IMG/VR virus record: IMGVR_UViG_3300013426_000002 | Span: 36,818 to 100,817 of that record | Origin: a virus | Length of the DNA stretch: 64,000 bases | Reading direction: 5' to 3' (one strand) | Shown: positions 1 to 64,000 of the stretch, piece after piece | How the letters are laid out: every line of letters starts with the position of its first letter | How positions within the stretch are numbered: the stretch's first letter is position 1 | Notes under the pieces: generated by a model | What the model saw: the letters and a program-made list of their open reading frames with translations, nothing else | What the model was told of the DNA's origin: nothing | The model's database searches: none | Translations under genes and position numbers: made by a program

Positions 1-390
1 GATGAGCGTAAAATTATAGCTGCATTAGAAAGAGTATTTATTAGAGCTAAGAAAGTCGGTAAAACAAGTATAATTCAACTTTCTCAGATGAATCGTAATA
101 TTGAAATGCCTGAAAGGATTATAAATCCGTCAAGTCATTATCCTATGAGAAGTGACTTGTCATCCTCAGATTCTGTATTTCAAGGCAGTGACGTTATAGC
201 AGTTTTATCAAGACCTGAAACATTGGGTATTACTGCATACGGGCCGTCACGATTACCTGTACAAAATAAAGTATATCTACACTTTCTAAAAGTTAGAGAA
301 GGCAAATTAGCCATACTTGAATATGAGAACGACCTGCAATATAACAACTTAATTGAGGTAGATAGATCTGAGAATAAACCACAATATTAA
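1..390 (+). CDS. Replicative DnaB-family helicase, C-terminal fragment (ORF open to left window edge)
   Basis: Frame 1 is open from nt 1 (DERKIIAALERVFIRAKKVGKTSIIQLSQMNRNIE...). The SQ(L/M)NR and ...SDLSSSDSVFQGSDVIAVLSRPE segments resemble DnaB C-terminal motifs (SQLnR, sDLReSG..eQDADvv). Confidence 0.75.
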   Translation, partial: DERKIIAALERVFIRAKKVGKTSIIQLSQMNRNIEMPERIINPSSHYPMRSDLSSSDSVFQGSDVIAVLSRPETLGITAYGPSRLPVQNKVYLHFLKVREGKLAILEYENDLQYNNLIEVDRSENKPQY

Positions 391-399
391 TTTAAATTT

Positions 400-924
400 T
401 TGGCTAACATGACTACGACATTTTTGAATAAAAAGGGTAACAATAATAACTTTAACTTTAACGCTTACGATTTCTTGAATCCGTATTACGAGAAAATCAG
501 TAAGAAAAAAGATGATAATTATATTGACAATCTTCTTACTAAAGCCTTTAAGAACCTAGTCCCTTGGGCAAAGAAAGAAGATAAGAAAGACAATATTTAT
601 ATCATTTTCGGTGATGAACCGACGAAGAAATATACGTTTAAAAAACCGGATTATACTATTACAAGTATTTCTCCGGCTATTTTGAATCTGGAATGGAATA
701 AGGCTGCTACACATTTGTTAGAATGTGCATATTATGCTAGTAATCCTACTTATGATTTTCTCATTGGTGATACTCCAATTAAAATTCATGGTAATTATAT
801 TCAGGTAGGTTCTGAAATTATTCCAACGTTTACTCATTCTAATTTCTTTACTACAATGAAGAAAGAGGATCAGATTAATATTTATAATATTGCAGTAGAA
901 ATTAATGCCATTTTTGCTGCGTAA
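400..924 (+). CDS. Hypothetical protein (about 171-174 aa; ATG at 409 is the more likely start)
   Basis: Long ORF in the same orientation and packing as its neighbours. No recognisable motif. Confidence 0.5.
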   Translation: MANMTTTFLNKKGNNNNFNFNAYDFLNPYYEKISKKKDDNYIDNLLTKAFKNLVPWAKKEDKKDNIYIIFGDEPTKKYTFKKPDYTITSISPAILNLEWNKAATHLLECAYYASNPTYDFLIGDTPIKIHGNYIQVGSEIIPTFTHSNFFTTMKKEDQINIYNIAVEINAIFAA

Positions 925-940
925 TTATTAACAAAAACTT

Positions 941-990
941 TTCAGATTCTTTCAAATTCTATCAAATTCTTTCGTAACTTATCAAACTAC
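941..990. repeat. Five helically phased 10-bp units (TTCAGATTCT TTCAAATTCT ATCAAATTCT TTCGTAACTT ATCAAACTAC) in the intergenic region upstream of the ATPase gene
   Basis: Direct reading of 941-990. The first three units are near-identical tandem decamers. Confidence 0.5.
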
Positions 991-1016
991 ATCTGAAAAG
1001 GTAAAAACATCTTAAT

Positions 1017-1760
1017 ATGATATCATTACCTACAGAAAAAGTAAAAGCAAAAGTAAATAATCCTAGATTTTTGATTATTTACGGTCGACCTAAAACTGGT
1101 AAAACTAGTTGTGCAGCGGCTCTAGAAAATAATTTAATTGTTGACCTAGAGGGTGGCTCTGAATTCTTAGATGCGTTAGCAGTACAAGCAAGAACTGTTA
1201 ATGATTTAGCTGAAATTGCAAACGCAATTAGAGAAAAAATTAAAGAAACAGGTAAAAAGCCATATAAATATATTACTATAGATAATGCTACACGATTAGA
1301 AGAAATATGTCTATCTTATGCAGGTACTCTCTATAAAGCTCAACCTCAGGGAAAATCTTGGCAAGGTACTGATGTTAGACTGCTTCCACAAGGAGCAGGA
1401 TATCAATATATTAGACTCGCTGTAAGAAAAGTTATTGATATGTTTAAAGAACTTACCGATAACTTAATTCTTATTGGTCATACTAAGGATAAGATGATTA
1501 ATAAGAATGGTGAGGATATGACAGAAATGTCATTAGATCTTGTAGGTAAACTAGGAGATATTGTATGTGGTGAAGCTGATGCAGTAGGTTTTATGTATCG
1601 AAAAGGTAATGAAACAATTATCAATTTCGATAGTAAAGACGAAACTACTAAAGGAGCAAGAGCACCTCACTTACGTGAGCAAAAAATAGTAATTGCAGAA
1701 AGCAACGAAAACAATGAATTAATATTTCATTGGGACAGAATTTATTTACCAGAAATTTAA
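1017..1760 (+). CDS. AAA_24 / Sak4-like RecA-fold ATPase
   Basis: Walker A in RFLIIYGRPKTGKTS, followed by LIVDLEGGSEFL and a Walker B-like YITIDNATRLE. Size and layout are typical of phage AAA_24 nucleotide-binding proteins. Confidence 0.7.
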   Translation: MISLPTEKVKAKVNNPRFLIIYGRPKTGKTSCAAALENNLIVDLEGGSEFLDALAVQARTVNDLAEIANAIREKIKETGKKPYKYITIDNATRLEEICLSYAGTLYKAQPQGKSWQGTDVRLLPQGAGYQYIRLAVRKVIDMFKELTDNLILIGHTKDKMINKNGEDMTEMSLDLVGKLGDIVCGEADAVGFMYRKGNETIINFDSKDETTKGARAPHLREQKIVIAESNENNELIFHWDRIYLPEI

Positions 1761-1783
1761 GTTAACCAAAAATTAAAAAAGAT

Positions 1784-2392
1784 ATGTATAGTTCCGAAAG
1801 AGCCAAAACCATTGTAAAAAAAGACGTAGCACACTTATCAGCAGGTATTGAAGATAATGTATTGTTAACTGCAGTAAGATTTGATAAATCTGCTAATGGT
1901 AACATGTTTATTGAATTCAAGTTTGAAAAAGAAGGTAAAACATTAACTCATACTGAATGGGAACCAACTAAAAGAGATGACGAAACAGAAGAAAGCTTTC
2001 AGAATAAATGTGATAATCAGTTTTCAAGAATCGAACAAATCATGAAATGTTATTATCCTAATCCTGAAGATCGTCAATTTGTTGGAGAAAACTTTACCCA
2101 ATTTGCTCAGTGGGTTACAAATATGCTAAATAAAGCAGATTTAAATACTTTGCTGAGAGTTAAGATTGTATACAACAATGGAGGTTATACTACATTACCT
2201 AAGTATGCAAAATATACGTTTATTGAACCAATGTCTTTGGTTAACGAAAATAAGTCTGTTATTGTAAAATTGGGTATCGACCAATTCGAGAAACCAATTG
2301 TAGCAGATTTAGAAAAAGCTAATCCTAATCCTTTCAATGTTGAAAGCACTATGGATTCTAATAATGCCGATCCTAACGGATTGCCATTTTAA
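1784..2392 (+). CDS. Putative ssDNA-binding protein
   Basis: Lies directly after the Sak4-like ATPase. The C-terminal tip ...DSNNADPNGLPF resembles the acidic D..(I/L)PF tail of bacterial and phage SSBs. No OB-fold motif could be verified by eye. Confidence 0.4.
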   Translation: MYSSERAKTIVKKDVAHLSAGIEDNVLLTAVRFDKSANGNMFIEFKFEKEGKTLTHTEWEPTKRDDETEESFQNKCDNQFSRIEQIMKCYYPNPEDRQFVGENFTQFAQWVTNMLNKADLNTLLRVKIVYNNGGYTTLPKYAKYTFIEPMSLVNENKSVIVKLGIDQFEKPIVADLEKANPNPFNVESTMDSNNADPNGLPF

Positions 2393-2526
2393 AATATAAT
2401 TCTATTTGCGCAATAGAACGAAGACTTCTCACGCTTAGCATATTGACAATTAAGTTAATGATAGCGTACCAGGAGAACCAGATCGTATGCTGGCACTGAC
2501 CACACAGGGGGTAATATAAAGGTGGA

Positions 2527-2621
2527 GAAGAGTAAGCACATAAGCAGATGTGTGAATGGACCTAATACAAATGCTAACTAGCATGTATTTAAATGGGGTG
2601 GTTCGAGTCCACCACTCTTCA
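2527..2621 (+). ncRNA. tRNA-like RNA (acceptor helix and T-arm canonical, interior non-canonical)
   Basis: The 7-bp acceptor helix pairs GAAGAGT (2527-2533) with ACTCTTC (2614-2620), with discriminator A2621. The T-arm is GGTGG-TTCGAGT-CCACC (2597-2613), carrying the canonical TTCGAnT loop. A 4-6 bp D-like hairpin runs GCACAT...ATGTGT (2536-2553). A long hairpin runs AATAC-AA-ATGCT-AACT-AGCAT-GTATT (2564-2589). No 5-bp stem with a 7-nt loop anticodon arm could be found. Confidence 0.5.
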
Positions 2622-2641
2622 CTTATTTAAATTCGTATCAT

Positions 2642-3640
2642 ATGTATGACTCTACAAAAATAAAACAACAAAATGATCCAATTACTTTGGATTATATTTT
2701 ATCAAAAGTCACAGAGTATGATATTTATGCTCGATATATTGGACAATTCAAGATTGGTTTTATATACAATAGTCCATTTAGAGAAGATAAAAATCCTTCA
2801 TTTGGAATATTCAGAAGTAGAAAATCAGGTAAATTACTATTTAAAGATCATGGAAATGGTGATTGTGGGGATGTTATTAAATTTGTAGAGCTTTATACAG
2901 GTTTGACAAATTATAATGACATATTAAATAGAATTATAACCGATATGTCTATTACTAATAATACCAAACTAAAAAGTACAAAAATATATGAGTCTAAAGA
3001 TACTGTAATAGGTGTTGTTAGACAAGATTGGACAGATATTGATAAACAATATTGGTCACAGTTTGGTATTACTAAGGAAACATTAACCAAATTTAACGTA
3101 TCTAGTATAAAATATTACTTATGTGATGGTGTTGTTAAAGGTATATATAAAGATAATAATCCTATGTATGCTTATAAAGTATATGATCATTTCAAAATTT
3201 ATAGACCATTAGCAGATAAATATACTAAGTGGCGTAATAATCTAACTCCTTATGATATTCAAGGGTATGAACAATTACCTAAAAAAGGTGATTTATTGAT
3301 TATTACTAAATCATTGAAAGATGTTATGTGTTTATATGAAATGGGATATGCTGCAATATCACCATCATCAGAAAGTACTTTTATACCAGATAAAGTATTA
3401 AAGCAACTTAAATGTAGATTTAAAAATATAATTGTTATCTACGATCGAGACAAAGCAGGATGTAAAAATTTACGTAAAATTACAACAACTTATAGACTAA
3501 AACCGTTATTAATCCGTAAAAATTTTAAAGCAAAAGATATTTCTGATGCTATCAAACTTAATAGTTTTGAAACTATAAAAAATTGGATTAATAATGAGTT
3601 CAGGAAACAAAGAAATTTGGAAAAAGATAGAAGATTATGA
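2642..3640 (+). CDS. DNA primase, DnaG/toprim type
   Basis: The N-terminal NSPFREDKNPSFGIF...FKDHGNGDCGDVIKFV resembles a degenerate CHC2 primase zinc-finger region. The toprim-like core is LLIITKSLKDVMCLYEMGY...IIVIYDRDKAG (E...DxD). Confidence 0.75.
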   Translation: MYDSTKIKQQNDPITLDYILSKVTEYDIYARYIGQFKIGFIYNSPFREDKNPSFGIFRSRKSGKLLFKDHGNGDCGDVIKFVELYTGLTNYNDILNRIITDMSITNNTKLKSTKIYESKDTVIGVVRQDWTDIDKQYWSQFGITKETLTKFNVSSIKYYLCDGVVKGIYKDNNPMYAYKVYDHFKIYRPLADKYTKWRNNLTPYDIQGYEQLPKKGDLLIITKSLKDVMCLYEMGYAAISPSSESTFIPDKVLKQLKCRFKNIIVIYDRDKAGCKNLRKITTTYRLKPLLIRKNFKAKDISDAIKLNSFETIKNWINNEFRKQRNLEKDRRL

Positions 3641-4082
3641 CTATATAGTTAGTAATTTCGGAAGGATTAAAAATTTAAAGAATAACAACTTTTTAAAACC
3701 ACAAGATAATCGAAATGGTTATTTAAAAGTATGTTTATCCAAACATGGAAAGGTTAAACAATTTTTGATGCATAGATTAGTAGCAGAATTGTTTATAGAT
3801 AATCCAAACAATTTACCACAAGTTAATCATAAAGATGAAAATAAGAAAAATAATAATTTTTCTAATCTAGAATGGTGCACTAAAAAGTATAACATGAATT
3901 ATGGTAAATTAAAAAACTTTCATAAAAAAGAAATTGCAAAATATGAAAATGGATACTTTAAATGTAAGTATAATTCTTTGAAAGAAGCTGCAGAAATAAA
4001 TAATTTATCTAAAAGTTCTATTAGTCGTTGTTGCAAAGGACTACAAAAAACATATGTTGGATTTACGTGGAAATATATTTAA
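3594..4082 (+). CDS. HNH homing endonuclease (NUMOD4 + HNH_3 + C-terminal HTH)
   Basis: IWKKIEDYDYIVSNFGRIKN is NUMOD4-like. GYLKVCLSKHGKVKQFLMHRLVAELF...VNHKDENKKNNNFSNLEW is HNH_3-like. YNSLKEAAEINNLSKSSISRCCKG is IENR1/NUMOD1-like. The start overlaps the primase 3' end. Confidence 0.9.
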   Translation: MSSGNKEIWKKIEDYDYIVSNFGRIKNLKNNNFLKPQDNRNGYLKVCLSKHGKVKQFLMHRLVAELFIDNPNNLPQVNHKDENKKNNNFSNLEWCTKKYNMNYGKLKNFHKKEIAKYENGYFKCKYNSLKEAAEINNLSKSSISRCCKGLQKTYVGFTWKYI

Positions 4083-4166
4083 AAATGGAAAGCTAAAGAT
4101 ATATCCGATGCCATAAAATTAAACGGATTTGAAGTTATTAAAAATTGGTTAAAAGAAACAATATGA
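4083..4166 (+). pseudogene. Displaced remnant of the original primase 3' end
   Basis: Reads KWKAKDISDAIKLNGFEVIKNWLKETI*, against the primase residues FKAKDISDAIKLNSFETIKNWINNE (about 3527-3598). No start codon. Its TGA overlaps the ATG of the next gene (ATGA at 4163-4166), as expected for the ancestral gene junction. Confidence 0.7.
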
Positions 4167-4741
4167 TATGGTTTACTTCAGATCTACATTTCTTTCATGA
4201 TCGTATTTTAGAATTCCATCCAAAACGTAAAGAGTTGTTTGGAAATACTGTTGAAAAAGCTAAAGAAGCTATGATACAATTATGGAATTCCAGAGTAAAT
4301 AAGAAAGATACAGTATATATTCTTGGTGATTTAGCATTTGGTGAAGTAGAAGATAAAAGAAAACTATTTCAAAGACTAAATGGTAATAAAGTATTAATAC
4401 TTGGCAATCATGATAAAATACCAGATCATTTAAAATGCTATTTTAATCATATTACTCAAATCAAGAATATTAAGTTTAAGAAATCTGTATATAATTTCTT
4501 ATACAAAGATCTAAATGTTATTATGTGTCATTTTCCAATGTTAAGTTGGGAACATAAAGATAAAGGATCGATTATGTTACACGGTCATTGTCACGGAAAA
4601 GTAGATAAAATAAATACAGATTCTAAAGAATTAAGAGTGGATGTAGGTATAGATGCAAGTCTAGCTAACTATGACTTAATATCTTTAGAGAAACTTTCTA
4701 AATATTTAGAAAAACATGACAATAACAACAACACCATTTGA
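4163..4741 (+). CDS. Calcineurin-like metallophosphoesterase
   Basis: Motifs DLHFFHD, GDLAFG, LGNHD and HGHCHG. The ATG at 4163 is preferred over the TTG at 4145 given in the ORF track. Confidence 0.85.
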   Translation: MIWFTSDLHFFHDRILEFHPKRKELFGNTVEKAKEAMIQLWNSRVNKKDTVYILGDLAFGEVEDKRKLFQRLNGNKVLILGNHDKIPDHLKCYFNHITQIKNIKFKKSVYNFLYKDLNVIMCHFPMLSWEHKDKGSIMLHGHCHGKVDKINTDSKELRVDVGIDASLANYDLISLEKLSKYLEKHDNNNNTI

Positions 4742-4818
4742 ATTGGCACTTATTGTATTTATTTCCAATATTAGTGCTGTGTTAATCTGTGAAGGAATTG
4801 AAGCTATAGTAGAAGCAT

Positions 4819-5226
4819 ATGAAAACTACAAAAAGAAGAAAAAAGACTTCACAAAATAAAAAGGTTAAAAATGCTACACCTAATATATATGATGGAATAC
4901 AATTCAAATCACAATTAGAAACATATGTTTATAAACAATTAAAGGCTCATAATCTTAAAGCAGAATATGAGCCTATTAAATTTGAATTATTACCATCATT
5001 TACATTTTGTGGCAAGAAAATTCGTGCTATGACTTATACTCCAGATTTTGTTGGAGATAATTTTATCATTGAAGCAAAAGGTAGACCTAATGATGTGTTT
5101 CCGTACAAATGGAAATGGTTTATGTGGTCTTTACTAAACAAAGGTTTAGCTGAGAAGTATAAGTTATTTATAGTACATAATCATAAAGAAACTGATGAAT
5201 GTATTAGACGAATTCAAGAATTATAA
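4819..5226 (+). CDS. Small PD-(D/E)XK-type nuclease (DUF1064-like, possible junction resolvase)
   Basis: YDGIQFKSQLE...TYTPDF...IIEAKG matches the layout I recall for DUF1064-type phage nucleases (DG..FdS..E, ..Y.pDF, .vE.KG). Confidence 0.55.
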   Translation: MKTTKRRKKTSQNKKVKNATPNIYDGIQFKSQLETYVYKQLKAHNLKAEYEPIKFELLPSFTFCGKKIRAMTYTPDFVGDNFIIEAKGRPNDVFPYKWKWFMWSLLNKGLAEKYKLFIVHNHKETDECIRRIQEL

Positions 5227-5348
5227 AAGAGAATTCATACAAAAAGTAGAAGAAATAAAATTTATCTCTACCAACACTTTCTTTAATGATGAATTTAATA
5301 AATATTTATTTATTAAAGACAAAACCAAAAAATCTAAGAAAATAGGAT

Positions 5349-6035
5349 ATGAAAATAACTGCAATTAGTGATTTACATGGCAATCTTATTGATATAGAAC
5401 CATGTGATACATTATTAATTTGTGGAGATATCTCACCATTAGAAATTCAAAGAGACTATATACAAATGACTAAATGGGCCTTTAATGAATTTCAAAAGTG
5501 GATTATGAATCTACCTTGTGATAGAGTAATACTTACTCCAGGTAATCATGATTTCTGGTTTGAAAAAATGATTACTCAACCTCAAACATATTTGTTTGAT
5601 AAATTAACTATTTTAATTAACGGAGAAGTAAATATTTATTCAGGCGCAGATGACAAATACTACAAAATATATGGTACACCTTATTGTAAAGAATTTGGTA
5701 ATTGGGCTTACATGCCTGGAAATACAAAGCTACCCGATCTTTATAAAAAAATACCAGAAAATGTAGACATTCTGATTTGTCATGATTCTCCTCTAGTAGG
5801 ATACGTGGGGAACATTATGGAGCAAAAGAGTGAAGATTATCCTTACGGAGTGCCAGCAGGTAATAATTATTTATTTAATGAAATCGCGAAAAAAGATCCA
5901 AAGTATGTATTATCAGGGCACATTCATTCCGGAGACCATTCTTTACAGAAATATTTAAATACAAAATATGCTAATGTAAGTATATTAGATGAATCTTATT
6001 CGATTAAATACAAACCACTAACATTTGAATTATGA
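5349..6035 (+). CDS. Metallophosphoesterase (second copy, different subfamily)
   Basis: Motifs ISDLHGN, ICGDIS, PGNHD, ICHDSP and SGHIHSGDH. Confidence 0.85.
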   Translation: MKITAISDLHGNLIDIEPCDTLLICGDISPLEIQRDYIQMTKWAFNEFQKWIMNLPCDRVILTPGNHDFWFEKMITQPQTYLFDKLTILINGEVNIYSGADDKYYKIYGTPYCKEFGNWAYMPGNTKLPDLYKKIPENVDILICHDSPLVGYVGNIMEQKSEDYPYGVPAGNNYLFNEIAKKDPKYVLSGHIHSGDHSLQKYLNTKYANVSILDESYSIKYKPLTFEL

Positions 6036-6196
6036 AAAATTACGAAAAGATTAACGTTAAATTGGATGAACAGAATATGGTAGAAGAATTTAACCAAGTA
6101 GAATTAGATATTATGTTGTCTTGTGATGAATATAATGATATGATGACTTATGCTAGTACAAATGCATATGAAAATTTAATTTTACTTGAAGAATAA
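6032..6196 (+). CDS. Small acidic hypothetical protein (54 aa, below the ORF-track cutoff)
   Basis: ORF MKNYEKINVKLDEQNMVEEFNQVELDIMLSCDEYNDMMTYASTNAYENLILLEE*. Its ATG overlaps the upstream stop (ATGA) and its TAA overlaps the downstream ATG (TAATG), so it fills the gap exactly. Confidence 0.5.
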   Translation: MKNYEKINVKLDEQNMVEEFNQVELDIMLSCDEYNDMMTYASTNAYENLILLEE

Positions 6197-7191
6197 TGGA
6201 TATAACTATACCATATTATGAAGACCTTACTCGTATAAGCAATTCTAATATCGGTTGGTTCCTAAAAAAAGGACCAAGATATCTTAAAGAAATGCTTGAT
6301 GGAAAAGAAGGATTAAAAGCTAGTTTTCTGGATAAAGGTACTATGATCCATGAATATATTCTTCAACCAGAAGAATTCTGGAAAGACTATATTATATTAG
6401 ATTTTGCAGTACCTAAAGTAAAACAACAAAAAAATTTACTTGAATTCTATTCTGCTGCAAGACTCGTTGATCCTCTTGCATCTGAAGATCACATATTACT
6501 TATGAGTTATGAAGCAGCTTATGATAATAATAAATCTGAAGAAAAGAAAATTCAAGAGGCAAAAGAATTAGTAGAATTATATCAAAATTATATAGAATAC
6601 TTTAGAAATAAAGATTCTAAAAAAGTAATATCATTTGCAGACCTTAATATGCTAAAAGCAATTAAGAAGAATATGGAAGATCATAAGAAAGCAAATGAAT
6701 TATTATTTAACTATCCAGAAACATTTGAAGTTCATAATGAATTTCATATCAACTGGGAATATCCTAACGCTTCTTCGTTGGGAGATCTACCATGTAAGTC
6801 ATTATTAGATAGAATAATGATAGATCATACAAATAAAAAAATAATATTAGTGGATATAAAGACGACAGCTGATGTTTATAATTTTAAACATTCTATAGAA
6901 GAATTTGATTATTGTCGTCAACTAGCTTACTATTGGTTGGCTATCCATTGGTATTTTAAAAACGAACTAAAACTTAATATTGAAGAATATGAATACGAAA
7001 CTTATATTGTTGCAGTACAATCTCATGATGGGTATGAAGTTAGAGTCTTTAAATTCAATCCTGAAACAATTGAGGAAAGGCTTGTAACTATAGACTATGC
7101 CATAAAACGAATCGCATGGCATAAAAACAATGATCTATGGGATCATATGAAAGAATACTATGATGAAGATGGTGCTGAAATGATATGTTGA
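6196..7191 (+). CDS. PD-(D/E)XK (RecB/Cas4-like) exonuclease
   Basis: SLLDRIMIDHTNKKIILVDIKTT (D...D-x-K) followed by RQLAYY (the QxxxY motif of RecB-family nucleases). Confidence 0.65.
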   Translation: MDITIPYYEDLTRISNSNIGWFLKKGPRYLKEMLDGKEGLKASFLDKGTMIHEYILQPEEFWKDYIILDFAVPKVKQQKNLLEFYSAARLVDPLASEDHILLMSYEAAYDNNKSEEKKIQEAKELVELYQNYIEYFRNKDSKKVISFADLNMLKAIKKNMEDHKKANELLFNYPETFEVHNEFHINWEYPNASSLGDLPCKSLLDRIMIDHTNKKIILVDIKTTADVYNFKHSIEEFDYCRQLAYYWLAIHWYFKNELKLNIEEYEYETYIVAVQSHDGYEVRVFKFNPETIEERLVTIDYAIKRIAWHKNNDLWDHMKEYYDEDGAEMIC

Positions 7192-7658
7192 TAGATAAAT
7201 ATACTAAGCATAGTATATTTTCACTTCCACAAATTTTTGGTGATATTTTAAGCAAACGTGACTTGGATGATAGTGAATTTGTTAACATGTATATGAACGA
7301 TGTTAATAATCCACTTCTTTCAAGTCACGTTTTTTTAGTATTTCATAATATAAAACCTTATTTGTTAAATGCTTTAAAGCAGCATCATTTATTTCACTGT
7401 AGTTATACTATAACTATGAGTAAGATTAAATATACAGTTTTAGCTTTTAATAGAGCTTACTGTATACACGTTATAACTAGAAAGATTGAATATGGATTAT
7501 ATAAATCACTTGGTTATGAAACAAAAATCAAGATATTGAATTTTTGGAATGCTGGAGTAAATGGTAAATTACACAGGTATCTATTTGATGAAAATGCTAA
7601 AACAATAAAACCATTAAGTGAAAATATTACATTACAAGACACAATAAAGCCCCAATAG
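7185..7658 (+). CDS. Hypothetical protein, last gene of the + strand module
   Basis: ORF overlapping the previous gene by 7 nt. No motif recognised. Confidence 0.45.
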   Translation: MLIDKYTKHSIFSLPQIFGDILSKRDLDDSEFVNMYMNDVNNPLLSSHVFLVFHNIKPYLLNALKQHHLFHCSYTITMSKIKYTVLAFNRAYCIHVITRKIEYGLYKSLGYETKIKILNFWNAGVNGKLHRYLFDENAKTIKPLSENITLQDTIKPQ

Positions 7659-7678
7659 TATAATACTAAAGGGGCTTT
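7646..7678. terminator. Bidirectional intrinsic terminator between the convergent modules
   Basis: AAAGCCCC-AA-TAGTA-TAA-TACTA-AA-GGGGCTTT forms an extended hairpin. It is flanked by T-rich tracts on both strands and sits between the 3' ends of convergent genes. Confidence 0.7.
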
Positions 7679-7710
7679 ATTATTGCCTTTAAAATTTTTA
7701 GGGCTATATA

Positions 7711-10700
7711 CTAAAAGATTGAAATCAAGTTATCATAATATTCTAACTTAGATCTTGGATCTCTTGCTTCATATATACTTCTTAGAGGAGTTGACTTAAT
7801 TAAGGATCGTTGGAATCGGTTTAAACCACGATATGGTCCTCTATTTATTTCTTGAAATGGATCTTGCAACGCTACAGTAGTTAAGTCTCCCCAATACTGT
7901 AACGTAGACCAAGCTGCTGTAGGACTATTAAGCATATTAAATACTTCAATAGGTAACACATTACCACGAGTTTCCAAAGAGGCTCTTAAAGTAAGATATG
8001 CTGCTTCTTGTTTCCACCAATTATCCCTGTCATCATCTGCCATAGCACGTATTATGGAAGAAATCAACCAGAAACCCAAAGTAGAAAATAAAAATTCATA
8101 TGTGACTCTCTTTAGGCAACCCTTTTCGTAATCATCTAATTCATCATAATGATCTTTATACAATTCTTTTAATTGATCAATCTTGCTTTTGTCAAAATAG
8201 TGTCTTTTTACATATTCATAAGCCGCAGGAATTTGCGCTTCATTCCACAATCCTGTAGAATAGTTGAATTGTCTCTTAGTTAAGAATTTTGTTTGCAGAT
8301 TAACCAAAATAAAATTACGGTATATTAATAATAACTGACCAATCAAATTGGAATGTAATTTTGATTTATCCAAATCTGATAACTGTGTGTCAATTCTAGT
8401 AGCAATTTGTTTAGTAGTGTTTTTTATTCTATTAGAAAGGTTTTCATCAACCACATTAGCATACTCTGGTTTTACTACTAATTGATTGTTTTTAACTTCA
8501 AAAGCATCAAAAAATGTGATATTTAATGCATTCCAAGCAGCTTTACCTTTTTTCTTATCTTTAAATCGTCTTAGAAATTGATTTTTATTTAAAAATTTAC
8601 CAGTTTCAGGATCATATTTATTGAAATATGCAACAGATAGTGCTAGTTTACCCTTAGTGATTATATCACCTATTTCGTGACCAAAATACCAATAATGTTG
8701 ATTTAGAGCTCGCAGTAAACGAGATTGGTTTAATTTACTAAATGTTTGTTCGTTGTCTCTAACTACACCCAAGTATTCAAGATAACACAATACCTTGTTT
8801 TTATTATTGGCTTTACCTATGTTTTTAATCGCATCTGCGTATGCTGGTAGTAAAGTCTTCGTTGCTTTGGCAAGTTCTTCATTTCCAAAGTAAATGCCAG
8901 AAATTGCTTCCAACCTGTTTTGAATTTTATTAGTAATTAAACCTGTCAAGATAACGTTTAAGTTCTGTGATATACCTTGAATTCTGGTATATGCTGCTAA
9001 GTTACTAACCAATTTATCTATGCTTACTCTTGCATGCTTACCTTTTGGTAACGGTATATTAACTTCTTTAGCATCTTTTTCCATACCGTAGACAAAACGA
9101 TTCATCAAATCCTTCATTTTGTCATAAGTTTTACTTTCTACTCCAGATATTCTGCCACCCTTTCTATCTTTAAAATCCATTCTACCAACAAAGTCCAAAG
9201 CTAACTCTAATTCAGGAGCAACTTCACTCATCTTTTCGTAGTTTACAGCCATTTTATAATAATGAATAATAGAACCTACTATATCGTTAGTTATGGCATC
9301 AGGATTGTCTAACATTTTGATATACCTTGTGGGTATTAATTTCACCAAAGAACCATCAGATCTTTTAGCATTTTCTAACATATATCTGTCATCATCATCT
9401 TTTACTGTATAAAGATCATGTGCAGCATACGCTATACCACTTAAGAAGTTATCTTTACTACGTATTTGAGTCCACGCACCACCTTCAATTTGAGGTAATT
9501 TATATTTATTAGCATATCTCAAAAAACCTATCTTAGAATTGGATAAGTCCATTACATCTGTTAAAGCATCGTATAATGCTTTTAATTTAGGATCACTAAC
9601 AATTTTGTTATAAGCAGCAGTGTTATCGAAGTACTTGATATTTGGTATTATTGTCTCACCACGATCTTCATATTTAGTAAATCTAGGATCATAAAATGGG
9701 GATTCTCTATCAATTTCTGCCCACGATTTATTTGGTATTCTTTCTACGTATTTTGATTTAAATTCATCCTTTGGAACTAGCTTACGCCAAAAAGAAGCAG
9801 GTACGATGTCACCCCGAGAAGTATATCTTGCATTTACAGAGAACCACGCGTTAAATGCAGCTTCACCCTGTTTCTCCATATGTTCGTATTCTTCGTAGAA
9901 TTTAGGGTTAATATTCCATTTAGCTATTTCCATTACTCTAGATTTTTTTTGTTTATCTCTATTTGCAATAGCTTCATCGGATATCATTACATCATAAGTG
10001 TTTATCATAGATTTAACGTTTTCAGGCATAGCGTCTACGTTAAATGTACCATCTTCTCTTGCATATAATTTTAAAAGATTTTTTCTAGCATTCTCATACA
10101 ATACTTGATTGTCAGATTTAATTGGATTTGAAGATAACATTTTAACGTCTTCCCAAAAATCTTCTTTTATTCTTTCAACAGAATTTCTTTGTTCCCATTT
10201 TTCAAACAGCTCTGGAGAAAGATTCTTTTTAGCAGCTTCTCTGGCTTTGTTGTATTTCTCCATATTTGGTTTATAATTCAACTTAGCTCTAAGTTTTTTA
10301 TTATATTGCTGCATTTCCTTGGCTATCTCCAAATCTAAACCTGCTTTTGTAGTGCCATCTGCATAAAAAGGATTTGCCAAATTACGTCTACCATTTTCTA
10401 ATTCTTGCAATTTGCCATAATCTTCATCGGATAATAATTCTCTATGTGGGTTACCATCTTTGTCCCTAGTTTTGTTAAGAAGTAGATTGATTTCCATATT
10501 AATTGTATCTCTTCTTGTTCTAGCTTCTTCACTAAGACTGTTGGTCAATTCGTAATATTCTGGTACAAATCTACGGATACTGTATTTAGAATGCCATTTG
10601 TTATTCTCGGTATTCCAAATTTTTAATTGCTCTTTATTTAATAGAGCAGGTACTTCTGATAAGTCTTTATCTCCAAATCCTAATTTATCCGCTAATTCTC

Positions 10701-13545
10701 TTTGAAATTTAAAAAGCTTTTGATAATGTTCACCGTAATTTAAATCTCTGGTCATAAATCCTGTTTTGTGACCATCTTTTGTTTTCTCATGGAAATAAGC
10801 CAGTTTAGATTTATCTACCTGATCTAACAATGATAATAACTCTTTACCTTTGATTCTTTCTTCATCTGCTACAGCATTCTTAACAGCGATTATTTTGTTC
10901 ATCATAATTCTAACTAATTCACTATTAGAATACTGTGTACTACCAACCCATTGATCCCACAAGTTAATATCTAAATCGCCTTCTTCCAGAATGTTTTTCA
11001 ATTGATCTACAGTATATGAACCAGCTTTAGTAGCTTCTTTAATAAAGTTATCTTTAGCAATTATATCAACTACATTATTGAAATTTCTAACAAGTTCTGC
11101 ATAATTGCCCATGATTCTTTTTAATGCTACTTTTGTATCATTAATCAATTGTTCATTATTGAAATAATCAAAAGTAGTATCATCATCTAGCATATTCTGC
11201 AAATTAGTAGCAATGTTGTTATAGAATCCAATATAACCTTTTTTAATCAGATCCAATTCAGCATTAGAGATTTCATGATCATTACCGTATTTAGCAGCTT
11301 CTTTTACTTTGGATAATATTCTTAAAGTTTCATATAATGCAGAATTGATATCTTGATCCATGTAATCTATGAATTCTAAAGTAGCTTTATCATTTTCTAA
11401 TTGATTTAATCTAAATTCTAAAGCTCTCAGTTCATCTAGTTTATTCGGATCTGTATATTTAGAATATTGGATGTCCTTCATTCTACGATGAATAGAAGAC
11501 ATTAATTTGTCATACGTATCATTCACAGCTTTTGGAGTTTCAACAACTTTTTGGTTGTGTATTTCTTTGCCAAAGAAATAAGAATTATCCAACGTACGAC
11601 CAGATAAAAATGCTTTTGTGATTTCGTTTAAAGTGTCTTGTTTTTCATTAAATAATCCTTTTATCCAATTAAAAAATCTATTATACCATTTTAATGCTTT
11701 AACAGAATTCTCACCTATTGCTTGTACTAAAGCTTCTTCGCTACCAAATTGTTTTATACCTCTTTGTACAATAGGCGCATTTCTAAACCAAGCAATGTAA
11801 TGATGAGCATATTCGTGAGGTAAGGTGTCTTGATTTTCTAATGCAGCATTTAATAATACTCTACCAGCCATATATCCTTCTACTTGGGCTTGTCCCCTAA
11901 GATTAGGGTTTGTTAATGCATCTATTTCAATGTTTGGATATATCTCTCGCAGTAATAAAGCTAATTCTTTATTTCTACCAGTAGCGTTTTGAGTAGCAGC
12001 TTCTTGATTATAAATATTATTATCCTGAGTAGAGAATGTACCTCGATTATCTATTGATTTAACTTGGCTTGATCTTCTAACTACTATTTCTCTAGCTTGT
12101 TCATTAGCTTCATAATTATGTTTTACTATAATACCATCTCTAAATACCCAATCATCGCGTCTGGTTTGTGGTATTGTATCTTCTTCTCTGAGGTTTAAGT
12201 ATGTAGCATATAAAGAATTACCTTCAGAAGCATACCTTTGTGCTAATTCTTGATTAGGAGTAAAATAAAAGCCAAAATCAAATTGCCCTCTTCTCTGATA
12301 GTTTTCATCAAAAGTGTCGAAAGTGGCAGAACTTCCATGATACACTACTAAAGGCTCTCCATTTTCATCTACTACTTTGGATACACTAGTTTTAGCTTTA
12401 TTTAAACTTTTCCAATTTTTAAAATCTTCAACATCTTGTTTTGTACCTAACAAATGAACATTTTCTTTCGGATTAAATACCACAATAACATCTGATTCAA
12501 ATTCATTATTTGCTTCATTAGATATAATTGCATCATTTTTATTTTGCTTGGCTTTAGTAAATAATCCTCGTTGTTCTTCATAATAAGTATTCTGATTTTT
12601 CTCTACAATTGGATTTTGTACATTGAGGACTGCTGGATACATCCCTTTTTTTACTTGTCTAGATTTCCAAGCATTTTGAAATTCAGATTTCTTTCTATTT
12701 ACCCAATCATTAAAGGTCTCTTTACCATATCTTATATCAAAGACTTCTTCAAAAAACTCTTTATCTGTTTTATCTTGATATCCGTATCTAGCTTTTCTTT
12801 CTGATAAATACTTTCCGTTAGAACCACCTTTGTCTCTATTAAATATACCTCTTTTATTTGGAGAATATTGCCTAATATTTGGACCTATTATCTCATTTTT
12901 CCAGTCATTAGACTCCATTCTACCATTACCAAGAGCCTCTTTTAATTCCCACCAGAGTTTGACCCAGTTATTATACCCTTCAGTATCAGGAATGTTTCTG
13001 TTTACACCAGAAATATATTGCAATGATGCCCAAGGCTGTTTGTTAAAATACATTTCTGCACCAGTTTCTGGAGCGCCAGATCCTTTACCTTTTTTGGAAT
13101 TAGCAACACCTTGAGATAGATCTGAATCTGTACCATGCCAATATATGGAGTCAATTAAAGAATTTGGATATATAGAATTTATATATTGTGTATATTCTTC
13201 TTTACTACCTACTTTAGATAACTCTGGGTTTATATCATACAAATAATCAACTGCGTCTTTGCTATTAATATCTGTTGATGTGTTACCAACCCAATCTCCA
13301 AACCAATTTCTAAAGCTTTCAGAGTAAGTTCTAGCTTTAGCTTGAATAGCAGCTACTCTATTACCATTATAATGCTCTAAAAGGTCTGAAAATAGCTTAG
13401 ATGGCTCCCCATTGGGAGCCTTATCTAAACCATAGCCATTGTTTTCTGAAAGAACATAATATGCAGCATTCTCACTACCTAATATTTCTGTATACTCTTT
13501 AAGTAAAGCTGCAACTTCTGGATTTTTAATATTTAAACACTGCAT
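7711..13545 (-). CDS. Giant (1944 aa) multidomain virion or ejected 'polyvalent'-type protein
   Basis: Uninterrupted 5.8-kb ORF. Contains WHGT and VVYHGSSATF...FGFYF (H-Y-E ADP-ribosyltransferase-like HG[ST] motifs, near 13125-13140 and 12303-12350). Contains an HExxH motif (LPHEYAHHY, near 11803-11817). The remainder is long and helical. Confidence 0.55.
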   Translation of the reverse strand: MQCLNIKNPEVAALLKEYTEILGSENAAYYVLSENNGYGLDKAPNGEPSKLFSDLLEHYNGNRVAAIQAKARTYSESFRNWFGDWVGNTSTDINSKDAVDYLYDINPELSKVGSKEEYTQYINSIYPNSLIDSIYWHGTDSDLSQGVANSKKGKGSGAPETGAEMYFNKQPWASLQYISGVNRNIPDTEGYNNWVKLWWELKEALGNGRMESNDWKNEIIGPNIRQYSPNKRGIFNRDKGGSNGKYLSERKARYGYQDKTDKEFFEEVFDIRYGKETFNDWVNRKKSEFQNAWKSRQVKKGMYPAVLNVQNPIVEKNQNTYYEEQRGLFTKAKQNKNDAIISNEANNEFESDVIVVFNPKENVHLLGTKQDVEDFKNWKSLNKAKTSVSKVVDENGEPLVVYHGSSATFDTFDENYQRRGQFDFGFYFTPNQELAQRYASEGNSLYATYLNLREEDTIPQTRRDDWVFRDGIIVKHNYEANEQAREIVVRRSSQVKSIDNRGTFSTQDNNIYNQEAATQNATGRNKELALLLREIYPNIEIDALTNPNLRGQAQVEGYMAGRVLLNAALENQDTLPHEYAHHYIAWFRNAPIVQRGIKQFGSEEALVQAIGENSVKALKWYNRFFNWIKGLFNEKQDTLNEITKAFLSGRTLDNSYFFGKEIHNQKVVETPKAVNDTYDKLMSSIHRRMKDIQYSKYTDPNKLDELRALEFRLNQLENDKATLEFIDYMDQDINSALYETLRILSKVKEAAKYGNDHEISNAELDLIKKGYIGFYNNIATNLQNMLDDDTTFDYFNNEQLINDTKVALKRIMGNYAELVRNFNNVVDIIAKDNFIKEATKAGSYTVDQLKNILEEGDLDINLWDQWVGSTQYSNSELVRIMMNKIIAVKNAVADEERIKGKELLSLLDQVDKSKLAYFHEKTKDGHKTGFMTRDLNYGEHYQKLFKFQRELADKLGFGDKDLSEVPALLNKEQLKIWNTENNKWHSKYSIRRFVPEYYELTNSLSEEARTRRDTINMEINLLLNKTRDKDGNPHRELLSDEDYGKLQELENGRRNLANPFYADGTTKAGLDLEIAKEMQQYNKKLRAKLNYKPNMEKYNKAREAAKKNLSPELFEKWEQRNSVERIKEDFWEDVKMLSSNPIKSDNQVLYENARKNLLKLYAREDGTFNVDAMPENVKSMINTYDVMISDEAIANRDKQKKSRVMEIAKWNINPKFYEEYEHMEKQGEAAFNAWFSVNARYTSRGDIVPASFWRKLVPKDEFKSKYVERIPNKSWAEIDRESPFYDPRFTKYEDRGETIIPNIKYFDNTAAYNKIVSDPKLKALYDALTDVMDLSNSKIGFLRYANKYKLPQIEGGAWTQIRSKDNFLSGIAYAAHDLYTVKDDDDRYMLENAKRSDGSLVKLIPTRYIKMLDNPDAITNDIVGSIIHYYKMAVNYEKMSEVAPELELALDFVGRMDFKDRKGGRISGVESKTYDKMKDLMNRFVYGMEKDAKEVNIPLPKGKHARVSIDKLVSNLAAYTRIQGISQNLNVILTGLITNKIQNRLEAISGIYFGNEELAKATKTLLPAYADAIKNIGKANNKNKVLCYLEYLGVVRDNEQTFSKLNQSRLLRALNQHYWYFGHEIGDIITKGKLALSVAYFNKYDPETGKFLNKNQFLRRFKDKKKGKAAWNALNITFFDAFEVKNNQLVVKPEYANVVDENLSNRIKNTTKQIATRIDTQLSDLDKSKLHSNLIGQLLLIYRNFILVNLQTKFLTKRQFNYSTGLWNEAQIPAAYEYVKRHYFDKSKIDQLKELYKDHYDELDDYEKGCLKRVTYEFLFSTLGFWLISSIIRAMADDDRDNWWKQEAAYLTLRASLETRGNVLPIEVFNMLNSPTAAWSTLQYWGDLTTVALQDPFQEINRGPYRGLNRFQRSLIKSTPLRSIYEARDPRSKLEYYDNLISIF

Positions 13546-13547
13546 AA

Positions 13548-16500
13548 TTATTCACATTCTTTTTTACGTTGTTTACCCATTTTGTCTAATTCTTCAGTAG
13601 CAGAATCATTAGCTGCTTGTTTCAAATCAGCTTCCGTAGCTGATACAAATTCTTCATCTATATCATAGTTTTCCACTACTTGCTGCTTTGCTTTTTCTAG
13701 AGTTTGAACCATTACATAATTCTTTGCTCTAGATACTGCTACGTACTTCAATTCTTGTCTTACTTCTTGACCATTTTTATCATTAAACCCAAAAGTATTT
13801 ATACTACTGTCGTTAATTAAAACTTTACTATAAGTACCACCTTGAGATTTATGAATTGTGTGAGCATATCCGTAATCAAACGATTTTCTAAGCTTTAATC
13901 TACCGTTAGCGTCTTTAACATCTCGCATAGTGTGAATCCTATTTTGTATATTATTGATTTTTTCAATAACAGCTTTAGCTGCAGTCGGATTTCCCTCAGC
14001 TAACAATTGCTTACGCATACTCCACAAGGTCTGTATATATTCTTGAACTTTTATGATATTTTCATCTGTTTCAAAATTAGATACTACATCAATAGTAAAC
14101 GAAGAAGCAGAAGTATCTATTGCGTCTTTGAGAGTAACTTTATATCCTTCCATACTTATACTTTCTTTTCTGTCAGGATATGTTAAATCAATTTGAATAG
14201 TAGTAGGTTTAACACTTTGCACTACGTAGTCTCCACTATTCATTAATTTATACTTCTTTCTTAGAGAATCGTATTCTCTATTAGAATAACCCATTACAAG
14301 TTCTCCTTCATACAGTTGCGCTGGTCTCCTACCATACAGGATTTGTCTTATCGCAGAGTTATAAGCTTCTACAGAAGAGTTTGTCGCAGCCAATACTCTA
14401 AAATATAGAGGGTCTTGTGAATCTTTCATTTCTTTTAATGAAGTTCTAACAAATTCTCTAATTCTATTTTTATCCGCTGTGTATTCAACACCCTGTCCGT
14501 TAGAAGCAATATCAGTTTTATAACTAAAATCCTCACCGTTTCTCACTCTAGTAGATTCTTTCAATATAGGATTATCCCCAGTTCTTTCTACTTTGGTTAA
14601 TTGTAATTGTGCACCATTGTTTCTAAATACCTTGGATATATTATTTGCTTTTACTGGTCTTAATTGACCTTTATCTCCCATAAATATGATCTGAGCTCCT
14701 TTCGCTGCAATTTGCTCAAGTAAGAAATCATATAAACTGTCTTGAATCATTGAGACTTCGTCAACGATAACTATTGAATTAGATTCTATTTTAACATCGC
14801 CAACCTGTTCAAATTTTAACTTGTGCAAATCAAACACATCTTCAGTAATGTTAAAATCCGGGCGCAATCCTAATAAACTTTGAAGCGTAACAACTTTTGC
14901 ATTCGGTGTCTTTTGTCTAGTTACAGCATTTGCTCTATGGGTAGGAGCTGAGAAAATAATATCTGCATTTATTCTACGCTTCAAATATTCATTAAATATA
15001 CCCATAATAGTAGTTTTACCTGTACCAGCATAACCAGATAAAGTAATAGATGTATCATCTCCATTAACAAATGCTTCTAACTCTTTCAAAGCAGATTTCT
15101 GTTGATCATTCAATTCAAAATCTAATTTAACTTCTAAACCATCATCAAAAGTATATACATATTTATCTTGTATTTGCTTAGTTTCTTCAACAGCTTGTTT
15201 TACTTCTTCTACTTTGGGTAAAGCCTCTGTTAAACCTACTTGATTAGCATATTGTTGAAGTTCAGTGAATTGAGTAGGAGTTTCTGAAGATTGTTCATCA
15301 TGAGACCAAGTTTCGGCAAGATTGGTTTCTTTTGCTTCAGTCGGTACTTGCCTTTTTGAACTATATTCAAAATTATCAAGATACTGCTGATATGCTTCTT
15401 GTGATGCAGCTTCACCGTTCTTTGACTGATAAGTTTTAGACCATTCTTTATAAGCTAAAGGTTCAGTATTCTGCAAATCAACATTTTCAGTAGCTACAGT
15501 CTGTAAAGCATTTTCATTGAATTCTCCAGCTTGATTAAACATCTTAGTCTGTAAACTAGCTTTGACAGGAGTTAAATCTTGTACATAAGTTATAGCTCTA
15601 GACGGGGTAAAATCTATACCAGTAGGTACTACATTGTTATAGCCTACAGAAGATTTCTTAAAACCAAACTCAACAAGTACATTACCCTTATAACTTAAAC
15701 CTTTCTTATTAATCAATTGATATACTGGTACTTTATTTTCATCTACACCAATATATTTATATAAGAAAGTAGTTCTAGGATCGTTGTTTTTGTCTAATTT
15801 AACTTTCTTATAAAGATAATGTATAGGATCACCTGCTTCATTATAACCTACAATACCTCTAAATTTACTAGATTCATCATAGATTATAGAAGGTATTTCA
15901 ACTTGTTCTCCTTTCTTATTAGTTACAAATAATCCACTACCATCATGAGCAACAGGTCTATATACTGCTCTACCTTCTTCTTCAATAGTTTCATAGCTAG
16001 AATCCAATTTATAGTATTCAATAGCAGGAACTACATGATCATTCCACCACAGATTTCTGATTACTTCTTGTAAATCTATCTGAGATATAACATTTTCTGG
16101 ATGTTTTTCTAATTCTCTAATATAGTCAAAATATCCTATTTCTTCTCTTATAGAGTTAGGAACGTATCTAAATATATTATTCTTACCAAAAGCATCTCCA
16201 GACGTATAGAAAGAATATATTGCAAGATCTTTAGCAAATTCTCTTACTTCTTTATAATCACTTTCATAAAGTTCTTCCCAAGCACGAATGATCTCATTTT
16301 CCAAATTATTATCACCACTTTTATTAGGTTTGTATGCAATGAAATCAGGTCCTTGTAATTCTGCAGCATCTTCTTTTGGTCTACTAAAGATATTGTTAAT
16401 CAACACATTCGAAAAACTACCATCACTCCCAAGTAATGAAGGATATTTGCCTTGTAATATATCAGATTTAAGTCTATCCAATCTTCTAGAAATACTGTTG

Positions 16501-17936
16501 TTACCAAATAGCATACCACGGAATCCCATTTGATTATCTTTAACATACTGATTAAAGAATTTAGTCTTGTAAGATACTTCCATTGCTCTAGTGATGTTGT
16601 TAATATATGTATCATCACTTACAGCATAACCTTTGGTATAGTATTCAATTAATGATCGTAAGGTTTCAAATTCCGGAGTAAGTCTAATCATGACATTCTG
16701 GAATGCGTTTCTAGGAAATACTAAACCATCAATCATTTTCTTACCTAAGAACGTATTAGTAAACACTTTCAAAGGATTGTTAAAAACAGATTGTTCAGTC
16801 ATATACTGTTTCCATTTATCCAAGAATGCGCTTTGTAAACCAAAGTTATTACCAAATCTTTTAGTATCAATCTGAGATAAGTTAGTTAATTCTGACAAAC
16901 TCTTAGAAAATGGAGTTAATTCTTCATAAGCCTTAAGAATTAATAATTGATTATAATACCAATCAAATGTTTCGGTTTTCTGTAATTGTTTTCTAAGATG
17001 TGGTACAGTAAACATTTCTTTTCTTTGATTAGTACCTACACCTTTATCCTTAAGATAATTCAGAAGATTCTCTTTCTTACCACCGGATAATTCTTTTGCT
17101 TTTTTATAATAATCATTCCAAACCTTGGTAAATGCTAATCTTTCAGGATTTTTACCAGCAGGTATTTCAACGCCATAAAAACCAGAATATTTATCATATT
17201 CAGTTGCATAGTCTTTCAATATCTGTTGAGGTAAGAAATAAAATGTACTTTCACCTTTACCACTTCTAATTAAGAAGTTAGTCATGTTAAAAGTTAATTT
17301 ACGTACATTCAAACGAATAATATACGGATCTTTAGCTACGTCTACGTGAGCATTAATCAAAGCTGATAACCAGTCTAATACATTGATTTTATTAGCATCT
17401 TCACTCTGAATATGATGCAAATCACGTATACCGTAATCGTTCAATACTTTATTTGGTTTGAAATTCAACTTAACTAATTGAGTTAATACTTGATGAGCAT
17501 TAGCTAATGCAAACGGACCAATACCAAACTTACCACCATTCAACTCAGCTTTAGTTCTACTCTGGAATGCCGGAGTAGAGAAATACAATTGAGATTTACT
17601 AGTTCTCTTACCTTGACCCGTTAATTTATCAACATCCTTAAGAATTTTGTCTTTCAGATAATCTGTTACAGTATCAAGAGGCTGTCTAGCTTCTGCAAAG
17701 TTCATAGGATTGCTGATTACTGACAAATACATATCAAGAAGCATATTTTCGTTTGCTTCTCTACTATTTGCTTCAAAATCAGTTTTACCATTATATCTCT
17801 CATAAGCTTTTCTTACTACAGTTTCATCATCTAAACCAGTAGCTTTCAGTCTCCGAACATACTGATCTTTTGTTTCAAACTTGATTCTATTACCATTATT
17901 ATCGTAGTTATATCTTGCTATAAATAATTTATCAAT
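13548..17936 (-). CDS. Exon 2 of the giant intron-split gene (putative virion RNA polymerase C-terminal part plus SF1 RecD/Dda-like helicase module)
   Basis: The frame of the 1398-aa ORF stays open 5' of its first ATG up to 17969. Helicase motifs are LSGYAGTGKTT (Walker A, near 15010-15036), IVIVDEVSM, FMGDKGQLRPV, YAHTIHKSQGGTY and YVAVSRAK. The exon start at 17936 is inferred from the intron 3' end (see the intron feature). Confidence 0.7.
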   Translation of the reverse strand: MDKLFIARYNYDNNGNRIKFETKDQYVRRLKATGLDDETVVRKAYERYNGKTDFEANSREANENMLLDMYLSVISNPMNFAEARQPLDTVTDYLKDKILKDVDKLTGQGKRTSKSQLYFSTPAFQSRTKAELNGGKFGIGPFALANAHQVLTQLVKLNFKPNKVLNDYGIRDLHHIQSEDANKINVLDWLSALINAHVDVAKDPYIIRLNVRKLTFNMTNFLIRSGKGESTFYFLPQQILKDYATEYDKYSGFYGVEIPAGKNPERLAFTKVWNDYYKKAKELSGGKKENLLNYLKDKGVGTNQRKEMFTVPHLRKQLQKTETFDWYYNQLLILKAYEELTPFSKSLSELTNLSQIDTKRFGNNFGLQSAFLDKWKQYMTEQSVFNNPLKVFTNTFLGKKMIDGLVFPRNAFQNVMIRLTPEFETLRSLIEYYTKGYAVSDDTYINNITRAMEVSYKTKFFNQYVKDNQMGFRGMLFGNNSISRRLDRLKSDILQGKYPSLLGSDGSFSNVLINNIFSRPKEDAAELQGPDFIAYKPNKSGDNNLENEIIRAWEELYESDYKEVREFAKDLAIYSFYTSGDAFGKNNIFRYVPNSIREEIGYFDYIRELEKHPENVISQIDLQEVIRNLWWNDHVVPAIEYYKLDSSYETIEEEGRAVYRPVAHDGSGLFVTNKKGEQVEIPSIIYDESSKFRGIVGYNEAGDPIHYLYKKVKLDKNNDPRTTFLYKYIGVDENKVPVYQLINKKGLSYKGNVLVEFGFKKSSVGYNNVVPTGIDFTPSRAITYVQDLTPVKASLQTKMFNQAGEFNENALQTVATENVDLQNTEPLAYKEWSKTYQSKNGEAASQEAYQQYLDNFEYSSKRQVPTEAKETNLAETWSHDEQSSETPTQFTELQQYANQVGLTEALPKVEEVKQAVEETKQIQDKYVYTFDDGLEVKLDFELNDQQKSALKELEAFVNGDDTSITLSGYAGTGKTTIMGIFNEYLKRRINADIIFSAPTHRANAVTRQKTPNAKVVTLQSLLGLRPDFNITEDVFDLHKLKFEQVGDVKIESNSIVIVDEVSMIQDSLYDFLLEQIAAKGAQIIFMGDKGQLRPVKANNISKVFRNNGAQLQLTKVERTGDNPILKESTRVRNGEDFSYKTDIASNGQGVEYTADKNRIREFVRTSLKEMKDSQDPLYFRVLAATNSSVEAYNSAIRQILYGRRPAQLYEGELVMGYSNREYDSLRKKYKLMNSGDYVVQSVKPTTIQIDLTYPDRKESISMEGYKVTLKDAIDTSASSFTIDVVSNFETDENIIKVQEYIQTLWSMRKQLLAEGNPTAAKAVIEKINNIQNRIHTMRDVKDANGRLKLRKSFDYGYAHTIHKSQGGTYSKVLINDSSINTFGFNDKNGQEVRQELKYVAVSRAKNYVMVQTLEKAKQQVVENYDIDEEFVSATEADLKQAANDSATEELDKMGKQRKKECE

Positions 17937-18841
17937 CGCTACTACCTTATGATTTCCATAAGGGCTAGACTATATCTTCACTTTGATAGTGCTTCCCATT
18001 TCACCTTTCGGCTACACAGCGTGTGTGCGCTGACTCAAATCATATTGAATTTTATGAAGCATTGAAGGAATTTGTTCAACATATGGTTTTACGATGTCTA
18101 TAAACTTTATTCCTTCTTTTGTTCCACAGCATAAAGAATAACTGTTTTCTTTTTTACCTTCGTGAAACATGTAAAAATCAATATTCCAAACTTCTTTAAA
18201 GTAATCTATTATTGTTTGTAATTCCTCTTTTGGCATACAGGTTGCAATTTTTATATAGAAACCGTGAACTTTACCATTTGTTTTTCTATAATTTATATGT
18301 CCATCATCCATATACCAGATTGCAATTCCTTTAGCATCTAGTCTGTTTAATAGTTTTCTATTTCCCAATTTTTTATTAGGTTTATAAAAAACTCTTCGCA
18401 AGACTTTTATAAAAGGTATAATATTTAATTGAGTGTAATAAACTTTTTTACCTGTATTATAACCTTTAACACTGATGTATTCTTTTAAACCATTGTTTCG
18501 TAAACCAGCGTCTTTAAGTTGTTTTATTTTCCACTCAAGATAATCACGTTGTTCTTCACAATGACTTAATTTAAATACATTGTTATTGCTTATTGTTCCA
18601 TCACCAAGTAAAAGAGCTATCAATAAATTTCTAGATTCTTTAGTTATTTTTGTTTTCATACTTGCTATCCATTTAGGAAGCTTCCATTGAGTATTAGTCG
18701 TTGAACCTTCCGATTAGTTATATAGATAACGATCGGCTTGGCTGCTGGTTGCCCAATCCCTTGGATTTTTACTACACTTAGTACCTTAGGCTCTAAGGGG
18801 TTTCCAGCAATTAAAGAAGTTTTGTTTCGACTATTGTGTTA
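17937..18841 (-). mobile_element. Group I self-splicing intron carrying a LAGLIDADG homing endonuclease ORF in the P8 loop
   Basis: Read on the minus strand. P1 pairs exon UUCGAU with intron GUCGAA, with a U.G pair at the splice site. P element AAUUGCUGGAAA is at 18801-18812. Q element AACCAGCAGCC is at 18740-18750. R element GUUCAACGACUAAUA is at 18692-18706. S element AAGAUAUAGUC is at 17968-17978. P8 pairs GCUUCCUA with UGGGAAGC and brackets the ORF. The P9 hairpin is CCUUAUG-GAAAU-CAUAAGG. The terminal G is at 17937. Confidence 0.85.
18012..18659 (-). CDS. LAGLIDADG homing endonuclease (double-motif, intron-encoded)
   Basis: Two LAGLIDADG motifs: LIALLLGDGTIS and GIAIWYMDDGHI. About 215 aa. 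Lies inside the group I intron. Confidence 0.9.
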   Translation of the reverse strand: MKTKITKESRNLLIALLLGDGTISNNNVFKLSHCEEQRDYLEWKIKQLKDAGLRNNGLKEYISVKGYNTGKKVYYTQLNIIPFIKVLRRVFYKPNKKLGNRKLLNRLDAKGIAIWYMDDGHINYRKTNGKVHGFYIKIATCMPKEELQTIIDYFKEVWNIDFYMFHEGKKENSYSLCCGTKEGIKFIDIVKPYVEQIPSMLHKIQYDLSQRTHAV

Positions 18842-21800
18842 ATCGAAGTCTGACCCAGTAAGGGCTGTAAATTCATCAGGAAGAGTAATAGTATCACCAA
18901 TCTGTTCAGGATAAACGTCTACCACTTTTAAAGCTGCTGTAGAAGCCTGACCTTGCGCAGGGATACGATAACCCATTGCTATTGCCTTTGTATCTGGACC
19001 AATTATATCGTGGTTTATTAACCATTCTTTAGCTTGACTGAAAGTCATTTTATCATAACCAGGTATAATGTGCTTCAACAAGTTAATTGATATAACACAA
19101 TCCATACTACCATCGTCATTGACAAAATTAAGCTTTCTTACATTGTTAACATCAGACGTTACAGCCAGTCTGTTATACAAGATGGAAGACATCTGAATAA
19201 ACATACCACCTGGTAAATTAGTATCTACTATGGCTTTGTTCAACATTGATATAAGACCGCTTTCAATCCAAGAGTTATCAGACAAACCTGAAATAGGAGC
19301 ATTAGTATTGCCATCTTCTACAGTAAGACCATTCAAAACATTATCATTCATGTTTGAATTTTCTGCTTTTCTCTTAAGAATATTAGCAAATTTAACAATG
19401 CTGGCTTGTGGATTATTAGCATCAATACCAAAGTCTTTTTCTATACTCTTTCTACCAAATTCGGTAATGGCATTATGAGCTCCGTTGAAGTTGTCAATAA
19501 CCTCTTGTCCAGAATAAGGTACTCCATCAGGAGTAGTATATGTCCAAGCTGTTCTAATGTTACCCATAGCTGCTTTCTGAGCCTGAGATACAAACATTTG
19601 TCTATCTGCATGGTGTGGATCAGTTACTAGCTGACGTCTAAAATTAACTAAAGACTGTTTGTGAGTAGGCATATTCATCAAACCCTCGATATCTACCTTA
19701 GTATTTGATTTATCTGTGTATATCTTAGATTTAACTTCTTCAACTCTTTGGCCAACCTTAACTGCAGATTCAAATGCAAGCATGTGAATGTTTCTAGCTT
19801 GCATTACTTTCAACACTTCTCCCATGTCCCCTGTAGAGAATATTCTATGAACCGGGAACATTGCCATCTTGTCGAATACAGGTATATCTCTTTTTGCATT
19901 TATATCATAATGATCACCGAAGTACATTAATTTTAAAGGTTTTAATGTAACGGCTAGTGCTTCATTATAAGTATCTGCATCAGCTTCATAATCTGTTTCA
20001 GGGTTATTCAATATATCAAAAGCTTTAGCTACTTCAGGAGTCCAACCATCAATTCTTCTCACTAATTCTTTATAGAATTCAGGAGAAATAAGTACAGTAG
20101 CGTCCGTTTGGTTTACTTTGGTATAACCACCGAATTTACTATCAACTACAAGATTAGCAGCATCTTCAACATCTTGAGGTAATGCTTCACCACTTTCATA
20201 AGCAGCAAGAGCTTCTTTTTGGGTCATGTTGTGCATTTCCTGCAATAATCTCACTGCCGCTGATTTCTTCGCAAATTCATTAATTTTACTAAGCTGTCTA
20301 CTAGGTATTACATTATCTGATAATGTACCCACATTAACTTCAGTCAAATTTGATAACTCATTACCTTCACCGTAGTCTATTCTAGGCGTAACACCGGTTG
20401 ATAATACTTCACGAAGACGTTTGATTTTGTCTACAGGATCTTTATAATATGCAGGATCTTTGACAAATAATTTTTCAAATTCTATTACTGAAGATACAGT
20501 ATTAGCAAAATAATTTGCCATCAATTCTGTAGCAGCTAATTCCTTGCTGTATTTTGATACTTCTTGACGCTTCTTATAATGATTTTCCGCATCATCTAAT
20601 GCTTTTTGAGGAAGTGCTAAACTCTTTACACTAGCAAAATCTTTGCCATTCCAATCAATAATACCTATTTCCTTTGCATAATCTAATTCATCTTTAAAAG
20701 CATCTGTTAGATAGTTATTCATTAACAAAGCTTTATCAGAGTTACTCATCTTTGCCCAAGAAGCCTTTATTTGGTTTACTACGGATAATGCTAAATCACT
20801 ACCACCAATGTCTTCAGCGAGTTTAAGAGCTTCATTGAAGTTAGAAAAGTCATCTACAAATTCAATGCCACCTAAGGTTGGTTGTTCTTTAAGCTTAAAG
20901 AATCCATTGAAATATCTAAATCTATAACCATTTCTATTGCCTGTATCGTAGTTCTTTACTTTTTGTGCTTTAGTTAGGTTGCCTTCATTCTTATAGTTGA
21001 ATTCAATAGTATCTAATTCAGTTTCAAAGTAATTAATAAATCTAGTTAATACTTTGGCATTAAATTTAACTTGATTGTTAGTGGTATCTAAAGGCTGATT
21101 GAAATTGTTGATAGCTGTGCCATATAAAGTATTATATGTTTGAGAGTCACCCATAGTAGGTAAAATAATTCTACCTTTTTGAGTAAGTGTCATTTTAGCA
21201 ATATAATCTTCTAATGGCGAGATTTCTGTGTATTTACGTCCTTTATCACCACTACCTTGTTCTTTAAAATAAACCAAAGTTTCAACACCTATTTTTCCAG
21301 ATACTGTAGGATTATTATAAAGATTTGTAAGCAAATAAGAACCCTTAAAATAATTAGGGTTAGCATTATTACCGGTGTTATATAACACCTTAGTAAAGGC
21401 TTCTACTGTTGCTGGGTCATTATCAAGATTCTGAACCATATCTGTTAAATAATTATGATCAGATATGGGATATAACAGTTTACCGTCCGTAGATAATACT
21501 GATAATTCATCAGAATTGGGGTGTGTCATACCATAAGTTTCGGACAATCTACCTAAGAATTTAGAATCATCGTAATATCGACTAATGTGTTTGTTATACG
21601 TGCCTGGTACATTACCGGATGGTTCAATTTTTAATACATCCTTTAATTTATTACCAAATAAAAACGATAAACCAGCATTACTACCGTCATTAAACAAATT
21701 TGTTAACTGTTCTGCAGGATTTGGATCATAATATTCTTTAATTAAAAATGAATTTAATGTATCCATATCTATAGATACTCCCGCTCTATTTAAGAGTGAT

Positions 21801-24800
21801 AATATATTATCCTTTATTTTGATAACGTTAGCTTCTACATATTCTTTGTATGTTTGACCGTTCTTAAGTTTGGCGTTCGGTTTGTTTTTATAGCTTTTGA
21901 GTAAATTATTAATTTTGTGGTAATCATCCAGCAATAACTCTATATTAGTTTTATTATCGGTGGTTTTTAATGAATAACTATCACCATCAAAGTTTATCAA
22001 CTCAGTCATCCTAAGTAAACCATAATTCCACCCTTCTATAATGTTTTTGGAAATCTTATTTGCGTTCTCATCTTTTACATACAAATTAGTTTGGTCATTA
22101 TCATTGTTTTCAATTTTTTCAGACAAGATACCAATAAGTTTGTGTTTGGCTTTTCTAAAAGTATTCCTGAATTGAGTTTGTAAATTTTCTCTAGCTATTA
22201 CTTGGGTTTCTGTTTCCCCAGGAACTGGTTTTGAAATCTTGTATAATTCTCTATATAAAGTATCAAAAAGAGGTAATGATTTTGCACATTTTGCACATTT
22301 ATTCATCATACCTTCAAAGGTGTTCTCTGAGTGTAATTCGTTGATTATTGTATTCCATGAAGAATCGAAATCAACCATGAGCGGTAATCCGGTAACAGGG
22401 CTTAATACAGTTCTGGTTTTCTGTACCTTTACAATTGTGCCATCTTCTTTCTTAACTTCTGCCTCATAGAATTCTCTTTTAGGCATGGAAGCAATGAAGA
22501 TTTTAATAGATGCCAAAGCATTATCTTTTACTGAGGTTTCTAATGATTCACGAATGTATGTAGCCATCTGATCGCCTACAGCAGAACCTTCGGCTTTTTC
22601 GTCTATTTCTTGGTCAATATTTTCCTGTTTGTCTACAGCTCTGATTTGATATTCATTTAGTTTCCTAATAATTGCTGGAAGAAATACATTATCAAAAGTT
22701 TCATAGATTTCTTTTCTAGCTTCTCCTTGTTCTTTGGTAATCTTTCCATTCTCTACAAGCTTGTCTGTTAAAGAAGGTTCTAGAGCATTTTTTAACAAAC
22801 TATAATTCAAGCCTGTTAAATCATCTCGCATCTTTACGTTATTCAAAGTAAATAAAGAAGCAACCAATGAATTAACACTTTCTTTGAATTGTGTATTTGT
22901 AATGTTTTTAAAATCGTGACCACCTAATTTAAATGGGGCTCCTGCACCTTTGTATTCATTTAAAAACTCCTGTACAGCTGCAGAATTTTGTTTAGATCTA
23001 TTGTAGTATCCTGTATTAATTCTATCAAAAATATTATCAATAGTAGCGTCTGTTCTCCAAACCCATTTACTAATGAAGTTTTTAATTGCTTTCCAAGCTC
23101 TTTTTATGATATTTAAATCAGGTTCAACTTTGTTTAACATGTATTGTCTAAAATCTTCCGCAAGAGACTCTTCAACATCTTTATCTGTACCAATTAAACC
23201 AGTTCTATTTCTATAAGCTTCATATATTTTATGACGTTCTTTAGGTGAAATAGTTAATAATGATATTCTATGATATGCTTCATGATATAAAGTACCTGTT
23301 TCTGCACCTTTCCAGAGTAAAGTAGAATCTTGTTTAACAAGTCCCATTGCATACACATTGTTACCTAATGATATAGCATCGTCTACTATAGTGAGAGAAT
23401 CACTTTGGAAACCCAATTTCTTTTTAAACCATTCTATTTCTTCATTAGAAACTTCTTTGGTTACTTTACCAGTAAGACGTCGCATGGGAATATCAATGTC
23501 GTCATCCTCTATAGCAAATGGATCAATTGTCCCGTTTTTAGTGATTTCGTTGATTCTTTTTGCTTCTTCTGATAATTCTGTTGGTTCTACTGCAGCAACA
23601 CTGGTAGGTACATTTGCTATATTTTCAACTTTGTTTTGAGTTTTTTCAACAGCTTTAGGACTCTCTACTTTTTTAGATATAGTTTGTATATCATCAGCAT
23701 AAGCAAAAGAGTCTTTAAACAATTGATCTTGTAAGTCACTTTTGATTAAATTACTGTCAACAAACAAACCCATTGTATATAATGGGTGATGTTCATTGTT
23801 ACCTAAAAAATCATCTTTATAAAAGGTTACTCCTGGTATAATGTCTTCTTGCAAATACGAACTACTTTTTGCAAATGCTTCTTTTAAAGAGGGTAAAGCA
23901 TTACCTACAGGACTAAAGAAATTTTCTCTATTGGCTCTCCAGTGAAATCCCATCAAATCGTTGACAAGGTCCACTTTATCTTGAGAAGACATATTCCCGA
24001 TATGGTAAGATTTTTCTCCTACTACAAGATCCCCTTTATCATTTACATAAAGTTGCTTCTTTTTCATCCAATTAAAAGTAGGAATATCAGACGTAACTTT
24101 AGTATTATCTCCAAAGCGAACCATGAAGTTTATTAATTCGCCAGCAACAATTTCTGTGTCTTTATAATAAGATTCAGGAGAGGCTCCGTAATTCAAAAGC
24201 AAATCTGCAAGAAACTCGGCTTGTTTTCTGTCAAATCTTTGTAAATTAACTTGTACTGGTATCTCTGAATTATTGAGTGTGCTAGATTTTGGAGGATAAA
24301 TGAACAACTGACCACTACCCCCAGTACCATTTAATATTTCACCACCCGCACCAAGAATTAAGCTATCAGAAATAATACCATTACTGATACCAAAGGTTAC
24401 ATTTTCTGGAGTAATATCATATTTATTACTAGGAAATTTGAATCCTTTTACTTCTTGCACAGGTCTAAATACCGCTCGCTGACCATTTCTATTTATATTG
24501 TATTTACCACGAGTCCTACTGATTGTGCTCGGTACAATAACCTCATTGTTGGTCTTGTTTTCAATAGCAGTAATGATTGCATTTCTAAAAGATTTTAAAT
24601 CATTTATAGAAACTTCATTAGCCTGTTCAATTGTATTTAATTCTTCTGCTGTAGCTCTATCACGAATACCTGCAATATCCGCATCAAATTTAGTTCTAGC
24701 TCCTTTAGGGGTCTTAAGTGCTAAAGCGTACTTACCGGTAGGATGTTCTACACTCAATATAATAGAAGTATTATCATATGTAGTTTTATCACCCTTTTTA

Positions 24801-27800
24801 TATGGTTTACTACCTTTTTCAGTGTAAGATTCATTAATAATGAACTCACAGAAACTATCTGCAAAGAACTTGGGATCTTTGATTCTTTCTGCTAATTCTT
24901 TACCAGATTTATAACCAGGTAACATAGGAGTTGTGGAATCTGGTGAAAAGAACAATGTGTGTGATACTGTATCTTTAGCCAATTCTTCTATTTCTAAAGA
25001 ATCTTCATATTCTCTAGACTCAGAATCCATATCTGTTTTGCTATCATGTTTCTGTTCGGTAGCTAATTTCTTTTTAGCTTGTTCAACTTTTTGCTCTACT
25101 GTAATATCTGGAGTAATAGTATCTGCTGTTTGTGAAACTTTTTTGTCTTCATCTGTTGCAGCAGCTAAAGGATCTGCATCTTCATTAGCAACCTTTTTTA
25201 AATCTTGAGGTGTAGCAAAAGCAAATTCTTCATCCTCTTCTTCCACATCTTCTACTACAGGTTCTTTCTGTTTGCTCTCTTCTGCAATTTTGTTACGTTC
25301 TGCTTCAAATTCTGCAGCTAGGTCTTCTAAACTTTTTGTAGGGAATTCCTCATCACGTTTAGTAGCTGGTTCTGTTTTTTCTTCAGGTGTTGTTTCAGGA
25401 GCAGGAAGCGGTGATGGTGCAGGTATTTCTGTGTTTACTTTGGATTTTGCTCTAGAATCCATTATAGGAGATTGCGGTTTTTCAGCTTCTTTTTCCTGTA
25501 CTTCTGGAGCAATTTTGCTTGTGGCTACAGTTTCATTATTATCTGTGCCATTATTAGCTACTTCTTTTTCTGTAGAAGCAATATCCTGTTCAACAATCTG
25601 CCTAGCGTTATCTTCCGCAATTCTACTAGACTCGTCTGAATTATTTAGATAATTTTCAATTCTCTTTTTGATATTGTTTAGTACCTTTTTCTTTGATTTA
25701 TCTGTAGCCTTGTCAAAACTAGTAAGTTTACCGTTTTCCAAAACATTACCGAAAATCTCATTCATTTTGTGTTCTGATACTAAAGCATCATGTTGAGCTA
25801 ACATCAAATTTGCATAGCTATCCACACCAGTTTGCATGATGTGAGGAGCAGCTACAAAATCTGTACTGAACTTTGTATTAGCAGCTACTTGAGCCAACTG
25901 GCTATCAATGTTTTTAATGGCATTTGGTATAGTCTTTAAAATAGATTTGGCTACAGAATTATCACTATCAGTAATACCAAATTTAGTTTTGCCAGCTTCT
26001 ACTGGAGCTTCAATTGCATTCTTCAACTCCTGTAAAGCTTCTTTCTGTACATTTAACTTAGTTAAAGTAATGGCTGCCAATTTTTCTTCAGGAGTGTAAT
26101 TACTTAATAAAGCATCTTCAGAAAGATCTGCATACAATTTATTGTCAGCATCTTGAGCTGTTTTTGCATTATTAACAGCTTCTTGTAAATCTAATTGTGC
26201 TACATGTTGCAAACCAATTAAGGTGTTATATTCCGTAGTTCCCGCAGAATAACCTAATTGCTTACCAATATTCTTTGTAGTTTTTGATTTAGCTAAATTA
26301 AATACATTGTTTGCCGTTTGAATTTCAGCATTTATGTCATCCTCAGTAATACCGTCAGGCATGTGATATTTAAAGTTTTCTAATACTTCAATCACACTGT
26401 CTTTATAATTGAGCATAGAGTTTGATGCTTTGTCCGCATATGTGACAGCTTTGTTCATAGCGTCTTTTTTAGCTATGTTGTCTGCAACCATATCCCTAAC
26501 AAACGTATTGGCAATAAAATCTTTACGCATGTCAATACCTGCGTGATACGCTGTGGTAGGACCACCCATATACATACCCAATGCAAATCCACCTTTCACG
26601 TCATTCCAGAATTGAGGATCATTTGCCAATTCTGATTCAGTGTCTATTCCTGATAGAATTTTTGCGGTACGATAATTAGCATCAGCTAACCCAAGTAACG
26701 ATGAAAAAATGCCAGAAGAATCTTTATCATACTGATTGTGAATGTAATCATAATCAAATATGTCCTGATTACCTTCTTCAAAAGCTTCCCCAGTAGCAGC
26801 AAAACCCATACGAGCAAGAGCTTTAGCCCCTTTACTTAACATATTCATTTTGGGACTATTGTAAGCCAATCTGGCATTAAATCCTGTGTATGCGTCAACT
26901 AGTTTATTATATTTCTTAGTAGCGGTATCCGACAATTTGGCTAATGGTTTTAATGCTTTACTTATGGGTTTGGTTATAATCTTACCCATAGCTTTACCCA
27001 ATGGAGCAAACATCAAAGCAGATTGTGCAACATCCATTGCGGACAAAGCCATGTTATTATTATAAACATTTTCTAGACCATTATTTGCTGAAGCTTTTAA
27101 AGAATTCAAAACTTCATCGGATATTTTGATTTCACCAGATAAAGTTCTGTCTATAATTTCATCGTCTGAAATTTTTGTAACATCTATATTAGGATTCTGT
27201 TGTTTTAATTGATCCCTCCCCATTTGAACATAATCTTGAATAGATACACCTTTATCTTCAAGATCTTTTTCAATTTTAGAACGGTATGCTCCGTACACTT
27301 GGGCTAATGATTCTCTGTGTCTACTATAAATATTTCCTGCTAAACTTATTGCTGTAGCTGCAATTGCTGTACCCCAACCAACAAGATTAGCTGCTGCTCC
27401 AACACCAGGAATTGCATTTAAAAGTCCAGTAGTTGCATAATGTCTGCCTAACCACAATGCACCTGTAGCTAAAGCATCAGCTACATAAGATTCAATGGTT
27501 GACATAGAAGAACCTGTTAATCCAGGACCTGCATACAATAAATAATCAGAATCGTAAAAAGGTTTATCCTGAGCCTTTTGTTCTTTTATTTGAAACCTGG
27601 CAGAAGGTTTATATTTTTCAGATCTAGAAGTAATAGAATCATAATAATCTTTAATATTATCATTTACTTCGGATTGTTCGTTTACCCACCAATCTCTTAC
27701 ACCATTCAAGTATTCAATTCTTTTATCTACATCATTACCTTCTGAATCATTGTATTTTTCTAATATGGCATTATATTTTTCAGAATTGGTTCTTAAATTG

Positions 27801-28252
27801 TTTTTAAGAATTTCATACTGCTGTAAAGTGTTTTGATATTCTTGGGAACTTTTATCCATAGTAGGTAAAACATTCTCAAGATTTAAGAGCATTTTCTTAT
27901 CATTCAAATATTGTAATTCATAATCAATATCTTCAATGACAGGATTAATATCTTTTACTAATTTTGCTCTTTCAGACATCAAATTAATTTGATCTCTATT
28001 GTTAGCAAAAGTAGTCCATGCGTCTTGCAAATAGCTTTTATCTTTTAGTGTTTCTTCTGGATTGTCTTTATTCAGCAAATACGCATATTCATAATCGTCT
28101 AATGGAGTTGTTTCTAAATTCCTATCATAACCTGTTTTAATGTTGGTAATAGGAGAATACTGAGAATTAACCATGTTTACAGCATTACTTAATAATGCTG
28201 CTTTACTTGGTGTATTTTCAGTAGAATATTGACCTAATATAGATTTTTCCAT
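18842..28252 (-). CDS. Exon 1 of the giant intron-split gene (3137 codons; putative virion RNA polymerase N-terminal part with membrane-active and zincin-like regions)
   Basis: 9.4-kb ORF. The N-terminal region has Gly/Ala-rich hydrophobic segments (...LNAIPGVGAAANLVGWGTAIAATAISLAG...). An E/P/K-rich low-complexity linker spans about 25200-25650. An HExxH motif (LYHEAYHRI) lies near 23268-23285. The ORF ends ...TALTGSDFD, and its TAA stop is formed by the first intron nucleotides. Confidence 0.75.
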
Positions 28253-28255
28253 ATA

Positions 28256-30091
28256 TTATTGTAATAAGCTGTTTATTAAACTGTCGTAAGCATCAGTAAA
28301 TGATTGCTCATAATTATCGTTTTGTAATTTTGAACCACCATGAATATCATTAACTTCCTGATCAAATGTCATTCTAGTCATGCCATGAGGATCAATTGGC
28401 TCCATTGTATCAAATGTAAAATATTCACCAGTTAATGGTACATTACCACCATAAGCATCTGTATAATCTTTTTTGTCAATAGGTTTGACATTCAAACCTG
28501 TTTCTGCAGATATACCCATAGTTTTGTTAACCATTGATTTGAAGCTATCTACGTCATAACCTGCATTTTTAATAGCTTGTAATGGTATTCTTACACTCAC
28601 CCTTTGCATTAATTGAGGAATCCCGTCTACTACTGATGACATAATTCTTCCCCTGGGTGTTTTAATAACGTCTTTAAATACTCCAGATTTTAAATCTTCT
28701 GCAAAATTCCTTTCTAATCCGTTTGTAGTTTCTACATTGTATTTAATAGAAGGGACTTTCATAATTTTATTTACAAAATCTGTAGCTAATATTAAACCAC
28801 CTGTGTCCGGTGTGACATATCCTTTAGTTACTGAACCACCCAAATTGATATCAATTTCATTTGAACTCTTAACTTTGTTATAACTATTAAGAATCATACC
28901 AGAAGAAGGATACGTGATATCATTGAGTACTCTAGTAGCAGCGTCATAATACTGAGGTAATTTATCAGCTCTTACCCCGGTTTTAGGAAATATTTCTCCT
29001 GCTTTGGTTGCAAATAGATTTGCAATATCGTTTGCAGTTGCATCAGATATTTCTTTTCCATAATCTGTTACTAAAGAGTTATATTCTTCTGGAGTAATAT
29101 TTCCACTCATAAGCGCGGAAGCAGCTTCTTGGAATTTATTAGTTACAAATCTTGTTTGTGAATAAATAGGACTATTATCTAATTGACGCTTTTCAAATAC
29201 TACTGCATCATTGTACAATTTCTTGTAAGCATCAGGATAATCTACAGATTCTTTTTCTGTACCTTTTTTCTTTAAATTGGCTGTCTCCAATGCTTGCTTA
29301 TATTTTAATTCTTGCATAGCATATGGATCTACAGTAGGTGTTCTACGAATGTACTCTTGATTATCTGTATAGGCTTTTTGCATAAAGGCATTAGCAGCAT
29401 CTTCTTCCGTTGTTCCCGGATGATTCCTCATCCATGTTTGCATATGCATTTGTGCTTGAGGAGTGGATAAAATGCCGCTTCTGTTTGCATCCAAAATGTC
29501 TTTAATTTGTTGGCCTGTAACTCCTGTCCATATAAATCCACCATCTCTACCAAGATAACTATCTTTCAAATTGTTTACATATTCGTCAGTTAAATCTTTT
29601 ATAGAAGAATAAGCTAAAGGAACTTCATTAAACAAACCTGAAGTAGTAGTATCCCAATTGGTAAAATCTCTATCGTGCCACGAGGGGTTGTATTTGTCGT
29701 GTAACATTAAAGTCTGAACCTGCTTTGCATATTCATCAAAGTTGGCAGCATTTTGTTTCAAAGTGGAAAGCTTAGCTCTATCTACATTATTTATTGCAGA
29801 TTGTAAAGCCATTTGCCATTCCATGCTCTTTATTGTTTCGGGATTCTTAGCCGCCTGATCAATAATTGGAAGTACTTTACCTCGAGTTTCTGCGTCCCAT
29901 GTCTGCATATCTTTCATAGATCTAGAACGAAATTCTGCCCATGAATTTGCAGCAGTTCTATAGTCTGCCAAAGCTTTGTCAACCCTCTCATTTGCCTGCT
30001 TACCTAACGCATATAATTGTTCAAAAGGGATTGGAACATAAGTATCCATGAATTGCGCTTGTGCAGGACTGTCGTATCTATTTACTGCCAT
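28256..30091 (-). CDS. Virion-associated hypothetical protein (611 aa)
   Basis: ORF tightly packed in the structural operon. No motif recognised. Confidence 0.5.
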   Translation of the reverse strand: MAVNRYDSPAQAQFMDTYVPIPFEQLYALGKQANERVDKALADYRTAANSWAEFRSRSMKDMQTWDAETRGKVLPIIDQAAKNPETIKSMEWQMALQSAINNVDRAKLSTLKQNAANFDEYAKQVQTLMLHDKYNPSWHDRDFTNWDTTTSGLFNEVPLAYSSIKDLTDEYVNNLKDSYLGRDGGFIWTGVTGQQIKDILDANRSGILSTPQAQMHMQTWMRNHPGTTEEDAANAFMQKAYTDNQEYIRRTPTVDPYAMQELKYKQALETANLKKKGTEKESVDYPDAYKKLYNDAVVFEKRQLDNSPIYSQTRFVTNKFQEAASALMSGNITPEEYNSLVTDYGKEISDATANDIANLFATKAGEIFPKTGVRADKLPQYYDAATRVLNDITYPSSGMILNSYNKVKSSNEIDINLGGSVTKGYVTPDTGGLILATDFVNKIMKVPSIKYNVETTNGLERNFAEDLKSGVFKDVIKTPRGRIMSSVVDGIPQLMQRVSVRIPLQAIKNAGYDVDSFKSMVNKTMGISAETGLNVKPIDKKDYTDAYGGNVPLTGEYFTFDTMEPIDPHGMTRMTFDQEVNDIHGGSKLQNDNYEQSFTDAYDSLINSLLQ

Positions 30092-30093
30092 AA

Positions 30094-32094
30094 TTATACT
30101 GTTAAACTATCAACTAAACTATTTACCGTACCATATCTTAAGAAATTCTGTAAATAAGGTAATATTTGACGATCCCTACGTGCCTGATTACGCATCTTTT
30201 CTTTAGTCTGAGACCATTGACCTAATTGACTAGCAGCAGTAGCACCAAAGTTTCTTGCAGCAGCTCTATTACGAGCATTCAAGTCATTGGTAAGTACGGT
30301 ATTTTGTACATATTGTTGACCCAGATTATTCATAGTGTTTGCGTATTCACCTAAATATTGGTTATTTGCATTGTCTCTATTAGCGTATGTAGAAGCGTTT
30401 TGAGCATATTCCCCAGTAGCTAATTGATTACCATATGCTAAGTTCATACCTGTATTAGGATTGAGTTTGGCCATGTTATTGCGAGCAATTGCTCTAGATC
30501 TCCGATTAGCTGCAAGAGTGGGTTCTATGTTGAGTCTACGACTTGCCATAGCTCTATTAATAGCTCCCGTATAAGGATTGATCACCGTATCTTCTACTTC
30601 AGGTTTACGTCTACTTTGAATCCAATTGTACAGTATTGGAGATAAACCAGACAAACTACCAAAATCTGTTGGAATTGTATCAGGCGTTTTTTGATTTTTA
30701 TTATTAACTGAAGGTAAACCCAATCCTATTTTTTCTGTCGTGGGTGTTTTTGCAGCGATTCCTAAAGACGGAGCTTGCAACAATTCTGGAACCGGGGTTT
30801 TAGTAAAGGCTTCCGGCATTACCACCTTCTTATTAATCTTAGCTTTTGGGGTAGCCGAAACTATAGCGTTACCGTTTGTTGTAGGAATTAATTCTGGAAC
30901 CGGGGTTTCTGGTGAATTGTATGCAGACGTATTTGTATTTACTGGAACAGTTTCCCCAGTAATAGCATCAACACCGTTGGCTTCTAAATTACGATATGTA
31001 TAGGTTCTACCAGGTGCCGGTCCTGCTTCTGGCACTATTCCTTCTGCCCAATTAAGATTATCTAGATACTCACCAACTGGAACATCCCAATTTGAATTTT
31101 CAGTTGCACCCAAACCGGCTCTGTTCTTTGTACGATTAAATGCTGTTGCAAGTGTGCTATTAACAGCAGTACCTTTCACAGGGGAAGTGAAAAAATCACT
31201 AATCGCTTCTCCTAATTTACCAATCCAATCACTATTGAGTACGTTTTTAGCTGCTTGTTTTTTCGCATCAGACCTAGACGTACCCGTTTGATTAGAATTA
31301 AATTCATCAATAAGCCATTGAGCTAATTTTGATCTTTTTCCATCTGCATATGTAGGTATTCCTTTTACTTTGGGTTTAATACCTTTTTTAGCTTTAACTG
31401 CCTCTTGCTCTGTAAGCAATTGCTCATACATTGCATTTGCATTTATCTGATTTAATCTATCAGCATTACGAGCAAATATGTCTTTTCCTTTACTTCCTTT
31501 AGTCATATTAACTAATTTTTTACCTTCTTGTGCAAATGTTTTATTTGTACCCGGTCTTTTAATTTTATCTGATAGAACAGAATCAAGATTAGAAGCATCT
31601 ACTAAATGATTATCCGTACCAGGTTTATTATTGGGTACTTGTACAATGTTTCCTGAATCATCTCTGATTATTTCATTATTATCTAAGTAAGCTAAATCAG
31701 ATAATACACCACCATTTTCAAAGGTATAAGCTAATGGGTTTTCACTCCAATATTCCTGTTCATATGTAGCAGCATTACCTTTACCCATTGCAATTTCTTT
31801 AGCATTGTCTTTGATTCGTTTCTGTTTTGCTATAGCACCCTTTTTAAATAAACCTGATACCAAGTTACCAATGCCACCAGCTGCTCCACCAATAACTGCG
31901 CCAATAGGACCAGCAGCCATACCTATAGAAGCACCTTTGGCAGCACCACCTAAGGCACTGCCAGCAATGTCGAATCCAGATCCTTCTTCAGAAAAACCTT
32001 GCATTCCAGCCCCTAATACAGAAGCTAATTCAAGTCCTTGATCTATCCCAAAAGCGTATGCTGGAACTTTCTTTTTATTTATTTTCTTTTTCAT
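30094..32094 (-). CDS. Gly-rich internal virion or ejection-type protein (666 aa)
   Basis: The N-terminal Gly/Ala-rich hydrophobic stretch (GAGMQGFSEEGSGFDIAGSALGGAAKGASIGMAAGPIGAVIGGAAGGIGNLVSGLF) is typical of membrane-inserting ejection proteins. The C-terminus is N/Q/R-rich. Confidence 0.45.
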   Translation of the reverse strand: MKKKINKKKVPAYAFGIDQGLELASVLGAGMQGFSEEGSGFDIAGSALGGAAKGASIGMAAGPIGAVIGGAAGGIGNLVSGLFKKGAIAKQKRIKDNAKEIAMGKGNAATYEQEYWSENPLAYTFENGGVLSDLAYLDNNEIIRDDSGNIVQVPNNKPGTDNHLVDASNLDSVLSDKIKRPGTNKTFAQEGKKLVNMTKGSKGKDIFARNADRLNQINANAMYEQLLTEQEAVKAKKGIKPKVKGIPTYADGKRSKLAQWLIDEFNSNQTGTSRSDAKKQAAKNVLNSDWIGKLGEAISDFFTSPVKGTAVNSTLATAFNRTKNRAGLGATENSNWDVPVGEYLDNLNWAEGIVPEAGPAPGRTYTYRNLEANGVDAITGETVPVNTNTSAYNSPETPVPELIPTTNGNAIVSATPKAKINKKVVMPEAFTKTPVPELLQAPSLGIAAKTPTTEKIGLGLPSVNNKNQKTPDTIPTDFGSLSGLSPILYNWIQSRRKPEVEDTVINPYTGAINRAMASRRLNIEPTLAANRRSRAIARNNMAKLNPNTGMNLAYGNQLATGEYAQNASTYANRDNANNQYLGEYANTMNNLGQQYVQNTVLTNDLNARNRAAARNFGATAASQLGQWSQTKEKMRNQARRDRQILPYLQNFLRYGTVNSLVDSLTV

Positions 32095-32095
32095 A

Positions 32096-35000
32096 TTAGA
32101 TTAATGAATATCTGTATGCTGTACTAATATAAGGAAGCTTGAAAGTATTACCACCATTACAGTCATACTTGTAATGGCATATTAGATATTTTCCTTTCAT
32201 CCTATCTCTATACGACTTATTTACTAATTCTTCAGCTTCATTTAACTCTCTACTACTACGAGGAATACAGAATTTGTAAGTATCTTCCCTATAATCTATA
32301 TCATCTTGAGTAAGAGTAAAACTAGTTTGTCTTTTGGTTTCAAAGTATATATTATCAAAGTTAGTTTTGTAAGTAAAGTCTCCACCATATTCTACATTAT
32401 CAAACGTTTTAGTTTGAGGATACTTATCGTTTACAATAAATCTAACATAAGATACTTTGTCATTACCAGTAAACATGTCTAACTCGTTGCCAGAATTATA
32501 TTTAAATACAGCCAATCCTTTGTATATAATTAATTTATCTGTGAATTCAGCGTACCAATCTGGTTTATATGTATAAAATGAAGTGAATGCACCAACCTGT
32601 TCATTGAACACTAATGTTTTATCTTCTAAAGTAAGCAATACTTCATTGTATTTTTTATCATATACAGATATAGGATCATTTGTAATAATACTTTTATTAT
32701 CGTGTAAATAAGATTGTACACCTTTTAATTTAGATACAGTACGTAATTGATTATCAAAACCACATATTTCATTTCTATCTGCGTCATACCAGTATACAGT
32801 ACTATCAGATTGTGTTGCAGTTCTTAATTGATTTTCTTTAGAACCATTCTTAGTAGTTAGATAATCGTATCGAGTTAATACACCCCCTGTACCTAAAGTA
32901 AGAGCACTAGCATTATTATCTTGAATAAGAGAACGTTCGTTTACAGCAAGTGTGCCAAAAGCGTCAGTTTGCCAAAACAATAGATTATTCTTAAACAGTT
33001 TCATGTTGTTTATAGAACCGAATCTAGTATCTACATCCAGATAATTAGCAACCCTAAATTTAGTCCATGAATCAGTTACCTCAAGATTCGTCTTTGGTTC
33101 TGAATTCATTACTCTTGTATCTGTATGAAGATTATCTATACTGTAGATAGATTTACTAACATAATTCTTTACTCTAGGTTGTGCAGAATAAGCGTCATTG
33201 TAAGCGTATAATGGTGTGTTCTGTACGTAGATAGTACCAACTTGAACTATGTCATTCTCTGCGAAATGATTAGCATAACCAGTACCTGATTCGTATGTTT
33301 TAGAAGTAGATACTGTATCTGTTCTCAGTGAAAGATTAACAGAAGATTCTAATGGGATATACGCACCATTATAAACTCTATTTCTTTCGTTATCTGGCTG
33401 CTCATAGTTATCACTAGCATTGTGATATGCAAACATACCATTAGCATAATCTAATACACCTACGTAAGTATCTCCACCAAATACGTTAGCTTTTGTACTT
33501 CCTGTAACATCTTTTAAATTTATATAATTACCAGTGCTAATGTAAGTAGAATTCTGTCTTGCTGCATAACTATTTCCGCCATATGGAGTTACAGATTGCT
33601 TTAAATTTGCAATAAGAATCGCATTAGCTGTTTCCGCACCACCTGTTATTAAAGCATTATGTTGTGTCATAGTGTCACTTTGAAATATGGCACAGACGCC
33701 GTGAGGACCAACTTTGCGTACATTGTTATCATCATAGTCAGTAGCCCTTGAAACATCACCGTACATCCAGTTGTAGTAAACCATGCTGCCAATGTTGGTA
33801 GCTTTAGTTTTCCAAGCGTCATTATCTAAATCAAAAGGATCTGTATTTGTTGCTATTGCTATACTCTGGATTGTAGCAGAATCGAAATTACCTGTATTCT
33901 TATTATAGTATTTAGCTAGAGTTGCATCATACCAAGCTTCTGCACCCATGTAAATAGCATTATTTGCAGTAGATTTTTTCATTGAATCGCCTAATGCATC
34001 AGCATATTCAAATGCCCAACCTGAGTTTTTAGCCCAACTCGTAGTGGTATTTGTTGATATAGTTTTAAGATCGTGTTTAGAAGCTTTTGCGCCTACTAAT
34101 ACTTTAGCTTTATTATCACTTACATCTACTGTATTCTTAGCAGGAGTACCGTTACCCATGTCACCATCTGGAGTAATAGCAGATTTTAAGCTATAGATAC
34201 CTTTTACTTCAGTAGCTCTGTTAGTTATTTCTGCTGCATTTTCTCTATTAACACATATGTCTGGTGATATAAACATAAAATACTCACTAGCATTTTGACT
34301 ACTAAAATCAAATGCGTGAGCATATTTGTTATTCTGTGACACTAACCCGTGTGTTGAAGCGTACGTGAGATAAGGAAAAGCAGTTAAGATGTTTGTATTA
34401 TCATAGTTACAAACACAGCTTACAGCTCCTTGCATAAGGATTGTTCTATCAGAAATAGTTCTTTCACATCGTACTATTTCGTAACCCGTAATCTTCTTAC
34501 TCTGGATTAAATCACTTGGGATATTAACAGTAAATTGAATACCTAACGGGTGAGTAACAACCTCTAAACTATTAGTAGTAGTACCACCAATATTAACACG
34601 CATACCTGAAGTAAAGATGTTATAACCTGGTGTATTACCTTTAGGGAATTTTATATCTGCAATCCAATGAGCTGAAGATGCTATATTTTCTTCATTATAA
34701 AACACAATAGCAAAGCGGTATATTTCATCACGCATATAACTTCTTGCCAGAGATTCTACTTCACTGTTACTGTAATTTAATACTTTTGCAGTAGAATCAG
34801 CAAATGATAAAGAACCAGCATCTGCCCAAGAACCATCTTCCTCAATTGTGTACAAATCTAAAGCAGATGCTGTACGTGCTTTCGCACTTAAATCGAATGA
34901 ATCTTCTGCATAGCCAGTTCTTGAAGTAGGTGCATCACTTTCTATTAAGTTTGTCTTTATGAATCTGTATGAAACATTTACACCAGTACCACCGTATACA

Positions 35001-36208
35001 TATTTGCCCGTAGAATCAACTGCGTACAGATATTCACTTGTATCATCGTAATTTGCAGGACATATGCAGTCGTGGTCAATATCAGGTGTCTTAGTTCCAT
35101 TTAGTAACTCTGTTACAGAACAAGTAAATGCAGCTTTACCTGAAGTAGATGTAAGCAATATTTGACCTGATTTATCACATCTAAACGCTCTTGCATCAAA
35201 TTCTTCATCACTTATATCCCATGTTTGTTCAGTAATATTAGCAGCAAATAACATATTGTCTTTAGATTCCAATACTTTGGGTGTAAACAAATAAGTACTT
35301 AAACCATTGAATTCTTCTAAAGTAAGCTCATCAATTACAGAACCACCTTTATCCTCATATATCAATGTGCTGTTTGATATACTTATTTCATCTATAACAG
35401 TTATTACTGGTTCTGCAGTATTGCTAGAGTAATATATAGAAATGATTCGTGCTCTACTAAAAGAGCTAGTATCAACAGTAGTTTGTAACTTAATGGATTT
35501 GTTAGTAATTTCTTCTTTGGTACTTCCATAAATATCGTGACTGTTAGTATTTTCTAGAGTTTTTGATACAGTGATGATAGGAGATAATACTGATACAGAT
35601 GTTTCTGATGTTCTTGGATTAAACAATTGATAGCAGTATTGATACTTACCTGCTTTAAGACCACCTGTACCTAAACCTTTAAAAAATAAAGGTGGTAATT
35701 GACTTTTAGGTGAGATATTTAAAGCATCGACATTCAAATTAGGATGAGTTGTAGCCACATTTAACACCCTTATTTGATGTTTGCCGTCGCACCAGTATAT
35801 TTTTACTAAATCGTCAGACTCCCATTTACATACACTACTAACTGCATAATGACCATCAACTGATGGAATATCTAATGCCGCACCAGTAGCTATGGTAGTT
35901 ACTACAGGGTCTGTTTCTGATGCACCAAAGTCATACCTATAGATATTGAAGTTAGAACCTTTTTTTGTAAAAACAATTGCCCAATCTCTAATAGTATTTA
36001 TATGAACGATGGTTTCCCCACTTAAATTTAAAGTAGGATTAAGTCTCAATACACCTTCAATATTTTGCATTACCCCAGTAGAACAAGCATCATTAGCGAT
36101 GATACGAATGTTTTCTGCCCATTGATACTGGTCTGAACTTATGACCGAATAATCTAAATCACAGTTCATACCTTTTATCCATGTATTTGTTTGTCTTTGT
36201 GCATTCAT
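32096..36208 (-). CDS. Large tail structural protein (1370 aa; tail tube, muzzle or stabilisation-like)
   Basis: Size, position between fibre or adaptor genes and ejection proteins, and beta-rich composition. Function is inferred from position only. Confidence 0.4.
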   Translation of the reverse strand: MNAQRQTNTWIKGMNCDLDYSVISSDQYQWAENIRIIANDACSTGVMQNIEGVLRLNPTLNLSGETIVHINTIRDWAIVFTKKGSNFNIYRYDFGASETDPVVTTIATGAALDIPSVDGHYAVSSVCKWESDDLVKIYWCDGKHQIRVLNVATTHPNLNVDALNISPKSQLPPLFFKGLGTGGLKAGKYQYCYQLFNPRTSETSVSVLSPIITVSKTLENTNSHDIYGSTKEEITNKSIKLQTTVDTSSFSRARIISIYYSSNTAEPVITVIDEISISNSTLIYEDKGGSVIDELTLEEFNGLSTYLFTPKVLESKDNMLFAANITEQTWDISDEEFDARAFRCDKSGQILLTSTSGKAAFTCSVTELLNGTKTPDIDHDCICPANYDDTSEYLYAVDSTGKYVYGGTGVNVSYRFIKTNLIESDAPTSRTGYAEDSFDLSAKARTASALDLYTIEEDGSWADAGSLSFADSTAKVLNYSNSEVESLARSYMRDEIYRFAIVFYNEENIASSAHWIADIKFPKGNTPGYNIFTSGMRVNIGGTTTNSLEVVTHPLGIQFTVNIPSDLIQSKKITGYEIVRCERTISDRTILMQGAVSCVCNYDNTNILTAFPYLTYASTHGLVSQNNKYAHAFDFSSQNASEYFMFISPDICVNRENAAEITNRATEVKGIYSLKSAITPDGDMGNGTPAKNTVDVSDNKAKVLVGAKASKHDLKTISTNTTTSWAKNSGWAFEYADALGDSMKKSTANNAIYMGAEAWYDATLAKYYNKNTGNFDSATIQSIAIATNTDPFDLDNDAWKTKATNIGSMVYYNWMYGDVSRATDYDDNNVRKVGPHGVCAIFQSDTMTQHNALITGGAETANAILIANLKQSVTPYGGNSYAARQNSTYISTGNYINLKDVTGSTKANVFGGDTYVGVLDYANGMFAYHNASDNYEQPDNERNRVYNGAYIPLESSVNLSLRTDTVSTSKTYESGTGYANHFAENDIVQVGTIYVQNTPLYAYNDAYSAQPRVKNYVSKSIYSIDNLHTDTRVMNSEPKTNLEVTDSWTKFRVANYLDVDTRFGSINNMKLFKNNLLFWQTDAFGTLAVNERSLIQDNNASALTLGTGGVLTRYDYLTTKNGSKENQLRTATQSDSTVYWYDADRNEICGFDNQLRTVSKLKGVQSYLHDNKSIITNDPISVYDKKYNEVLLTLEDKTLVFNEQVGAFTSFYTYKPDWYAEFTDKLIIYKGLAVFKYNSGNELDMFTGNDKVSYVRFIVNDKYPQTKTFDNVEYGGDFTYKTNFDNIYFETKRQTSFTLTQDDIDYREDTYKFCIPRSSRELNEAEELVNKSYRDRMKGKYLICHYKYDCNGGNTFKLPYISTAYRYSLI

Positions 36209-37173
36209 TATCTGTTACTGTTATAAATTATTTGACGCTCTCCCGTATGACTGTAGAAAGTATTATGATCTCTAAATTCAGGAACAATTTTATTCCAATT
36301 GTTTTTTATAGATTCCAAACCGTCTTCATTTGGCATTAATGCTTCGGCATATGCTTGATTTCTATAAAAATTCCAAGACCTGCGAATATCATAATAGATC
36401 TCTCTATTCATTCTACCATTAAGATAATCTGGATACTTTAGTTTCATCGTGACATACCAATACAAAGCTTCAGTGTATGAAGTCATATCAGGAATTAAAG
36501 CGTAACCATCTTCATCTGTGTAAATTCCACTGTATGATAGTTTAAGATAACCACACGGAGCATTGCACATGATATAACCGGGTTTAACTGTATATTGTAT
36601 ACCCAAACTAGGATTTGCCGTATCAAAATGAAAAGGATGATGGTCACCAGTAGTATATTGATTAATTAGATTAGATACTATGGTCCTGAGGTTTTGATTT
36701 GTATTAAGCATTTCAATTGCCTCAGTTTTATCAATATTGCCATACATATCTACTACTAAATTAACCATCACGTCATTTTGTACAATCATATTGGGATCAC
36801 AATGTTCACATTTGCAGTCATGTCTACATTCCTTAGTACGACCAAAATGATCACAACAATCATGACAACAATCGTCATAATCCCATACAGCAAATGAACC
36901 TGTGGCTTTCCTTGTTGGAAACCACGGTCCATCACAATTAAATGAATATGCTACTTGATGAAGTTGATGTAAATCACATGGTATTTGTGCTTGATGGTTA
37001 TGTATTTCTACTGTTGTTACTTTGGGTTCTAATTGAGTAATTGCACCAATTTTTTCCATTCCCTCCGCAATCCATTCGCGCACATCGGTGATTTTTATAT
37101 CATCTTCTTTCAAATCAAGGTCTGCAATTATCTTAGCTATGACAGTTTTTGTTGATGTTAATTTCGTTATCAT
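36208..37173 (-). CDS. Virion protein with a dense Cys/His cluster (321 aa)
   Basis: WDYDDCCHDCCDHFGRTKECRHDCKCEHCDPN (nt about 36790-36880): 9 Cys and 5 His within about 27 residues. Confidence 0.5.
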   Translation of the reverse strand: MITKLTSTKTVIAKIIADLDLKEDDIKITDVREWIAEGMEKIGAITQLEPKVTTVEIHNHQAQIPCDLHQLHQVAYSFNCDGPWFPTRKATGSFAVWDYDDCCHDCCDHFGRTKECRHDCKCEHCDPNMIVQNDVMVNLVVDMYGNIDKTEAIEMLNTNQNLRTIVSNLINQYTTGDHHPFHFDTANPSLGIQYTVKPGYIMCNAPCGYLKLSYSGIYTDEDGYALIPDMTSYTEALYWYVTMKLKYPDYLNGRMNREIYYDIRRSWNFYRNQAYAEALMPNEDGLESIKNNWNKIVPEFRDHNTFYSHTGERQIIYNSNR

Positions 37174-37179
37174 AGTCTT

Positions 37180-37638
37180 TTATAATTCTACGTAATCTCT
37201 TACGTGTTCCTTTAATATTTGTGCCAGATGTCTCTTGTTATCTCTAGTCATAACTAACTGATACTTAGTTTTATTTTTAGTAAGCATATTTTGCTTATTC
37301 CAATAAAAACGATATTTGTATCCTCCAGTATGTTCATTTAAATGATATATAACTTTATTATATTTTTTACTCTCGGCATAATCCATTCTTAAACTTTTAC
37401 CAGTATATTCCTTGGGTTTATGTTTTACTATGGATAATGTACCCATTCTACAAGGTAATCTGACCTCTTTTCCATTTTCAATTATCTCATCTCTTAAGTA
37501 TCTAAAATAATCTGAAACAATTTGTCTAAATACTTTATAAGAAACTTGATATAATGGATTGTCTTCTACATAATTACAATAACTATCGTAGAAATCAGCA
37601 ATCGTATAAGCTTTTCTGTTGTATTTAGTTTCTTGCAT
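37180..37638 (-). CDS. Hypothetical protein (152 aa)
   Basis: ORF in the operon, with a 14-nt overlap with the upstream gene. Confidence 0.45.
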   Translation of the reverse strand: MQETKYNRKAYTIADFYDSYCNYVEDNPLYQVSYKVFRQIVSDYFRYLRDEIIENGKEVRLPCRMGTLSIVKHKPKEYTGKSLRMDYAESKKYNKVIYHLNEHTGGYKYRFYWNKQNMLTKNKTKYQLVMTRDNKRHLAQILKEHVRDYVEL

Positions 37639-38281
37639 TCAGTTCGTTATTAACGTCGTTCGTACTATTGTTTGTAGTATCACTAGGGACTCGTAACATG
37701 ATATTTAATTCTCTTTCAAATATCATTTGTTTAATCGTGGGTATCATATTTGCTGGTACTGGGTATGGAGTATTATCCCTATCAAAACATTCACCAGCTT
37801 GTGTTGGATCTTCTAGTACACCTTCTATTTTCACATATTCTAAATGCTCAGGACCTAGTATATATAAATAATTACCTTTTATGTATGCTATGTAATCATT
37901 GCAAGTGTATTTTCTACTTGTTTGATACTTGGCTTTAGTTTCTGTACCCAGCTGAATTAAATTACCATTCATATCTTTTACAGCAACTAAACCTGAACCA
38001 AAATGTAAATCAATAAAATTGGGTATTTCTTCATCAGATTTGTAATTATACCCACCAGCGCAATTACTTACTTTAGATATATGCAGAGGTCCTATAGTCT
38101 GTACATAATCCTGATTTACATCTCTACCTTTATCTAAGTCTTGTTTAATTAAATATGCTCTGTATTGGTGTATCCATTGTTCTATTTGTATACGGGATAG
38201 CTTTTCACTTTCGCTAACATCACTATCACGTATAGTAAGGGTAATATCATCTATTATAGTATTTAATGAATTAAATGTCAT
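37625..38281 (-). CDS. Hypothetical structural protein (218 aa)
   Basis: ORF in the structural operon. Confidence 0.45.
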   Translation of the reverse strand: MTFNSLNTIIDDITLTIRDSDVSESEKLSRIQIEQWIHQYRAYLIKQDLDKGRDVNQDYVQTIGPLHISKVSNCAGGYNYKSDEEIPNFIDLHFGSGLVAVKDMNGNLIQLGTETKAKYQTSRKYTCNDYIAYIKGNYLYILGPEHLEYVKIEGVLEDPTQAGECFDRDNTPYPVPANMIPTIKQMIFERELNIMLRVPSDTTNNSTNDVNNELNARN

Positions 38282-38291
38282 AATTAATCAT

Positions 38292-38948
38292 TTAAACTGT
38301 TTCTACATACAGACCAACAAGAGCAGATAAATCGTGTACAAGCGGTTGTCCACTGTCTCTTGTGCATTTGTAAATTACACCATTCTGAATATAATACTTA
38401 TCTTTAAATATCTCCATAGGTGGTATATAAGAAATAGGATCATCAATAGCACCTGCATGTTCTTCATCTACTGTTTTCCATAAACTTGCAGTAGCCATAG
38501 AAGGTTTCCAATTATCTTGAGTAGTATGTTCTTTGATACATTCCCAAAGAATATCATCAGATAAATATCTTTCTCCTACTTTAACAGTAATACCAGCAAC
38601 CCATTCAGGATAACGGTCTTTTACCTGTAATGCTTCACTTGGAGTTAACTCGTATGTGTTTATATTATTAGTTACTTTTTCATCAAGGATGTTCAAAGCC
38701 AGTATACGACTAAAATCTCTGTTAATTACAGGTTCTTCTCCTTCTGGATAAGTCCATTCTTCGCTTGATAAAAGGTCAATAAACTTTGTGTCACTAAACG
38801 AATATCTTGGAAAATCTTCGTCACTAAATGGTAACAGCATCTCTTCGTGCAGGATCACTTTGCTTTGATCTACACTTGTTCTCATTTCGGGTAAAATCTC
38901 AATACCGTGGGACTTTGCCCATACAATGTCTACAATTGCGTATGTCAT
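38292..38948 (-). CDS. Protein with a CBM5/12-like carbohydrate-binding motif (218 aa)
   Basis: WVAGITVKVGERYLSDDILWECIKEHTTQDNWKPSMATASLWKTV fits the W..G..Y..Gd.V.y.g..y.C...H.....W.P......LW pattern of CBM_5_12 modules. A weaker second copy lies near the C-terminus. Confidence 0.45.
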   Translation of the reverse strand: MTYAIVDIVWAKSHGIEILPEMRTSVDQSKVILHEEMLLPFSDEDFPRYSFSDTKFIDLLSSEEWTYPEGEEPVINRDFSRILALNILDEKVTNNINTYELTPSEALQVKDRYPEWVAGITVKVGERYLSDDILWECIKEHTTQDNWKPSMATASLWKTVDEEHAGAIDDPISYIPPMEIFKDKYYIQNGVIYKCTRDSGQPLVHDLSALVGLYVETV

Positions 38949-38950
38949 AA

Positions 38951-41107
38951 TTATTTTGCTTTTAGGGTTTGTAAATAGATGTAGGCTTTTATCATATCTT
39001 CTTTGGATAGGTATTTGCCATTAAAGAAAGCAATATTCTTTAGAGCCAATTGAGCATATTTATCGCCATTAATTCCAATGTTTAGTGAACCAACACTTGA
39101 TTCAGTTGTTTGTTCTTCCCTTTGTAAGTATTCTACCCAATTGCTATCATAAACTCTACCGTCAGAACAAAATGCTTTCAATGATTTTGTAGGGTAATTT
39201 TTCACTTTCATAGTAGAATTTAAGAACAACTGAGTTCCTGTAACAGCATTATAAACAAAGAAGGAATTTGGTTTGACTATTCCGGCTGCCACGTTAACAC
39301 TGTCCAGAAGTTCCCACTCTCCTACAACGGTAAAATCTTTATTTACATTAAATTTTGCTGATTCAATTTTATCATCCACCCCGTCAGTCACTAAATAACC
39401 TTCGTGATCGGGGATTTGCTCAACAGTAACAGTAGTACCTTCTGCATTTGGAACGGCGCAATACGTCCTAATATATAGTCGAAGTTGATTACCTGAACCT
39501 GTCATAGTGTGATCAATCTGATAAGTACCATCTTTATCAAATTCATATATAATATTAGAATCTCCCGTATACCCCTCCATTACACGAACTATCCAATTCG
39601 TTGTCAATCCTGTAATCTTTAACTTGAATTGAAATTTCGTTCCAATTGAAACTTCGGATGAGTATAAATTACAAGTAGATATCGATTGATTGACTGGCAT
39701 TACAGCTACAAATTTGTTATATTGTTTGCTTACGTTTGTAGCAGCTCCGTTATCTATACCCCATTCATTCCAATTGTAAGCATACTCCCCATATCCACTA
39801 TTCCCAGCAAACCCAAAGTTTGACAAAACAAGGTTATTACCATTACCCGTAATGTTGGCAATGGTAGCTCTACCTGTGTCTTCGTTGGTTTTGCCTGTTA
39901 CCGTCCAAGCCTGATCAAAGAACAACCAAGGATATTCTTTTTTATACCAATTGAGGACTTTTGTGTCTTCTTCGTCGGTTGTGAAATGACCGTTACAAAT
40001 TACTTGTCCAGCGATGGCAGCTTTGGCGTATTCCATCTTAGAACTCGTTGTCCATAGATAATATAATCCCGGATTTTCAACCAAAGAATTAGCATCTACA
40101 ACAATTGTCTCCCCTGTTAACAAGTTTTTTGCAACCATTTGAGTAGGCGTTCTTTTACAAGCAATAAGATTAAATCCATTAGAGAATTCTACAATTGCGC
40201 GTGTTCCTGCGGAATAATACATAAGCTTGTTCAGATTTTGATATTGAACATAAAAATCTTTTTTATAAGCCTTTCCACACAGTAACATATTCCTTGCCGG
40301 ATCTTCCTGAAACGGAATAAATGCAGTATATACAGTATATGTATCTTCAAAATCCAAATCCTTTTCGGTAACTGCACAATCATCTACACCGTCACCTATG
40401 ATAAAGCCGAGGTAATAAGGAAGCTGCTCAATGGTGATAGGAGTTGTTAACGTCAAAGGATTCTCTATTGTACCTTGCGAAGAAACAGCAAATATATAAA
40501 TTAATCCATCTTCTTGATTTGGAATATCAACATCATAAATGCCATCTGTGTTAATGGTAATCCTATTATCAAAATCCTTACTACTATACATTCTTAGCAA
40601 TCGGATTTCGCCGCTATTTATAGAATCACTAACTCCTGTTATTTTTAATCGACACTTAAATTGTGCCAATCTGATAACGGCATTTACTCTGGAATTATCT
40701 ATTTTCTCTATATACAAGGTGTCAGAAGAAATTTTAGCATTGACATTAGCCCCCGAATAATTTAAAATAGATTTTTTTGTAAAATCATAATCATACCCAT
40801 TACATCCAGACATTCCACTCCAAGCGAAATTCTTGAAAGTCAAGAACCTGCCCTTTCCATCTGCATCCTCCAAACTTGGATTCTTGGACATCTGTTCATT
40901 GGTGAGCCCTTTAAAGCTCCATCTCGTTACATCACCAGGTAATGTTGGGAAGGCATCTTCAGGAGTATATAGACCGTATTTACGTTGAGCCTGTTCCTCC
41001 ATCAGTTTAATGTAATCTGTATACCATTGCTTATAATCTAATACAGGACCTGCTACACTTATAGACTTATCAGTATCTTCTACATGTGTTACATAATGTT
41101 TCTTCAT
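38951..41107 (-). CDS. Tail or baseplate-associated structural protein (718 aa)
   Basis: Large beta-rich ORF in the tail gene block. Confidence 0.4.
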   Translation of the reverse strand: MKKHYVTHVEDTDKSISVAGPVLDYKQWYTDYIKLMEEQAQRKYGLYTPEDAFPTLPGDVTRWSFKGLTNEQMSKNPSLEDADGKGRFLTFKNFAWSGMSGCNGYDYDFTKKSILNYSGANVNAKISSDTLYIEKIDNSRVNAVIRLAQFKCRLKITGVSDSINSGEIRLLRMYSSKDFDNRITINTDGIYDVDIPNQEDGLIYIFAVSSQGTIENPLTLTTPITIEQLPYYLGFIIGDGVDDCAVTEKDLDFEDTYTVYTAFIPFQEDPARNMLLCGKAYKKDFYVQYQNLNKLMYYSAGTRAIVEFSNGFNLIACKRTPTQMVAKNLLTGETIVVDANSLVENPGLYYLWTTSSKMEYAKAAIAGQVICNGHFTTDEEDTKVLNWYKKEYPWLFFDQAWTVTGKTNEDTGRATIANITGNGNNLVLSNFGFAGNSGYGEYAYNWNEWGIDNGAATNVSKQYNKFVAVMPVNQSISTCNLYSSEVSIGTKFQFKLKITGLTTNWIVRVMEGYTGDSNIIYEFDKDGTYQIDHTMTGSGNQLRLYIRTYCAVPNAEGTTVTVEQIPDHEGYLVTDGVDDKIESAKFNVNKDFTVVGEWELLDSVNVAAGIVKPNSFFVYNAVTGTQLFLNSTMKVKNYPTKSLKAFCSDGRVYDSNWVEYLQREEQTTESSVGSLNIGINGDKYAQLALKNIAFFNGKYLSKEDMIKAYIYLQTLKAK

Positions 41108-41109
41108 AC

Positions 41110-41568
41110 TTATAAGTTATTTATTGTTATTGTTATTTTCTCATTATTATTTGTTGCCTTTTGAAGCATTGGTAGCAATTTGTTATAAGCTGCCGTAGAA
41201 TTAGATATCCAATCTTCAGTAATACCATCCCATGTACCTACTAATATACATCCTTCTGTGTCAGCTGTTTTATTCCCGGTATGTATACGTATACCTAAGA
41301 AATGAGGTACATTAAGTATTTCAGGCATGATGCGTTTAAAACGATTAGAATAGCTTAATTTCACTTCATACGTACCAGCAGGTACAGCAGTATTACCATA
41401 TACTTTTTCTTTACATTTGCATTCTTTACCTTTAGGTGTGTTTGGGCAGGTTTCAGGTAATGGTCTTACTGGATCTTCAAGGGTATCACATATATAAATA
41501 CCATCTACATGCAATTCCCCAATCGTGTATTTGTTAGTACGAAATATTCTATCTAATACTAATTCCAT
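41110..41568 (-). CDS. DUF5675-like / YkuD-fold-like putative peptidoglycan enzyme (endolysin candidate)
   Basis: GIRIHTGNKTADTEGCILVG resembles the H-x(n)-GC(I/V) catalytic His/Cys signature of L,D-transpeptidase (YkuD) folds. The N-terminus TIGELHVDGIYICDTLED is as I recall for DUF5675 proteins. Confidence 0.4.
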   Translation of the reverse strand: MELVLDRIFRTNKYTIGELHVDGIYICDTLEDPVRPLPETCPNTPKGKECKCKEKVYGNTAVPAGTYEVKLSYSNRFKRIMPEILNVPHFLGIRIHTGNKTADTEGCILVGTWDGITEDWISNSTAAYNKLLPMLQKATNNNEKITITINNL

Positions 41569-41903
41569 TAGATTATACTTTTAGCTACACTTGCTTTCAA
41601 TTTAGATCTAAAGTCTAAGAAGTCTTCATATCTCTTCTTACAGTTTTCATCTTCTGTTAAACCTAATTGAAATGCAAAATAATCATTTAACATCTTTAAT
41701 TGATAGTTAACATCCCAATTGTCGATCAATACATTTCTGATAATAGAATCATCATTTACATTTGATTCATTAATTATTACCTGTTCACATTCATAATACG
41801 TAGAATCACCATCTTTTACTTCTTTAATATTGTAATTGAAAGCGTAAGAATGATCATCTAACTTCTGTATCATTTCAGGACGTTCATCATACTGTGATTT
41901 CAT
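41568..41903 (-). CDS. Small acidic hypothetical protein (111 aa)
   Basis: ORF with overlapping stop and start to the downstream gene. Confidence 0.45.
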   Translation of the reverse strand: MKSQYDERPEMIQKLDDHSYAFNYNIKEVKDGDSTYYECEQVIINESNVNDDSIIRNVLIDNWDVNYQLKMLNDYFAFQLGLTEDENCKKRYEDFLDFRSKLKASVAKSII

Positions 41904-42041
41904 ATCTATTATTCTTTTTATAAAGTATTACAAAAGGATAACCTTTTAAATTACTTTCTATTAATAACCTTAATAATCTTGTACTTTTATTTTATTAGTT
42001 ATTTTTTGGCAAGAGCCAAGGTCATGTCGAAACCCGATAAA

Positions 42042-42110
42042 AATTTTATGAGAGCTGTAATTAGCATTTGTAGAAGCTACTGAATTATTCGAATTCACGT
42101 AACCGAGGCT
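42042..42110 (-). repeat. DGR-type template repeat (TR) candidate, non-coding
   Basis: A 69-nt copy of 42183-42251 in the same orientation. It is A-rich in coding sense and built from AAT codons. 19 of 20 mismatches to the gene copy lie at its adenines. Confidence 0.75.
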
Positions 42111-42170
42111 AGCAAAAGAGCCAATATACGCAAGACCACTGCTTTTCACCCGACATCAACCTGTTTACAT

Positions 42171-43661
42171 TTAAAGTCTACAAACTAGACGAGAGCCGCA
42201 ATAAGCAGTAGCAGAAGCCACCGAATAAAGCGAAGACACGCAGCCGAGGCCAGAAAGATTGTTAAAAGTCACAGAACCACCGTAGTACATCGTTTTTAAG
42301 GAAGAACTAGCAGTAGCAGTATGAAAGTAATCACATCTTCCCGTAGTGGAACTACCATTTGCAATTTTTGGAATAACTGTACCTAAATACGTATCACCTA
42401 CATAATTTGACTCTCTCGGTAATTGACCAAGTTCTACAAAATTGTTTGTGATTGCATCACCATAGTCAGCTTCACTTTTTGCAATGTAAATTGTACTTGT
42501 ACCACCATCTTCATCAGTCTTAATATCAAAGATTATACCATCTATATTTTTGAAAATATGACCAAACGGATTTTCAATACCTCTGTATCTTGGTACTTTC
42601 ACTTTTACAGCACTGGTATCAAAAGAACTTGGTAAAGTGTATTCAACCTCTCCTGTGTTGTTACCAAGACTATCTGAAGTACCACAAGGTACGAGAGGAT
42701 AATAATTATTAAATGCACTCCACTTAGCATCTGTTATCGTTGATACGACACTTCCCAGTCCACCTTGTTTAAAACCATCTGTAGTCAATGCATTATTAAA
42801 GGCTAACTGACAATTCCAATTTGCATATTCAATTGAATACAACAACCATATCGTATTTACGGCAGTAAAGTCAAACATGTTCCAATTGGTACCAGCAGCT
42901 CTATTTCTAGCATATTTTCTAAAATTTGCTCTAGAAGTTGCAGTCAGTGGCATACCGAGTTGAGTGTTTTCAGCATCATCTATTGCAGCATTATTGTTAC
43001 CACCTCTAAATTCAGCAGTGGTATTAACTACTGAAGCTAATTTCAAAGTAGTAGCATCAGTTCTATCAACAGTTGCTTCGTAAGCTGAAACATATTGTTT
43101 CTTAACTAAAGTATATCCTTCCAATGGGTACTCAGAAATTCTCATACTGTCCACACCATTCTCTGAAGAGAATTTAGTATAGAATTCAGGAATTTCTATC
43201 ATTACCATACCATCAGAACCATCTTTTACAATAGTTGTTCCATCTTCGTTTGCTGTCCAATCATTATTAAAGTAATGATTAACTGTACCATCATCAGCCA
43301 GAGTACATCCTCTCATCTTATTCTGGATTGGAAGAGAACGATGTAAATCAAGGTTACCTATTCTAGTTAATACTGGATTTAAAGAACCAGACTGCCAAGA
43401 TACACCATAAGAATACAGAGCTTCTGCATTAGGTATATCTGTAACATCTAATTTAACCTGATCCAATAACTTATTGTTTACCAAAACCCATTCCTTACCA
43501 TTGAAGTATTTCAAATCTCCGCCATATGGATTTGATGCGAGATCTGCCCAATACTTAACAGATGCAGGATTAGGTTTGATTGTGCTTCCTAATATATCGT
43601 ATTTATTGTTATAAGTATTCATACATGTATAAAATAAAAAAGGTTGACTAGAAATAGCCAA
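42171..43661 (-). CDS. Tail fibre / receptor-binding protein (496 aa), candidate DGR target
   Basis: Beta-rich fibre-like ORF. The last 23 codons before the final three (...GLGCVSSLYSVASATAYCGSRLV, followed by CRL*) form the variable repeat. The GSRLV ending is reminiscent of the G(F)R(L/V) end of C-type-lectin/FGE-fold DGR targets. Confidence 0.65.
   Translation of the reverse strand: MAISSQPFLFYTCMNTYNNKYDILGSTIKPNPASVKYWADLASNPYGGDLKYFNGKEWVLVNNKLLDQVKLDVTDIPNAEALYSYGVSWQSGSLNPVLTRIGNLDLHRSLPIQNKMRGCTLADDGTVNHYFNNDWTANEDGTTIVKDGSDGMVMIEIPEFYTKFSSENGVDSMRISEYPLEGYTLVKKQYVSAYEATVDRTDATTLKLASVVNTTAEFRGGNNNAAIDDAENTQLGMPLTATSRANFRKYARNRAAGTNWNMFDFTAVNTIWLLYSIEYANWNCQLAFNNALTTDGFKQGGLGSVVSTITDAKWSAFNNYYPLVPCGTSDSLGNNTGEVEYTLPSSFDTSAVKVKVPRYRGIENPFGHIFKNIDGIIFDIKTDEDGGTSTIYIAKSEADYGDAITNNFVELGQLPRESNYVGDTYLGTVIPKIANGSSTTGRCDYFHTATASSSLKTMYYGGSVTFNNLSGLGCVSSLYSVASATAYCGSRLVCRL
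42183..42251 (-). repeat. DGR-type variable repeat (VR) candidate inside the fibre gene 3' end
   Basis: Partner of 42042-42110. See the DGR finding. Confidence 0.75.
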
Positions 43662-43670
43662 CCTTTGTGT

Positions 43671-44234
43671 TTAGATTTCTTTTAATTCATCCCCAATAAG
43701 AGGATCTGATGCATTTATCTCAGGACGAACATTTGGCAGATTTTGTAAAAGTTTTTTAAGCTCTTTCACTTCAGCTTTTAATTCATCAAGTTCTTTGAAA
43801 TCTTTTGTCACATTGGTTGTTATGTCCGAGTTTGCATTAAGTAGTTTTAAGATGTCTTCACATCTCCTCATCTCCTCATCGTATTTCATTACGCTTTCCT
43901 TCTTGATTTTACAGTCATTATATGATTGTTTAACCATATTAATAATCTGTTCTTTATTGGTAGCTAATGTTAAACCAATGGTAGAATCGGTCATTAAATC
44001 TTTATCTTCAGATACTGACAGTTTTCTTTGTTCACCATCACAAGAAATTACTAAATCAACTAATTTACGTCTATTCTGCATAGGCATTGGGAATTGACTT
44101 GGTGGTAATGGTTCTTCGTAGGGTTTTGATACACTTACTACTCTACCTAAACTGTAAGCAGTACTCTTTTTAAAAGTACCTGTAATCTCGAGTACGTGTA
44201 TGTTTGTACCCGGTGTTAATTGAGAGAATGTCAT
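43671..44234 (-). CDS. Hypothetical protein with C-terminal coiled coil (187 aa)
   Basis: ORF. The C-terminal heptad-like segment is KDFKELDELKAEVKELKKLLQNL. Confidence 0.45.
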   Translation of the reverse strand: MTFSQLTPGTNIHVLEITGTFKKSTAYSLGRVVSVSKPYEEPLPPSQFPMPMQNRRKLVDLVISCDGEQRKLSVSEDKDLMTDSTIGLTLATNKEQIINMVKQSYNDCKIKKESVMKYDEEMRRCEDILKLLNANSDITTNVTKDFKELDELKAEVKELKKLLQNLPNVRPEINASDPLIGDELKEI

Positions 44235-44253
44235 ATCTTTAAGTTTTAAAAAG

Positions 44254-44283
44254 ATATGGGCAGTTGTTACTCGCTGCCCATAT
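44254..44283 (-). terminator. Intrinsic terminator (minus strand)
   Basis: On the minus strand, ATATGGGCAG-CGAGTAACAA-CTGCCCATAT is followed by CTTTTTAAAA. Lies directly 3' of the 134-aa gene. Confidence 0.7.
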
Positions 44284-44298
44284 ACTTTAGTTAATATA

Positions 44299-44703
44299 TT
44301 AAGCAGCAGTAGCTACGGTATAATGATTCATAAACTGGATGATATTGTCACACTTATTGTAGTAGACCCAATATCTATTACCGGCTGTTATTTCAGAACC
44401 TAACAATGGAGTACTATCGCCTTTGACAACTGGTACATTTCTATTGTTTGAAGCAGTACTTACAGAACCTGTAGTAGATACAAATACTGGTAAACTAGCA
44501 CTTGCTGCAGCAGGAGTGTTTCTTACTTCAAATACAAATACACCTTCTCTTGGTAATCTACACCAGACTTTGGGGCAAATACCCAACACTGTAGATTCTG
44601 TTGAATCACTAACACTTATTGTAGTAATCTTTGGTATTACTTGGTCTAATACTCTTACAGTATTATTACGACCAAAGTAAGGATAAAATACGAAAGGATA
44701 CAT
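44299..44703 (-). CDS. Small beta-rich protein (134 aa from the ATG at 44703)
   Basis: The ATG at 44703 is preceded by AAAGGAGGTAATT, the only strong Shine-Dalgarno I saw in the window. The longer TTG-start ORF in the track overlaps the upstream gene. Confidence 0.55.
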   Translation of the reverse strand: MYPFVFYPYFGRNNTVRVLDQVIPKITTISVSDSTESTVLGICPKVWCRLPREGVFVFEVRNTPAAASASLPVFVSTTGSVSTASNNRNVPVVKGDSTPLLGSEITAGNRYWVYYNKCDNIIQFMNHYTVATAA

Positions 44704-44720
44704 AATTACCTCCTTTCTTA

Positions 44721-45647
44721 TTAACCACAACAGCTATCACCGTATCCGTAACCGTTGTAACCATAACCTGTTAACCCACCATTACATCCATAAGGATTAC
44801 ATGTAATATAAGCGGGTACTGGAACAGGTCTAATCTGATTTACAATATTCTGTGTCTGTTGCTGAGACAATGCGGACATTTGATAAGCCTGTTTTTCATC
44901 ACGCAAATTGTCAATCTTATTCTGCATTTCTCTCATTTCCAACTGACAGAACTTGTCATTGATGATCTGAGTTTGTGCATCAATCTTAGCACCAATTACA
45001 TTGAATTTAGTTGCATTATCAGACATTAAAGTGTTAAAGCCTGAAGTAATAGCATTCTGTAATGTATTAGTCTGCTGACAAATTGACAATCTGTTATCAG
45101 CACTCATTTGTGTTAAGTTCAAATTAACAGCATCTATAGAGCGCTGAGTTGTGCAGCAACAATCACTAATTGCTTTGATAACGTTGCAATCACCTGCGTT
45201 AACAGCGTTGATTACTCTTTCTGCAGAGAAACCTATTTCACCACTAACTTTACCAATTGCATTCTGGATTGAACACAAAGCGTTGTCAATTGATTTAACA
45301 TCACAATTCAAGTTAGTAGACAGAGTACTAATAGCGTCTTTATTTCCCTGAATAGCTTGCATCAACAAATCGGTATTGTTATTCTGATTACCCATGGCGG
45401 CTAATCTAGCAAAATCAGAATTAGTTTCAGCTTGGTTACCGCGATTAAAACCATTACCACCCCACATCCAGAAGAGTAAGATGATAAAAATCCACCACCA
45501 GCCACCGTTACCGCCGAAGCCGTTACCATTGTTCATCATAGCCATTAAAGCATTGGGATCTAAACCTTTATTAGCATTCTGCATTAAAGCTGCAAGACCT
45601 GCGTCAAAGCCACGATCTTGTACAATTATTCTTTCGTTTTCTAACAT
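44721..45647 (-). CDS. Gly/Trp-rich membrane protein with Cys-rich C-terminal part (308 aa)
   Basis: NGNGFGGNGGWWWIFIILLFWMWGGNGFNRG (a transmembrane segment flanked by Gly/Asn). Cys motifs DCNVIKAISDCCCTT and the C-terminal CNPYGCNGGLTGYGYNGYGYGDSCCG. Confidence 0.5.
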   Translation of the reverse strand: MLENERIIVQDRGFDAGLAALMQNANKGLDPNALMAMMNNGNGFGGNGGWWWIFIILLFWMWGGNGFNRGNQAETNSDFARLAAMGNQNNNTDLLMQAIQGNKDAISTLSTNLNCDVKSIDNALCSIQNAIGKVSGEIGFSAERVINAVNAGDCNVIKAISDCCCTTQRSIDAVNLNLTQMSADNRLSICQQTNTLQNAITSGFNTLMSDNATKFNVIGAKIDAQTQIINDKFCQLEMREMQNKIDNLRDEKQAYQMSALSQQQTQNIVNQIRPVPVPAYITCNPYGCNGGLTGYGYNGYGYGDSCCG

Positions 45648-45685
45648 AATATTAATTTTTTAATTGATTTAAAATCTTTGATTGA

Positions 45686-46438
45686 TTAGAAATATCTGAT
45701 AGATGTGTTACGTGTGTCTCTATTCTGAGCCATACGCATTTCTTTTTCACGTTCTTCACGTTCTTTTTTCATGCGTTTTGCTTCCTCAGAATAATTACTA
45801 TATCCATATTCAGAACGTGATTCATAAGGATACTCTCTTCTAGATCTGTAGTATCTGTCGTAATCACGATATTCTGGTTCTTCGTAACGACTATAATAAT
45901 CACCCTTATGATACTCGTGTTCATAAGCTTTGTAATCATTATCATCATCGTCACACATTATATAAACATAGTAATGCCACATTTTACCTTCTGAAATATC
46001 TTTGTCACAAAGCCAAGCCTTGGTAAGTTCTGCAAAATGTTTAGTATTAGTACCGCCTGTCATAGCTACTACAGCTTTATAAAAATCTGAGTAGATCATG
46101 TTCATAGCTACGTACCAATCCCATTTGTTATGTTTCTCTGATTTCAAATTTATGCCAAGTTGATTGGCAACGGACGTTGTCTCTTCAACCGTCCAGTGAG
46201 GACCTGTAGTTCCATCCTCGTTTTCCATCTCTTCTACAGCATATTGTGCATGTTCCTCATCAAAATGAGGTCCATTAATTGCCTCATAAGCATTTGCACA
46301 GAGTTCTGATTTTAGTATTCTAAAACCTTTCTCAAGCAAATTATCTTCATGCTGATCCATAGCTTTACCTAATTTAGTTAAGGCTTCAGTAGGAGAAGGA
46401 TGGCGTTTGATTTGATCTATTATTTTACTTAAATGCAT
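45686..46438 (-). CDS. Hypothetical protein with Tyr/Arg/Glu-rich low-complexity tail (250 aa)
   Basis: The C-terminus reads YYSRYEEPEYRDYDRYYRSRREYPYESRSEYGYSNYSEEAKRMKKEREEREKE. Confidence 0.45.
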   Translation of the reverse strand: MHLSKIIDQIKRHPSPTEALTKLGKAMDQHEDNLLEKGFRILKSELCANAYEAINGPHFDEEHAQYAVEEMENEDGTTGPHWTVEETTSVANQLGINLKSEKHNKWDWYVAMNMIYSDFYKAVVAMTGGTNTKHFAELTKAWLCDKDISEGKMWHYYVYIMCDDDDNDYKAYEHEYHKGDYYSRYEEPEYRDYDRYYRSRREYPYESRSEYGYSNYSEEAKRMKKEREEREKEMRMAQNRDTRNTSIRYF

Positions 46439-46485
46439 AGTTTCAATTTGTTTATTGATTAATACTAAATTGAAATGTTTTGCAA

Positions 46486-47085
46486 TTATTTTGATAATTT
46501 GATAACTCGTGTATCGGTTACACGTATTAAGTCATTAGAATTGATAATTTTGTAAGATTCTAGTTTGTCTTTTTTAAAGTCAAAATGAATTAACCGTTGA
46601 AACCAGTTTTTATATTTCTTTCTATATACTTTTTCTTCGGTTATAAACAAATCTTGATGATTGTATATTTCTGGTATACAAGTTAAGATTGAATCTTTCC
46701 TTGATATTTTGATGGTAGTCAATTGATTTGATTGAAGCTCAGTATAAAAATCTCTATCTACAGGTATCTTCTTTACTATAGTATCTGTCAACAGTGTTGA
46801 CACCCTCATTGCTTCTTTTAACTTTTTATCTTTTATTTTAAGTTGATCTTGTACTTTTGATAACTCTTGTATCAGACTATCATTAGAATGTTTAAAATCT
46901 GATATGTCTAATTGTAATACTCTATTAGCTTCATATTGATTATTTAGCATTGATTGATAAGCTTCAATATTGTTTTTAGCTTTACTTAGGTAGTTATCTA
47001 AACTATTTACTTTAGACCTTAATACATAATTAGTAACACCTAAGTAAGATATAAGTCCTATTATCAACACTCTAAGATAGCTCAT
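46486..47085 (-). CDS. N-terminally membrane-anchored coiled-coil protein (200 aa; possible spanin-like or lysis accessory)
   Basis: The ATG at 47085 lies 1 nt after the holin stop. MSYLRVLIIGLISYLGVTNYVL is a signal anchor and is followed by a long coiled coil. Confidence 0.4.
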   Translation of the reverse strand: MSYLRVLIIGLISYLGVTNYVLRSKVNSLDNYLSKAKNNIEAYQSMLNNQYEANRVLQLDISDFKHSNDSLIQELSKVQDQLKIKDKKLKEAMRVSTLLTDTIVKKIPVDRDFYTELQSNQLTTIKISRKDSILTCIPEIYNHQDLFITEEKVYRKKYKNWFQRLIHFDFKKDKLESYKIINSNDLIRVTDTRVIKLSK

Positions 47086-47086
47086 A

Positions 47087-47632
47087 TTATTTAATCTTTT
47101 TAACCAATTTCTTAATCTTTGGTAAATCTTCTTTATCAATTGTAATATCCAAGTACTTCTCACCTTTTTTCTTTAAGAATTTAGAGAATAATTTCCAAGG
47201 TCCTGTGGGATCTAATGTATGAAGATTTTCAATCATTGACCACAGTTCTACACCGGCAATCAAACCTGCAAAACCTTCTACTAGATGAGCACTAAATGAA
47301 GTTAGTATATATTGATCAACAAGATGACCACAACTAATCATTAGCGTACTAAAACCTAATTTCTTTATAGTTGCCCAAGCCCTTCTAGATTCTATTTTAT
47401 CTCCCTTACTTAAGGATACACGGATACCTAGAATCATATCAATAATAATTAACACACCTACTGAAACAATAGGTATCCAAATAGGCATAAAGAAAGTACT
47501 CAATATACTTGCTAAACTTGTACTTACACAAGTAAGTAATTTAGCAGGTCCATCGCTTACTATCTCTCTAAAATAATTCATTGTAGAAACACTTGATGCT
47601 TTTATAATTATCTCATTTAATATACGGTACAT
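47087..47632 (-). CDS. Holin (phage_holin_4_1 / LL-H-like family)
   Basis: Multiple transmembrane segments (FMPIWIPIVSVGVLIIIDMILGI, LGFSTLMISCGHLV, FAGLIAGVELWSMIENL). The ...E.wSmiENl.....P... motif is typical of that holin family. Confidence 0.65.
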   Translation of the reverse strand: MYRILNEIIIKASSVSTMNYFREIVSDGPAKLLTCVSTSLASILSTFFMPIWIPIVSVGVLIIIDMILGIRVSLSKGDKIESRRAWATIKKLGFSTLMISCGHLVDQYILTSFSAHLVEGFAGLIAGVELWSMIENLHTLDPTGPWKLFSKFLKKKGEKYLDITIDKEDLPKIKKLVKKIK

Positions 47633-47658
47633 GTTGATTGCAAATGTTTGAAAAACAA

Positions 47659-47695
47659 AACGCTAGACAAAACTTTTGAAAGAAATGCTAGCGTT
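47659..47695 (-). terminator. Intrinsic terminator (minus strand) after the 419-aa gene
   Basis: The 8-bp stem AACGCTAG/CTAGCGTT is followed on the minus strand by TTTGTTTTTC. Confidence 0.55.
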
Positions 47696-47802
47696 CTGAA
47701 AAATTATATGATACTTAGAGCTTGATATATTGGTAAACGGTGCCAATACTCAAAAGTTCTCTTTTAAAATATCACTATTATTGTTCTAATAGCGGTTATT
47801 AA

Positions 47803-49062
47803 TTATGTAGTTTCCACTTCTTTGTTACCTTTGTAAGGTAGTAAGGCTAAAGGAACATTATTATATGCGCTGGTTTTGGATGCAGAAACCACAACTTTAG
47901 TACTCATATCATATGCGTATTCTGTTGTCGGAGTACTTCCAGTCGAAGTCCAGTAATATGTGATACCTGTGGTATTGAAATTATTTAATCCAATTAAAGC
48001 AGAATAGGAATTGATTGTGTCTACATTTTCTACTATTTTACTCCATTCACCAAGAGATCCTACAAAACCTGTAGAACCATTGCCGATTGAAAAATTTGTA
48101 GCATATGATGCTGCGTATTCTGTACTCTGTTTTAATAGTAACTTTGTATTAATTCTTCCAGCATAATCTTTTAAAGCGTAGTCGGAATTTCCAACAGCAT
48201 AAAGCATATTTGCATTACTTGCTGGGCCTACACCTGCATATTTAGTTCTCTCTTTAGAGATCAGAAATTGAGTTTCATCTGTTACTAAAGCAACACCTAT
48301 TGCGTCAGATGATGCTTTACCAGAAGCTGTCCATTGAGTATCTGTGTAATAATTATTATCTTTATCACATATATAAATTCCATTATCTATATGATTGTAT
48401 TTCACTGTACAAAATGGACGTACCCAGCCAATAGAACTCTTATACGGTGAACTGATATAAACATTTGTACTGGCATCCATTTGATAAGTCGAATTCAAAT
48501 CTTTTTGAGTAGAGCTTATCACAGGATCTTCACCTGTATCTTCTAATTCTGTTCCACCTACGTTCTGTAAAGCATCCGTTAAATCCGTAAAACTAACGCA
48601 AGAAGCCATTAATTGACCTAAGGCAGGTAAATACCAACTACCTGCAGGGAATCCTTCTGTAGAATATTCAGCACAAGCTTTAGCAGCTAAAGCAGAGTTG
48701 CCCAATTGTGCAATGATTTTCTCAGTATTGGTTTTACCATCAAAGTCAAGTCTAGCTACAGCTTTGTCTGTAGTTGTAACTATATCTGAAATTAGAGTGC
48801 CAGTGCCACCAAACGTAGTTTTACTTGTAGAAGTGTTGTGCAATGCCATAAAGTCAAATTCCATACTACGTACATCTGTAATAACACCAACACAAGTTTT
48901 AGAGCCATCGTGCAAAGTTGACCAAGTCCCATCACTATATACGTAATCATACACTTTTGGTCTATAACGAACCTCATGTGGATAAATTTTAGTACTACCC
49001 AAATACATTGCCGTTACAGGAGTACTACCAACATATGCTTTTGTAATATCTAAATTTGTCAT
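47803..49062 (-). CDS. Tail fibre or adhesin-like protein with a DUF1566-like motif (419 aa)
   Basis: [12 protein letters not shown] matches the W.LP...EL core I recall for DUF1566 (Lcl C-terminal) domains. Lies in the fibre gene cluster. Confidence 0.45.
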
Positions 49063-51650
49063 TCTGTAATTATATAAAGAGTATTAGAATTTGGATTAGT
49101 TGTGCTATCGTACTGTGCTTGCGTTAATTGTTTTATAGTGTGGATTTCATCACTTGCGACCGTGTTGGGAGTAACATATGTACCAGCATCAGTGAGAAAC
49201 TTAGTGCCATCACCATTAGTATACAACACCACATTGTTAGTAACACCTTGTACAGACTTACTTGTTTTTGTTATTGTAAGCATGATAGGACTAAAGCTAA
49301 TACCTTGTTCTGAAACAGTTGAAGTTGTAATTACAATTGAAATAATTGAATTATTTACAAGTAACATCATAGGCATTGCTATCTGATTATAATATCCAAC
49401 AGAGCATTTTTTATCATAAGCATCTTGTGCAGCAGCAATAAATGCATCTGTAGTAGTACTAACTGTGTCACCGCTTTCAGTAAACAATGGAGATAAATCT
49501 AGATACGGAGCATTAGTAAGGTAACTACCTTTAGGTTGATACGTACTAGCAGCATCTGTTTTAGTTAGATAACCTGTAAGATCAACTGTTTCACTAAGTT
49601 TATCCCAAGTTGGTGTAGTGGATGTAGCAACATAATTTGCACCAGTATCTTCAAGATTATATACATCACCTATTACTACATTTGTGGTAGGTAGTGCAGC
49701 ATAATTCGCTACAGAACCTTTAACACGATATACAGATGCAACGGCTGTGTTTATTTTTGTATCTACTTGAGACTCTGTAATAATAGTAGGTTTATTCAAT
49801 ATCTGTGCATCACCTGATGTAGCATTCCAATCTGATTTAACATTTACTTGTGCCCCAGTTGCAATACCTGTCAATTTGTTTTTTTCAGCAGTAGTATAGT
49901 CATTAGTACTTAACTGTTTACCCGTAACTGCATCTACCTTCTTTGCTAATTCTGCGTTGACATATGTAGTATCGGCTTTACCAGATATTTGACCAACAAC
50001 ATCTACAGAAGCTACAGTATCATCTACATATTTCTTTGTAGCTGGATGATATTCTTTTGTAGGTGTAAAAGACATAGTATTAGTCTTTGCAATATAAAAC
50101 GAATTGTGATCGTGAGTTTTTATAGTACCTGTAAGAACAGCTTCTACATTAGCTTTAGTTACATTTGCATCACTCCCGGGATCTCCTTTATCACCTTTCT
50201 CTCCCTGATCTCCTTTAGGACCCTGTGCCCCAGTACTTCCTGTTTCACCCTTAGGTCCTTGAGCACCAGTTTCACCTTTAGGACCAGCAGGACCTTGTTC
50301 TCCCTGTGGACCTTTAATGCTACCTACATTACTCCATTTAGGATTAGTTGTTACATTACCATTCTCACCAACATATACATACAGATTACCGGAAATCAAA
50401 TAAGCATCCCCTTCTGTTCCCGTAGATGGTAATTCTGACTCAGCAGACAATTCTCCTTTGATGTTTACTCCAGATCCATTATCTCCTTTGTCACCCTTGT
50501 CACCTTTAGTTCCTTTGGGTATACCAAAGTTAAATACAGCAGCATTAGATGTACCAGAGTTTGTTATTGTTACAGATGATGTAGGATCTAAGGTAGTAAC
50601 AGTACCCAAAGTAATAGTAGCAGCAGTGCCTGGATCACCTTTAGCCCCAGTTTCTCCTTTTGCTCCTTGACTACCAGTATCACCTTTTTCACCTTTGTCG
50701 CCTTTTACACCCTGAACACCTTGGTCTCCCTTATCGCCTTTCTCACCTTGAACACCTTGGATACCTTGAATACCTTGTGAACCTGTAGCTCCTTTATCCC
50801 CCTTATCTCCTTTTTCTCCTTTTAATGAAGTTAACCATGCATTTTCATCTCCTTCAAAGCCATGTTGAACAGCAACCTGATATGCAGATAAACCTTGGAT
50901 ACCTTGAGCACCAGAAAGATCTGATATAAACTTCCACTCACTATCACCTTTTAAATACAAACGAGAGTCTTCTTCATCCTGTACATTGCCAGTGTCTATC
51001 ATTACAAATTGTCCCACACTAACTTCAGGATCATTGTAATTAAGTTTCATATTAGCAACAGAAGGATATGTTTTAACTATAGTAAAAGCATCACCAACGG
51101 CTTTAATACCCGTATCGGTATATACTTTCTTATTATAATCATAAAATCTCCAAGTACCATTAACAATCATAGGTGGATTTTCTACCATTTCTGTAGCTTG
51201 AGTTAAAGCTTTATTAGCATCATCTACTGCATTTATAGCAGAGATAATTTGATTGCTAAAGTCTTCTTCAGAACCTTCAAACCCATTATCTACAGCATAA
51301 TCGTATGCAGTCTTACCGTAAGCTTGTGCTTTGCTGTCTATGTACTCATTAGAAATACTATCGAAAACATACCAGTTGCCATTCTCACCTATGTATGGAT
51401 TCTTACCAGTTGCTTCTATACCGGTATCACGATTGTCTACCCACCAGTTACCATTAGATCCAATCTTTGGAGCTACTGCATCTTCACTAGTAGTCTCTGT
51501 TAATTTAACCCATGACTTAATATCTGGATTAAATACTTTAATTACCTTACCTTTTGAATTTGCTCCCAAGTCTATCCAGTACCCAACCTCATTGGAGTTA
51601 GGTACTGTGTAGCTTGCAAAGAATTCATAATATACATTATTCTTTATCAT
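49059..51650 (-). CDS. Collagen-like tail fibre (863 aa)
   Basis: Long uninterrupted G-X-Y tracts ([34 protein letters not shown]... and [46 protein letters not shown]). Confidence 0.8.
50175..50312 (-). repeat. Collagen G-X-Y tract 2 (about 46 residues)
   Basis: Residues 447-492 of the 863-aa protein, with Gly at every third position. Confidence 0.85.
50628..50819 (-). repeat. Collagen G-X-Y tract 1 (about 64 residues)
   Basis: Residues 278-341 of the 863-aa protein. A further short tract lies at about 50475-50513. Confidence 0.85.
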
Positions 51651-51651
51651 A

Positions 51652-52056
51652 CTATTCTGTAATATAAGGATTTGCTTCTTCTATTTCTAACACGGCTTGT
51701 TTCCAATCTTGATACGCTTTCGCAGCTGCTGTTTCGTCACCAAATTCTTTATATTTCACGTAAGCCATATAAAGTTTATCAGATTTGGATACATATTTAT
51801 CTTCTCTTACTTTTTTTATACGGTTGTTGATTAAATCAAGATTTGGTGTGCGCAGATTGTATATTGCCATTGGATCATCCACAACGTAGTCTGCGTACTT
51901 TAGATAAAATGCACTTTGTTCTTCATTTAACAAAAACATTTTATCATCATCTGTAAGTTCATCTACAGATGTTACAATTTTGTCGGCTAAGTAATTATAA
52001 AGAAAATCTTTATTTATTGCTCCTGCACTATTTCTAGTTATATAATAAACTTCCAT
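51652..52056 (-). CDS. Hypothetical protein between the two fibre genes (134 aa; possible fibre chaperone)
   Basis: The ATG at 52056 lies 4 nt after the upstream stop. The function is a position-based guess only. Confidence 0.4.
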
Positions 52057-52060
52057 AATT

Positions 52061-55000
52061 TTAATAAGAGAAAATATAAACAATAAATTTATCTACATCA
52101 TGCGCATTGCCGTCTGTATCAAACCACATTACATCAAATTTTCCAGAGCTTAAGAATCCTATTTGGCAATTACCTCGGAACGCACTACTAACAGTAGTAG
52201 TACTATTATAAATTTGACATACTGGCGCATAAACTGTAGACGCTGGTGTAAAGTTGACAGTATATCTTCCTGTAGCTGCTTTAGAAACAGTTGCTGTAAA
52301 TCCTTTGGTTCTAAAGAAATATGCAGCAATTGGGGAGGGGTTTGTATTTACCATAATGGCTGCTTTAAGACCAGGAATTGAAAAGTTATCAGCTGTGATA
52401 TCAGATGCAACCAAAGAAGTACAAGTCACATCCCCTGTAAATTTACCATTAGTAGCAACCATGCTCCCATTATCATATACTCTAAATGGAGCATTTGTTC
52501 GATTACCATGATTTGTACCTGCCCAAATTCTAACAGAATTTGTTGCTGTTCCAATCCCTGTTAAACCAGCTCTAGACGAGTAAGTACCATCACCAACGGT
52601 AATAATACCATCTGCCCAAAGTTTTAAAGGAGCGTTGCCATTAATAATCTTATTACCATCATCATCGGTTGTTGCACCTTTATTTTCACCAGTACCGGCA
52701 GCTAAAAACGGAGACAGTCCGTCTGTTGCAGGATAGAAACAAACAACGTCATTTGTGGATCTAAAATAACTACTAGTAGCAGGACTAAAACGCCAACCAC
52801 CTATTGTAGCTTCTTCAGCAAACAATACACCTGTGGCGATATTCTCAAATGAATTCAGTTGTTTCCATTTAGAAGCTGACCAAGTACCAGTGATCGTAGA
52901 AGTATTTGCCATATAATATACCTTATTATAGGTAACTACATCCACTAAATCAGATGTTTTATAATAAGTTTTACTTTTATCATACTCGCCTCTAAAGTTT
53001 AAACCAGGACCCGTATCTCCTTTTGGTCCAGTGCTACCCGGATTTCCTTGTTCTCCTTGTGGACCCTGTGCCCCTTGTTCTCCATCTTTACCTGATATTT
53101 TTGTTGGTAACGTCCACTGTTCGCCAGATTTTAGCTTACCTGTTTTTCCATCAAACAATGCAGTACTTTTCCATATAGAATATCCACTTGCCGATGGTGC
53201 GTCTATATACCAATAATTACCATAACTATAAGTTCCACTAGAAGTTGGTCTTGATGTCATATATGGTCTTGTTGGTTGACTCTCGTTTGATCTACAGTAA
53301 GCAGATATTTCATAATCTCCAGGAACACCACCCTTAGCTTTAGTGATAGTGAAGTCGCAAACATCTACCACAGTACCAGATGCTGATGCTGGTACGTGAA
53401 ACTCAATTTTAAATATCGTACTATCAAAACTTGTACCGAGTCTTGCTACAGTAAGCTTGTTATTAGTGGCATCTTCTGTTAATTGGTTTTGTGAATTATC
53501 ATCAACGTTGGTGTATGTAATAGAATATTCATTACTTTCTAATTTACGAGTACCTTGATACAAATAATAGTTTGTAGAAGCTTTCGCTAACTCTGAACTC
53601 TCCACTTCACCCAAATAATTTGCAGCAACTGTATGAGCTTCGTTTGACAATACAGCTCTGTAAGGACTTTCACCATCTTTACCATCATAAAGTTTATTGA
53701 TAGTAATCATATCAATGTATGTAGAGCCACCAAGTGTTGCCGTACATTCCACTTTAAATGTAACTTCTTTAACATTGTTACTAAAGTACGTACCATTAGG
53801 AGATACGACAAGTTCTTCAGTTATTTCGTTTTCAAGTAAAGTCCAAGTATCTGTTCCTACTATTTTCCAATACCAAGCGTAAGATGGAGAAGGCATACCA
53901 TAGGCAGTAGCATACAATGTTATTTGAGAAGGATTTACAGTTCCTTCTGTATCGTATTTAAATACCTGTTCTCCTGTTACTAATACATAACAAGCATCTA
54001 TACCATCAAAACCATTCTCGCCATTTTGTACTTTGTTTATCCACAAGTCTTTAGTAAAAGACAAAGAACCTACATTGATTGTTAATCTTATTCTTGCCGA
54101 TGGTGAACCCAATGTTGCCAAAGTAACCTTATCTCTGTCAATGGTTACTGTTGCTGTGCCTTCTACTGTTTCTGCAGTAATACTATCAATATATAAAGGA
54201 TTGGTACCGTGATATGCGTATACATATGTGTAGATATTCGTAATAGTTATCTGAGGATTATTACCTGAAGCATCATAAGGTATAGTCATGTTACCATTAC
54301 TTAGGTCGATGTAATAAGCATCTTCCCCTGTAGCACCATCACCTAATTTGGCGATTTGTGTTTCATCATAAAAGGTTTCATCACCACTTGTAACTGTGCA
54401 ACGAACCATAAAATTACGCAGATCACCGAACATGTCAGGTCTAACTTCAAGTGTTTGGAAAGTACCAATGGTTTCGTTAGTATTTTTATTAGTCCATATG
54501 AAAACAGGATCTTCTATATTATAAGCATTACAATATAACGTTATGACAGACGGTGTTGGTGTTCCTTCAAAATTGGGATTATCGTATAAAAACAGTCTTT
54601 CACCAGTAATCTCTACCCATTTTGCAGTATCAGAACCAGCTGTACCTTTCTCTCCCTTTTCTACTTGTAGCAGCCACTCATCATTATCTTTACTCGGGAT
54701 ACTTGTGGTTTCAGTGGCAATACACAACCATAGAGAACCATCATACGATACTCTATCATAATAATAATACGTATTTCCCGGCACATATTGTCCTCTATCA
54801 ACTGGTACTCTAACTATATCACCAGTTTGCGTAGTTTGCATTAACGTACCGACAAACTTGCTATTTTTACCAATAGAAGTGCGAGATTTATTTACCAAGC
54901 TAAAATCATCAATATTATCATACATGGTAATACTGGGGCCATCTGAGCCTCTTGCCGAAATCATAATGGCTGATCTACGGTCTTCATTACCAGGATATCT

Positions 55001-56230
55001 GTTACCCAATTGAATGATTTTATCCTTTGGTTCTGGTACAGAACTGCCAGGTTCACATACAGAATCTGATAATACCACGTAGTCTTCACCTACTTCAGAA
55101 ACCATACGCCAGTATCTCTTTACATTCTGCCCATCAAATATTTGACATATAGCTTGGTCACCAACTACAAATGGATTTCTAACAGTTCCATCTTGTGTGT
55201 CAAAAGTACACTTATAGTCATTGCTATCTGTAGTAGACACATCTAATATCTCTAGATCTGCAACAGATACAAGAATATCACCACCTGTAGCTTTTATTTC
55301 ATTTACAAGTAGTTCATTGACTGTCATCCTACCTCTAACAAATAAATCGTCTACTTCTAATTTCCACCTGCCATTAATGGGCCACAGACTAGCACCTTCT
55401 CCGAGGAAACCTTCTCTAAAAGTTTGTCCACCTTGTATACCTTTTAAGAACTTGATATAACCTTTTGCGGTATCATCTGTTTTCTTAGATATGTAATTTA
55501 AATCAGATCGCTTAGCAGAGTATAAGTTTCCATCAGTGGGTTGTGTGTTGTCATTACTGGTGATCATATATTTAGTATCACCACCAATACTACCTTCTAC
55601 AGATTTTATTTTGCCTTCCAATTTTGATAAAGCTTGATTCAAAGTATCTGTTGTAGCTAAATCACTAGTGTCCCCATTATAGTAATAACCAGATAATGGA
55701 AATATGGTACTAGTAGGTTGTGTATGAAAACCAGGAGCAGTACCACTACCACCGCCATTAGCTATCAATTCTGCTAAAGCTGTTACAAGGTTCTCAGTAG
55801 TAGTTAACCTATTTAAAGCATCTTGTAATTGCTGCAAAGTAGATCTATTAGCAATATCATCTATCCAACCTTGTACTGTATCATTAACTTCTGTTAAATC
55901 ACTATCGTGTTTGTTTTCAAGAGTAATGATTTTATTATTTAATATGTCATAGTAGCTAGTAATATTACTAGTAAGATTATTGGTAACATTGGTATCACCT
56001 TCTGTGATTTTGTTGGATAGATCTGTATAATTATTATCTACTTTTGTATCAAGGTTTGCTACATCTCCTTCAATGCCATCTACTCTTTCATTAGTAGCAA
56101 ATGTACCAGATAAACTAGTTTCAAAATCATCTTTATGAATTATCTTATTAGTTTTATCTTGTACAAGAGTTAGGATATCATTATCTTCAAAAGAAGTAGC
56201 AACCTCAAATTGTGATATCTTTTTATTCAT
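52061..56230 (-). CDS. Large tail fibre (1389 aa) with a short collagen tract
   Basis: The N-terminus MNKKISQFEVATSFEDNDILTLVQ is typical of phage fibre N-termini. The G-X-Y tract is GKDGEQGAQGPQGEQGNPGSTGPKGDTGPG. The remainder is beta-rich. Confidence 0.7.
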   Translation of the reverse strand: MNKKISQFEVATSFEDNDILTLVQDKTNKIIHKDDFETSLSGTFATNERVDGIEGDVANLDTKVDNNYTDLSNKITEGDTNVTNNLTSNITSYYDILNNKIITLENKHDSDLTEVNDTVQGWIDDIANRSTLQQLQDALNRLTTTENLVTALAELIANGGGSGTAPGFHTQPTSTIFPLSGYYYNGDTSDLATTDTLNQALSKLEGKIKSVEGSIGGDTKYMITSNDNTQPTDGNLYSAKRSDLNYISKKTDDTAKGYIKFLKGIQGGQTFREGFLGEGASLWPINGRWKLEVDDLFVRGRMTVNELLVNEIKATGGDILVSVADLEILDVSTTDSNDYKCTFDTQDGTVRNPFVVGDQAICQIFDGQNVKRYWRMVSEVGEDYVVLSDSVCEPGSSVPEPKDKIIQLGNRYPGNEDRRSAIMISARGSDGPSITMYDNIDDFSLVNKSRTSIGKNSKFVGTLMQTTQTGDIVRVPVDRGQYVPGNTYYYYDRVSYDGSLWLCIATETTSIPSKDNDEWLLQVEKGEKGTAGSDTAKWVEITGERLFLYDNPNFEGTPTPSVITLYCNAYNIEDPVFIWTNKNTNETIGTFQTLEVRPDMFGDLRNFMVRCTVTSGDETFYDETQIAKLGDGATGEDAYYIDLSNGNMTIPYDASGNNPQITITNIYTYVYAYHGTNPLYIDSITAETVEGTATVTIDRDKVTLATLGSPSARIRLTINVGSLSFTKDLWINKVQNGENGFDGIDACYVLVTGEQVFKYDTEGTVNPSQITLYATAYGMPSPSYAWYWKIVGTDTWTLLENEITEELVVSPNGTYFSNNVKEVTFKVECTATLGGSTYIDMITINKLYDGKDGESPYRAVLSNEAHTVAANYLGEVESSELAKASTNYYLYQGTRKLESNEYSITYTNVDDNSQNQLTEDATNNKLTVARLGTSFDSTIFKIEFHVPASASGTVVDVCDFTITKAKGGVPGDYEISAYCRSNESQPTRPYMTSRPTSSGTYSYGNYWYIDAPSASGYSIWKSTALFDGKTGKLKSGEQWTLPTKISGKDGEQGAQGPQGEQGNPGSTGPKGDTGPGLNFRGEYDKSKTYYKTSDLVDVVTYNKVYYMANTSTITGTWSASKWKQLNSFENIATGVLFAEEATIGGWRFSPATSSYFRSTNDVVCFYPATDGLSPFLAAGTGENKGATTDDDGNKIINGNAPLKLWADGIITVGDGTYSSRAGLTGIGTATNSVRIWAGTNHGNRTNAPFRVYDNGSMVATNGKFTGDVTCTSLVASDITADNFSIPGLKAAIMVNTNPSPIAAYFFRTKGFTATVSKAATGRYTVNFTPASTVYAPVCQIYNSTTTVSSAFRGNCQIGFLSSGKFDVMWFDTDGNAHDVDKFIVYIFSY
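53004..53092 (-). repeat. Collagen G-X-Y tract in the 1389-aa fibre
   Basis: About 30 residues with Gly at every third position. Confidence 0.8.
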
Positions 56231-56231
56231 A

Positions 56232-56531
56232 TTACTCTTGAATTATATGTTCTTCTACTTCTGTTAATATGCAATCTTCGTCAATATCTTTGTCTGGATA
56301 AAAATTAATCTGCTTTTTCAAACAGTTGATGTATTCTATGATTTTATCTACATCATCCTGAGTAATAGGAAATTCTTCATCGCCTATTTTAGTAGTTGCC
56401 CATTTTGATAACTTATCCAGATGTAATAATAATATTAAATTGGTAATAGAAGTTCTATCTAAATCCACATTGTACTTAGTAGACTGATTAACCAGTTCAC
56501 CAACTTTATTTACATAATTCGCAATATCCAT
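56232..56531 (-). CDS. Hypothetical protein (99 aa)
   Basis: ORF in the operon. Confidence 0.4.
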   Translation of the reverse strand: MDIANYVNKVGELVNQSTKYNVDLDRTSITNLILLLHLDKLSKWATTKIGDEEFPITQDDVDKIIEYINCLKKQINFYPDKDIDEDCILTEVEEHIIQE

Positions 56532-56775
56532 CTTTACAGGTTTTACAGTCGTTAATAGTACAATTACATGTTCTTAAATCAAGTAAATTGAGCATTTCTT
56601 TATAGTATCTATCTGCATCTTCTGTAAGATTCAATGCAGTAGCATCTTCATATAAAGTTTTCTTGAATAAGAACATCATGATTTTATCTTTCATTTTATT
56701 ATCCAAGCAATTGTGACAATACCTGGTAAGCAATTTGATTTCTGCATAGTACAGAGATTCATTAATTTCATTCAT
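56506..56775 (-). CDS. Small Cys-rich (zinc-binding-like) protein (89 aa)
   Basis: CHNC ... CNC ... CKTCKDGYCELCK. Confidence 0.45.
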   Translation of the reverse strand: MNEINESLYYAEIKLLTRYCHNCLDNKMKDKIMMFLFKKTLYEDATALNLTEDADRYYKEMLNLLDLRTCNCTINDCKTCKDGYCELCK

Positions 56776-56796
56776 ATCAATCGTATATAAAAAGAA

Positions 56797-56827
56797 AAGG
56801 GATTAGGGATAACTTCCCCAATCCCTT
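56797..56827 (-). terminator. Strong intrinsic terminator after the 330-aa structural gene
   Basis: The stem AAGGGATT/AATCCCTT has an inner GGGA/TCCC pairing and is followed on the minus strand by TTTTCTTTTTAT. Confidence 0.7.
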
Positions 56828-56850
56828 AACTATGGTTAATATTGCTTTAA

Positions 56851-57843
56851 TTATGCTGTTACGTCTGTTCCAGCGATAAAGGATTTAATCATATTCAAGA
56901 ACAAAGCATTCGTAGTAATCTGATTTTTAACTACATAAATTTCAGTTGCTAACGGAGTGGTCTTGATATACTGATTATCATCAGACAAATATTTGTTATT
57001 CCATTCCATAGTGATAGTATCATATTCTGCAGTCAAGTCAGATCTGAATTCCGGAGCAACGTACGGATAAATACCGTTAGCTCTATGTGTGATACCTCTG
57101 TAACCCATTGCAGCATTTTCACGATCACGTACAATATACGCATTACCTTTGCCCGGTGTGCCCTGAGTTTTAGCAATTGTCAGATTTGCAATCGGATACA
57201 TTGCATTACTTAACAAACCAGAAGGAATTGTAGTCCACATAAATGCTTCTACAGATACCTGAGTATAACCATAATCCAACGTAATACCCTTATTGTAGGG
57301 AATCTCTTTAGCGGTCAAAGTTAAAACAGCAGCAGAAACAGTAGCCGTAACTCTAGCTTCCTGATGTTTGTTAATTTTCTTTGCAAAAGCACTCATCAAA
57401 TCTGCAGGAGCTGTGGTCTTTGCAATAACTTCATAAGTATGAGTAAACTGACCCGGAGCTTCATAAATATCATTATAAACTAAACGAAGTACATAACGAT
57501 GACCAACTTCCGGAGTAACAGAAGTTGCAGTAATAACGATCGTATCTTCAGATTTTGCTGCAAAACTAGTAACTACCAGTGTAGGATTAGAACCTTTCTG
57601 AATCTCTTTAGAGAATCTGATAATAGATTTAGTACTTTTCGTACCTGCCTGATTATAAACATCTTCTTTACCTTCGCAAACACCTACGTAAATAGATTTT
57701 GCAGAAGCTGCAGCAGCAGCACTAGTTAAGATCTGTCTATTTTCATTAAAAAGAGCAATAGCTCCATCTGCCAAAGCATCAGCTGTGGTAAATGTAGCCG
57801 GTGCAGTTTTAGCAATCAATACAGTATTGACTTTCTGTAACAT
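56851..57843 (-). CDS. Abundant virion structural protein (330 aa; exact role unknown)
   Basis: Ala/Thr-rich beta-type composition, its own upstream intergenic region, and a strong terminator directly downstream all suggest a highly expressed major structural component. Confidence 0.45.
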   Translation of the reverse strand: MLQKVNTVLIAKTAPATFTTADALADGAIALFNENRQILTSAAAAASAKSIYVGVCEGKEDVYNQAGTKSTKSIIRFSKEIQKGSNPTLVVTSFAAKSEDTIVITATSVTPEVGHRYVLRLVYNDIYEAPGQFTHTYEVIAKTTAPADLMSAFAKKINKHQEARVTATVSAAVLTLTAKEIPYNKGITLDYGYTQVSVEAFMWTTIPSGLLSNAMYPIANLTIAKTQGTPGKGNAYIVRDRENAAMGYRGITHRANGIYPYVAPEFRSDLTAEYDTITMEWNNKYLSDDNQYIKTTPLATEIYVVKNQITTNALFLNMIKSFIAGTDVTA

Positions 57844-57946
57844 AATTCAATAATTTTTAAACGTTAACAAAATTTTGGTTAAGCGTTTAGTTCAACTGGT
57901 TTAGTCTTCTACTTTCCATGTTTCAGATTTCCGCGTAAACTAAACT

Positions 57947-58648
57947 TTATTCCATCGTATTTACCTCGTTTACATACGATTGATATCTTGGATTAGCCTT
58001 ATTTTCTAAGTATAATTCAGCCGCTAGTTTTACAATCTCCTGGTGTGTAGATACAGGCATATCTGTATATTCATCAAAAGGAGCTGTGGTTAGGCTAATC
58101 CGTTTGGGGGTCCTCAAATAAGTGAGGATGTAATTCTTTATATTATAATTCCCATCTGTGTACAAGTGTATCTCATTACCTTGATACAATCTTAAAGGTC
58201 TTGCAGAGTTACCATGTAATCTGTATTCTGATAACGTATTTTGTCTTTGTCTATCAAAATTTTCAATAGTAGCTTCTAGTACATCTGTGTGTTTAGTCCT
58301 AGGCTGACCATTTGGTCCTTTGGGCCAACAGTTATCATTACTGTAGATTACTGCGGTTTCTCCTAAAGTAAACATGTAATCAGTAGGTAATGTGACTATT
58401 TGTTCTTCTGGGAATGTTGTAAACTGATATGTTTTGTTTGTTACAAGAGTACGAAGATCATCAATTCTTTTCTGATCCTGCTCAAATGCAGTACGCTTGT
58501 AATTGATACCAGAATATCTAGTTTTAATAAATTTGTCCAAACCAGCCATTAACCAATATTCAATATCTGCTGTAACTGGTTTCTCAATATTATTATCAAG
58601 TAAACCTATTTCGGTTTCAAATGCAGTTTGTAATTCAATAAATTTCAT
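57947..58648 (-). CDS. Head/neck-type structural protein, paralog 3 of 3 (233 aa)
   Basis: Shares with its two upstream neighbours the N-terminal ...(I/L)EYWL... region and the C-terminal LTYLRTPKRI...MPVSTHQEIVKLAAELYLEN block. Confidence 0.5.
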   Translation of the reverse strand: MKFIELQTAFETEIGLLDNNIEKPVTADIEYWLMAGLDKFIKTRYSGINYKRTAFEQDQKRIDDLRTLVTNKTYQFTTFPEEQIVTLPTDYMFTLGETAVIYSNDNCWPKGPNGQPRTKHTDVLEATIENFDRQRQNTLSEYRLHGNSARPLRLYQGNEIHLYTDGNYNIKNYILTYLRTPKRISLTTAPFDEYTDMPVSTHQEIVKLAAELYLENKANPRYQSYVNEVNTME

Positions 58649-58650
58649 GA

Positions 58651-59355
58651 TTATTCGTTATTACTTTGGTTAGATGGTTTGGTTTGTAATCTATATTTTC
58701 CTTCAGTGATAAACATATTAACAGCCAAGTCAACAATTTCACTGTGTATAGATTCAGGTAATTCACATTTTGAAGCACCTGTGGTAGTGTTAAATCTTAA
58801 TGGTTTTCTATAGTAAGTAAGAACTACACCATTTAAAGTGGTATATGCATCTGTTACTACTTCCATATACATGTATTTAGTAATTGGATCAGATACTAAT
58901 GCTACTGCGGGTTGTCTTACAATTGGTGTATTGTAAGCAGTTTTCATAAACTTAGGTAGATCTCTATACTTTACTAATTGATTATCTACTTTAGTTTCAG
59001 TAGTGTACTGTTTATAAGTACCTTTCACTTTACTTAATGAATGAACATATAAGAAATATTCATCTGTAGTAGAATAAGGTAATCTATATCTTGCAACACC
59101 ATTTGATGTAACACCACTTTGCGTAAGTTCTTTTTCGACTAATAAACTTTTGATAGAATCTGTATTTCTAGTCTGTGTATTAGTTTCAACTTCCATTTGG
59201 TCATCACCTACATAGTTCATCATCACATAGCGATCTTGCGCTTCATTCAATATAGAAAATATAAGATCTGAATTGGGTTTCTGTTCTATAGTAAGAGTAG
59301 GATCTATTAACTGTAACCTACGCTCAAATTCCATTTGACATTCCTTGCTACTCAT
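58651..59355 (-). CDS. Head/neck-type structural protein, paralog 2 of 3 (234 aa)
   Basis: The C-terminal LTYYRKPLRF...LPESIHSEIVDLAVNMFI block is homologous to the neighbours. Confidence 0.5.
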   Translation of the reverse strand: MSSKECQMEFERRLQLIDPTLTIEQKPNSDLIFSILNEAQDRYVMMNYVGDDQMEVETNTQTRNTDSIKSLLVEKELTQSGVTSNGVARYRLPYSTTDEYFLYVHSLSKVKGTYKQYTTETKVDNQLVKYRDLPKFMKTAYNTPIVRQPAVALVSDPITKYMYMEVVTDAYTTLNGVVLTYYRKPLRFNTTTGASKCELPESIHSEIVDLAVNMFITEGKYRLQTKPSNQSNNE

Positions 59356-59356
59356 A

Positions 59357-60064
59357 TTATTCTGCTAATTGTGCCACATGTTGTGGATGTGATTGAACTC
59401 TTGGTGATTCTACATTTTCTAATGCCATATCAGCAGCTAATTTAACTACTTCGTATTGCATATATTCAGGTATTTCATCCATACCTGAAGTAATATCCTG
59501 ATTATTTAATCTTTTAGGATATGCAAGATAAGTTAAGTCGATAGTATAGGGACCAGTCATAAGATCCCTATCCACGAACACTATCAACTTATTATCTTCT
59601 AATATTGCAACAGGTTCTTCTATCCAAGGTTTGTTATTGTAGGTCTCCAAAAACCTCATTGCATTTTCATGACTTATTAGTTTTACATTAGCAAGTTTAC
59701 TACCAAAATGCAGAGTACCTTGAATAAAGTACATTCTCTTATCCTGAGAATCACTCCCATAAGTAATAGTAGATTTAAAATCATTAAGTGTTAACTTATT
59801 GTTTGTAGTCTCGCTTAATAATGTTAATCCTTTATCCGTTTTAACTAAACCTTCGAGATCTGCTACACGTTTGACATTGCCTTCAAAAGGCATTCTAATG
59901 GTATTATTACCTGTGAATTTAGTAGCTATCTTACTCAAGTATGCAGTATATAACCAATAATCTATTTCTTCAGGTAAGAAAGAAGGACAACCAGACATAC
60001 CAATATTAACGGCATTTTTATCTGCTTCCACTTTAAATGCTATATGTAATTCACCAATGTTCAT
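59357..60064 (-). CDS. Head/neck-type structural protein, paralog 1 of 3 (235 aa)
   Basis: The C-terminal LTYLAYPKRL...IPEYMQYEVVKLAADMALEN block is homologous to the neighbours. Confidence 0.5.
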   Translation of the reverse strand: MNIGELHIAFKVEADKNAVNIGMSGCPSFLPEEIDYWLYTAYLSKIATKFTGNNTIRMPFEGNVKRVADLEGLVKTDKGLTLLSETTNNKLTLNDFKSTITYGSDSQDKRMYFIQGTLHFGSKLANVKLISHENAMRFLETYNNKPWIEEPVAILEDNKLIVFVDRDLMTGPYTIDLTYLAYPKRLNNQDITSGMDEIPEYMQYEVVKLAADMALENVESPRVQSHPQHVAQLAE

Positions 60065-60066
60065 AT

Positions 60067-60819
60067 TTACTTAGATTCAATTTCTTGCATTATAGCCATC
60101 AGAATATCCTGGTTTGATTTCTCTTTCAAGAAACTGATTGCATCGTCCTGACTTCTACCAATGACATCTGTGCCATAATAATATACGTTTTTAGACTTAC
60201 GAATTACATTCTTACTGATAGCAGTTTCTAAAACGTATTGAGTGTCTTTATTTTTGTTATCAATCCACAGTAAGAAGAACTTACGAGGATCTTTTTCGAT
60301 CAGTTCAAATAGCTTGCTTTCTACTAATTCGTTACTAATGCTATCTGATTTATGACCGTAAATACGCAAACATTTACGCATCTCTTCAAGAGACATCTTG
60401 TTAAACTCTGCAAATGCTTCACGTTTAATTTTATTGAGTTTATTAGCAGCTTCTGCTTCAGCGTCTGTATTAACTAACACATAATCGTGTTGAGGTCTTA
60501 CATTACTTAAACCGGTTGCAACTCTTTTATGACTCTTTAAAAAGAGGTATGCTAATTCGTCTTCAGGTTTTTCAGTATGCAAGAAAACATCTTTAGCCCC
60601 TAATCTTACACTGTAAGTTTTCCAAAAAGAACTAGTGGGTGCTAAGTGACCTTCTTCATAACCCATGGCTTTTTCAAGTCTACGAGCATCTTCTTCACTC
60701 AAACCTGTATAAATATTACCAGCTCTTGTCCAATATGTACCAATATAATCGTAACAATTTTTATATTTAGCTATTCCAGCCCACGGATTTACTCGGGCGA
60801 ATTTTAATACTACTTCCAT
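60067..60819 (-). CDS. Hypothetical virion-module protein (250 aa)
   Basis: ORF. No motif recognised. Confidence 0.4.
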   Translation of the reverse strand: MEVVLKFARVNPWAGIAKYKNCYDYIGTYWTRAGNIYTGLSEEDARRLEKAMGYEEGHLAPTSSFWKTYSVRLGAKDVFLHTEKPEDELAYLFLKSHKRVATGLSNVRPQHDYVLVNTDAEAEAANKLNKIKREAFAEFNKMSLEEMRKCLRIYGHKSDSISNELVESKLFELIEKDPRKFFLLWIDNKNKDTQYVLETAISKNVIRKSKNVYYYGTDVIGRSQDDAISFLKEKSNQDILMAIMQEIESK

Positions 60820-60823
60820 AATC

Positions 60824-61702
60824 TTATTGTTTATATCTCCAGATATATTTAATTTTTTTAAGAAATTTTGGATCTTTTAATTTATCATCATTTTCGCCAT
60901 TACAATAAGTGGTAATGGTCTTTGCGCTAATACCTGTCTGTCTTACAGCTTCAGCAATACTATAATACTCTCCAAGAATATTATAATTTTTATCGTATTG
61001 AATTACTGCTTTTGGAGCACTTAACGATGTTCCATCAACAGTTTTAAGTTTTGCTTTTTCTTCAAAAAATTTTTCAGATACTGTTCTTACTCTAGGTTTT
61101 GGCTTCCAATCTGTCGGATCAATTTGTAAAGGAACGTCAGGATAATCTTTCTTATATACCCAAATATAAGGATTAGCTTTTGATTGCGTTTTTATTGCTT
61201 TCTTAAGACTTCTAATAATACTCGCTCTACATACTCCGGTTTTCTTTTCTGCAGAAGCCATACTTTCGTATTCACAGATGAATTTACCAGATAATGAGTA
61301 TTGAATCAAAGCAGAATAAAATTTAGACATATCCTTGCCTTTATGCGCAGCACTTATCTTTGCTTTTGTATTTTCGGTATGAAACATAATATCTCCACCG
61401 CAATCGCTGTTGTAACCATATTCAGAATTGTTTGAGTGATAATATTCAATCCATTTCTTTTCTAGCTGTTTTGCTTCTTCCAAATCTTCTGTAGAATCTA
61501 TGACTTCTACTGAAAATCCTTCCAAACCAAATTCAGCCAATGCTTTGTGAAAATTATATTGGGAACCACTCAAGGCTTTATATAAATGCTTTTTCATTCT
61601 AGCACCTACACCTTGAGTGGTCACACCTATATAATACTTGCCATTAAATTTATTAGTGGCTTTGTAAATGTCAAAATTCTTAATTTCGTTATCTGTACAC
61701 AT
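60824..61702 (-). CDS. GIY-YIG homing endonuclease (free-standing, Seg/I-TevI-like)
   Basis: The GIY-YIG core is IYKATNKFNGKYYIGVTTQGVGARMKKHLY. Two NUMOD1/IENR1-like HTH units follow (YESMASAEKKTGVCRASIIRSLKK and YYSIAEAVRQTGISAKTITTYCNG). Confidence 0.85.
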   Translation of the reverse strand: MCTDNEIKNFDIYKATNKFNGKYYIGVTTQGVGARMKKHLYKALSGSQYNFHKALAEFGLEGFSVEVIDSTEDLEEAKQLEKKWIEYYHSNNSEYGYNSDCGGDIMFHTENTKAKISAAHKGKDMSKFYSALIQYSLSGKFICEYESMASAEKKTGVCRASIIRSLKKAIKTQSKANPYIWVYKKDYPDVPLQIDPTDWKPKPRVRTVSEKFFEEKAKLKTVDGTSLSAPKAVIQYDKNYNILGEYYSIAEAVRQTGISAKTITTYCNGENDDKLKDPKFLKKIKYIWRYKQ

Positions 61703-61779
61703 AATTTTTATTATTAATTATATCTAGATAACGATAGGGATTAATTTTTGTTCCAATAACGTGTACAGAAAAATACAAA

Positions 61780-63267
61780 TTATGCTTCAACATCCATGAT
61801 GAGCTCACCACATGCACGGGGATCGAACAAGCAAATGCCCATCTCACCTAAGAAATGTACGCTATAGCCATCCTTTGCGTTACTTCTTACAGTACTTGCA
61901 TTCTTACCATAACCAGCACCAGGAGCAACAGAACCTGAAGTATTCCAGATTACCATTTCACGACCTTTTCTAACTACCTTAACGATGTTAGACTTGCCAT
62001 CTCTACGACCCAGATCCAAGAATGTCATTCTATAAGATTCCAGTGGCTTACCAGAAACCGGATGCAACAAACGATTGTAAGTTGTATCGTCATACAGCGG
62101 GAAATGTTTCAATGTCAATTCGATACCATTAGTCATTTTGTAAGTAACAAACTGACCACCTAATACCAAAGACTGACCTGAACCAGTTACAAACTTAGTA
62201 TCAATCAAGTTCATAGTTGCAGCTTTCTGTTTCAGAACTCTGTCGAATTCTCTCATACCCATTTCACCAGTCAGAGCAACAAACTTACGTTCGTTAGTAC
62301 CTAAAATATTATAAGACAGGTCAAACAAGAAGTCTTCCAACAGTTCTGTCGTCAATTCTGTGTAATAACGTCTGTTGGACGGAGCAATCTGCTGCAACAA
62401 ACCTGCAGGAATGTATACCGGACGACCATTTGTACCCAGCAATGAAGTAGAACCATCTTTGTTTACATTACTCTTAGAGTAAACCAACATACGTTCGCAT
62501 CTCTTAGACCATTCTCTCATGGCTTTCCATTCCTGATAGTCAGACCACAAGTAAGAAGTTTTACCTGTTTTAGGATCTTTCAAAGCGATCCACAATACTG
62601 TAGAATAAGCTGTACCTGTAATATCATAATCCAGACGAGTAGTAAACAAGAAGTTTCTCATCTTGAAATGAGTATTGTAATTCAGGATATCACCTTCTTC
62701 GCTGTATTCTTCGTAAGCAGAAGCCAGACGGGATACCTGATGACCAGATACTAAATATTCACCAGGAATATAAGAACTAGACTGTCCATCAGCAATGAAA
62801 CAAGTATAAACCCATTCATTACCATCTTGATATGGTGCACCAGATACACGTACCTGATAGTTTCTGTCATCGAATTCCAAAATAGCACCAGGACCAAACC
62901 ATTTATCTTCTAATGACAACATAATAGGTGTGTTACCCAAACCAGCCATAACTGTATCTGCATTAGCGGCAGTAATTTCTTGTCCATTCCACTTTGCAGA
63001 ACGAATAGTTACAGCTCTATCGGTATCGATCATTACATTCCATTCGTAATCTCTCTGATCAATTGTCATTACGTTACCAAGACCCCCAGTAATAGCATCC
63101 AAAGACGTGCTATAGCCATCATCTTTAGAACCAAATACATAAGAAATAACACGAGTTACTTCGTATGGTCTAGTTAACATTGCGTTTGAAATCATGTTTT
63201 CATCTACAAGATCTGAAAACCATTTACCTCTACCGATCTGTAAATTATTTAAAATTCCGTTATCCAT
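61780..63267 (-). CDS. Putative major capsid protein (495 aa)
   Basis: Follows a scaffold-like gene. Size and composition are compatible with the roughly 490-500-aa HK97-fold capsid proteins of crAss-like phages. No search was run. Confidence 0.5.
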   Translation of the reverse strand: MDNGILNNLQIGRGKWFSDLVDENMISNAMLTRPYEVTRVISYVFGSKDDGYSTSLDAITGGLGNVMTIDQRDYEWNVMIDTDRAVTIRSAKWNGQEITAANADTVMAGLGNTPIMLSLEDKWFGPGAILEFDDRNYQVRVSGAPYQDGNEWVYTCFIADGQSSSYIPGEYLVSGHQVSRLASAYEEYSEEGDILNYNTHFKMRNFLFTTRLDYDITGTAYSTVLWIALKDPKTGKTSYLWSDYQEWKAMREWSKRCERMLVYSKSNVNKDGSTSLLGTNGRPVYIPAGLLQQIAPSNRRYYTELTTELLEDFLFDLSYNILGTNERKFVALTGEMGMREFDRVLKQKAATMNLIDTKFVTGSGQSLVLGGQFVTYKMTNGIELTLKHFPLYDDTTYNRLLHPVSGKPLESYRMTFLDLGRRDGKSNIVKVVRKGREMVIWNTSGSVAPGAGYGKNASTVRSNAKDGYSVHFLGEMGICLFDPRACGELIMDVEA

Positions 63268-63291
63268 AAATATTAGTAAAAATTTATTTAA

Positions 63292-64000
63292 TTAAAGTAG
63301 TTGTACTGCGCGACTAAATATAGAGTTAGAGGAGTTGGTATTGATTCTTCTTGTACCTTTACTAACACCTGTAGATCTGAGACTTTGTTTCAGATTTTTA
63401 ATAGCTGAGCTAGTACCCATTTTCTTAGCAGTATCAAGTAAAGTATCGCCTTTCATTGTAAAATAGGCGGACTCTATTAAATTCTTAACGCTTTTTGAAT
63501 AGTCCTTTTGATATTGAGTTTTACCATTAGCATCTGCTTTGAATATGTACGCAAGCAAAGCTTTTTTATCTTTTTCAGGAACTTTAATTCCACGAACATC
63601 CTTCATAGCGTTTATTTCACCGACAACGTCATCAACAAATTTTTGTTGACGAGCTACCATTTGCTCATGCTGCTTTCTCTGATCTTCTAATAGCTGTTCC
63701 TTTTTAGTCTCTTCTATCTCCTTCATTGCCTCTAAAGCATCCTCGGCTTCGTCTTCTAAGATACCAGCATCTTCATATTTTTCGATTTTACGAGCAATTT
63801 GTTTTTCATTATAACCTTTTTCAGTTAACAACATTTTAACAATTTGCTTTTGATTACTTTCAACTGTAGTGTCGAAATTTTCATAATCAATTTCCGGAGT
63901 AAGAGTAAAATAGTCATTTAAATCCCCGCCATTACGTACAAATTCATCTAACTTAGCCACATCTTCGTTAGCATACTGAGGAACTGATTGTTCTTTAATA
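63292..64000 (-). CDS. Scaffold-like coiled-coil protein, C-terminal part (ORF open to right window edge)
   Basis: The frame is open upstream of the GTG used by the ORF track (...IKEQSVPQYANEDVAKLDEF...). It has an E/K/Q-rich helical segment (EAEDALEAMKEIEETKKEQLLEDQRKQHEQMVARQQK) and lies immediately 5' of the capsid candidate. Confidence 0.4.
   Translation of the reverse strand, partial: IKEQSVPQYANEDVAKLDEFVRNGGDLNDYFTLTPEIDYENFDTTVESNQKQIVKMLLTEKGYNEKQIARKIEKYEDAGILEDEAEDALEAMKEIEETKKEQLLEDQRKQHEQMVARQQKFVDDVVGEINAMKDVRGIKVPEKDKKALLAYIFKADANGKTQYQKDYSKSVKNLIESAYFTMKGDTLLDTAKKMGTSSAIKNLKQSLRSTGVSKGTRRINTNSSNSIFSRAVQLL

Follow-up and report, generated by a model that had tools for sequence, protein, structure and literature searches.

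A probable mobile group I intron inside the DFDID codons of a giant crAss-like phage RNA polymerase gene

Phages with group I introns carrying LAGLIDADG genes are known in the delta and zeta groups of crAss-like phages; in the paper describing them, the Fig. 3 legend already places a LAGLIDADG "intron-encoded endonuclease maturase" within the block of transcription genes, and disruptions inside the DxDxD motif of zeta-group polymerases were reported there and ascribed to unknown mechanisms (Yutin et al. 2021, PMC7886860). In gp66, the virion RNA polymerase of Cellulophaga phage phi14:2, RNA synthesis is Mg-dependent and each aspartate of DFDID is essential for it (bioRxiv 10.1101/2020.03.07.982082). 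As recounted in a review, one RNA polymerase subunit gene of Pseudomonas phage PhiPA3 contains an intron that codes for a homing endonuclease, and when a relative without the intron co-infects, its polymerase gene is attacked by this enzyme (Birkholz et al. 2024, via PMC12908238).

We examined a 64,000-nt stretch of phage DNA, called here the window. It very probably carries a mobile group I intron that interrupts a gp66-like two-barrel polymerase gene inside DFDID, with splicing restoring a 4599-aa protein and the intron-encoded endonuclease homing into intron-less alleles. The DFDID polymerase has already been published, as have crAss-like phage group I introns that carry LAGLIDADG genes, so the window intron is a further example of a known element.

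The interrupted gene, its intron and the endonuclease

The source phage is crAss-like, of Suoliviridae type, with cr50_1 (Cohcovirus) as its nearest named relative; the junction region was matched by 138 crAss-like phage records. The polymerase gene and the intron lie on the minus strand, and every element of the original prediction was found where it had been placed. The parts of the gene are:

18842..28252, minus strand: exon 1 of the giant RNA polymerase gene (3137 codons; ORF list and translation)
18842..22588, minus strand: gp66-like polymerase module in exon 1 (phmmer against PDB; AF2 model and Foldseek)
13548..17936, minus strand: exon 2 (1462 codons plus stop; translation; phmmer domain 2)
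13707..15116, minus strand: C-terminal Dda/RecD-like superfamily-1 helicase, fused to the polymerase (Pfam, PHROG, PDB)

ORF 18839..28252 ends GGG TCA GAC TTC GAT with TAA directly after, and the last three codons of exon 1, GAC TTC GAT (18842-18850), encode D-F-D, catalytic aspartates 1 and 2. Exon 2 begins ATT GAT (I-D, the third catalytic aspartate) and its next codon is AAA; both the phase-0 end GAC UUC GAU and the start AUU GAU AAA that had been proposed were read at these positions. The helicase region matched Pfam AAA_30 (9.3e-28), AAA_19 and UvrD_C_2, PHROG 325 Dda-like helicase (7.9e-84) and PDB 3UPU Dda (2.4e-20); exon 1 had no match in Pfam or PHROGs. The ORF adjoining the polymerase gene carries an ART-PolyVal domain, and the homologous gene of cr50_1 is annotated as a DNA helicase. 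The parts of the intron are:

17937..18841, minus strand: group I intron, 905 nt (Rfam RF00028 half-matches; absent from cr50_1; core pairing)
18826..18836, minus strand: internal guide sequence, IGS (direct reading; P1/P10 table of 18 introns)
18695..18819, minus strand: ribozyme core, 5' half (Rfam alignment; pair counts)
18814-18819, minus strand: P3 5' strand, in the core 5' half
18804-18809 / 18743-18748, minus strand: P4, in the core 5' half
18740-18742 / 18705-18707, minus strand: P6, in the core 5' half with the P5 region and J6/7
18695-18699, minus strand: P7 5' strand, in the core 5' half
18012..18659, minus strand: double-motif LAGLIDADG homing endonuclease, 215 aa (Pfam LAGLIDADG_2; dN/dS)
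17937..17997, minus strand: ribozyme core, 3' half (second Rfam half-match; pair counts; frame test)
17992-17997, minus strand: P3 3' strand, in the core 3' half
17979-17991, minus strand: P8 hairpin, in the core 3' half, J8/7 next
17968-17972, minus strand: P7 3' strand, in the core 3' half
17945-17963, minus strand: P9, in the core 3' half
G17937, minus strand: terminal guanosine, in the core 3' half (the only in-frame choice)

The intron is without P2, and the endonuclease ORF sits between the P7 5' strand and the P3 3' strand. The two intron halves matched Rfam RF00028 at E = 3.6e-10 (45.8 bits) and E = 3.4e-07 (35.9 bits); the 648-nt ORF lies between P7 and P3' and breaks the model in two, so that no single RF00028 match in the window reached the gathering score (best 45.8 vs 50 bits), which is a detection threshold and not a biological feature. 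ORF-less introns with the same 19-nt core, GGAAGGTTCAACGACTAAT, scored 64-104 bits, above the gathering score. Among 15 related introns, 91% of 547 core pair cells were formed, compared to 28-44% with the partners slid; compensatory changes were found in 5/6 P3 pairs and 3/4 P8 pairs, and P4, P6 and P7 were invariant and fully paired. Every core helix is intact in the window intron, giving a P3-P4-P6-P7-P8 group I core with the P3/P7 pseudoknot.

In P1, exon 1 UUCGAU plus intron UA is paired with intron nt 9-16, UAGUCGAA (18826-18833), and the last U of the exon GAU forms the U.G wobble at the 5' splice site (exon UUCGAU / IGS GUCGAA); this geometry, with co-varying guide sequences, was seen in 18 introns. 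The guides of these related introns track exon 1 (UUUGAU with IGS GUUAAAG vs UUCGAU with IGS GUUGAAG) and exon 2 (AUAUUG/CAAUAU vs AUAUAG/CUAUAU). The P10 that had been predicted between CAAU (intron nt 6-9, 18833-18836) and exon 2 AUUG is present, although its 4 bp are weak alone and take their weight only from the comparative data; P10 in the relatives is 3-10 bp long and co-varies with the exon (18-intron table).

The endonuclease ORF is intact, and its translation has two LAGLIDADG motifs on one chain, LLIALLLGDGTIS and IAIWYMDDGHI. It matched Pfam LAGLIDADG_2 (PF03161) over residues 12-185 (E = 5.4e-22, 79 bits vs a cutoff of 25). Its dN/dS against four relatives was 0.08-0.10, and by this comparison of sequences the ORF is under purifying selection. 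The intron-less cr50_1 sequence CTTACTGGTTCTGACTTCGATATTGATAAGTTATTTG is a candidate for its natural target.

We propose that the RNA of the intron adopts the group I core fold, and that its guide binds UUCGAU of exon 1 as P1, with the U.G at the splice site, and AUUG of exon 2 as P10. The intron would then excise itself at G17937, and the resulting protein of 4599 aa would have its catalytic loop intact. From what is known of the endonuclease family, an intron-less allele, for example the one in cr50_1, would be cut by the enzyme within this invariant sequence during a mixed infection, and repair of the cut allele would copy the intron in. The invariant target codons would make it hard for the site to mutate away, because they specify residues that cannot change, and imprecise intron loss would destroy the polymerase, favouring persistence.

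The locus could instead be a truly split gene, its two ORFs translated separately to give a two-piece polymerase and the intervening DNA being a free-standing endonuclease gene. GenBank records of related phages do annotate the pieces as separate hypothetical proteins, and in some crAss-like phages the polymerase is divided among two or more genes; however, the break lies inside the five-residue Mg-binding loop, exon 2 is without a start codon at the junction, and a start at its first in-frame ATG, 64 codons downstream (ORF 13548..17744), would lose the third aspartate. The endonuclease flanks, moreover, form the covariation-supported core with guides matched to both exons, and we consider a split gene very improbable. 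Quite as improbable is a decayed, non-splicing intron in a polymerase pseudogene of a defective or misassembled genome: the Rfam score under the gathering threshold would agree with it, but both exons stay open (3137 and 1462 codons), the core helices are all intact, and so is the endonuclease ORF, on which purifying selection acts. A 96-98% identical phage contig (L023), moreover, shares both the intron and its site, and its intron 3' end is 100% identical.

The predicted splice junction and ligated product

The spliced intron proposed above would be exactly 905 nt, removed from between the second Asp codon and the Ile codon of DFDID. The polymerase gene of cr50_1 (NC_055868) is intron-less, with an uninterrupted ORF of 4774 codons; at the junction position it has GGTTCTGACTTCGATATTGATAAGTTATTT, unbroken, and across the junction point it reads GACTTCGATATTGATAAG, contiguous. 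Because no base is repeated at the boundaries relative to cr50_1, the extent is exactly 905 nt, and colinearity with this allele sets the predicted intron boundaries to the nucleotide. Predicted splicing restores GAC UUC GAU AUU GAU; the ligated junction would be GACTTCGAT-ATTGATAAA, the protein would span TGSDFDIDK, and the ligated product, predicted as is splicing itself from structure and comparison, would read EFTALTGSDFDIDKLFIARYNYD (3137 + 1462 = 4599 aa). A fused protein of about this size had been proposed, and it appears to be real because cr50_1 encodes the fused protein as a single 4774-aa ORF.

Three guanosines follow P9 (17942, 17939 and 17937), and use of either of the first two as the 3' splice site would give a different protein junction; but in the frame test G17942 led to an immediate stop, G17939 to a stop after 6 codons, and only G17937 opened the downstream 1462-codon frame. 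The intron-less allele likewise fits only the G17937 junction, and a G precedes the I/V-D-K codon in every site-B relative. An alternative 3' site has hardly any chance of being correct, and the original placement of the junction after GAU, at G17937, stands on the frame test and the cr50_1 allele.

The host protein and its likeness to gp66

The only PDB sequence match of the ligated sequence was phi14:2 gp66 (6VR4_A, E = 5e-27). The alignment was continuous across the junction, and DFDID fell on gp66 1361-DFDID-1365 (6VR4_A chain numbering is gp66 numbering +14). Exon 1 alone matched gp66 at E = 5.7e-15, residues ~1889-3137 aligning with chain residues 225-1377; this alignment takes in the gp66 connector (1095-1238) and the region upstream of it, and a second, beta-like barrel may be present in the same chain. 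The module ends in the beta-prime-like barrel strand GYRIPAQGQAS...TGSDFD; past I-D, exon 2 aligned with the portion of gp66 containing the bridge helix and trigger loop (phmmer domain 2, chain residues 1481-1680). In 33 homologs T-G-S-D-F-D-x-D was invariant, and I253 was at least 90% conserved there. The AF2 model around the motif (pLDDT 84.8, pTM 0.80) had 6VR4_A as its top Foldseek match (E = 1.8e-18, TMq 0.71); ranks 2-50, among the matches listed, were all beta-prime/Rpb1/A190-type largest subunits, cellular or phage (probability up to 0.99, E about 2e-3 to 1e-2). AF2 and Foldseek together place a beta-prime-like double-psi beta-barrel around the motif.

The original prediction had taken DFDID for a candidate polymerase catalytic motif, likened the protein to the giant virion RNA polymerases of crAss-like phages, and named structure prediction with Foldseek on the ligated sequence and alignment with intron-less homologs as checks; the gp66 match, the structural matches, the 33 homologs and the contiguous motif of cr50_1 all support it. 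Catalysis by DFDID in the window protein would follow from its homology to gp66, with which it is roughly 20-30% identical; the same homology is what suggests virion packaging, while proteolytic processing as a polyprotein, also part of the original prediction, gained no support from these comparisons. That DFDID is a chance motif in a "polyvalent" injected anti-defence protein like the neighbour has next to no probability, since the lack of Pfam and PHROGs matches in exon 1, the neighbouring ART-PolyVal domain and the helicase annotation in cr50_1 are set against a 6VR4 sequence match over about 1700 residues, a motif invariant in the homologs, and structural matches listed that are 6VR4 and beta-prime-type subunits only.

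Related introns and known systems

Introns related to that of the window were found in diverse phage contigs at three sites within 9 nt of DFDID: after D1, after D2 and after Ile. The interior of the window intron is 90% identical to that of a relative inserted 6 nt upstream, and among close relatives the intron-less state, an intron after D2 and an intron after D1 all occur. It may be, though we hold this tentatively and with more doubt than confidence, that one intron and endonuclease lineage moves among three DxDxD splice sites 3 and 6 nt apart. The short guide sequence could be retargeted, or the interior could be swapped between site-specific ends during co-infection; switching would be possible because the DxDxD codons are periodic (NNN-GAU-NNN-GAU-NNN-GAU). 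If true, the element would be a widespread weapon or competition marker among co-infecting crAss-like phages, and would account for at least some of the "disrupted DxDxD" genes ascribed by Yutin et al. 2021 to unknown expression mechanisms.

The existence of intron-less, after-D2 and after-D1 relatives, taken together with purifying selection on the endonuclease, suggests, without proving it, that homing is still going on when these phages, the most abundant in the human gut, infect a cell together. Going by the review account, jumbo phage PhiPA3 is the sole tested precedent for homing in a virion polymerase gene. The site recognised by the endonuclease is presumably long and lies in invariant sequence, and the enzyme could aid engineering or counter-selection of crAss-like phages; three splice sites within 9 nt, with guides tuned to each, would be a compact natural system for group I target change. 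In GenBank crAss-like genomes (cr131_1, cr116_1, bajarodcaudo virus 1, cr50_1) the split polymerase now appears under the name "DNA helicase" or as a set of two or three "hypothetical proteins", and recognition of the intron would give a single polymerase with an intact active site.

The classical phage group I introns, of subgroup IA (T4 td, nrdB and sunY; the SPO1/Bastille DNA polymerase introns), are self-splicing, endonuclease-bearing and located in conserved enzyme-coding sequence, as is proposed for the window intron, and the Bacillus phage DNA polymerase introns are known to occupy alternative sites close to each other within a single gene. The window intron differs in its host gene, in its endonuclease lineage, and in having three sites within 9 nt with near-identical interiors shared between sites. 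It shares phage order, intron class and endonuclease family with the introns of Yutin et al. 2021, a paper that does not describe a DxDxD insertion point, splice junction or alternative sites (PMC7886860). The PhiPA3 case is alike in that a phage RNA polymerase gene is broken by a mobile, endonuclease-bearing group I intron, but there the polymerase is multisubunit and the phage a nucleus-forming jumbo phage; the review gives neither the endonuclease family nor the intron position relative to the catalytic motif (PMC12908238). The window protein and gp66 are homologous over about 1700 residues. Both have the R-I-P-x-Q-G-Q-x-S strand, their GSDFDIDK loops are identical (position 4 is I in both), and their bridge-helix/trigger-loop regions align. 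Whereas gp66 is a stand-alone 2180-aa protein of an uninterrupted gene (6VR4; Drobysheva et al., bioRxiv 10.1101/2020.03.07.982082), the window protein, at 4599 aa, is longer by about 1890 residues at its N terminus and carries a Dda-like helicase at its C terminus, and its gene has an intron inside the catalytic motif.

Splice junction and exons

The intron was bounded by comparison with cr50_1 (NC_055868; Crassvirales, Suoliviridae, Cohcovirus), where the same protein (79.9% identity) is encoded by a single uninterrupted ORF of 4774 codons. The cr50_1 DNA at the junction position was GGTTCTGACTTCGATATTGATAAGTTATTT, without an intron, and in a blastn search of the region both flanks matched cr50_1 and the intron did not. 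The boundaries show no repeated base, and the extra DNA is therefore exactly 17937..18841.

Features of the interrupted gene (window positions)
18839..28252, minus strand: exon 1 ORF, 3137 codons, ending ...ACT GGG TCA GAC TTC GAT and then directly TAA
17937..18841, minus strand: group I intron, 905 nt, boundaries from the cr50_1 comparison
18012..18659, minus strand: LAGLIDADG_2 endonuclease ORF, 215 codons (Pfam E = 5.4e-22, 79 bits; cutoff 25)
From 17936 downstream, minus strand: exon 2 open frame, 1462 codons, starting ATT GAT AAA TTA TTT

Three guanosines follow P9. Used as the intron end, G17942 gave a stop after 0 codons and G17939 a stop after 6 codons; only G17937 opened the 1462-codon frame, as the original prediction had it, and cr50_1 is contiguous at that same point. 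The intron-less cr50_1 allele provides the strongest evidence for the predicted junction, ACTGGGTCAGACTTCGAT joined to ATTGATAAATTATTTATAGC. P1 would pair intron nt 9-16 (UAGUCGAA) with a strand made up of exon UUCGAU and intron UA, the last exon U forming a U.G wobble. The 4-bp P10 that had been proposed is present, since exon-2 AUUG can pair with CAAU (intron nt 6-9), and translation of the ligated exons gave the anticipated product, a protein of 4599 aa reading ...EFTALTGSDFDIDKLFIARYNYD... with DFDID at the junction. An intein was considered and rejected, because TAA directly follows exon 1 and the insert length of 905 nt is not divisible by three.

The interrupted gene encodes a homolog of gp66 RNA polymerase

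An 800-aa query centred on the ligated junction gave one sequence match in the PDB, 6VR4_A (E = 5e-27), which is gp66, the DNA-dependent RNA polymerase packaged in virions of crAss-like phage phi14:2. The alignment ran unbroken through the junction (GYRIPAQGQASTAALKVVDVYPEQIGDTITLPDEFTALTGSDFDIDKLFI vs GYRIPNQGQSSNDPLQIVGILPEAMGDTIVAYTEIPTKTGSDFDIDKMYV); allowing for 14 extra N-terminal residues in the 6VR4_A chain, the aligned motif is 1361-DFDID-1365 of gp66. Each of these aspartates is needed for RNA synthesis by gp66, and the fourth motif position is I or V in all crAss-like polymerases (Drobysheva et al., bioRxiv 10.1101/2020.03.07.982082). Exon 1 by itself matched gp66 chain residues 225-1377, and ~250 residues at the start of exon 2 matched residues 1481-1680, the region with the bridge helix and trigger loop. 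Exon 1 gave no match in Pfam or PHROGs, and a phmmer search of the PDB with exon 2 alone (13551..17936, minus strand) had no 6VR4 entry among its matches at E <= 0.001; the exon-2 region inside the ligated 800-aa query scored 47.7 bits (E = 6e-12) against 6VR4. The miss with exon 2 alone probably represents a filter or bias effect of a long, helicase-containing query.

A polymerase barrel around the junction, and contiguous conserved aspartates in intron-less homologs, had both been forecast, and both were found. When 504 ligated residues were modelled with AlphaFold2 (pLDDT 84.8, pTM 0.80), the top Foldseek match was 6VR4_A (E = 1.8e-18, TMq 0.71), and the remaining matches listed were all largest subunits of multisubunit polymerases from bacteria, archaea, eukaryotes and phage AR9. 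Contiguous GSDFD[IV]D[KH] was seen in about 65 of 98 homologous protein clusters, and T-G-S-D-F-D-x-D was invariant in an alignment of 33. The host protein is homologous to gp66 and the intron lies inside its catalytic loop. The original observation is confirmed and its interpretation supported. By analogy with gp66 the 4599-aa product would be packaged in the virion, and we infer that it would transcribe early genes.

The C-terminal 500 residues of the ligated protein form a Dda/RecD-like helicase (13707..15116, minus strand; PHROG 325, 7.9e-84), and because of this fusion the 4774-aa cr50_1 ortholog is annotated merely 'DNA helicase'. No family was recognisable in the ~1890 N-terminal residues. 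An HExxH motif, LYHEAYHRI, occurs at residue 1657 of exon 1 (23270..23284, minus strand), upstream of the polymerase module; it had no family support in Pfam, and could represent a putative metalloprotease bearing on the 'polyprotein' idea. The 1944-aa ORF directly downstream of the polymerase gene (7711..13545, minus strand) has an ART-PolyVal domain (Pfam, 6e-14), the ADP-ribosyltransferase of 'polyvalent' injected proteins (Pfam), which suggests another giant protein with a cargo or anti-defence role.

Intron core and endonuclease

No Rfam match was obtained in the window at the gathering score. A permissive scan of 17700-19000 gave RF00028 matches on the 5' side (18598-18851, 45.8 bits, E = 3.6e-10) and on the 3' side (17945-18144, 35.9 bits, E = 3.4e-07), and a permissive E-value scan of the whole window gave no second intron. 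IMG/VR was scanned for the 19-nt core GGAAGGTTCAACGACTAAT, made up of the P6 3' strand, J6/7 and P7, which was found in 90 places representing 62 distinct introns. The ORF-less members of this set scored 64-104 bits on RF00028, well over the gathering score; the window intron falls under it solely because the model is interrupted by its ORF. Some 40 of these 62 introns lie outside the polymerase motif, many of them ORF-less, and at loci L041, L050 and L058 two introns lie within a few kb.

Fifteen polymerase-gene introns were aligned after deletion of their ORFs, and a structure including the P3/P7 pseudoknot was drawn by hand.

Pairing and covariation in the 15-intron alignment
Pair cells formed: 91% of 547 (control with partners slid 1-3 columns, 28-44%)
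Covariation score: 0.235 (slid, <=0.131; 0/500 shuffles reached 0.235)
P3: compensatory changes in 5/6 pairs, 98.9% paired
P8: compensatory changes in 3/4 pairs
P4, P6, P7: fully paired, invariant

The predicted group I core is supported by this covariation, with guides matched to both exons. The endonuclease ORF lies between the P7 5' strand and the P3 3' strand, P8 is a short hairpin just ahead of J8/7, and P2 is absent. The Rfam alignment had placed the ORF in the P8 loop; this was rejected, as the 15-intron comparison puts the P3 3' strand past the ORF. The endonuclease gene is intact and, judged by a dN/dS of 0.08-0.10 against four relatives, is under purifying selection.

The intron RNA would self-splice in vivo, and the endonuclease would cut the intron-less allele, driving homing. 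Separate translation of the two halves, a dead intron, use of another 3' site, and a motif formed by chance are each contradicted by specific results, and even taken jointly we regard them as quite improbable.

Insertion sites in the DxDxD codons and comparison with known introns

Insertion at active-site codons is well known for homing introns. At least 18 distinct introns related to that of the window were found in polymerase DxDxD codons, at three positions.

Catalytic-site introns (slash, insertion point; L-numbers, IMG/VR or GenBank loci)
Site A, after the first Asp, GSD/FDID: L004 and identical copies on several contigs; cr131_1; L018, L045, L068
Site A, variant junction QGSD/YDIDK: L022/L072
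Site B, after the second Asp, DFD/ID: the window; L023 (96-98% identical phage); L003, L080, L092, L074, L082
Site B, variant junction GSDLD/IDK: L009
Site B, variant junction GSDYD/IDK: L024/L035
Site B in GenBank: cr116_1 (Steigviridae), bajarodcaudo virus 1
Site C, after Ile, GSDMDI/DK: L051

Alleles without the intron, or occupied at another site, exist in close relatives. The protein search agreed with these positions: one cluster terminates in ...GSDFD and two in ...GSD followed by read-through, and another seven start with MFDIDK, the M coming from the intron's terminal AUG. P1 and P10 could be drawn in every catalytic-site intron, and the guide sequence changes along with the exon: exon UUUGAU occurs with GUUAAAG, UUCGAU with GUUGAAG, CUUGGAU with GUUCAAG and UUACGAU with GUCGUA, and for P10, exon 2 UUGAUAUUG occurs with CAAUAUCAA and UUGAUAUAG with CUAUAUCAA. 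L035 and L051 have the most divergent host proteins, and their ligated sequences had no phmmer match in the PDB; only profile comparison tied them to the polymerase barrel, both matching the barrel-segment profile (probability 94% and 90%) aligned exactly on the motif. A tblastn search of GenBank phages with the L051 protein gave two unannotated records only, which offered no basis for assigning L035/L051-type contigs to the zeta group. In MT835470.1 (a 117-kb unannotated 'Bacteriophage sp.'), 40859..43190 matches the L051-type polymerase in two pieces ~1.1 kb apart, and the record also matches part of the window endonuclease gene; it probably holds another catalytic-site intron.

Across an 853-nt interior spanning core and endonuclease gene, the site-B intron of the window was 90% identical to the site-A intron of L004 (endonucleases 90.7% identical), whereas identity was only 47% (5') and 68% (3') at the ends, where the guide sequence and P9 lie. 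The window interior was just 81-82% identical to those of the same-site introns L003 and L080. The interior is closer across sites than within a site and the ends are divergent; therefore interior and ends have different histories. Either an element switched site, or recombination swaps interiors between site-specific ends. The L004 exons are almost identical to cr50_1; three synonymous differences sit close together where the intron is inserted (TCT GAC TTC to TCG GAT TTT), the first two being those needed by the L004 P1.

In the GenBank records of cr116_1 (L096), bajarodcaudo virus 1 (L097) and cr131_1 (L002, NC_055902), the split polymerase is entered as separate 'hypothetical proteins' and the endonuclease as 'endonuclease' or 'hypothetical protein'; intron annotation was absent in all three. 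The cr131_1 endonuclease ORF (4346..5074) is annotated as one CDS and has in-frame TAG codons, which align with Q and D of the window endonuclease, consistent with reassignment of TAG in that phage.

That crAss-like phages have a virion polymerase with DFDxD was already known (Drobysheva et al., bioRxiv 10.1101/2020.03.07.982082). Passages of Yutin et al. 2021 (PMC7886860) describe crAss-like phages of the delta and zeta groups as carrying many group I introns and inteins, and according to the Fig. 3 legend the transcription gene block includes a LAGLIDADG intron endonuclease; its position within the polymerase gene is not given in those passages. For PhiPA3, a passage of a review (PMC12908238) describes an endonuclease-bearing intron that interrupts a phage polymerase gene and serves in inter-phage competition. 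Three alternative sites within 9 nt together with mosaic introns were not described in the literature searched. The window element belongs to a known kind, here well resolved, and the three-site cluster and mosaic introns are an extension of it and not a new principle.

Follow-up and report, generated by a model that had tools for sequence, protein, structure and literature searches.

A predicted self-splicing group I intron with a LAGLIDADG endonuclease gene interrupts the catalytic motif of a crAss-like phage virion RNA polymerase gene

Two giant open reading frames (ORFs) of 3137 and 1398 aa lie on the minus strand of the 64-kb window, i.e., the whole stretch of viral DNA analyzed here, with approximately 0.9 kb carrying a LAGLIDADG ORF between them. 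Are these ORFs separate genes with a third gene in between, or one gene interrupted by a mobile element? The earlier note had proposed that the two ORFs, separated by a group I intron with a LAGLIDADG endonuclease, form one gene of about 4599 codons, and this was borne out by the uninterrupted gene of the phage cr50_1, by covariation in the RNA and by joining of the exons. With a probability of roughly 93%, positions 18841..17937 are a mobile self-splicing group I intron in a crAss-like phage virion RNA polymerase gene. Self-splicing and endonuclease activity are properties predicted from the sequence.

The interrupted gene was found to be arranged as follows.

18842..28252, minus strand: exon 1 (3137 codons, last residues ...LTGSDFD) of the virion RNA polymerase gene, from the ORF list
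17937..18841, minus strand: group I intron with LAGLIDADG gene, 905 nt, starting UAA and with its terminal G at 17937
18012..18659, minus strand: LAGLIDADG homing endonuclease gene, 215 aa, intact, with its own ATG and stop
13548..17936, minus strand: exon 2, 1462 codons plus stop, starting IDKLFIARY, with the frame open from 17936
~13709-15116, minus strand: Dda/RecD-like helicase, C-terminal in exon 2 (AAA_30, E=9e-28; PHROG 325, E=8e-84)

When 18842 was joined to 17936, translation of the joined exons gave a single ORF of 4599 codons, with ...GGGTCAGACTTCGAT before the junction and ATTGATAAATTATTT... after it. The insertion is located in the catalytic motif GSDFD/IDK (the slash marks the insertion), between the codons of the second and third Asp. 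It is in phase 0, between the second-Asp codon and the Ile codon of DFDID, and this motif is complete only once the exons are joined. The TAA that appeared to stop the 3137-aa ORF consists of the first three intron nucleotides (18841-18839), as had been recognized earlier. Exon 1 shared 67% amino-acid identity with QOR58058.1 of cr50_1, and the host gene matched PDB 6VR4, the phi14:2 gp66 RNA polymerase (phmmer E=3e-32). Both gp66 homology and the DFDxD motif, which mark a crAss-like virion RNA polymerase of the phi14:2 gp66 type, were present. The C-terminal helicase was detected with Pfam AAA_30 and the Dda-like helicase PHROG 325 at the E-values listed above, and an HExxH motif was located at aa 1657 of the 4599-aa protein. 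The interrupted gene encodes a virion RNA polymerase of the crAss-like type, to which a Dda/RecD-like helicase is fused. In the case of gp66, every Asp of DFDID is essential to activity (bioRxiv 10.1101/2020.03.07.982082).

The insertion boundaries were determined by comparison with intron-less homologs, as the earlier note had recommended. The closest annotated relative, cr50_1, carries a single uninterrupted CDS of 4774 aa; its gene is otherwise colinear with that of the window, including exon 2, and lacks the 905-nt insert. Across the insert position, the cr50_1 DNA reads GACTTCGAT followed directly by ATTGATAA, identical to the joined exons of the window, and the boundaries allow no sliding at the nucleotide level. 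Among same-species relatives (97-99% amino-acid identity), eight were uninterrupted and six were interrupted exactly between query residues 60 and 61. The eight same-species viral contigs without the insert match the joined exons and, as with cr50_1, a conserved reading frame without interruption results once the insert is removed. Because of the uninterrupted cr50_1 homolog and these eight intron-less alleles, the splice sites are fixed to the nucleotide, exactly where they had been proposed. An ORF-less intron of 276 nt was found at the identical site in phages whose upstream exon is identical over 75 nt. The synonymous positions at which alleles with and without the intron differ were clustered no farther than about 25 nt from the insertion site. 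A single phage species harbors intron-less, ORF-less, and endonuclease-bearing alleles.

The following elements of the ribozyme core were identified.

18812-18801, minus strand: P element AAUUGCUGGAAA, read from the sequence
18750-18740, minus strand: Q element AACCAGCAGCC, read from the sequence
18706-18692, minus strand: R element GUUCAACGACUAAUA, read from the sequence
17978-17968, minus strand: S element AAGAUAUAGUC, read from the sequence
18814..18819, minus strand: P3 5' strand CUUCUU, pairing with 17997-17992
17992..17997, minus strand: P3 3' strand (P3') GGGAAG, from covariation; same position in the Rfam alignment of the ORF-less allele
18810-18804/18748-18742, minus strand: P4 UUGCUGG/CCAGCAG, enclosing the P5 extension and matching the Rfam consensus
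18710..18736, minus strand: P6/P6a hairpin CCGAU...AUCGG, from covariation
18695..18699, minus strand: P7 5' strand GACUA, in the R element, pairing with 17972-17968
17968..17972, minus strand: P7 3' strand UAGUC, in the S element, from the alignment and the Rfam alignment
18033..18038, minus strand: candidate P7.1 3' strand UUGAGU, pairing with ACUCAA at 18692-18687
18004..18011, minus strand: P7.2-like hairpin CC-GAAA-GG, directly 3' of the endonuclease stop codon, from the MFE fold
17979..17991 (17991-17988/17982-17979), minus strand: P8 hairpin CACU-AUCAA-AGUG, from covariation; same P8 in the Rfam alignment of the ORF-less allele
17945..17963, minus strand: P9 hairpin CCUUAUG-GAAAU-CAUAAGG, followed by UAGUAGCG to the terminal G at 17937; from sequence, Rfam alignment, and MFE

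The P, Q, R, and S elements and the P4 and P7 pairings all lie at the minus-strand positions assigned to them in the earlier note. Covariation was measured on a MAFFT alignment of 33 distinct related introns, and it was used for the structure because the single-sequence MFE fold was not decisive: the fold of an ORF-deleted construct recovered P1, P6, P7, P7.2, and P9 (z=-2.5) and preferred the previously suggested GCUUCC/GGGAAGC pairing over P3/P4. In the case of P3, 97.5% of the cells were paired and five of the six pairs had changes on both sides. Such two-sided changes were found in all five pairs of the P6 stem CCGAU/AUCGG, and P8 was 97.7% paired with three of its four pairs covarying. 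P4 (97.8% paired) is almost invariant and GACUA of P7 is invariant; both helices are always paired in this alignment and, because they hardly vary, are uninformative for covariation. For the whole structure, 82% pairing was obtained, compared with 30-45% when the partners were slid by 1-3 columns. The core helices P3-P8 with the P7/P3 pseudoknot, which characterize group I introns, are present and backed by covariation.

The position of the endonuclease ORF had to be revised. The earlier note had placed it in the P8 loop, bracketed by GCUUCCUA and UGGGAAGC. Both strings exist, but on a 34-sequence alignment they were paired in 62% of cases against 60% in shuffles, and their pairing as P8 was rejected. 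As GGGAAG is the 3' strand of P3 and P8 is CACU/AGUG, the ORF lies between P7 and P3', at the P7.1/P7.2 position. Candidate P7.1 was 78% paired, with three pairs changed on both sides at synonymous codon positions, and its 3' strand overlaps the 3' end of the endonuclease ORF. The P7.2-like hairpin was present in most relatives (52% paired, poorly aligned). Both P7.1 and P7.2 are moderately supported. The P9 hairpin described earlier is present in the sequence at 17963-17945, in the Rfam alignment, and in the MFE fold, but it was not confirmed on the MAFFT alignment (approximately 40% paired), in which it is misaligned. The low pair counts of P9 and P7.2 say little either way because MAFFT misaligned both hairpins. 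Subgroup IA in the Michel and Westhof scheme is said to carry the extra helices P7.1/P7.2 between P7 and the P3 3' strand. The present architecture, with extra helices between P7 and P3', resembles subgroup IA, and this assignment is tentative because P7.1 and P7.2 are only moderately supported.

An Rfam search had been suggested as a check. With RF00028 (Intron_gpI), the minus strand of a 1.2-kb region gave two half-matches, beyond what chance would produce, of 45.8 bits for the 5' half (E=3e-10) and 35.9 bits for the 3' half (E=3e-7), but each remained below the gathering score of 50 bits because the 648-nt ORF splits the model. The 276-nt ORF-less allele from the same site reached 78.6 bits (E=5.5e-19). 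A scan of the whole 64-kb window at the gathering threshold returned no match, and one Intron_gpI half-match (E=2e-8) was the sole match at E<=0.01 in the window. A weak plus-strand match to the snR5 snoRNA (20.5 bits, E=0.55) was dismissed as chance. Elsewhere in the minus-strand gene train, the two gaps of ~600 nt at 41.6-42.2 kb and 56.2-56.9 kb contained small ORFs and matched no RNA family.

Two guide pairings connect the intron with its exons.

18847-18842/18831-18826, minus strand: P1, exon UUCGAU with intron GUCGAA, with U18842.G18831 at the 5' splice site
18836-18833/17936-17933, minus strand: P10, intron CAAU with exon-2 AUUG, covarying in relatives

P1, with its U.G pair at the 5' splice site after 18842, is present as the earlier note had described, and the intron ends in G; both are marks of group I introns. 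A script was used to score P1 and P10 in 30 of the 33 relatives, while L044, L046, L047, and L048 were read by eye. Of the 30 introns scored, 28 had a P1 with U.G at the splice site; in the case of L023 and L041, the script chose a U-A pairing, a spurious short helix, and the U.G helix was recognized by eye. Every related intron ends in G. Moreover, P10 covaries among the relatives, as AUUG/CAAU, GUAG/CUAU, AUAGAU/AUCUAU, and GUUGAUA/UAUCAAU. The script demanded pairing of the first exon-2 base and so under-reported P10 for introns located between the D and F codons of DFDID, in which UUGAUAUUG was found by eye to pair with CAAUAUCAA.

The endonuclease matched Pfam PF03161 with 79 bits against a cutoff of 25 (E=5e-22), covering profile positions 3-167 of 168. 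It also matched PHROG 11023 and, weakly, I-SceI 1R7M (E=1e-3). Its translation contains the motifs LLLGDG and WYMDDG with an acidic residue in each and, because there are two LAGLIDADG motifs, it is predicted to be a monomeric enzyme of the I-SceI-like type. The amino-acid identity of the endonuclease to its relatives was 66-98%, compared with mostly 22-35% for the host gene (blastp). In the case of L007, the exons were 29% identical, compared with 94% for the endonuclease and 93% for the intron at the nucleotide level. Homologous introns were found in Steigviridae (cr116_1) and Suoliviridae (cr131_1). These comparisons, like the clustering of synonymous differences near the insertion site, speak for mobility of the intron.

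A highly improbable alternative is that the intron is a decaying copy, which splices inefficiently or needs a protein cofactor or maturase, so that the genome is defective or factor-dependent. This would fit the coexistence of ORF-less and intron-less alleles in the species, as in a cycle of gain, decay, and loss. However, none of the conserved core nucleotides is lost, the guide pairings, terminal G, and U.G pair are likewise intact, the endonuclease ORF is free of stops and retains both catalytic motifs, and a 98%-identical copy is carried by another full-length contig (L006).

Even less credence was given to the possibility that the polymerase truly consists of two separately translated proteins, 3137 and 1398 aa long, that a free-standing endonuclease gene lies between their genes, and that the RNA elements are relics without splicing. 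The halves and the endonuclease are indeed annotated as three CDSs in GenBank for cr116_1, cr131_1, and bajarodcaudo virus 1, and an ATG is available at 17744. However, the 75 codons preceding this first ATG of the 1398-aa ORF are open in the downstream frame, as the earlier note had pointed out, and 64 of them, counted from the splice junction, are colinear with the uninterrupted cr50_1 protein. A split would also leave the third essential Asp on a different protein from the other two, and alleles of the same species are uninterrupted. Moreover, the P1/P10 guides follow the exon sequence from site to site and the core helices show covariation, a pattern to be expected only of an RNA structure under selection. 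As a group I intron lies inside the DFDID motif, the conclusion that the 3137-aa and 1398-aa ORFs are one gene is well supported. Finally, an intein or other in-frame protein-level element, for which one might cite the LAGLIDADG inteins that text passages of PMC7886860 describe as common in crAss-like phages, was refuted, as the insert opens with an in-frame TAA, has further stops before exon 2 (e.g., TAG 17967-17965), contains an endonuclease with its own ATG and stop, and gave no Hint domain in a Pfam profile search.

According to the preferred reading of a mobile group I intron, exogenous guanosine would attack after U18842 in the late transcript, and the freed 3' OH of exon 1 would then attack after G17937. 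The ligated mRNA would encode a single protein of 4599 aa in which the DFDID Mg-binding motif is intact, while unspliced RNA would yield a polymerase truncated after DFD. During co-infection, the endonuclease would cut intron-less alleles in the DFDID-coding stretch, and repair off the intron-bearing genome would copy the intron with a short flanking exon tract into the recipient (homing).

The same intron/endonuclease family was found across Crassvirales at four adjacent codon boundaries of DFDID, namely, D/F, F/D, D/I, and I/D. All four insertion boundaries are in phase 0 and follow a U, and the P1/P10 guides of each copy match its own site. In L008-L012, the guide region and the 3' tail are those of a D/F-site intron, while the core and endonuclease are 88-91% identical to the D/I-site intron of the window. 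It is tentatively suggested, at somewhat less than even odds, that one intron family colonized four boundaries in the 15-nt DFDID stretch with matched guides and exchanged modules, and spread between families and into TAG-recoded phages. If true, this would be a case of natural ribozyme retargeting by change of the guide sequence, with a single endonuclease target region shared, and the four-boundary family may be previously undescribed. The four-site family and the three allele types provide a compact natural system for the homing cycle and insertion-site shifts, and also for marking recombination between co-infecting gut phages.

Regarding annotation, the two giant ORFs should be listed as one 4599-codon virion RNA polymerase-helicase gene. 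In cr116_1, cr131_1, and bajarodcaudo virus 1, the gene halves are labelled in GenBank as unrelated hypothetical proteins; therefore, many crAss-like genomes need the same correction. With a predicted self-splicing intron at this site, the polymerase with which every infection begins would depend on RNA splicing, and the gene offers a clear, experimentally accessible case of such an intron in a Bacteroidales phage.

Compared with known systems, the intron shares the group I P/Q/R/S core with those of T4 td, nrdB, and sunY, the Bacillus SPO1-family DNA polymerase gene, and AR9/PBS1. Similar to these introns, it interrupts an essential gene in its most conserved, catalytic part, encodes a homing endonuclease, and is sporadic among close relatives; its core (nt 18-147) showed 75% nucleotide similarity to the PBS1/AR9 intron cores. 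Unlike these introns, it resides in a crAss-type single-chain two-barrel virion RNA polymerase gene, and it harbors its ORF between P7 and P3', not in one of the P6, P8, or P9 loops. The enzymes encoded in T4 and SPO1 introns belong to the GIY-YIG or HNH types, whereas the enzyme of the window is of the LAGLIDADG type. I-SceI of the yeast mitochondrial LSU rRNA omega intron is likewise a monomeric two-motif LAGLIDADG enzyme (~215-235 aa) in a group I intron, but its sequence is very distant and its target is rDNA instead of a phage protein-coding site.

In phages of the same order, text passages of Yutin et al. 2021 (PMC7886860) report that core genes of the Delta (Suoliviridae) and Zeta groups contain group I introns and that disruptions occur inside the DxDxD motif in Zeta phages, and the legend of Fig. 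3 marks LAGLIDADG in the transcription gene block as an intron-encoded endonuclease. Judging from those passages, the introns were apparently detected via protein domains; splice sites, RNA structure, guide pairings, and multiple DFDID insertion points are not described in them, figures aside. The host gene is homologous to phi14:2 gp66 (PDB 6VR4) and has the same DFDID motif, while its product reaches roughly double the length (4599 aa vs 2194 aa in the chain) and has the HExxH motif and a C-terminal Dda-like helicase; the word "intron" is absent from the phi14:2 paper (bioRxiv 10.1101/2020.03.07.982082). The present findings leave the accepted view of how group I introns work unchanged, and the intron is a classical type of phage mobile element, of a kind already known in crAss-like phages.

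An insert of 905 nt (18841..17937, minus strand) separates two very long ORFs, and a shorter ORF lies inside it. The features are as follows.

28252..18839, minus strand: 3137-aa ORF
18659..18012, minus strand: 215-aa ORF, within the gap of approximately 1.1 kb separating the two long ORFs
17744..13548, minus strand: 1398-aa ORF

When 18842 was joined to 17936, a single open frame of 4599 codons was obtained, reading ...LTGSDFD/IDKLFIARY... (the slash marks the insertion point). The earlier note had proposed a group I intron carrying a LAGLIDADG ORF, and all motifs it listed were found on the minus strand at the coordinates it gave. We consider the insert to be a group I intron that divides a single gene, with a probability of about 93%; the proposal was correct except for P8 and the placement of the ORF.

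Comparison among related sequences is decisive for the group I identity. The closest annotated relative, cr50_1 (Suoliviridae; 67% amino-acid identity over 4000 residues), has one uninterrupted CDS of 4774 aa, and its DNA reads GACTTCGAT directly followed by ATTGATAA exactly at the position of the insert. The boundary bases leave no room for the junction to slide, and this empty site matches exactly the junction of 18842 with 17936 that the earlier note proposed. Moreover, viral contigs were surveyed with a 160-aa query across the junction. Among same-species relatives (97–99% identity), eight were uninterrupted and six were interrupted exactly between residues 60 and 61, while the cr50_1-like group (84–86% identity) comprised 22 uninterrupted loci and five interrupted two codons earlier. 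Four of the interrupted same-species contigs (L113, L114, L115, and L117; 1225-1500) carried an ORF-less intron of 276 nt at the exact site of the window intron, preceded by 75 nt of exon sequence 100% identical to the window. This short intron matched the Rfam group I model (RF00028) with 78.6 bits (gathering score, 50; E=5.5e-19). Because it departs from the window intron in its P5 and P6 parts, it is a mosaic rather than a simple deletion derivative. Same-species alleles with and without the intron were identical beyond approximately 25 nt from the site, and synonymous substitutions were clustered within that distance on both sides (window 18842-18870 and 17910-17936, compared with the intron-less L085-L091 and L119). 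This cluster could be a co-conversion tract or reflect endonuclease-resistant target variants. The coexistence of alleles with no intron, with an ORF-less intron, and with an endonuclease-bearing intron is what a homing cycle would be expected to produce.

No Rfam family matched the whole window at the gathering thresholds. In the 1.2-kb region, RF00028, the model that the earlier note had proposed to search with, gave two half-matches with E≤3e-7 on the minus strand, the model being split by the 648-nt ORF.

18851..18598, minus strand: P1 to the P7 5' strand, 45.8 bits, E=3e-10
18144..17945, minus strand: P7 3' strand and P9, 35.9 bits, E=3e-7

The first was the sole match with E≤0.01 across the whole window, and the rest of the window gave no further RNA family match and no tRNA.

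The RNA structure was evaluated on an alignment of 34 related introns (33 distinct) found via their endonuclease. In the 33 distinct introns, P3 was 97.5% paired, and five of its six pairs had changed on both sides; in the P6 stem proper, each of the five pairs covaried; P8 was 97.7% paired, with three of four pairs covarying; and P4 and P7 were conserved and always paired. The full structure was 82% paired, compared with 30–45% when partners were slid by 1–3 columns. A script for P1 and P10 scored 30 of the 33 relatives; L044, L046, L047, and L048 were judged by eye. Of the 30 scored, 28 gave a P1 whose pair at the splice site was U.G; for L023 and L041, the script chose a U-A pairing, and a U.G helix could be recognised only by eye. 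All intron copies end in G, and covariation links P10 to the first bases of exon 2 (AUUG/CAAU, GUAG/CUAU, AUAGAU/AUCUAU, and GUUGAUA/UAUCAAU).

The helices that bear on the placement of the ORF are as follows.

18819-18814 and 17997-17992, minus strand: P3, CUUCUU (directly upstream of P4) with GGGAAG
17991-17979, minus strand: P8 hairpin, CACU-AUCAA-AGUG
18692-18687 and 18038-18033, minus strand: candidate closing helix, ACUCAA with UUGAGU, 78% paired

The earlier note had formed P8 from GCUUCCUA and UGGGAAGC, with the ORF in its loop. This pairing was reasonable from one sequence because single-sequence folding favours it, and only comparison overturns it: on the alignment it was 62% paired, against 60% in shuffles. 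GGGAAG belongs to P3, as the Rfam alignment of the ORF-less allele also indicates, and therefore the ORF lies between the P7 5' strand and the P3 3' strand, the interval where subgroup IA introns carry P7.1/P7.2. The candidate closing helix overlaps the end of the ORF and covaries at synonymous codon positions, and a small hairpin follows the endonuclease stop codon.

The window belongs to a crAss-like phage (33% G+C; best DNA matches, Crassvirales genomes from faeces). The spliced protein matched gp66, the virion RNA polymerase of phage phi14:2 (PDB 6VR4; E=3e-32). About twice as long as the gp66 chain, it is a polyvalent giant protein. DFDID is the metal-binding motif of gp66, which loses its activity when any one of the three Asp is replaced (bioRxiv 10.1101/2020.03.07.982082). 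The intron parts the first two of these Asp codons from the third. Two further elements of the polymerase were located.

13709-15116, minus strand: C-terminal Dda/RecD-like helicase (AAA_30, UvrD_C_2)
about 23284, minus strand: HExxH zincin-like motif, residue 1657

Very large ORFs (1944, 611, 666, and 1370 aa), spaced 1–3 nt apart, flank the gene (7711-13545 and 28256-36208, minus strand). The polymerase gene and these large neighbours are the crAss 'transcription gene block'.

The 215-aa ORF encodes a LAGLIDADG_2 endonuclease (PF03161, 79 bits, E=5e-22; also PHROG 11023) with two LAGLIDADG motifs, LLLGDG and WYMDDG; it also weakly matches I-SceI. Across the related loci L003-L048, taken from viral contigs and GenBank phages (window equivalent, 18850-17930), one intron/LAGLIDADG family occupies four adjacent codon boundaries in DFDID.

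GSD/FDID, after the first D: cr131_1 and L008-L012, among others
GSDF/DID, after F: L035, L036, L039, L040, and L042
GSDFD/ID, after the second D: window, cr116_1, and others
GSDFDI/D, after I: L048

All four sites are in phase 0 and preceded by U. The P1/P10 guides identified match their own site at all four; this was scored by script in most copies and judged by eye in L023, L041, and L044-L048, among them the P1 guide of L048, the only copy at the fourth site. The introns L008-L012 (IMGVR_UViG_3300045988_078617 and others; ~2794-3730) of cr50_1-like phages are chimeric: they have the guide (P1/P2) region and 3' tail of the first-site type, but their core and endonuclease show 88% nucleotide and 91% amino-acid identity to those of the window intron. 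This indicates that modules have been exchanged and suggests that introns at adjacent sites have recombined.

The endonucleases of the relatives were 66–98% identical to that of the window, while the flanking polymerase exons were mostly 22–35% identical; in L007, identity was 29% for the exons, 94% for the endonuclease, and 93% for the intron (nucleotide level). Homologous introns were found in Steigviridae (cr116_1), other Suoliviridae (cr131_1), and one rodent-gut phage. In ten relatives (L005, L020, L027, L032, L033, L035-L037, L040, and L048), the polymerase exons contained 3–37 in-frame TAG (12–37 per ~1800 exon codons in phages reading TAG as sense) and the endonuclease ORFs 1–4, with zero TAA or TGA; the endonuclease ORFs of the TAG-recoded L013, L014, and L042 had none. 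The mobile endonuclease gene appears to have drifted into the genetic code of its host phage. Separately, the intron core P3-P7 (18695-18824, minus strand) showed 75–76% nucleotide similarity to the Bacillus jumbo phages PBS1, AR9, and Internexus, spanning very distant host phyla. One of these matches falls inside an annotated terminase gene, and the matched sequences were assumed to be group I introns.

As predicted from the sequence, guanosine would attack after U18842, and exon 1 would then attack after G17937, with exon 2 aligned by P10, yielding a ligated mRNA that would encode the complete polymerase. The endonuclease may cleave empty DFDID sites in co-infecting phages, whose repair would copy the intron in.

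Yutin et al. 2021 (PMC7886860) already reported that core genes of Delta and Zeta crAss-like phages contain group I introns, noted DxDxD disruptions in Zeta phages, and listed LAGLIDADG as an intron-encoded endonuclease (legend of the transcription-gene-block figure); in the text consulted, neither the exact site nor the RNA structure nor the four-site pattern was found. Literature on DFDID and on Crassvirales introns yielded nothing more specific. The public annotation of related polymerase genes, interrupted or not, was compared in the following GenBank entries.

MT774389 (cr116_1), 39997-50862
NC_055902 (cr131_1), 47198-65316
PQ006092, 53623-61806
MT774375, 65825-80149

Where the gene is interrupted, its two exons and the endonuclease appear as separate hypothetical proteins; genes lacking an interruption bear the names 'DNA helicase', 'DprA-like protein', or 'nuclear pore complex protein-like protein'. 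The interest of the finding lies mainly in the multi-site modular intron family and the consequences for annotation. That group I introns equipped with homing endonucleases occupy catalytic sites of essential phage genes is a classical observation, and the window intron is another instance of this known kind of element.

What the first reader, a model, noticed from the sequence alone, without database searches (positions are those of the whole stretch)
42042..42251. DGR signature: a non-coding template-like repeat with adenine-specific mismatches to the 3' end of the 496-aa fibre gene
Just 3' of the stop codon of minus-strand gene 42171..43661 lies a 69-nt non-coding copy (42042-42110) of the gene's own 3' end (42183-42251). 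The copy has the same orientation and an offset of 141 nt.

Written in coding sense:
- Copy: AGC CTC GGT TAC GTG AAT TCG AAT AAT TCA GTA GCT TCT ACA AAT GCT AAT TAC AGC TCT CAT AAA ATT
- Gene: GGC CTC GGC TGC GTG TCT TCG CTT TAT TCG GTG GCT TCT GCT ACT GCT TAT TGC GGC TCT CGT CTA GTT

My hand alignment gives 20 mismatches. In 19 of them the non-coding copy carries A, so 19 of its 23 adenines differ. The only exception is GGT versus GGC. The variable positions in the copy are AAT/AAY-type codons, the classic template design.

The variable block is the extreme C-terminus of a putative receptor-binding protein (...VSSLYSVASATAYCGSRLV, followed by CRL*). Homology ends abruptly on both sides. This is the TR(A) to VR(N) pattern produced by diversity-generating retroelements.
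Basis: partly seen in the sequence, partly recalled or inferred. Interest (0 to 1): 0.9.

Follow-up and report, generated by a model that had tools for sequence, protein, structure and literature searches.

The report
Fossil DGR lacking its reverse transcriptase
The repeat is a genuine template/variable repeat pair of a diversity-generating retroelement in a crAss-like gut phage tail protein, but the reverse transcriptase gene that drives it has been deleted, so it is most likely a frozen relic of a kind already described in crAss-like phages.

Summary
On the minus strand, 42042-42110 (TR) copies 42183-42251 (VR) at an offset of 141 nt. There are 20 mismatches in 69 nt, and 19 lie at TR adenines (P = 3.5e-12). 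VR is the C-terminus of a 483-aa tail protein whose AlphaFold model (pLDDT 93) best matches solved DGR variable proteins (TaqVP, Mtd, TvpA).

The window is a crAss-like phage, about 80% identical in nucleotides to Culoivirus cr55_1 and cr1_1. Relatives (cr55_1, L020, seven IMG/VR contigs) carry the full cassette at this locus: target-VR, the same 141-nt offset, TR, about 115 nt of spacer, then an RT with IGNYLSQ and YADD motifs. Their TR is constant and every VR differs at TR adenines.

In the window about 1.2 kb is missing. Only 53 nt of spacer and the last 33 RT codons (41988-41890) remain. Four independent assemblies share this junction. No RT was found in the 64 kb or in 10 kb beyond. This VR allele is the only one recorded, on 6-9 contigs. 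The 5' third of the TR has also lost 11 adenines. Other relatives carry independent RT/TR deletions.

Verdict: a decayed DGR cassette. Incomplete cassettes are already published for crAss-like phages.

The parts
42171..43622 (-). Target gene: a 483-aa tail (fibre) protein. The DGR variable-protein-type domain spans residues ~60-480, and VR lies at the extreme C-terminus.
   Evidence: The exact 483-aa product is on record on 6-9 public contigs. It matches PHROG 5302 'tail protein' at 3e-101. The AF2 model has pLDDT 93.3, and its top PDB matches are TaqVP 5vf4, Mtd 1yu0-4 and TvpA 2y3c. There are 2005 representative homologues sharing the ~420-aa domain ending in ...GSRL(V/C)(Y/F).
42183..42251 (-). 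VR (variable repeat), the part still cognate with the TR. It encodes GLGCVSSLYSVASATAYCGSRLV.
   Evidence: There are 20 mismatches to the TR and 19 lie at TR adenines, P = 3.5e-12.
42252..42290 (-). Former 5' part of VR. It is no longer cognate with this genome's TR: the mismatches are not adenine-specific.
   Evidence: Extended alignment. In L019 and L020 the VR/TR adenine pattern continues through this stretch.
42042..42110 (-). TR (template repeat), the intact adenine-rich 3' two-thirds. It is non-coding.
   Evidence: It differs from the TR of L019 at only 2 positions, both in 42099-42110, and is identical over 42042-42098.
42111..42149 (-). Corrupted 5' third of the TR. Its adenines have been replaced, so it looks VR-like and is no longer a template for diversification.
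   Evidence: Over the first 50 nt of the TR (42149-42100), the window differs from the L019 TR at 12 positions, 11 of them L019 adenines, P = 4e-5. Ten of the 12 differences lie in this part; the other two are in 42100-42110.
41989..42041 (-). Remnant of the non-coding TR-RT spacer: the first 53 nt of about 115 nt. The conserved hairpin TTGGC-TCTT-GCCAA is kept and the second conserved hairpin is lost.
   Evidence: Sequence comparison and RNAfold of the spacers of six RT+ loci. The blastn breakpoint is at 41989.
41890..41988 (-). Pseudogene remnant of the DGR reverse transcriptase, its last 33 codons (KSTRLLRLLIESNLKGYPFVILYKKNNRYEITV*). The deletion junction lies at about 41988/41989.
   Evidence: tblastn with the L020 RT matches residues 381-413 at 88% identity, E = 6e-12. 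The translation is. blastn joins window 41989 to both cr55_1 L001:4814 and L001:6001. The same junction occurs in L010, L011 and L019.
41568..41903 (-). 111-aa gene whose start overlaps the end of the RT (or RT remnant). It travels with the cassette. Its function is unknown.
   Evidence: It is present in every cassette-bearing locus and absent from cr1_1, which lacks the cassette. It matches PHROG 11557, unknown function. It has no Pfam hit. The single-sequence AF2 model is low-confidence and is not a four-helix bundle.

Best explanation
This is the relic of a diversity-generating retroelement in the tail-protein module of a crAss-like (Culoivirus-like, Suoliviridae) gut phage.

In the ancestral cassette, still intact in relatives, the order is: target gene with VR, a 141-nt offset, TR, about 115 nt of spacer, RT, then a 111-aa gene. 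The TR-spacer RNA was reverse-transcribed by the adjacent RT with random misincorporation opposite adenines. The cDNA then replaced VR, rewriting about 20 codons of the ligand-binding face of the C-terminal variable-protein fold.

In this genome a ~1.2-kb deletion removed the distal half of the spacer and RT codons 1 to ~380. TR, VR and the target gene survive, but nothing in cis can copy the TR. The 19 adenine-specific differences are therefore the frozen record of the last mutagenic homing event or events.

Further decay is visible. The 5' third of the TR has lost 11 adenines, either through VR-to-TR gene conversion or through mis-homing of a mutagenised cDNA into the TR. The 5' part of VR is no longer cognate with the TR. 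VR alleles now change in this lineage by homologous recombination of ~0.9-kb patches with other phages, not by retrohoming.

Shown: the repeat statistics, the deletion and RT remnant, intact and diversifying cassettes in relatives, a single VR allele in this lineage, the recombination patch and the fold.

Inferred: that mutagenic homing has stopped, the order of events, and how the TR was corrupted.
For: - **Repeat pair.** 19 of 20 mismatches lie at TR adenines, P = 3.5e-12.
- **Complete cassette in cr55_1.** It sits at the same locus with the same 141-nt VR-TR offset. The blastn breakpoints put a ~1187-nt gap in the window relative to cr55_1.
- **RT remnant.** The last 33 RT codons are retained at 41988-41890.
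- **Closest RT+ relative.** L020 has a 413-aa RVT_1 protein with IGNYLSQ and YADD.
- **No RT in the window.** tblastn found nothing else. Pfam found no RT on the ORFs scanned directly, nor among the precomputed hits for window genes on matching contigs. There is also none in the 10 kb beyond the window's capsid end.
- **Junction is real.** The same junction appears in four independent assemblies (window, L010, L011, L019).
- **Single VR allele.** The exact 483-aa protein is a one-member 90% cluster seen on 6-9 contigs.
- **Relatives diversify.** Eight RT+ loci share one TR but have eight different VRs, with 12-23 nt pairwise differences. Of 28 variable columns, 26 lie at TR adenines.
- **Recombination, not homing.** The window and L019 are 100% identical in more than 7 kb of flanks but 70-90% identical over 42990-42110, including non-VR codons.
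- **TR corruption.** The 5' part of the TR differs from the L019 TR at 12 positions, 11 of them adenines.
- **Recurrent loss.** Independent RT/TR deletions occur in L030 and in L031/L033.
- **Fold.** The top PDB hits are DGR variable proteins.
- **Literature.** Incomplete DGR cassettes are common in crAss-like phages (PMC7290462; PMC12386605).
Against: - About 25 kb of the ~100-kb genome (early and replication genes) was not seen for this exact lineage, so a second RT elsewhere is not excluded. Relatives cr55_1 and L022 have none there.
- The near-perfect adenine specificity (one non-A mismatch in 69 nt) means little drift since the last homing event. The loss is therefore recent, or activity continues in trans.
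- 'One VR allele on 6-9 contigs' may reflect few independent hosts. Several samples are SRR17470xx runs, which have consecutive accession numbers and may come from one project.
- No read-level data were available to test within-sample VR polymorphism.
Confidence: 0.8

Rival explanations
1. The cassette is still active, with the RT supplied in trans. The RT would come either from another RT gene in the unseen ~25 kb of the genome or from a co-infecting RT+ relative. In the latter case the helper's RT copies this TR RNA, or the helper's own TR-cDNA homes into this VR.
For: - TR, VR and the proximal spacer hairpin are intact and nearly free of non-adenine drift.
- RT+ relatives with near-identical spacer sequences are abundant in the same habitat.
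- Genomes sharing one deletion carry different VRs: the window versus L019 and L031 versus L033.
- From my own knowledge, not tested here: DGR homing works in trans in the Bordetella phage system.
Against: - In both pairs the VR differences come with differences in adjacent non-VR codons, which indicates imported recombination patches.
- Only one VR allele is on record for this lineage.
- The distal half of the TR-RT spacer, including a conserved hairpin, is deleted.
- No RT was found in about 75 kb examined.
- Relatives carry their only RT at this locus.
Confidence: 0.12
2. This is an ordinary tandem duplication of the gene's 3' end that has drifted, and the adenine bias is coincidental or compositional.
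For: The repeat is direct, short and AT-rich, as is the genome.
Against: - The hypergeometric P is 3.5e-12.
- The mismatches include transversions to all three other bases.
- Relatives have the homologous repeat next to a DGR-type RT, with population hypervariability confined to TR-adenine columns.
- An RT remnant is present.
Confidence: 0.01
3. The missing RT is an assembly artefact, a collapsed or mis-joined contig.
For: The window comes from an uncultured assembly, and repeats such as VR/TR can break assemblies.
Against: The identical junction is found in independent ENA and Logan assemblies from different samples (L010, L011, L019). The breakpoints are not at the VR/TR repeat. Other, different RT deletions exist in relatives.
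Confidence: 0.02

Closest known systems
DGR cassettes of crAss-like phages, complete and incomplete (crAssphage LMMB and genus I Alpha-crAss genomes; Morozova et al. 2020, PMC7290462)
   Same: The architecture is target gene-VR / TR / RT without avd, at the 3' end of the tail-gene cluster, with a tail-fibre target. Most genomes of that group (66 of 91) carry incomplete cassettes with truncated RT and with or without TR/VR. That is the same phenomenon as here.
   Different: This is a different family (Suoliviridae/Culoivirus-like rather than Intestiviridae genus I). The target protein also differs: a ~420-aa domain and 483 aa in total. Here both TR and VR survive intact while the RT is almost entirely gone, and the TR itself shows adenine-specific erosion.
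DGR of uncultured phage cr55_1 (NC_055869; Culoivirus intestinalis) and the L020 contig
   Same: The locus is orthologous, with a 72-78% identical target, the same 141-nt VR-TR offset, a homologous TR and spacer, and the same downstream 111-aa and DUF5675 genes.
   Different: These relatives keep a 413-441-aa RT (as annotated or called) with IGNYLSQ/YADD and show population-level VR diversification. The window lacks the RT and shows one VR allele.
Bordetella phage BPP-1 DGR (Mtd / TR / Brt / Avd), the prototype
   Same: It shows adenine-specific TR-to-VR information transfer into the C-terminal face of a receptor-binding protein. The Mtd structures are among the top structural matches.
   Different: No avd homologue was detected. 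The gene order differs. No RT is present here. IMH and IMH* were not defined.
TaqVP (PDB 5vf4) and TvpA (PDB 2y3c), solved DGR variable proteins
   Same: They are the best structural matches to the predicted target protein (E = 2.5e-6 and 1e-2).
   Different: Sequence identity is only about 11%, and a profile search of PDB sequences found nothing. The TM-scores are modest (0.25-0.46) because the phage protein carries a much larger domain.

Membership tests
Diversity-generating retroelement (DGR) | A TR/VR repeat pair whose differences are almost exclusively at TR adenines | tested here: met
   19 of 20 mismatches lie at TR adenines over 69 nt, P = 3.5e-12.
Diversity-generating retroelement (DGR) | VR lies at the 3' end of a target gene encoding a DGR variable-protein (C-type-lectin-like) fold | tested here: met
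   VR ends 4 codons before the stop. The AF2 model has pLDDT 93. The top PDB hits are TaqVP, Mtd and TvpA.
Diversity-generating retroelement (DGR) | A DGR-type reverse transcriptase (RVT_1 with the (I/L)GxxxSQ motif) encoded next to the TR | tested here: not met
   Only the last 33 codons remain, at 41988-41890. There is no other RT in the window. The feature is met in relatives L020 and cr55_1 (IGNYLSQ, YADD).
Diversity-generating retroelement (DGR) | An invariant TR that serves as the master copy | tested here: not met
   The 3' 69 nt are conserved. The 5' ~39 nt differ from the L019 TR at 11 adenines plus 1 other position.
Diversity-generating retroelement (DGR) | Population hypervariability confined to VR positions that face TR adenines | tested here: not met
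   The window lineage has one allele, a 1-member cluster on 6-9 contigs. The feature is met in RT+ relatives: 8 loci have 8 VRs, and 26 of 28 variable columns lie at TR adenines. No read-level data were available.
Diversity-generating retroelement (DGR) | IMH at the 3' end of VR and IMH* at the 3' end of TR, plus a nearby hairpin that directs homing | tested here: inconclusive
   VR and TR diverge immediately after ...GTT/ATT. A 5-bp inverted repeat GTCTA-N5-TAGAC overlaps the end of VR, seen by reading the sequence, but it is imperfect in cr55_1. There is no functional definition of these elements for this family.
Diversity-generating retroelement (DGR) | An accessory protein (Avd or an HRDC protein) | tested here: not met
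   No Avd/23S_rRNA_IVP hit was found in the neighbouring genes. The 111-aa neighbour is modelled as beta-hairpins plus two helices at low confidence. avd is also absent from published crAss DGRs of RT lineage 3, so this feature is not obligatory.
Crassvirales (Suoliviridae, Culoivirus-like) | Nucleotide similarity and synteny to classified members, together with crAss-specific structural proteins | tested here: met
   Nucleotide identity to cr1_1 and cr55_1 is 78-84%. Pfam finds CrAss_Ring_1, CrAss_Ring_2, crAss_MUZ and Crass_capsid.

The most novel reading that the evidence does not exclude
RT-less cassettes such as this one might not be dead. With an intact VR and homing site, they could be diversified in trans during co-infection with the abundant RT+ relatives. 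They would then act as 'cheaters' that keep the benefit of a DGR without paying for it.

Related to this, the adenine-specific erosion of TRs seen here (42111-42149), and in an RT+ relative (L008/L034), would be a natural record of mutagenised cDNA homing into the template itself.
Probability: 0.1. Interest if true: 0.55.

Novelty: new member of a known kind. Interest (0 to 1): 0.25.

Why it matters
The finding shows that DGR detectors that start from the RT will miss cassettes like this one. It also shows that a clean adenine-specific TR/VR signature does not prove current activity.

For crAss-like phages it adds a Suoliviridae-type example of recurrent DGR loss: at least three independent RT deletions in one clade. 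After the loss, tail-protein diversity is maintained by recombination of VR-bearing patches. That is useful context for interpreting tail-fibre variation in gut viromes.

It does not reveal a new mechanism.

Tried and rejected
- **Lineage searches in IMG/VR and JGI.** I searched by exact junction, TR, corrupted-TR and VR patterns. All returned nothing. The lineage is only in ENA and Logan assemblies.
- **Look-up with the TTG start.** The 496-aa protein is not on record. The ATG start giving 483 aa is on record.
- **Completing the genome to look for an RT.** The look-up from the capsid gene gave 10 kb more, with no RT. Look-ups from window genes at the left end gave only short contigs or contigs ending there. 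A homologue search with cr55_1 gp094 led to L022, a different strain that is 94% identical in the overlap and has no RT in 21 kb. About 25 kb therefore remains unseen for this lineage.
- **The 111-aa neighbour as an Avd-like accessory protein.** It has no family hit beyond PHROG 11557, and the single-sequence AF2 model is poor (pLDDT 55) and not a helical bundle. The idea is not supported, but it is not settled either.
- **Sequence-profile search of PDB.** A 125-sequence alignment of the target gave 0 hits. Only the structural search found the DGR variable proteins.
- **VR differences between RT-less genomes as evidence for trans-homing.** I rejected this as the main reading because adjacent non-VR codons differ too.
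- **NCBIfam classification of the relatives' RT.** It gave only sub-threshold hits to group II intron, Drt3a and retron models. The library returned no DGR-specific model.
Full report
**1. The observation**

In minus-strand sense, 42042-42110 is an ungapped 69-nt copy of 42183-42251 at an offset of 141 nt. There are 20 mismatches. Nineteen have A in the non-coding copy (A>G 9, A>T 6, A>C 4) and one is T>C. Only 4 of the copy's 23 adenines are unchanged.

Given 23 A positions among 69, the hypergeometric probability of at least 19 of 20 mismatches falling on them is 3.5e-12. A scan of the whole window for same-strand 69-mers with at least 45 matches at offsets of 70-399 nt returns this pair as the best hit. 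The only others are two collagen-like repeats near 50670.

Two details need amending.
- The gene starts most plausibly at ATG 43622, giving 483 aa. That exact product is on record in public gene calls, whereas the 496-aa TTG version is not.
- The homology does not stop abruptly on the 5' side (see section 5).

**2. What the genome is**

The window is a crAss-like phage. It is 78-84% identical in nucleotides to uncultured phages cr1_1 and cr55_1 (Crassvirales; Suoliviridae; Boorivirinae; Culoivirus) and syntenic with them. It encodes CrAss_Ring_1, CrAss_Ring_2, the crAss muzzle protein and the crAss capsid protein. The finding lies at the downstream end of the tail-gene cluster.

**3. Relatives carry the complete element at this locus**

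In cr55_1 (L001) the order of features is as follows:
- tail protein (572 aa) with VR at 4521-4611;
- TR at 4662-4752, at the same 141-nt offset;
- an annotated reverse transcriptase at 4778-6103;
- a 111-aa gene, then a DUF5675 gene.

The closest RT+ relative of the window's target is L020 (target 78% identical). It has a 413-aa RVT_1 protein in the same place. Both RTs carry IGNYLSQ, the (I/L)GxxxSQ motif used as a DGR RT hallmark (as stated in PMC12386605), and YADD.

Seven IMG/VR contigs of the cr55 type plus cr55_1 itself share an essentially constant TR but have eight different VRs. These differ pairwise at 12-23 nt, and 26 of the 28 variable VR columns face TR adenines. The element is therefore a functioning DGR in this phage group.

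**4. In the window the RT is gone**

blastn joins window 41989 to both L001:4814 and L001:6001, so about 1.19 kb is missing.

What remains downstream of the TR:
- 53 nt of the ~115-nt TR-RT spacer (42041-41989). The conserved hairpin TTGGC-TCTT-GCCAA is retained and a second conserved hairpin is lost.
- The last 33 codons of the RT (41988-41890). They read KSTRLLRLLIESNLKGYPFVILYKKNNRYEITV* and are 88% identical to the C-terminus of the L020 RT.

The remnant shows that this is a deletion here rather than an insertion in the relatives. The same junction is present in independent assemblies L010 (ENA ERZ808285), L011 (Logan SRR1747030) and L019 (ENA ERZ26859170). It is therefore not an assembly artefact.

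No RT was found elsewhere in the sequence examined:
- tblastn with two DGR RTs finds nothing else in the 64 kb.
- Pfam scans of window ORFs show no RVT domain, and neither do the precomputed Pfam hits for window genes on matching contigs.
- The 10 kb beyond the capsid end of the window (L017) has no RT.

About 25 kb of the ~100-kb genome, the early and replication genes, could not be retrieved for this lineage. Relatives cr55_1 and L022 have no RT there.

**5. Signs of decay and of what replaced the DGR**

(a) *One VR allele.* The window's 483-aa protein is a single-member 90%-identity cluster found on 6-9 contigs. This contrasts with the unique VR in every RT+ genome.

(b) *VR change by recombination.* The sister genome L019 has the same deletion junction. 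It is 100% identical to the window from 49600 to 43000 and from 42100 to 40900, but only 70-90% identical across 42990-42110. That patch includes many non-VR codons. The two VR alleles therefore differ because a ~0.9-kb patch was exchanged by homologous recombination, not because of retrohoming after the deletion. The pair L031/L033 shows the same pattern: a shared deletion, different VRs and adjacent non-VR differences.

(c) *Corrupted TR.* L019 has a full-length TR of about 107 nt, cognate with its own VR throughout. The window's TR matches it at all but two positions (both in 42099-42110) over the 3' 69 nt. Over the first 50 nt the two differ at 12 positions, 11 of which are adenines in L019 (P = 4e-5). 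The 5' third of the window's TR (42111-42149) has thus itself been rewritten at adenines. This most simply reflects VR-to-TR gene conversion or mis-homing of a mutagenised cDNA.

Against the L019-type TR, the window's 69-nt VR has adenine-type mismatches only.

An RT+ relative (L008/L034) shows a similar patch of seven adenine-specific changes in its TR.

(d) *Non-cognate 5' VR.* The 5' part of the window's VR (42252-42290) carries several non-adenine differences from any TR seen.

(e) *Recurrent loss.* RT loss has happened repeatedly. L030 lacks L001:4708-5988 and L031/L033 lack L001:4713-5796, both also removing the 3' half of the TR. Counting these loci, 3 of 10 IMG/VR loci found through the 111-aa gene are RT-deleted.

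**6. The target protein**

A search of 1.84 billion representative proteins finds 2005 homologues. They share a ~420-aa C-terminal module on varied N-termini and end in ...GG.A..G..AG...S...(VR)...GSRL(V/C)(Y/F).

With a 125-sequence alignment, AlphaFold2 gives pLDDT 93.3 and pTM 0.87.

Foldseek against the PDB ranks three families of solved DGR variable proteins first:
- Thermus TaqVP (5vf4, E = 2.5e-6);
- Bordetella phage Mtd (1yu0-1yu4);
- Treponema TvpA (2y3c).

Against BFVD the best hits are crAss-like phage proteins and 'tail collar fiber' proteins. A sequence-profile search of the PDB found nothing. PHROGs calls the protein a tail protein.

**7. Mechanism, with steps marked shown or inferred**

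- *Shown in relatives, inferred for the ancestor of this genome.* TR-spacer RNA is reverse-transcribed by the adjacent RT with adenine-specific misincorporation, and the cDNA replaces VR.
- *Shown here.* The RT and the distal spacer are deleted, TR, VR and the target are intact, there is a single VR allele, VR exchange occurs by recombination, and the TR is eroded.
- *Inferred.* The VR is now frozen. The near-absence of non-adenine drift means the loss is recent.

The main rival is continued diversification in trans, by an RT elsewhere in the genome or from a co-infecting RT+ relative. I put this at about 0.1. It is not excluded, but the single allele, the truncated spacer and the recombination signature all argue against it.

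**8. Comparison with what is known**

DGRs with the architecture target-VR/TR/RT and no avd have been described in crAss-like phages. In genus I Alpha-crAss genomes, 15 of 91 had complete cassettes and 66 of 91 had incomplete cassettes with truncated target and RT genes, with or without VR and TR (PMC7290462). [quoted passage not shown]

The present case is thus another member of a known kind, in a different family. Its particular state is that TR and VR are both preserved, the RT is reduced to 33 codons, and the TR is partly adenine-depleted.

As a DGR it passes the TR/VR and target-fold criteria. It fails the RT, TR-invariance and population-hypervariability criteria. It works like a DGR only in the past tense.

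**9. Verdict**

Novelty is low (new member of a known kind) and interest is about 0.25.

The most novel reading still open is trans-diversification of RT-less cassettes, with natural cDNA homing into templates as the source of TR erosion. I put its probability at about 0.1.

Noticed in passing
L008:1400-1500 (same contig as L034), TR of an RT+ cr55-type cassette: The TR of this RT-positive relative differs from the clade's consensus TR at seven positions, all of them adenines (A>G five times, AA>TC once). The changes form one patch, as if VR-like information had overwritten part of the template.
   Followed up: partly
window 41568-41903 (-): This 111-aa gene starts inside the last codons of the RT or its remnant. 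It is present in every cassette-bearing relative and absent from cr1_1, which lacks the cassette. It belongs to PHROG 11557 (unknown function) and is not recognisably Avd. It may be a cassette-associated accessory gene.
   Followed up: partly
window 48100-47900, 40900-40500 and 39900-39000 (compared with L019 and L010): Genomes that are otherwise 100% identical differ in sharply bounded patches inside tail-fibre-like genes, for example the C-terminal part of the 718-aa gene at 38951-41107. This indicates frequent modular recombination of receptor-binding regions.
   Followed up: partly
L030:3880-3910; L031 and L033:3700-3730: Two further independent deletions in cr55-type phages remove the RT together with the 3' half of the TR. 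The junctions lie inside the TR. L031 and L033 also carry frame-breaking indels in the RT remnant.
   Followed up: yes
L001:4778-4861 (cr55_1 annotation); window 42025-41999: The annotated cr55_1 RT start (MTLALAKK...) probably lies in the conserved non-coding TR-RT spacer. The L020 RT as called, and the conserved alignment, begin at MKR..., 84 nt downstream. In the window the same ATG gives only an 8-codon ORF.
   Followed up: partly
window 18012-18659 (-), 60824-61702 (-), 3594-4082 (+); L017:2375-6043: The genome carries many homing-endonuclease genes: LAGLIDADG_2 between the giant virion-RNAP-region genes, a GIY-YIG/NUMOD1 gene next to the capsid gene, and an HNH/NUMOD4 gene. The portal-position gene on the matching contig is 1222 aa with Hom_end_hint domains, which suggests an intein.
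   Followed up: no
window 7711-13545 (-): This 1944-aa protein has a precomputed Pfam hit to ART-PolyVal, a polyvalent ADP-ribosyltransferase domain.
   Followed up: no
window 50665-50760, inside gene 49059-51650 (-): Short tandem-like repeats at offsets of 72 and 90 nt correspond to collagen triple-helix repeats (Pfam Collagen) in an 863-aa tail protein.
   Followed up: no
window 1-100; L013-L016: Four independent short assemblies all begin within about 90 nt upstream of the 100-aa gene at 88-390. This suggests a strain-variable or repeat boundary just upstream of the window's start.
   Followed up: no
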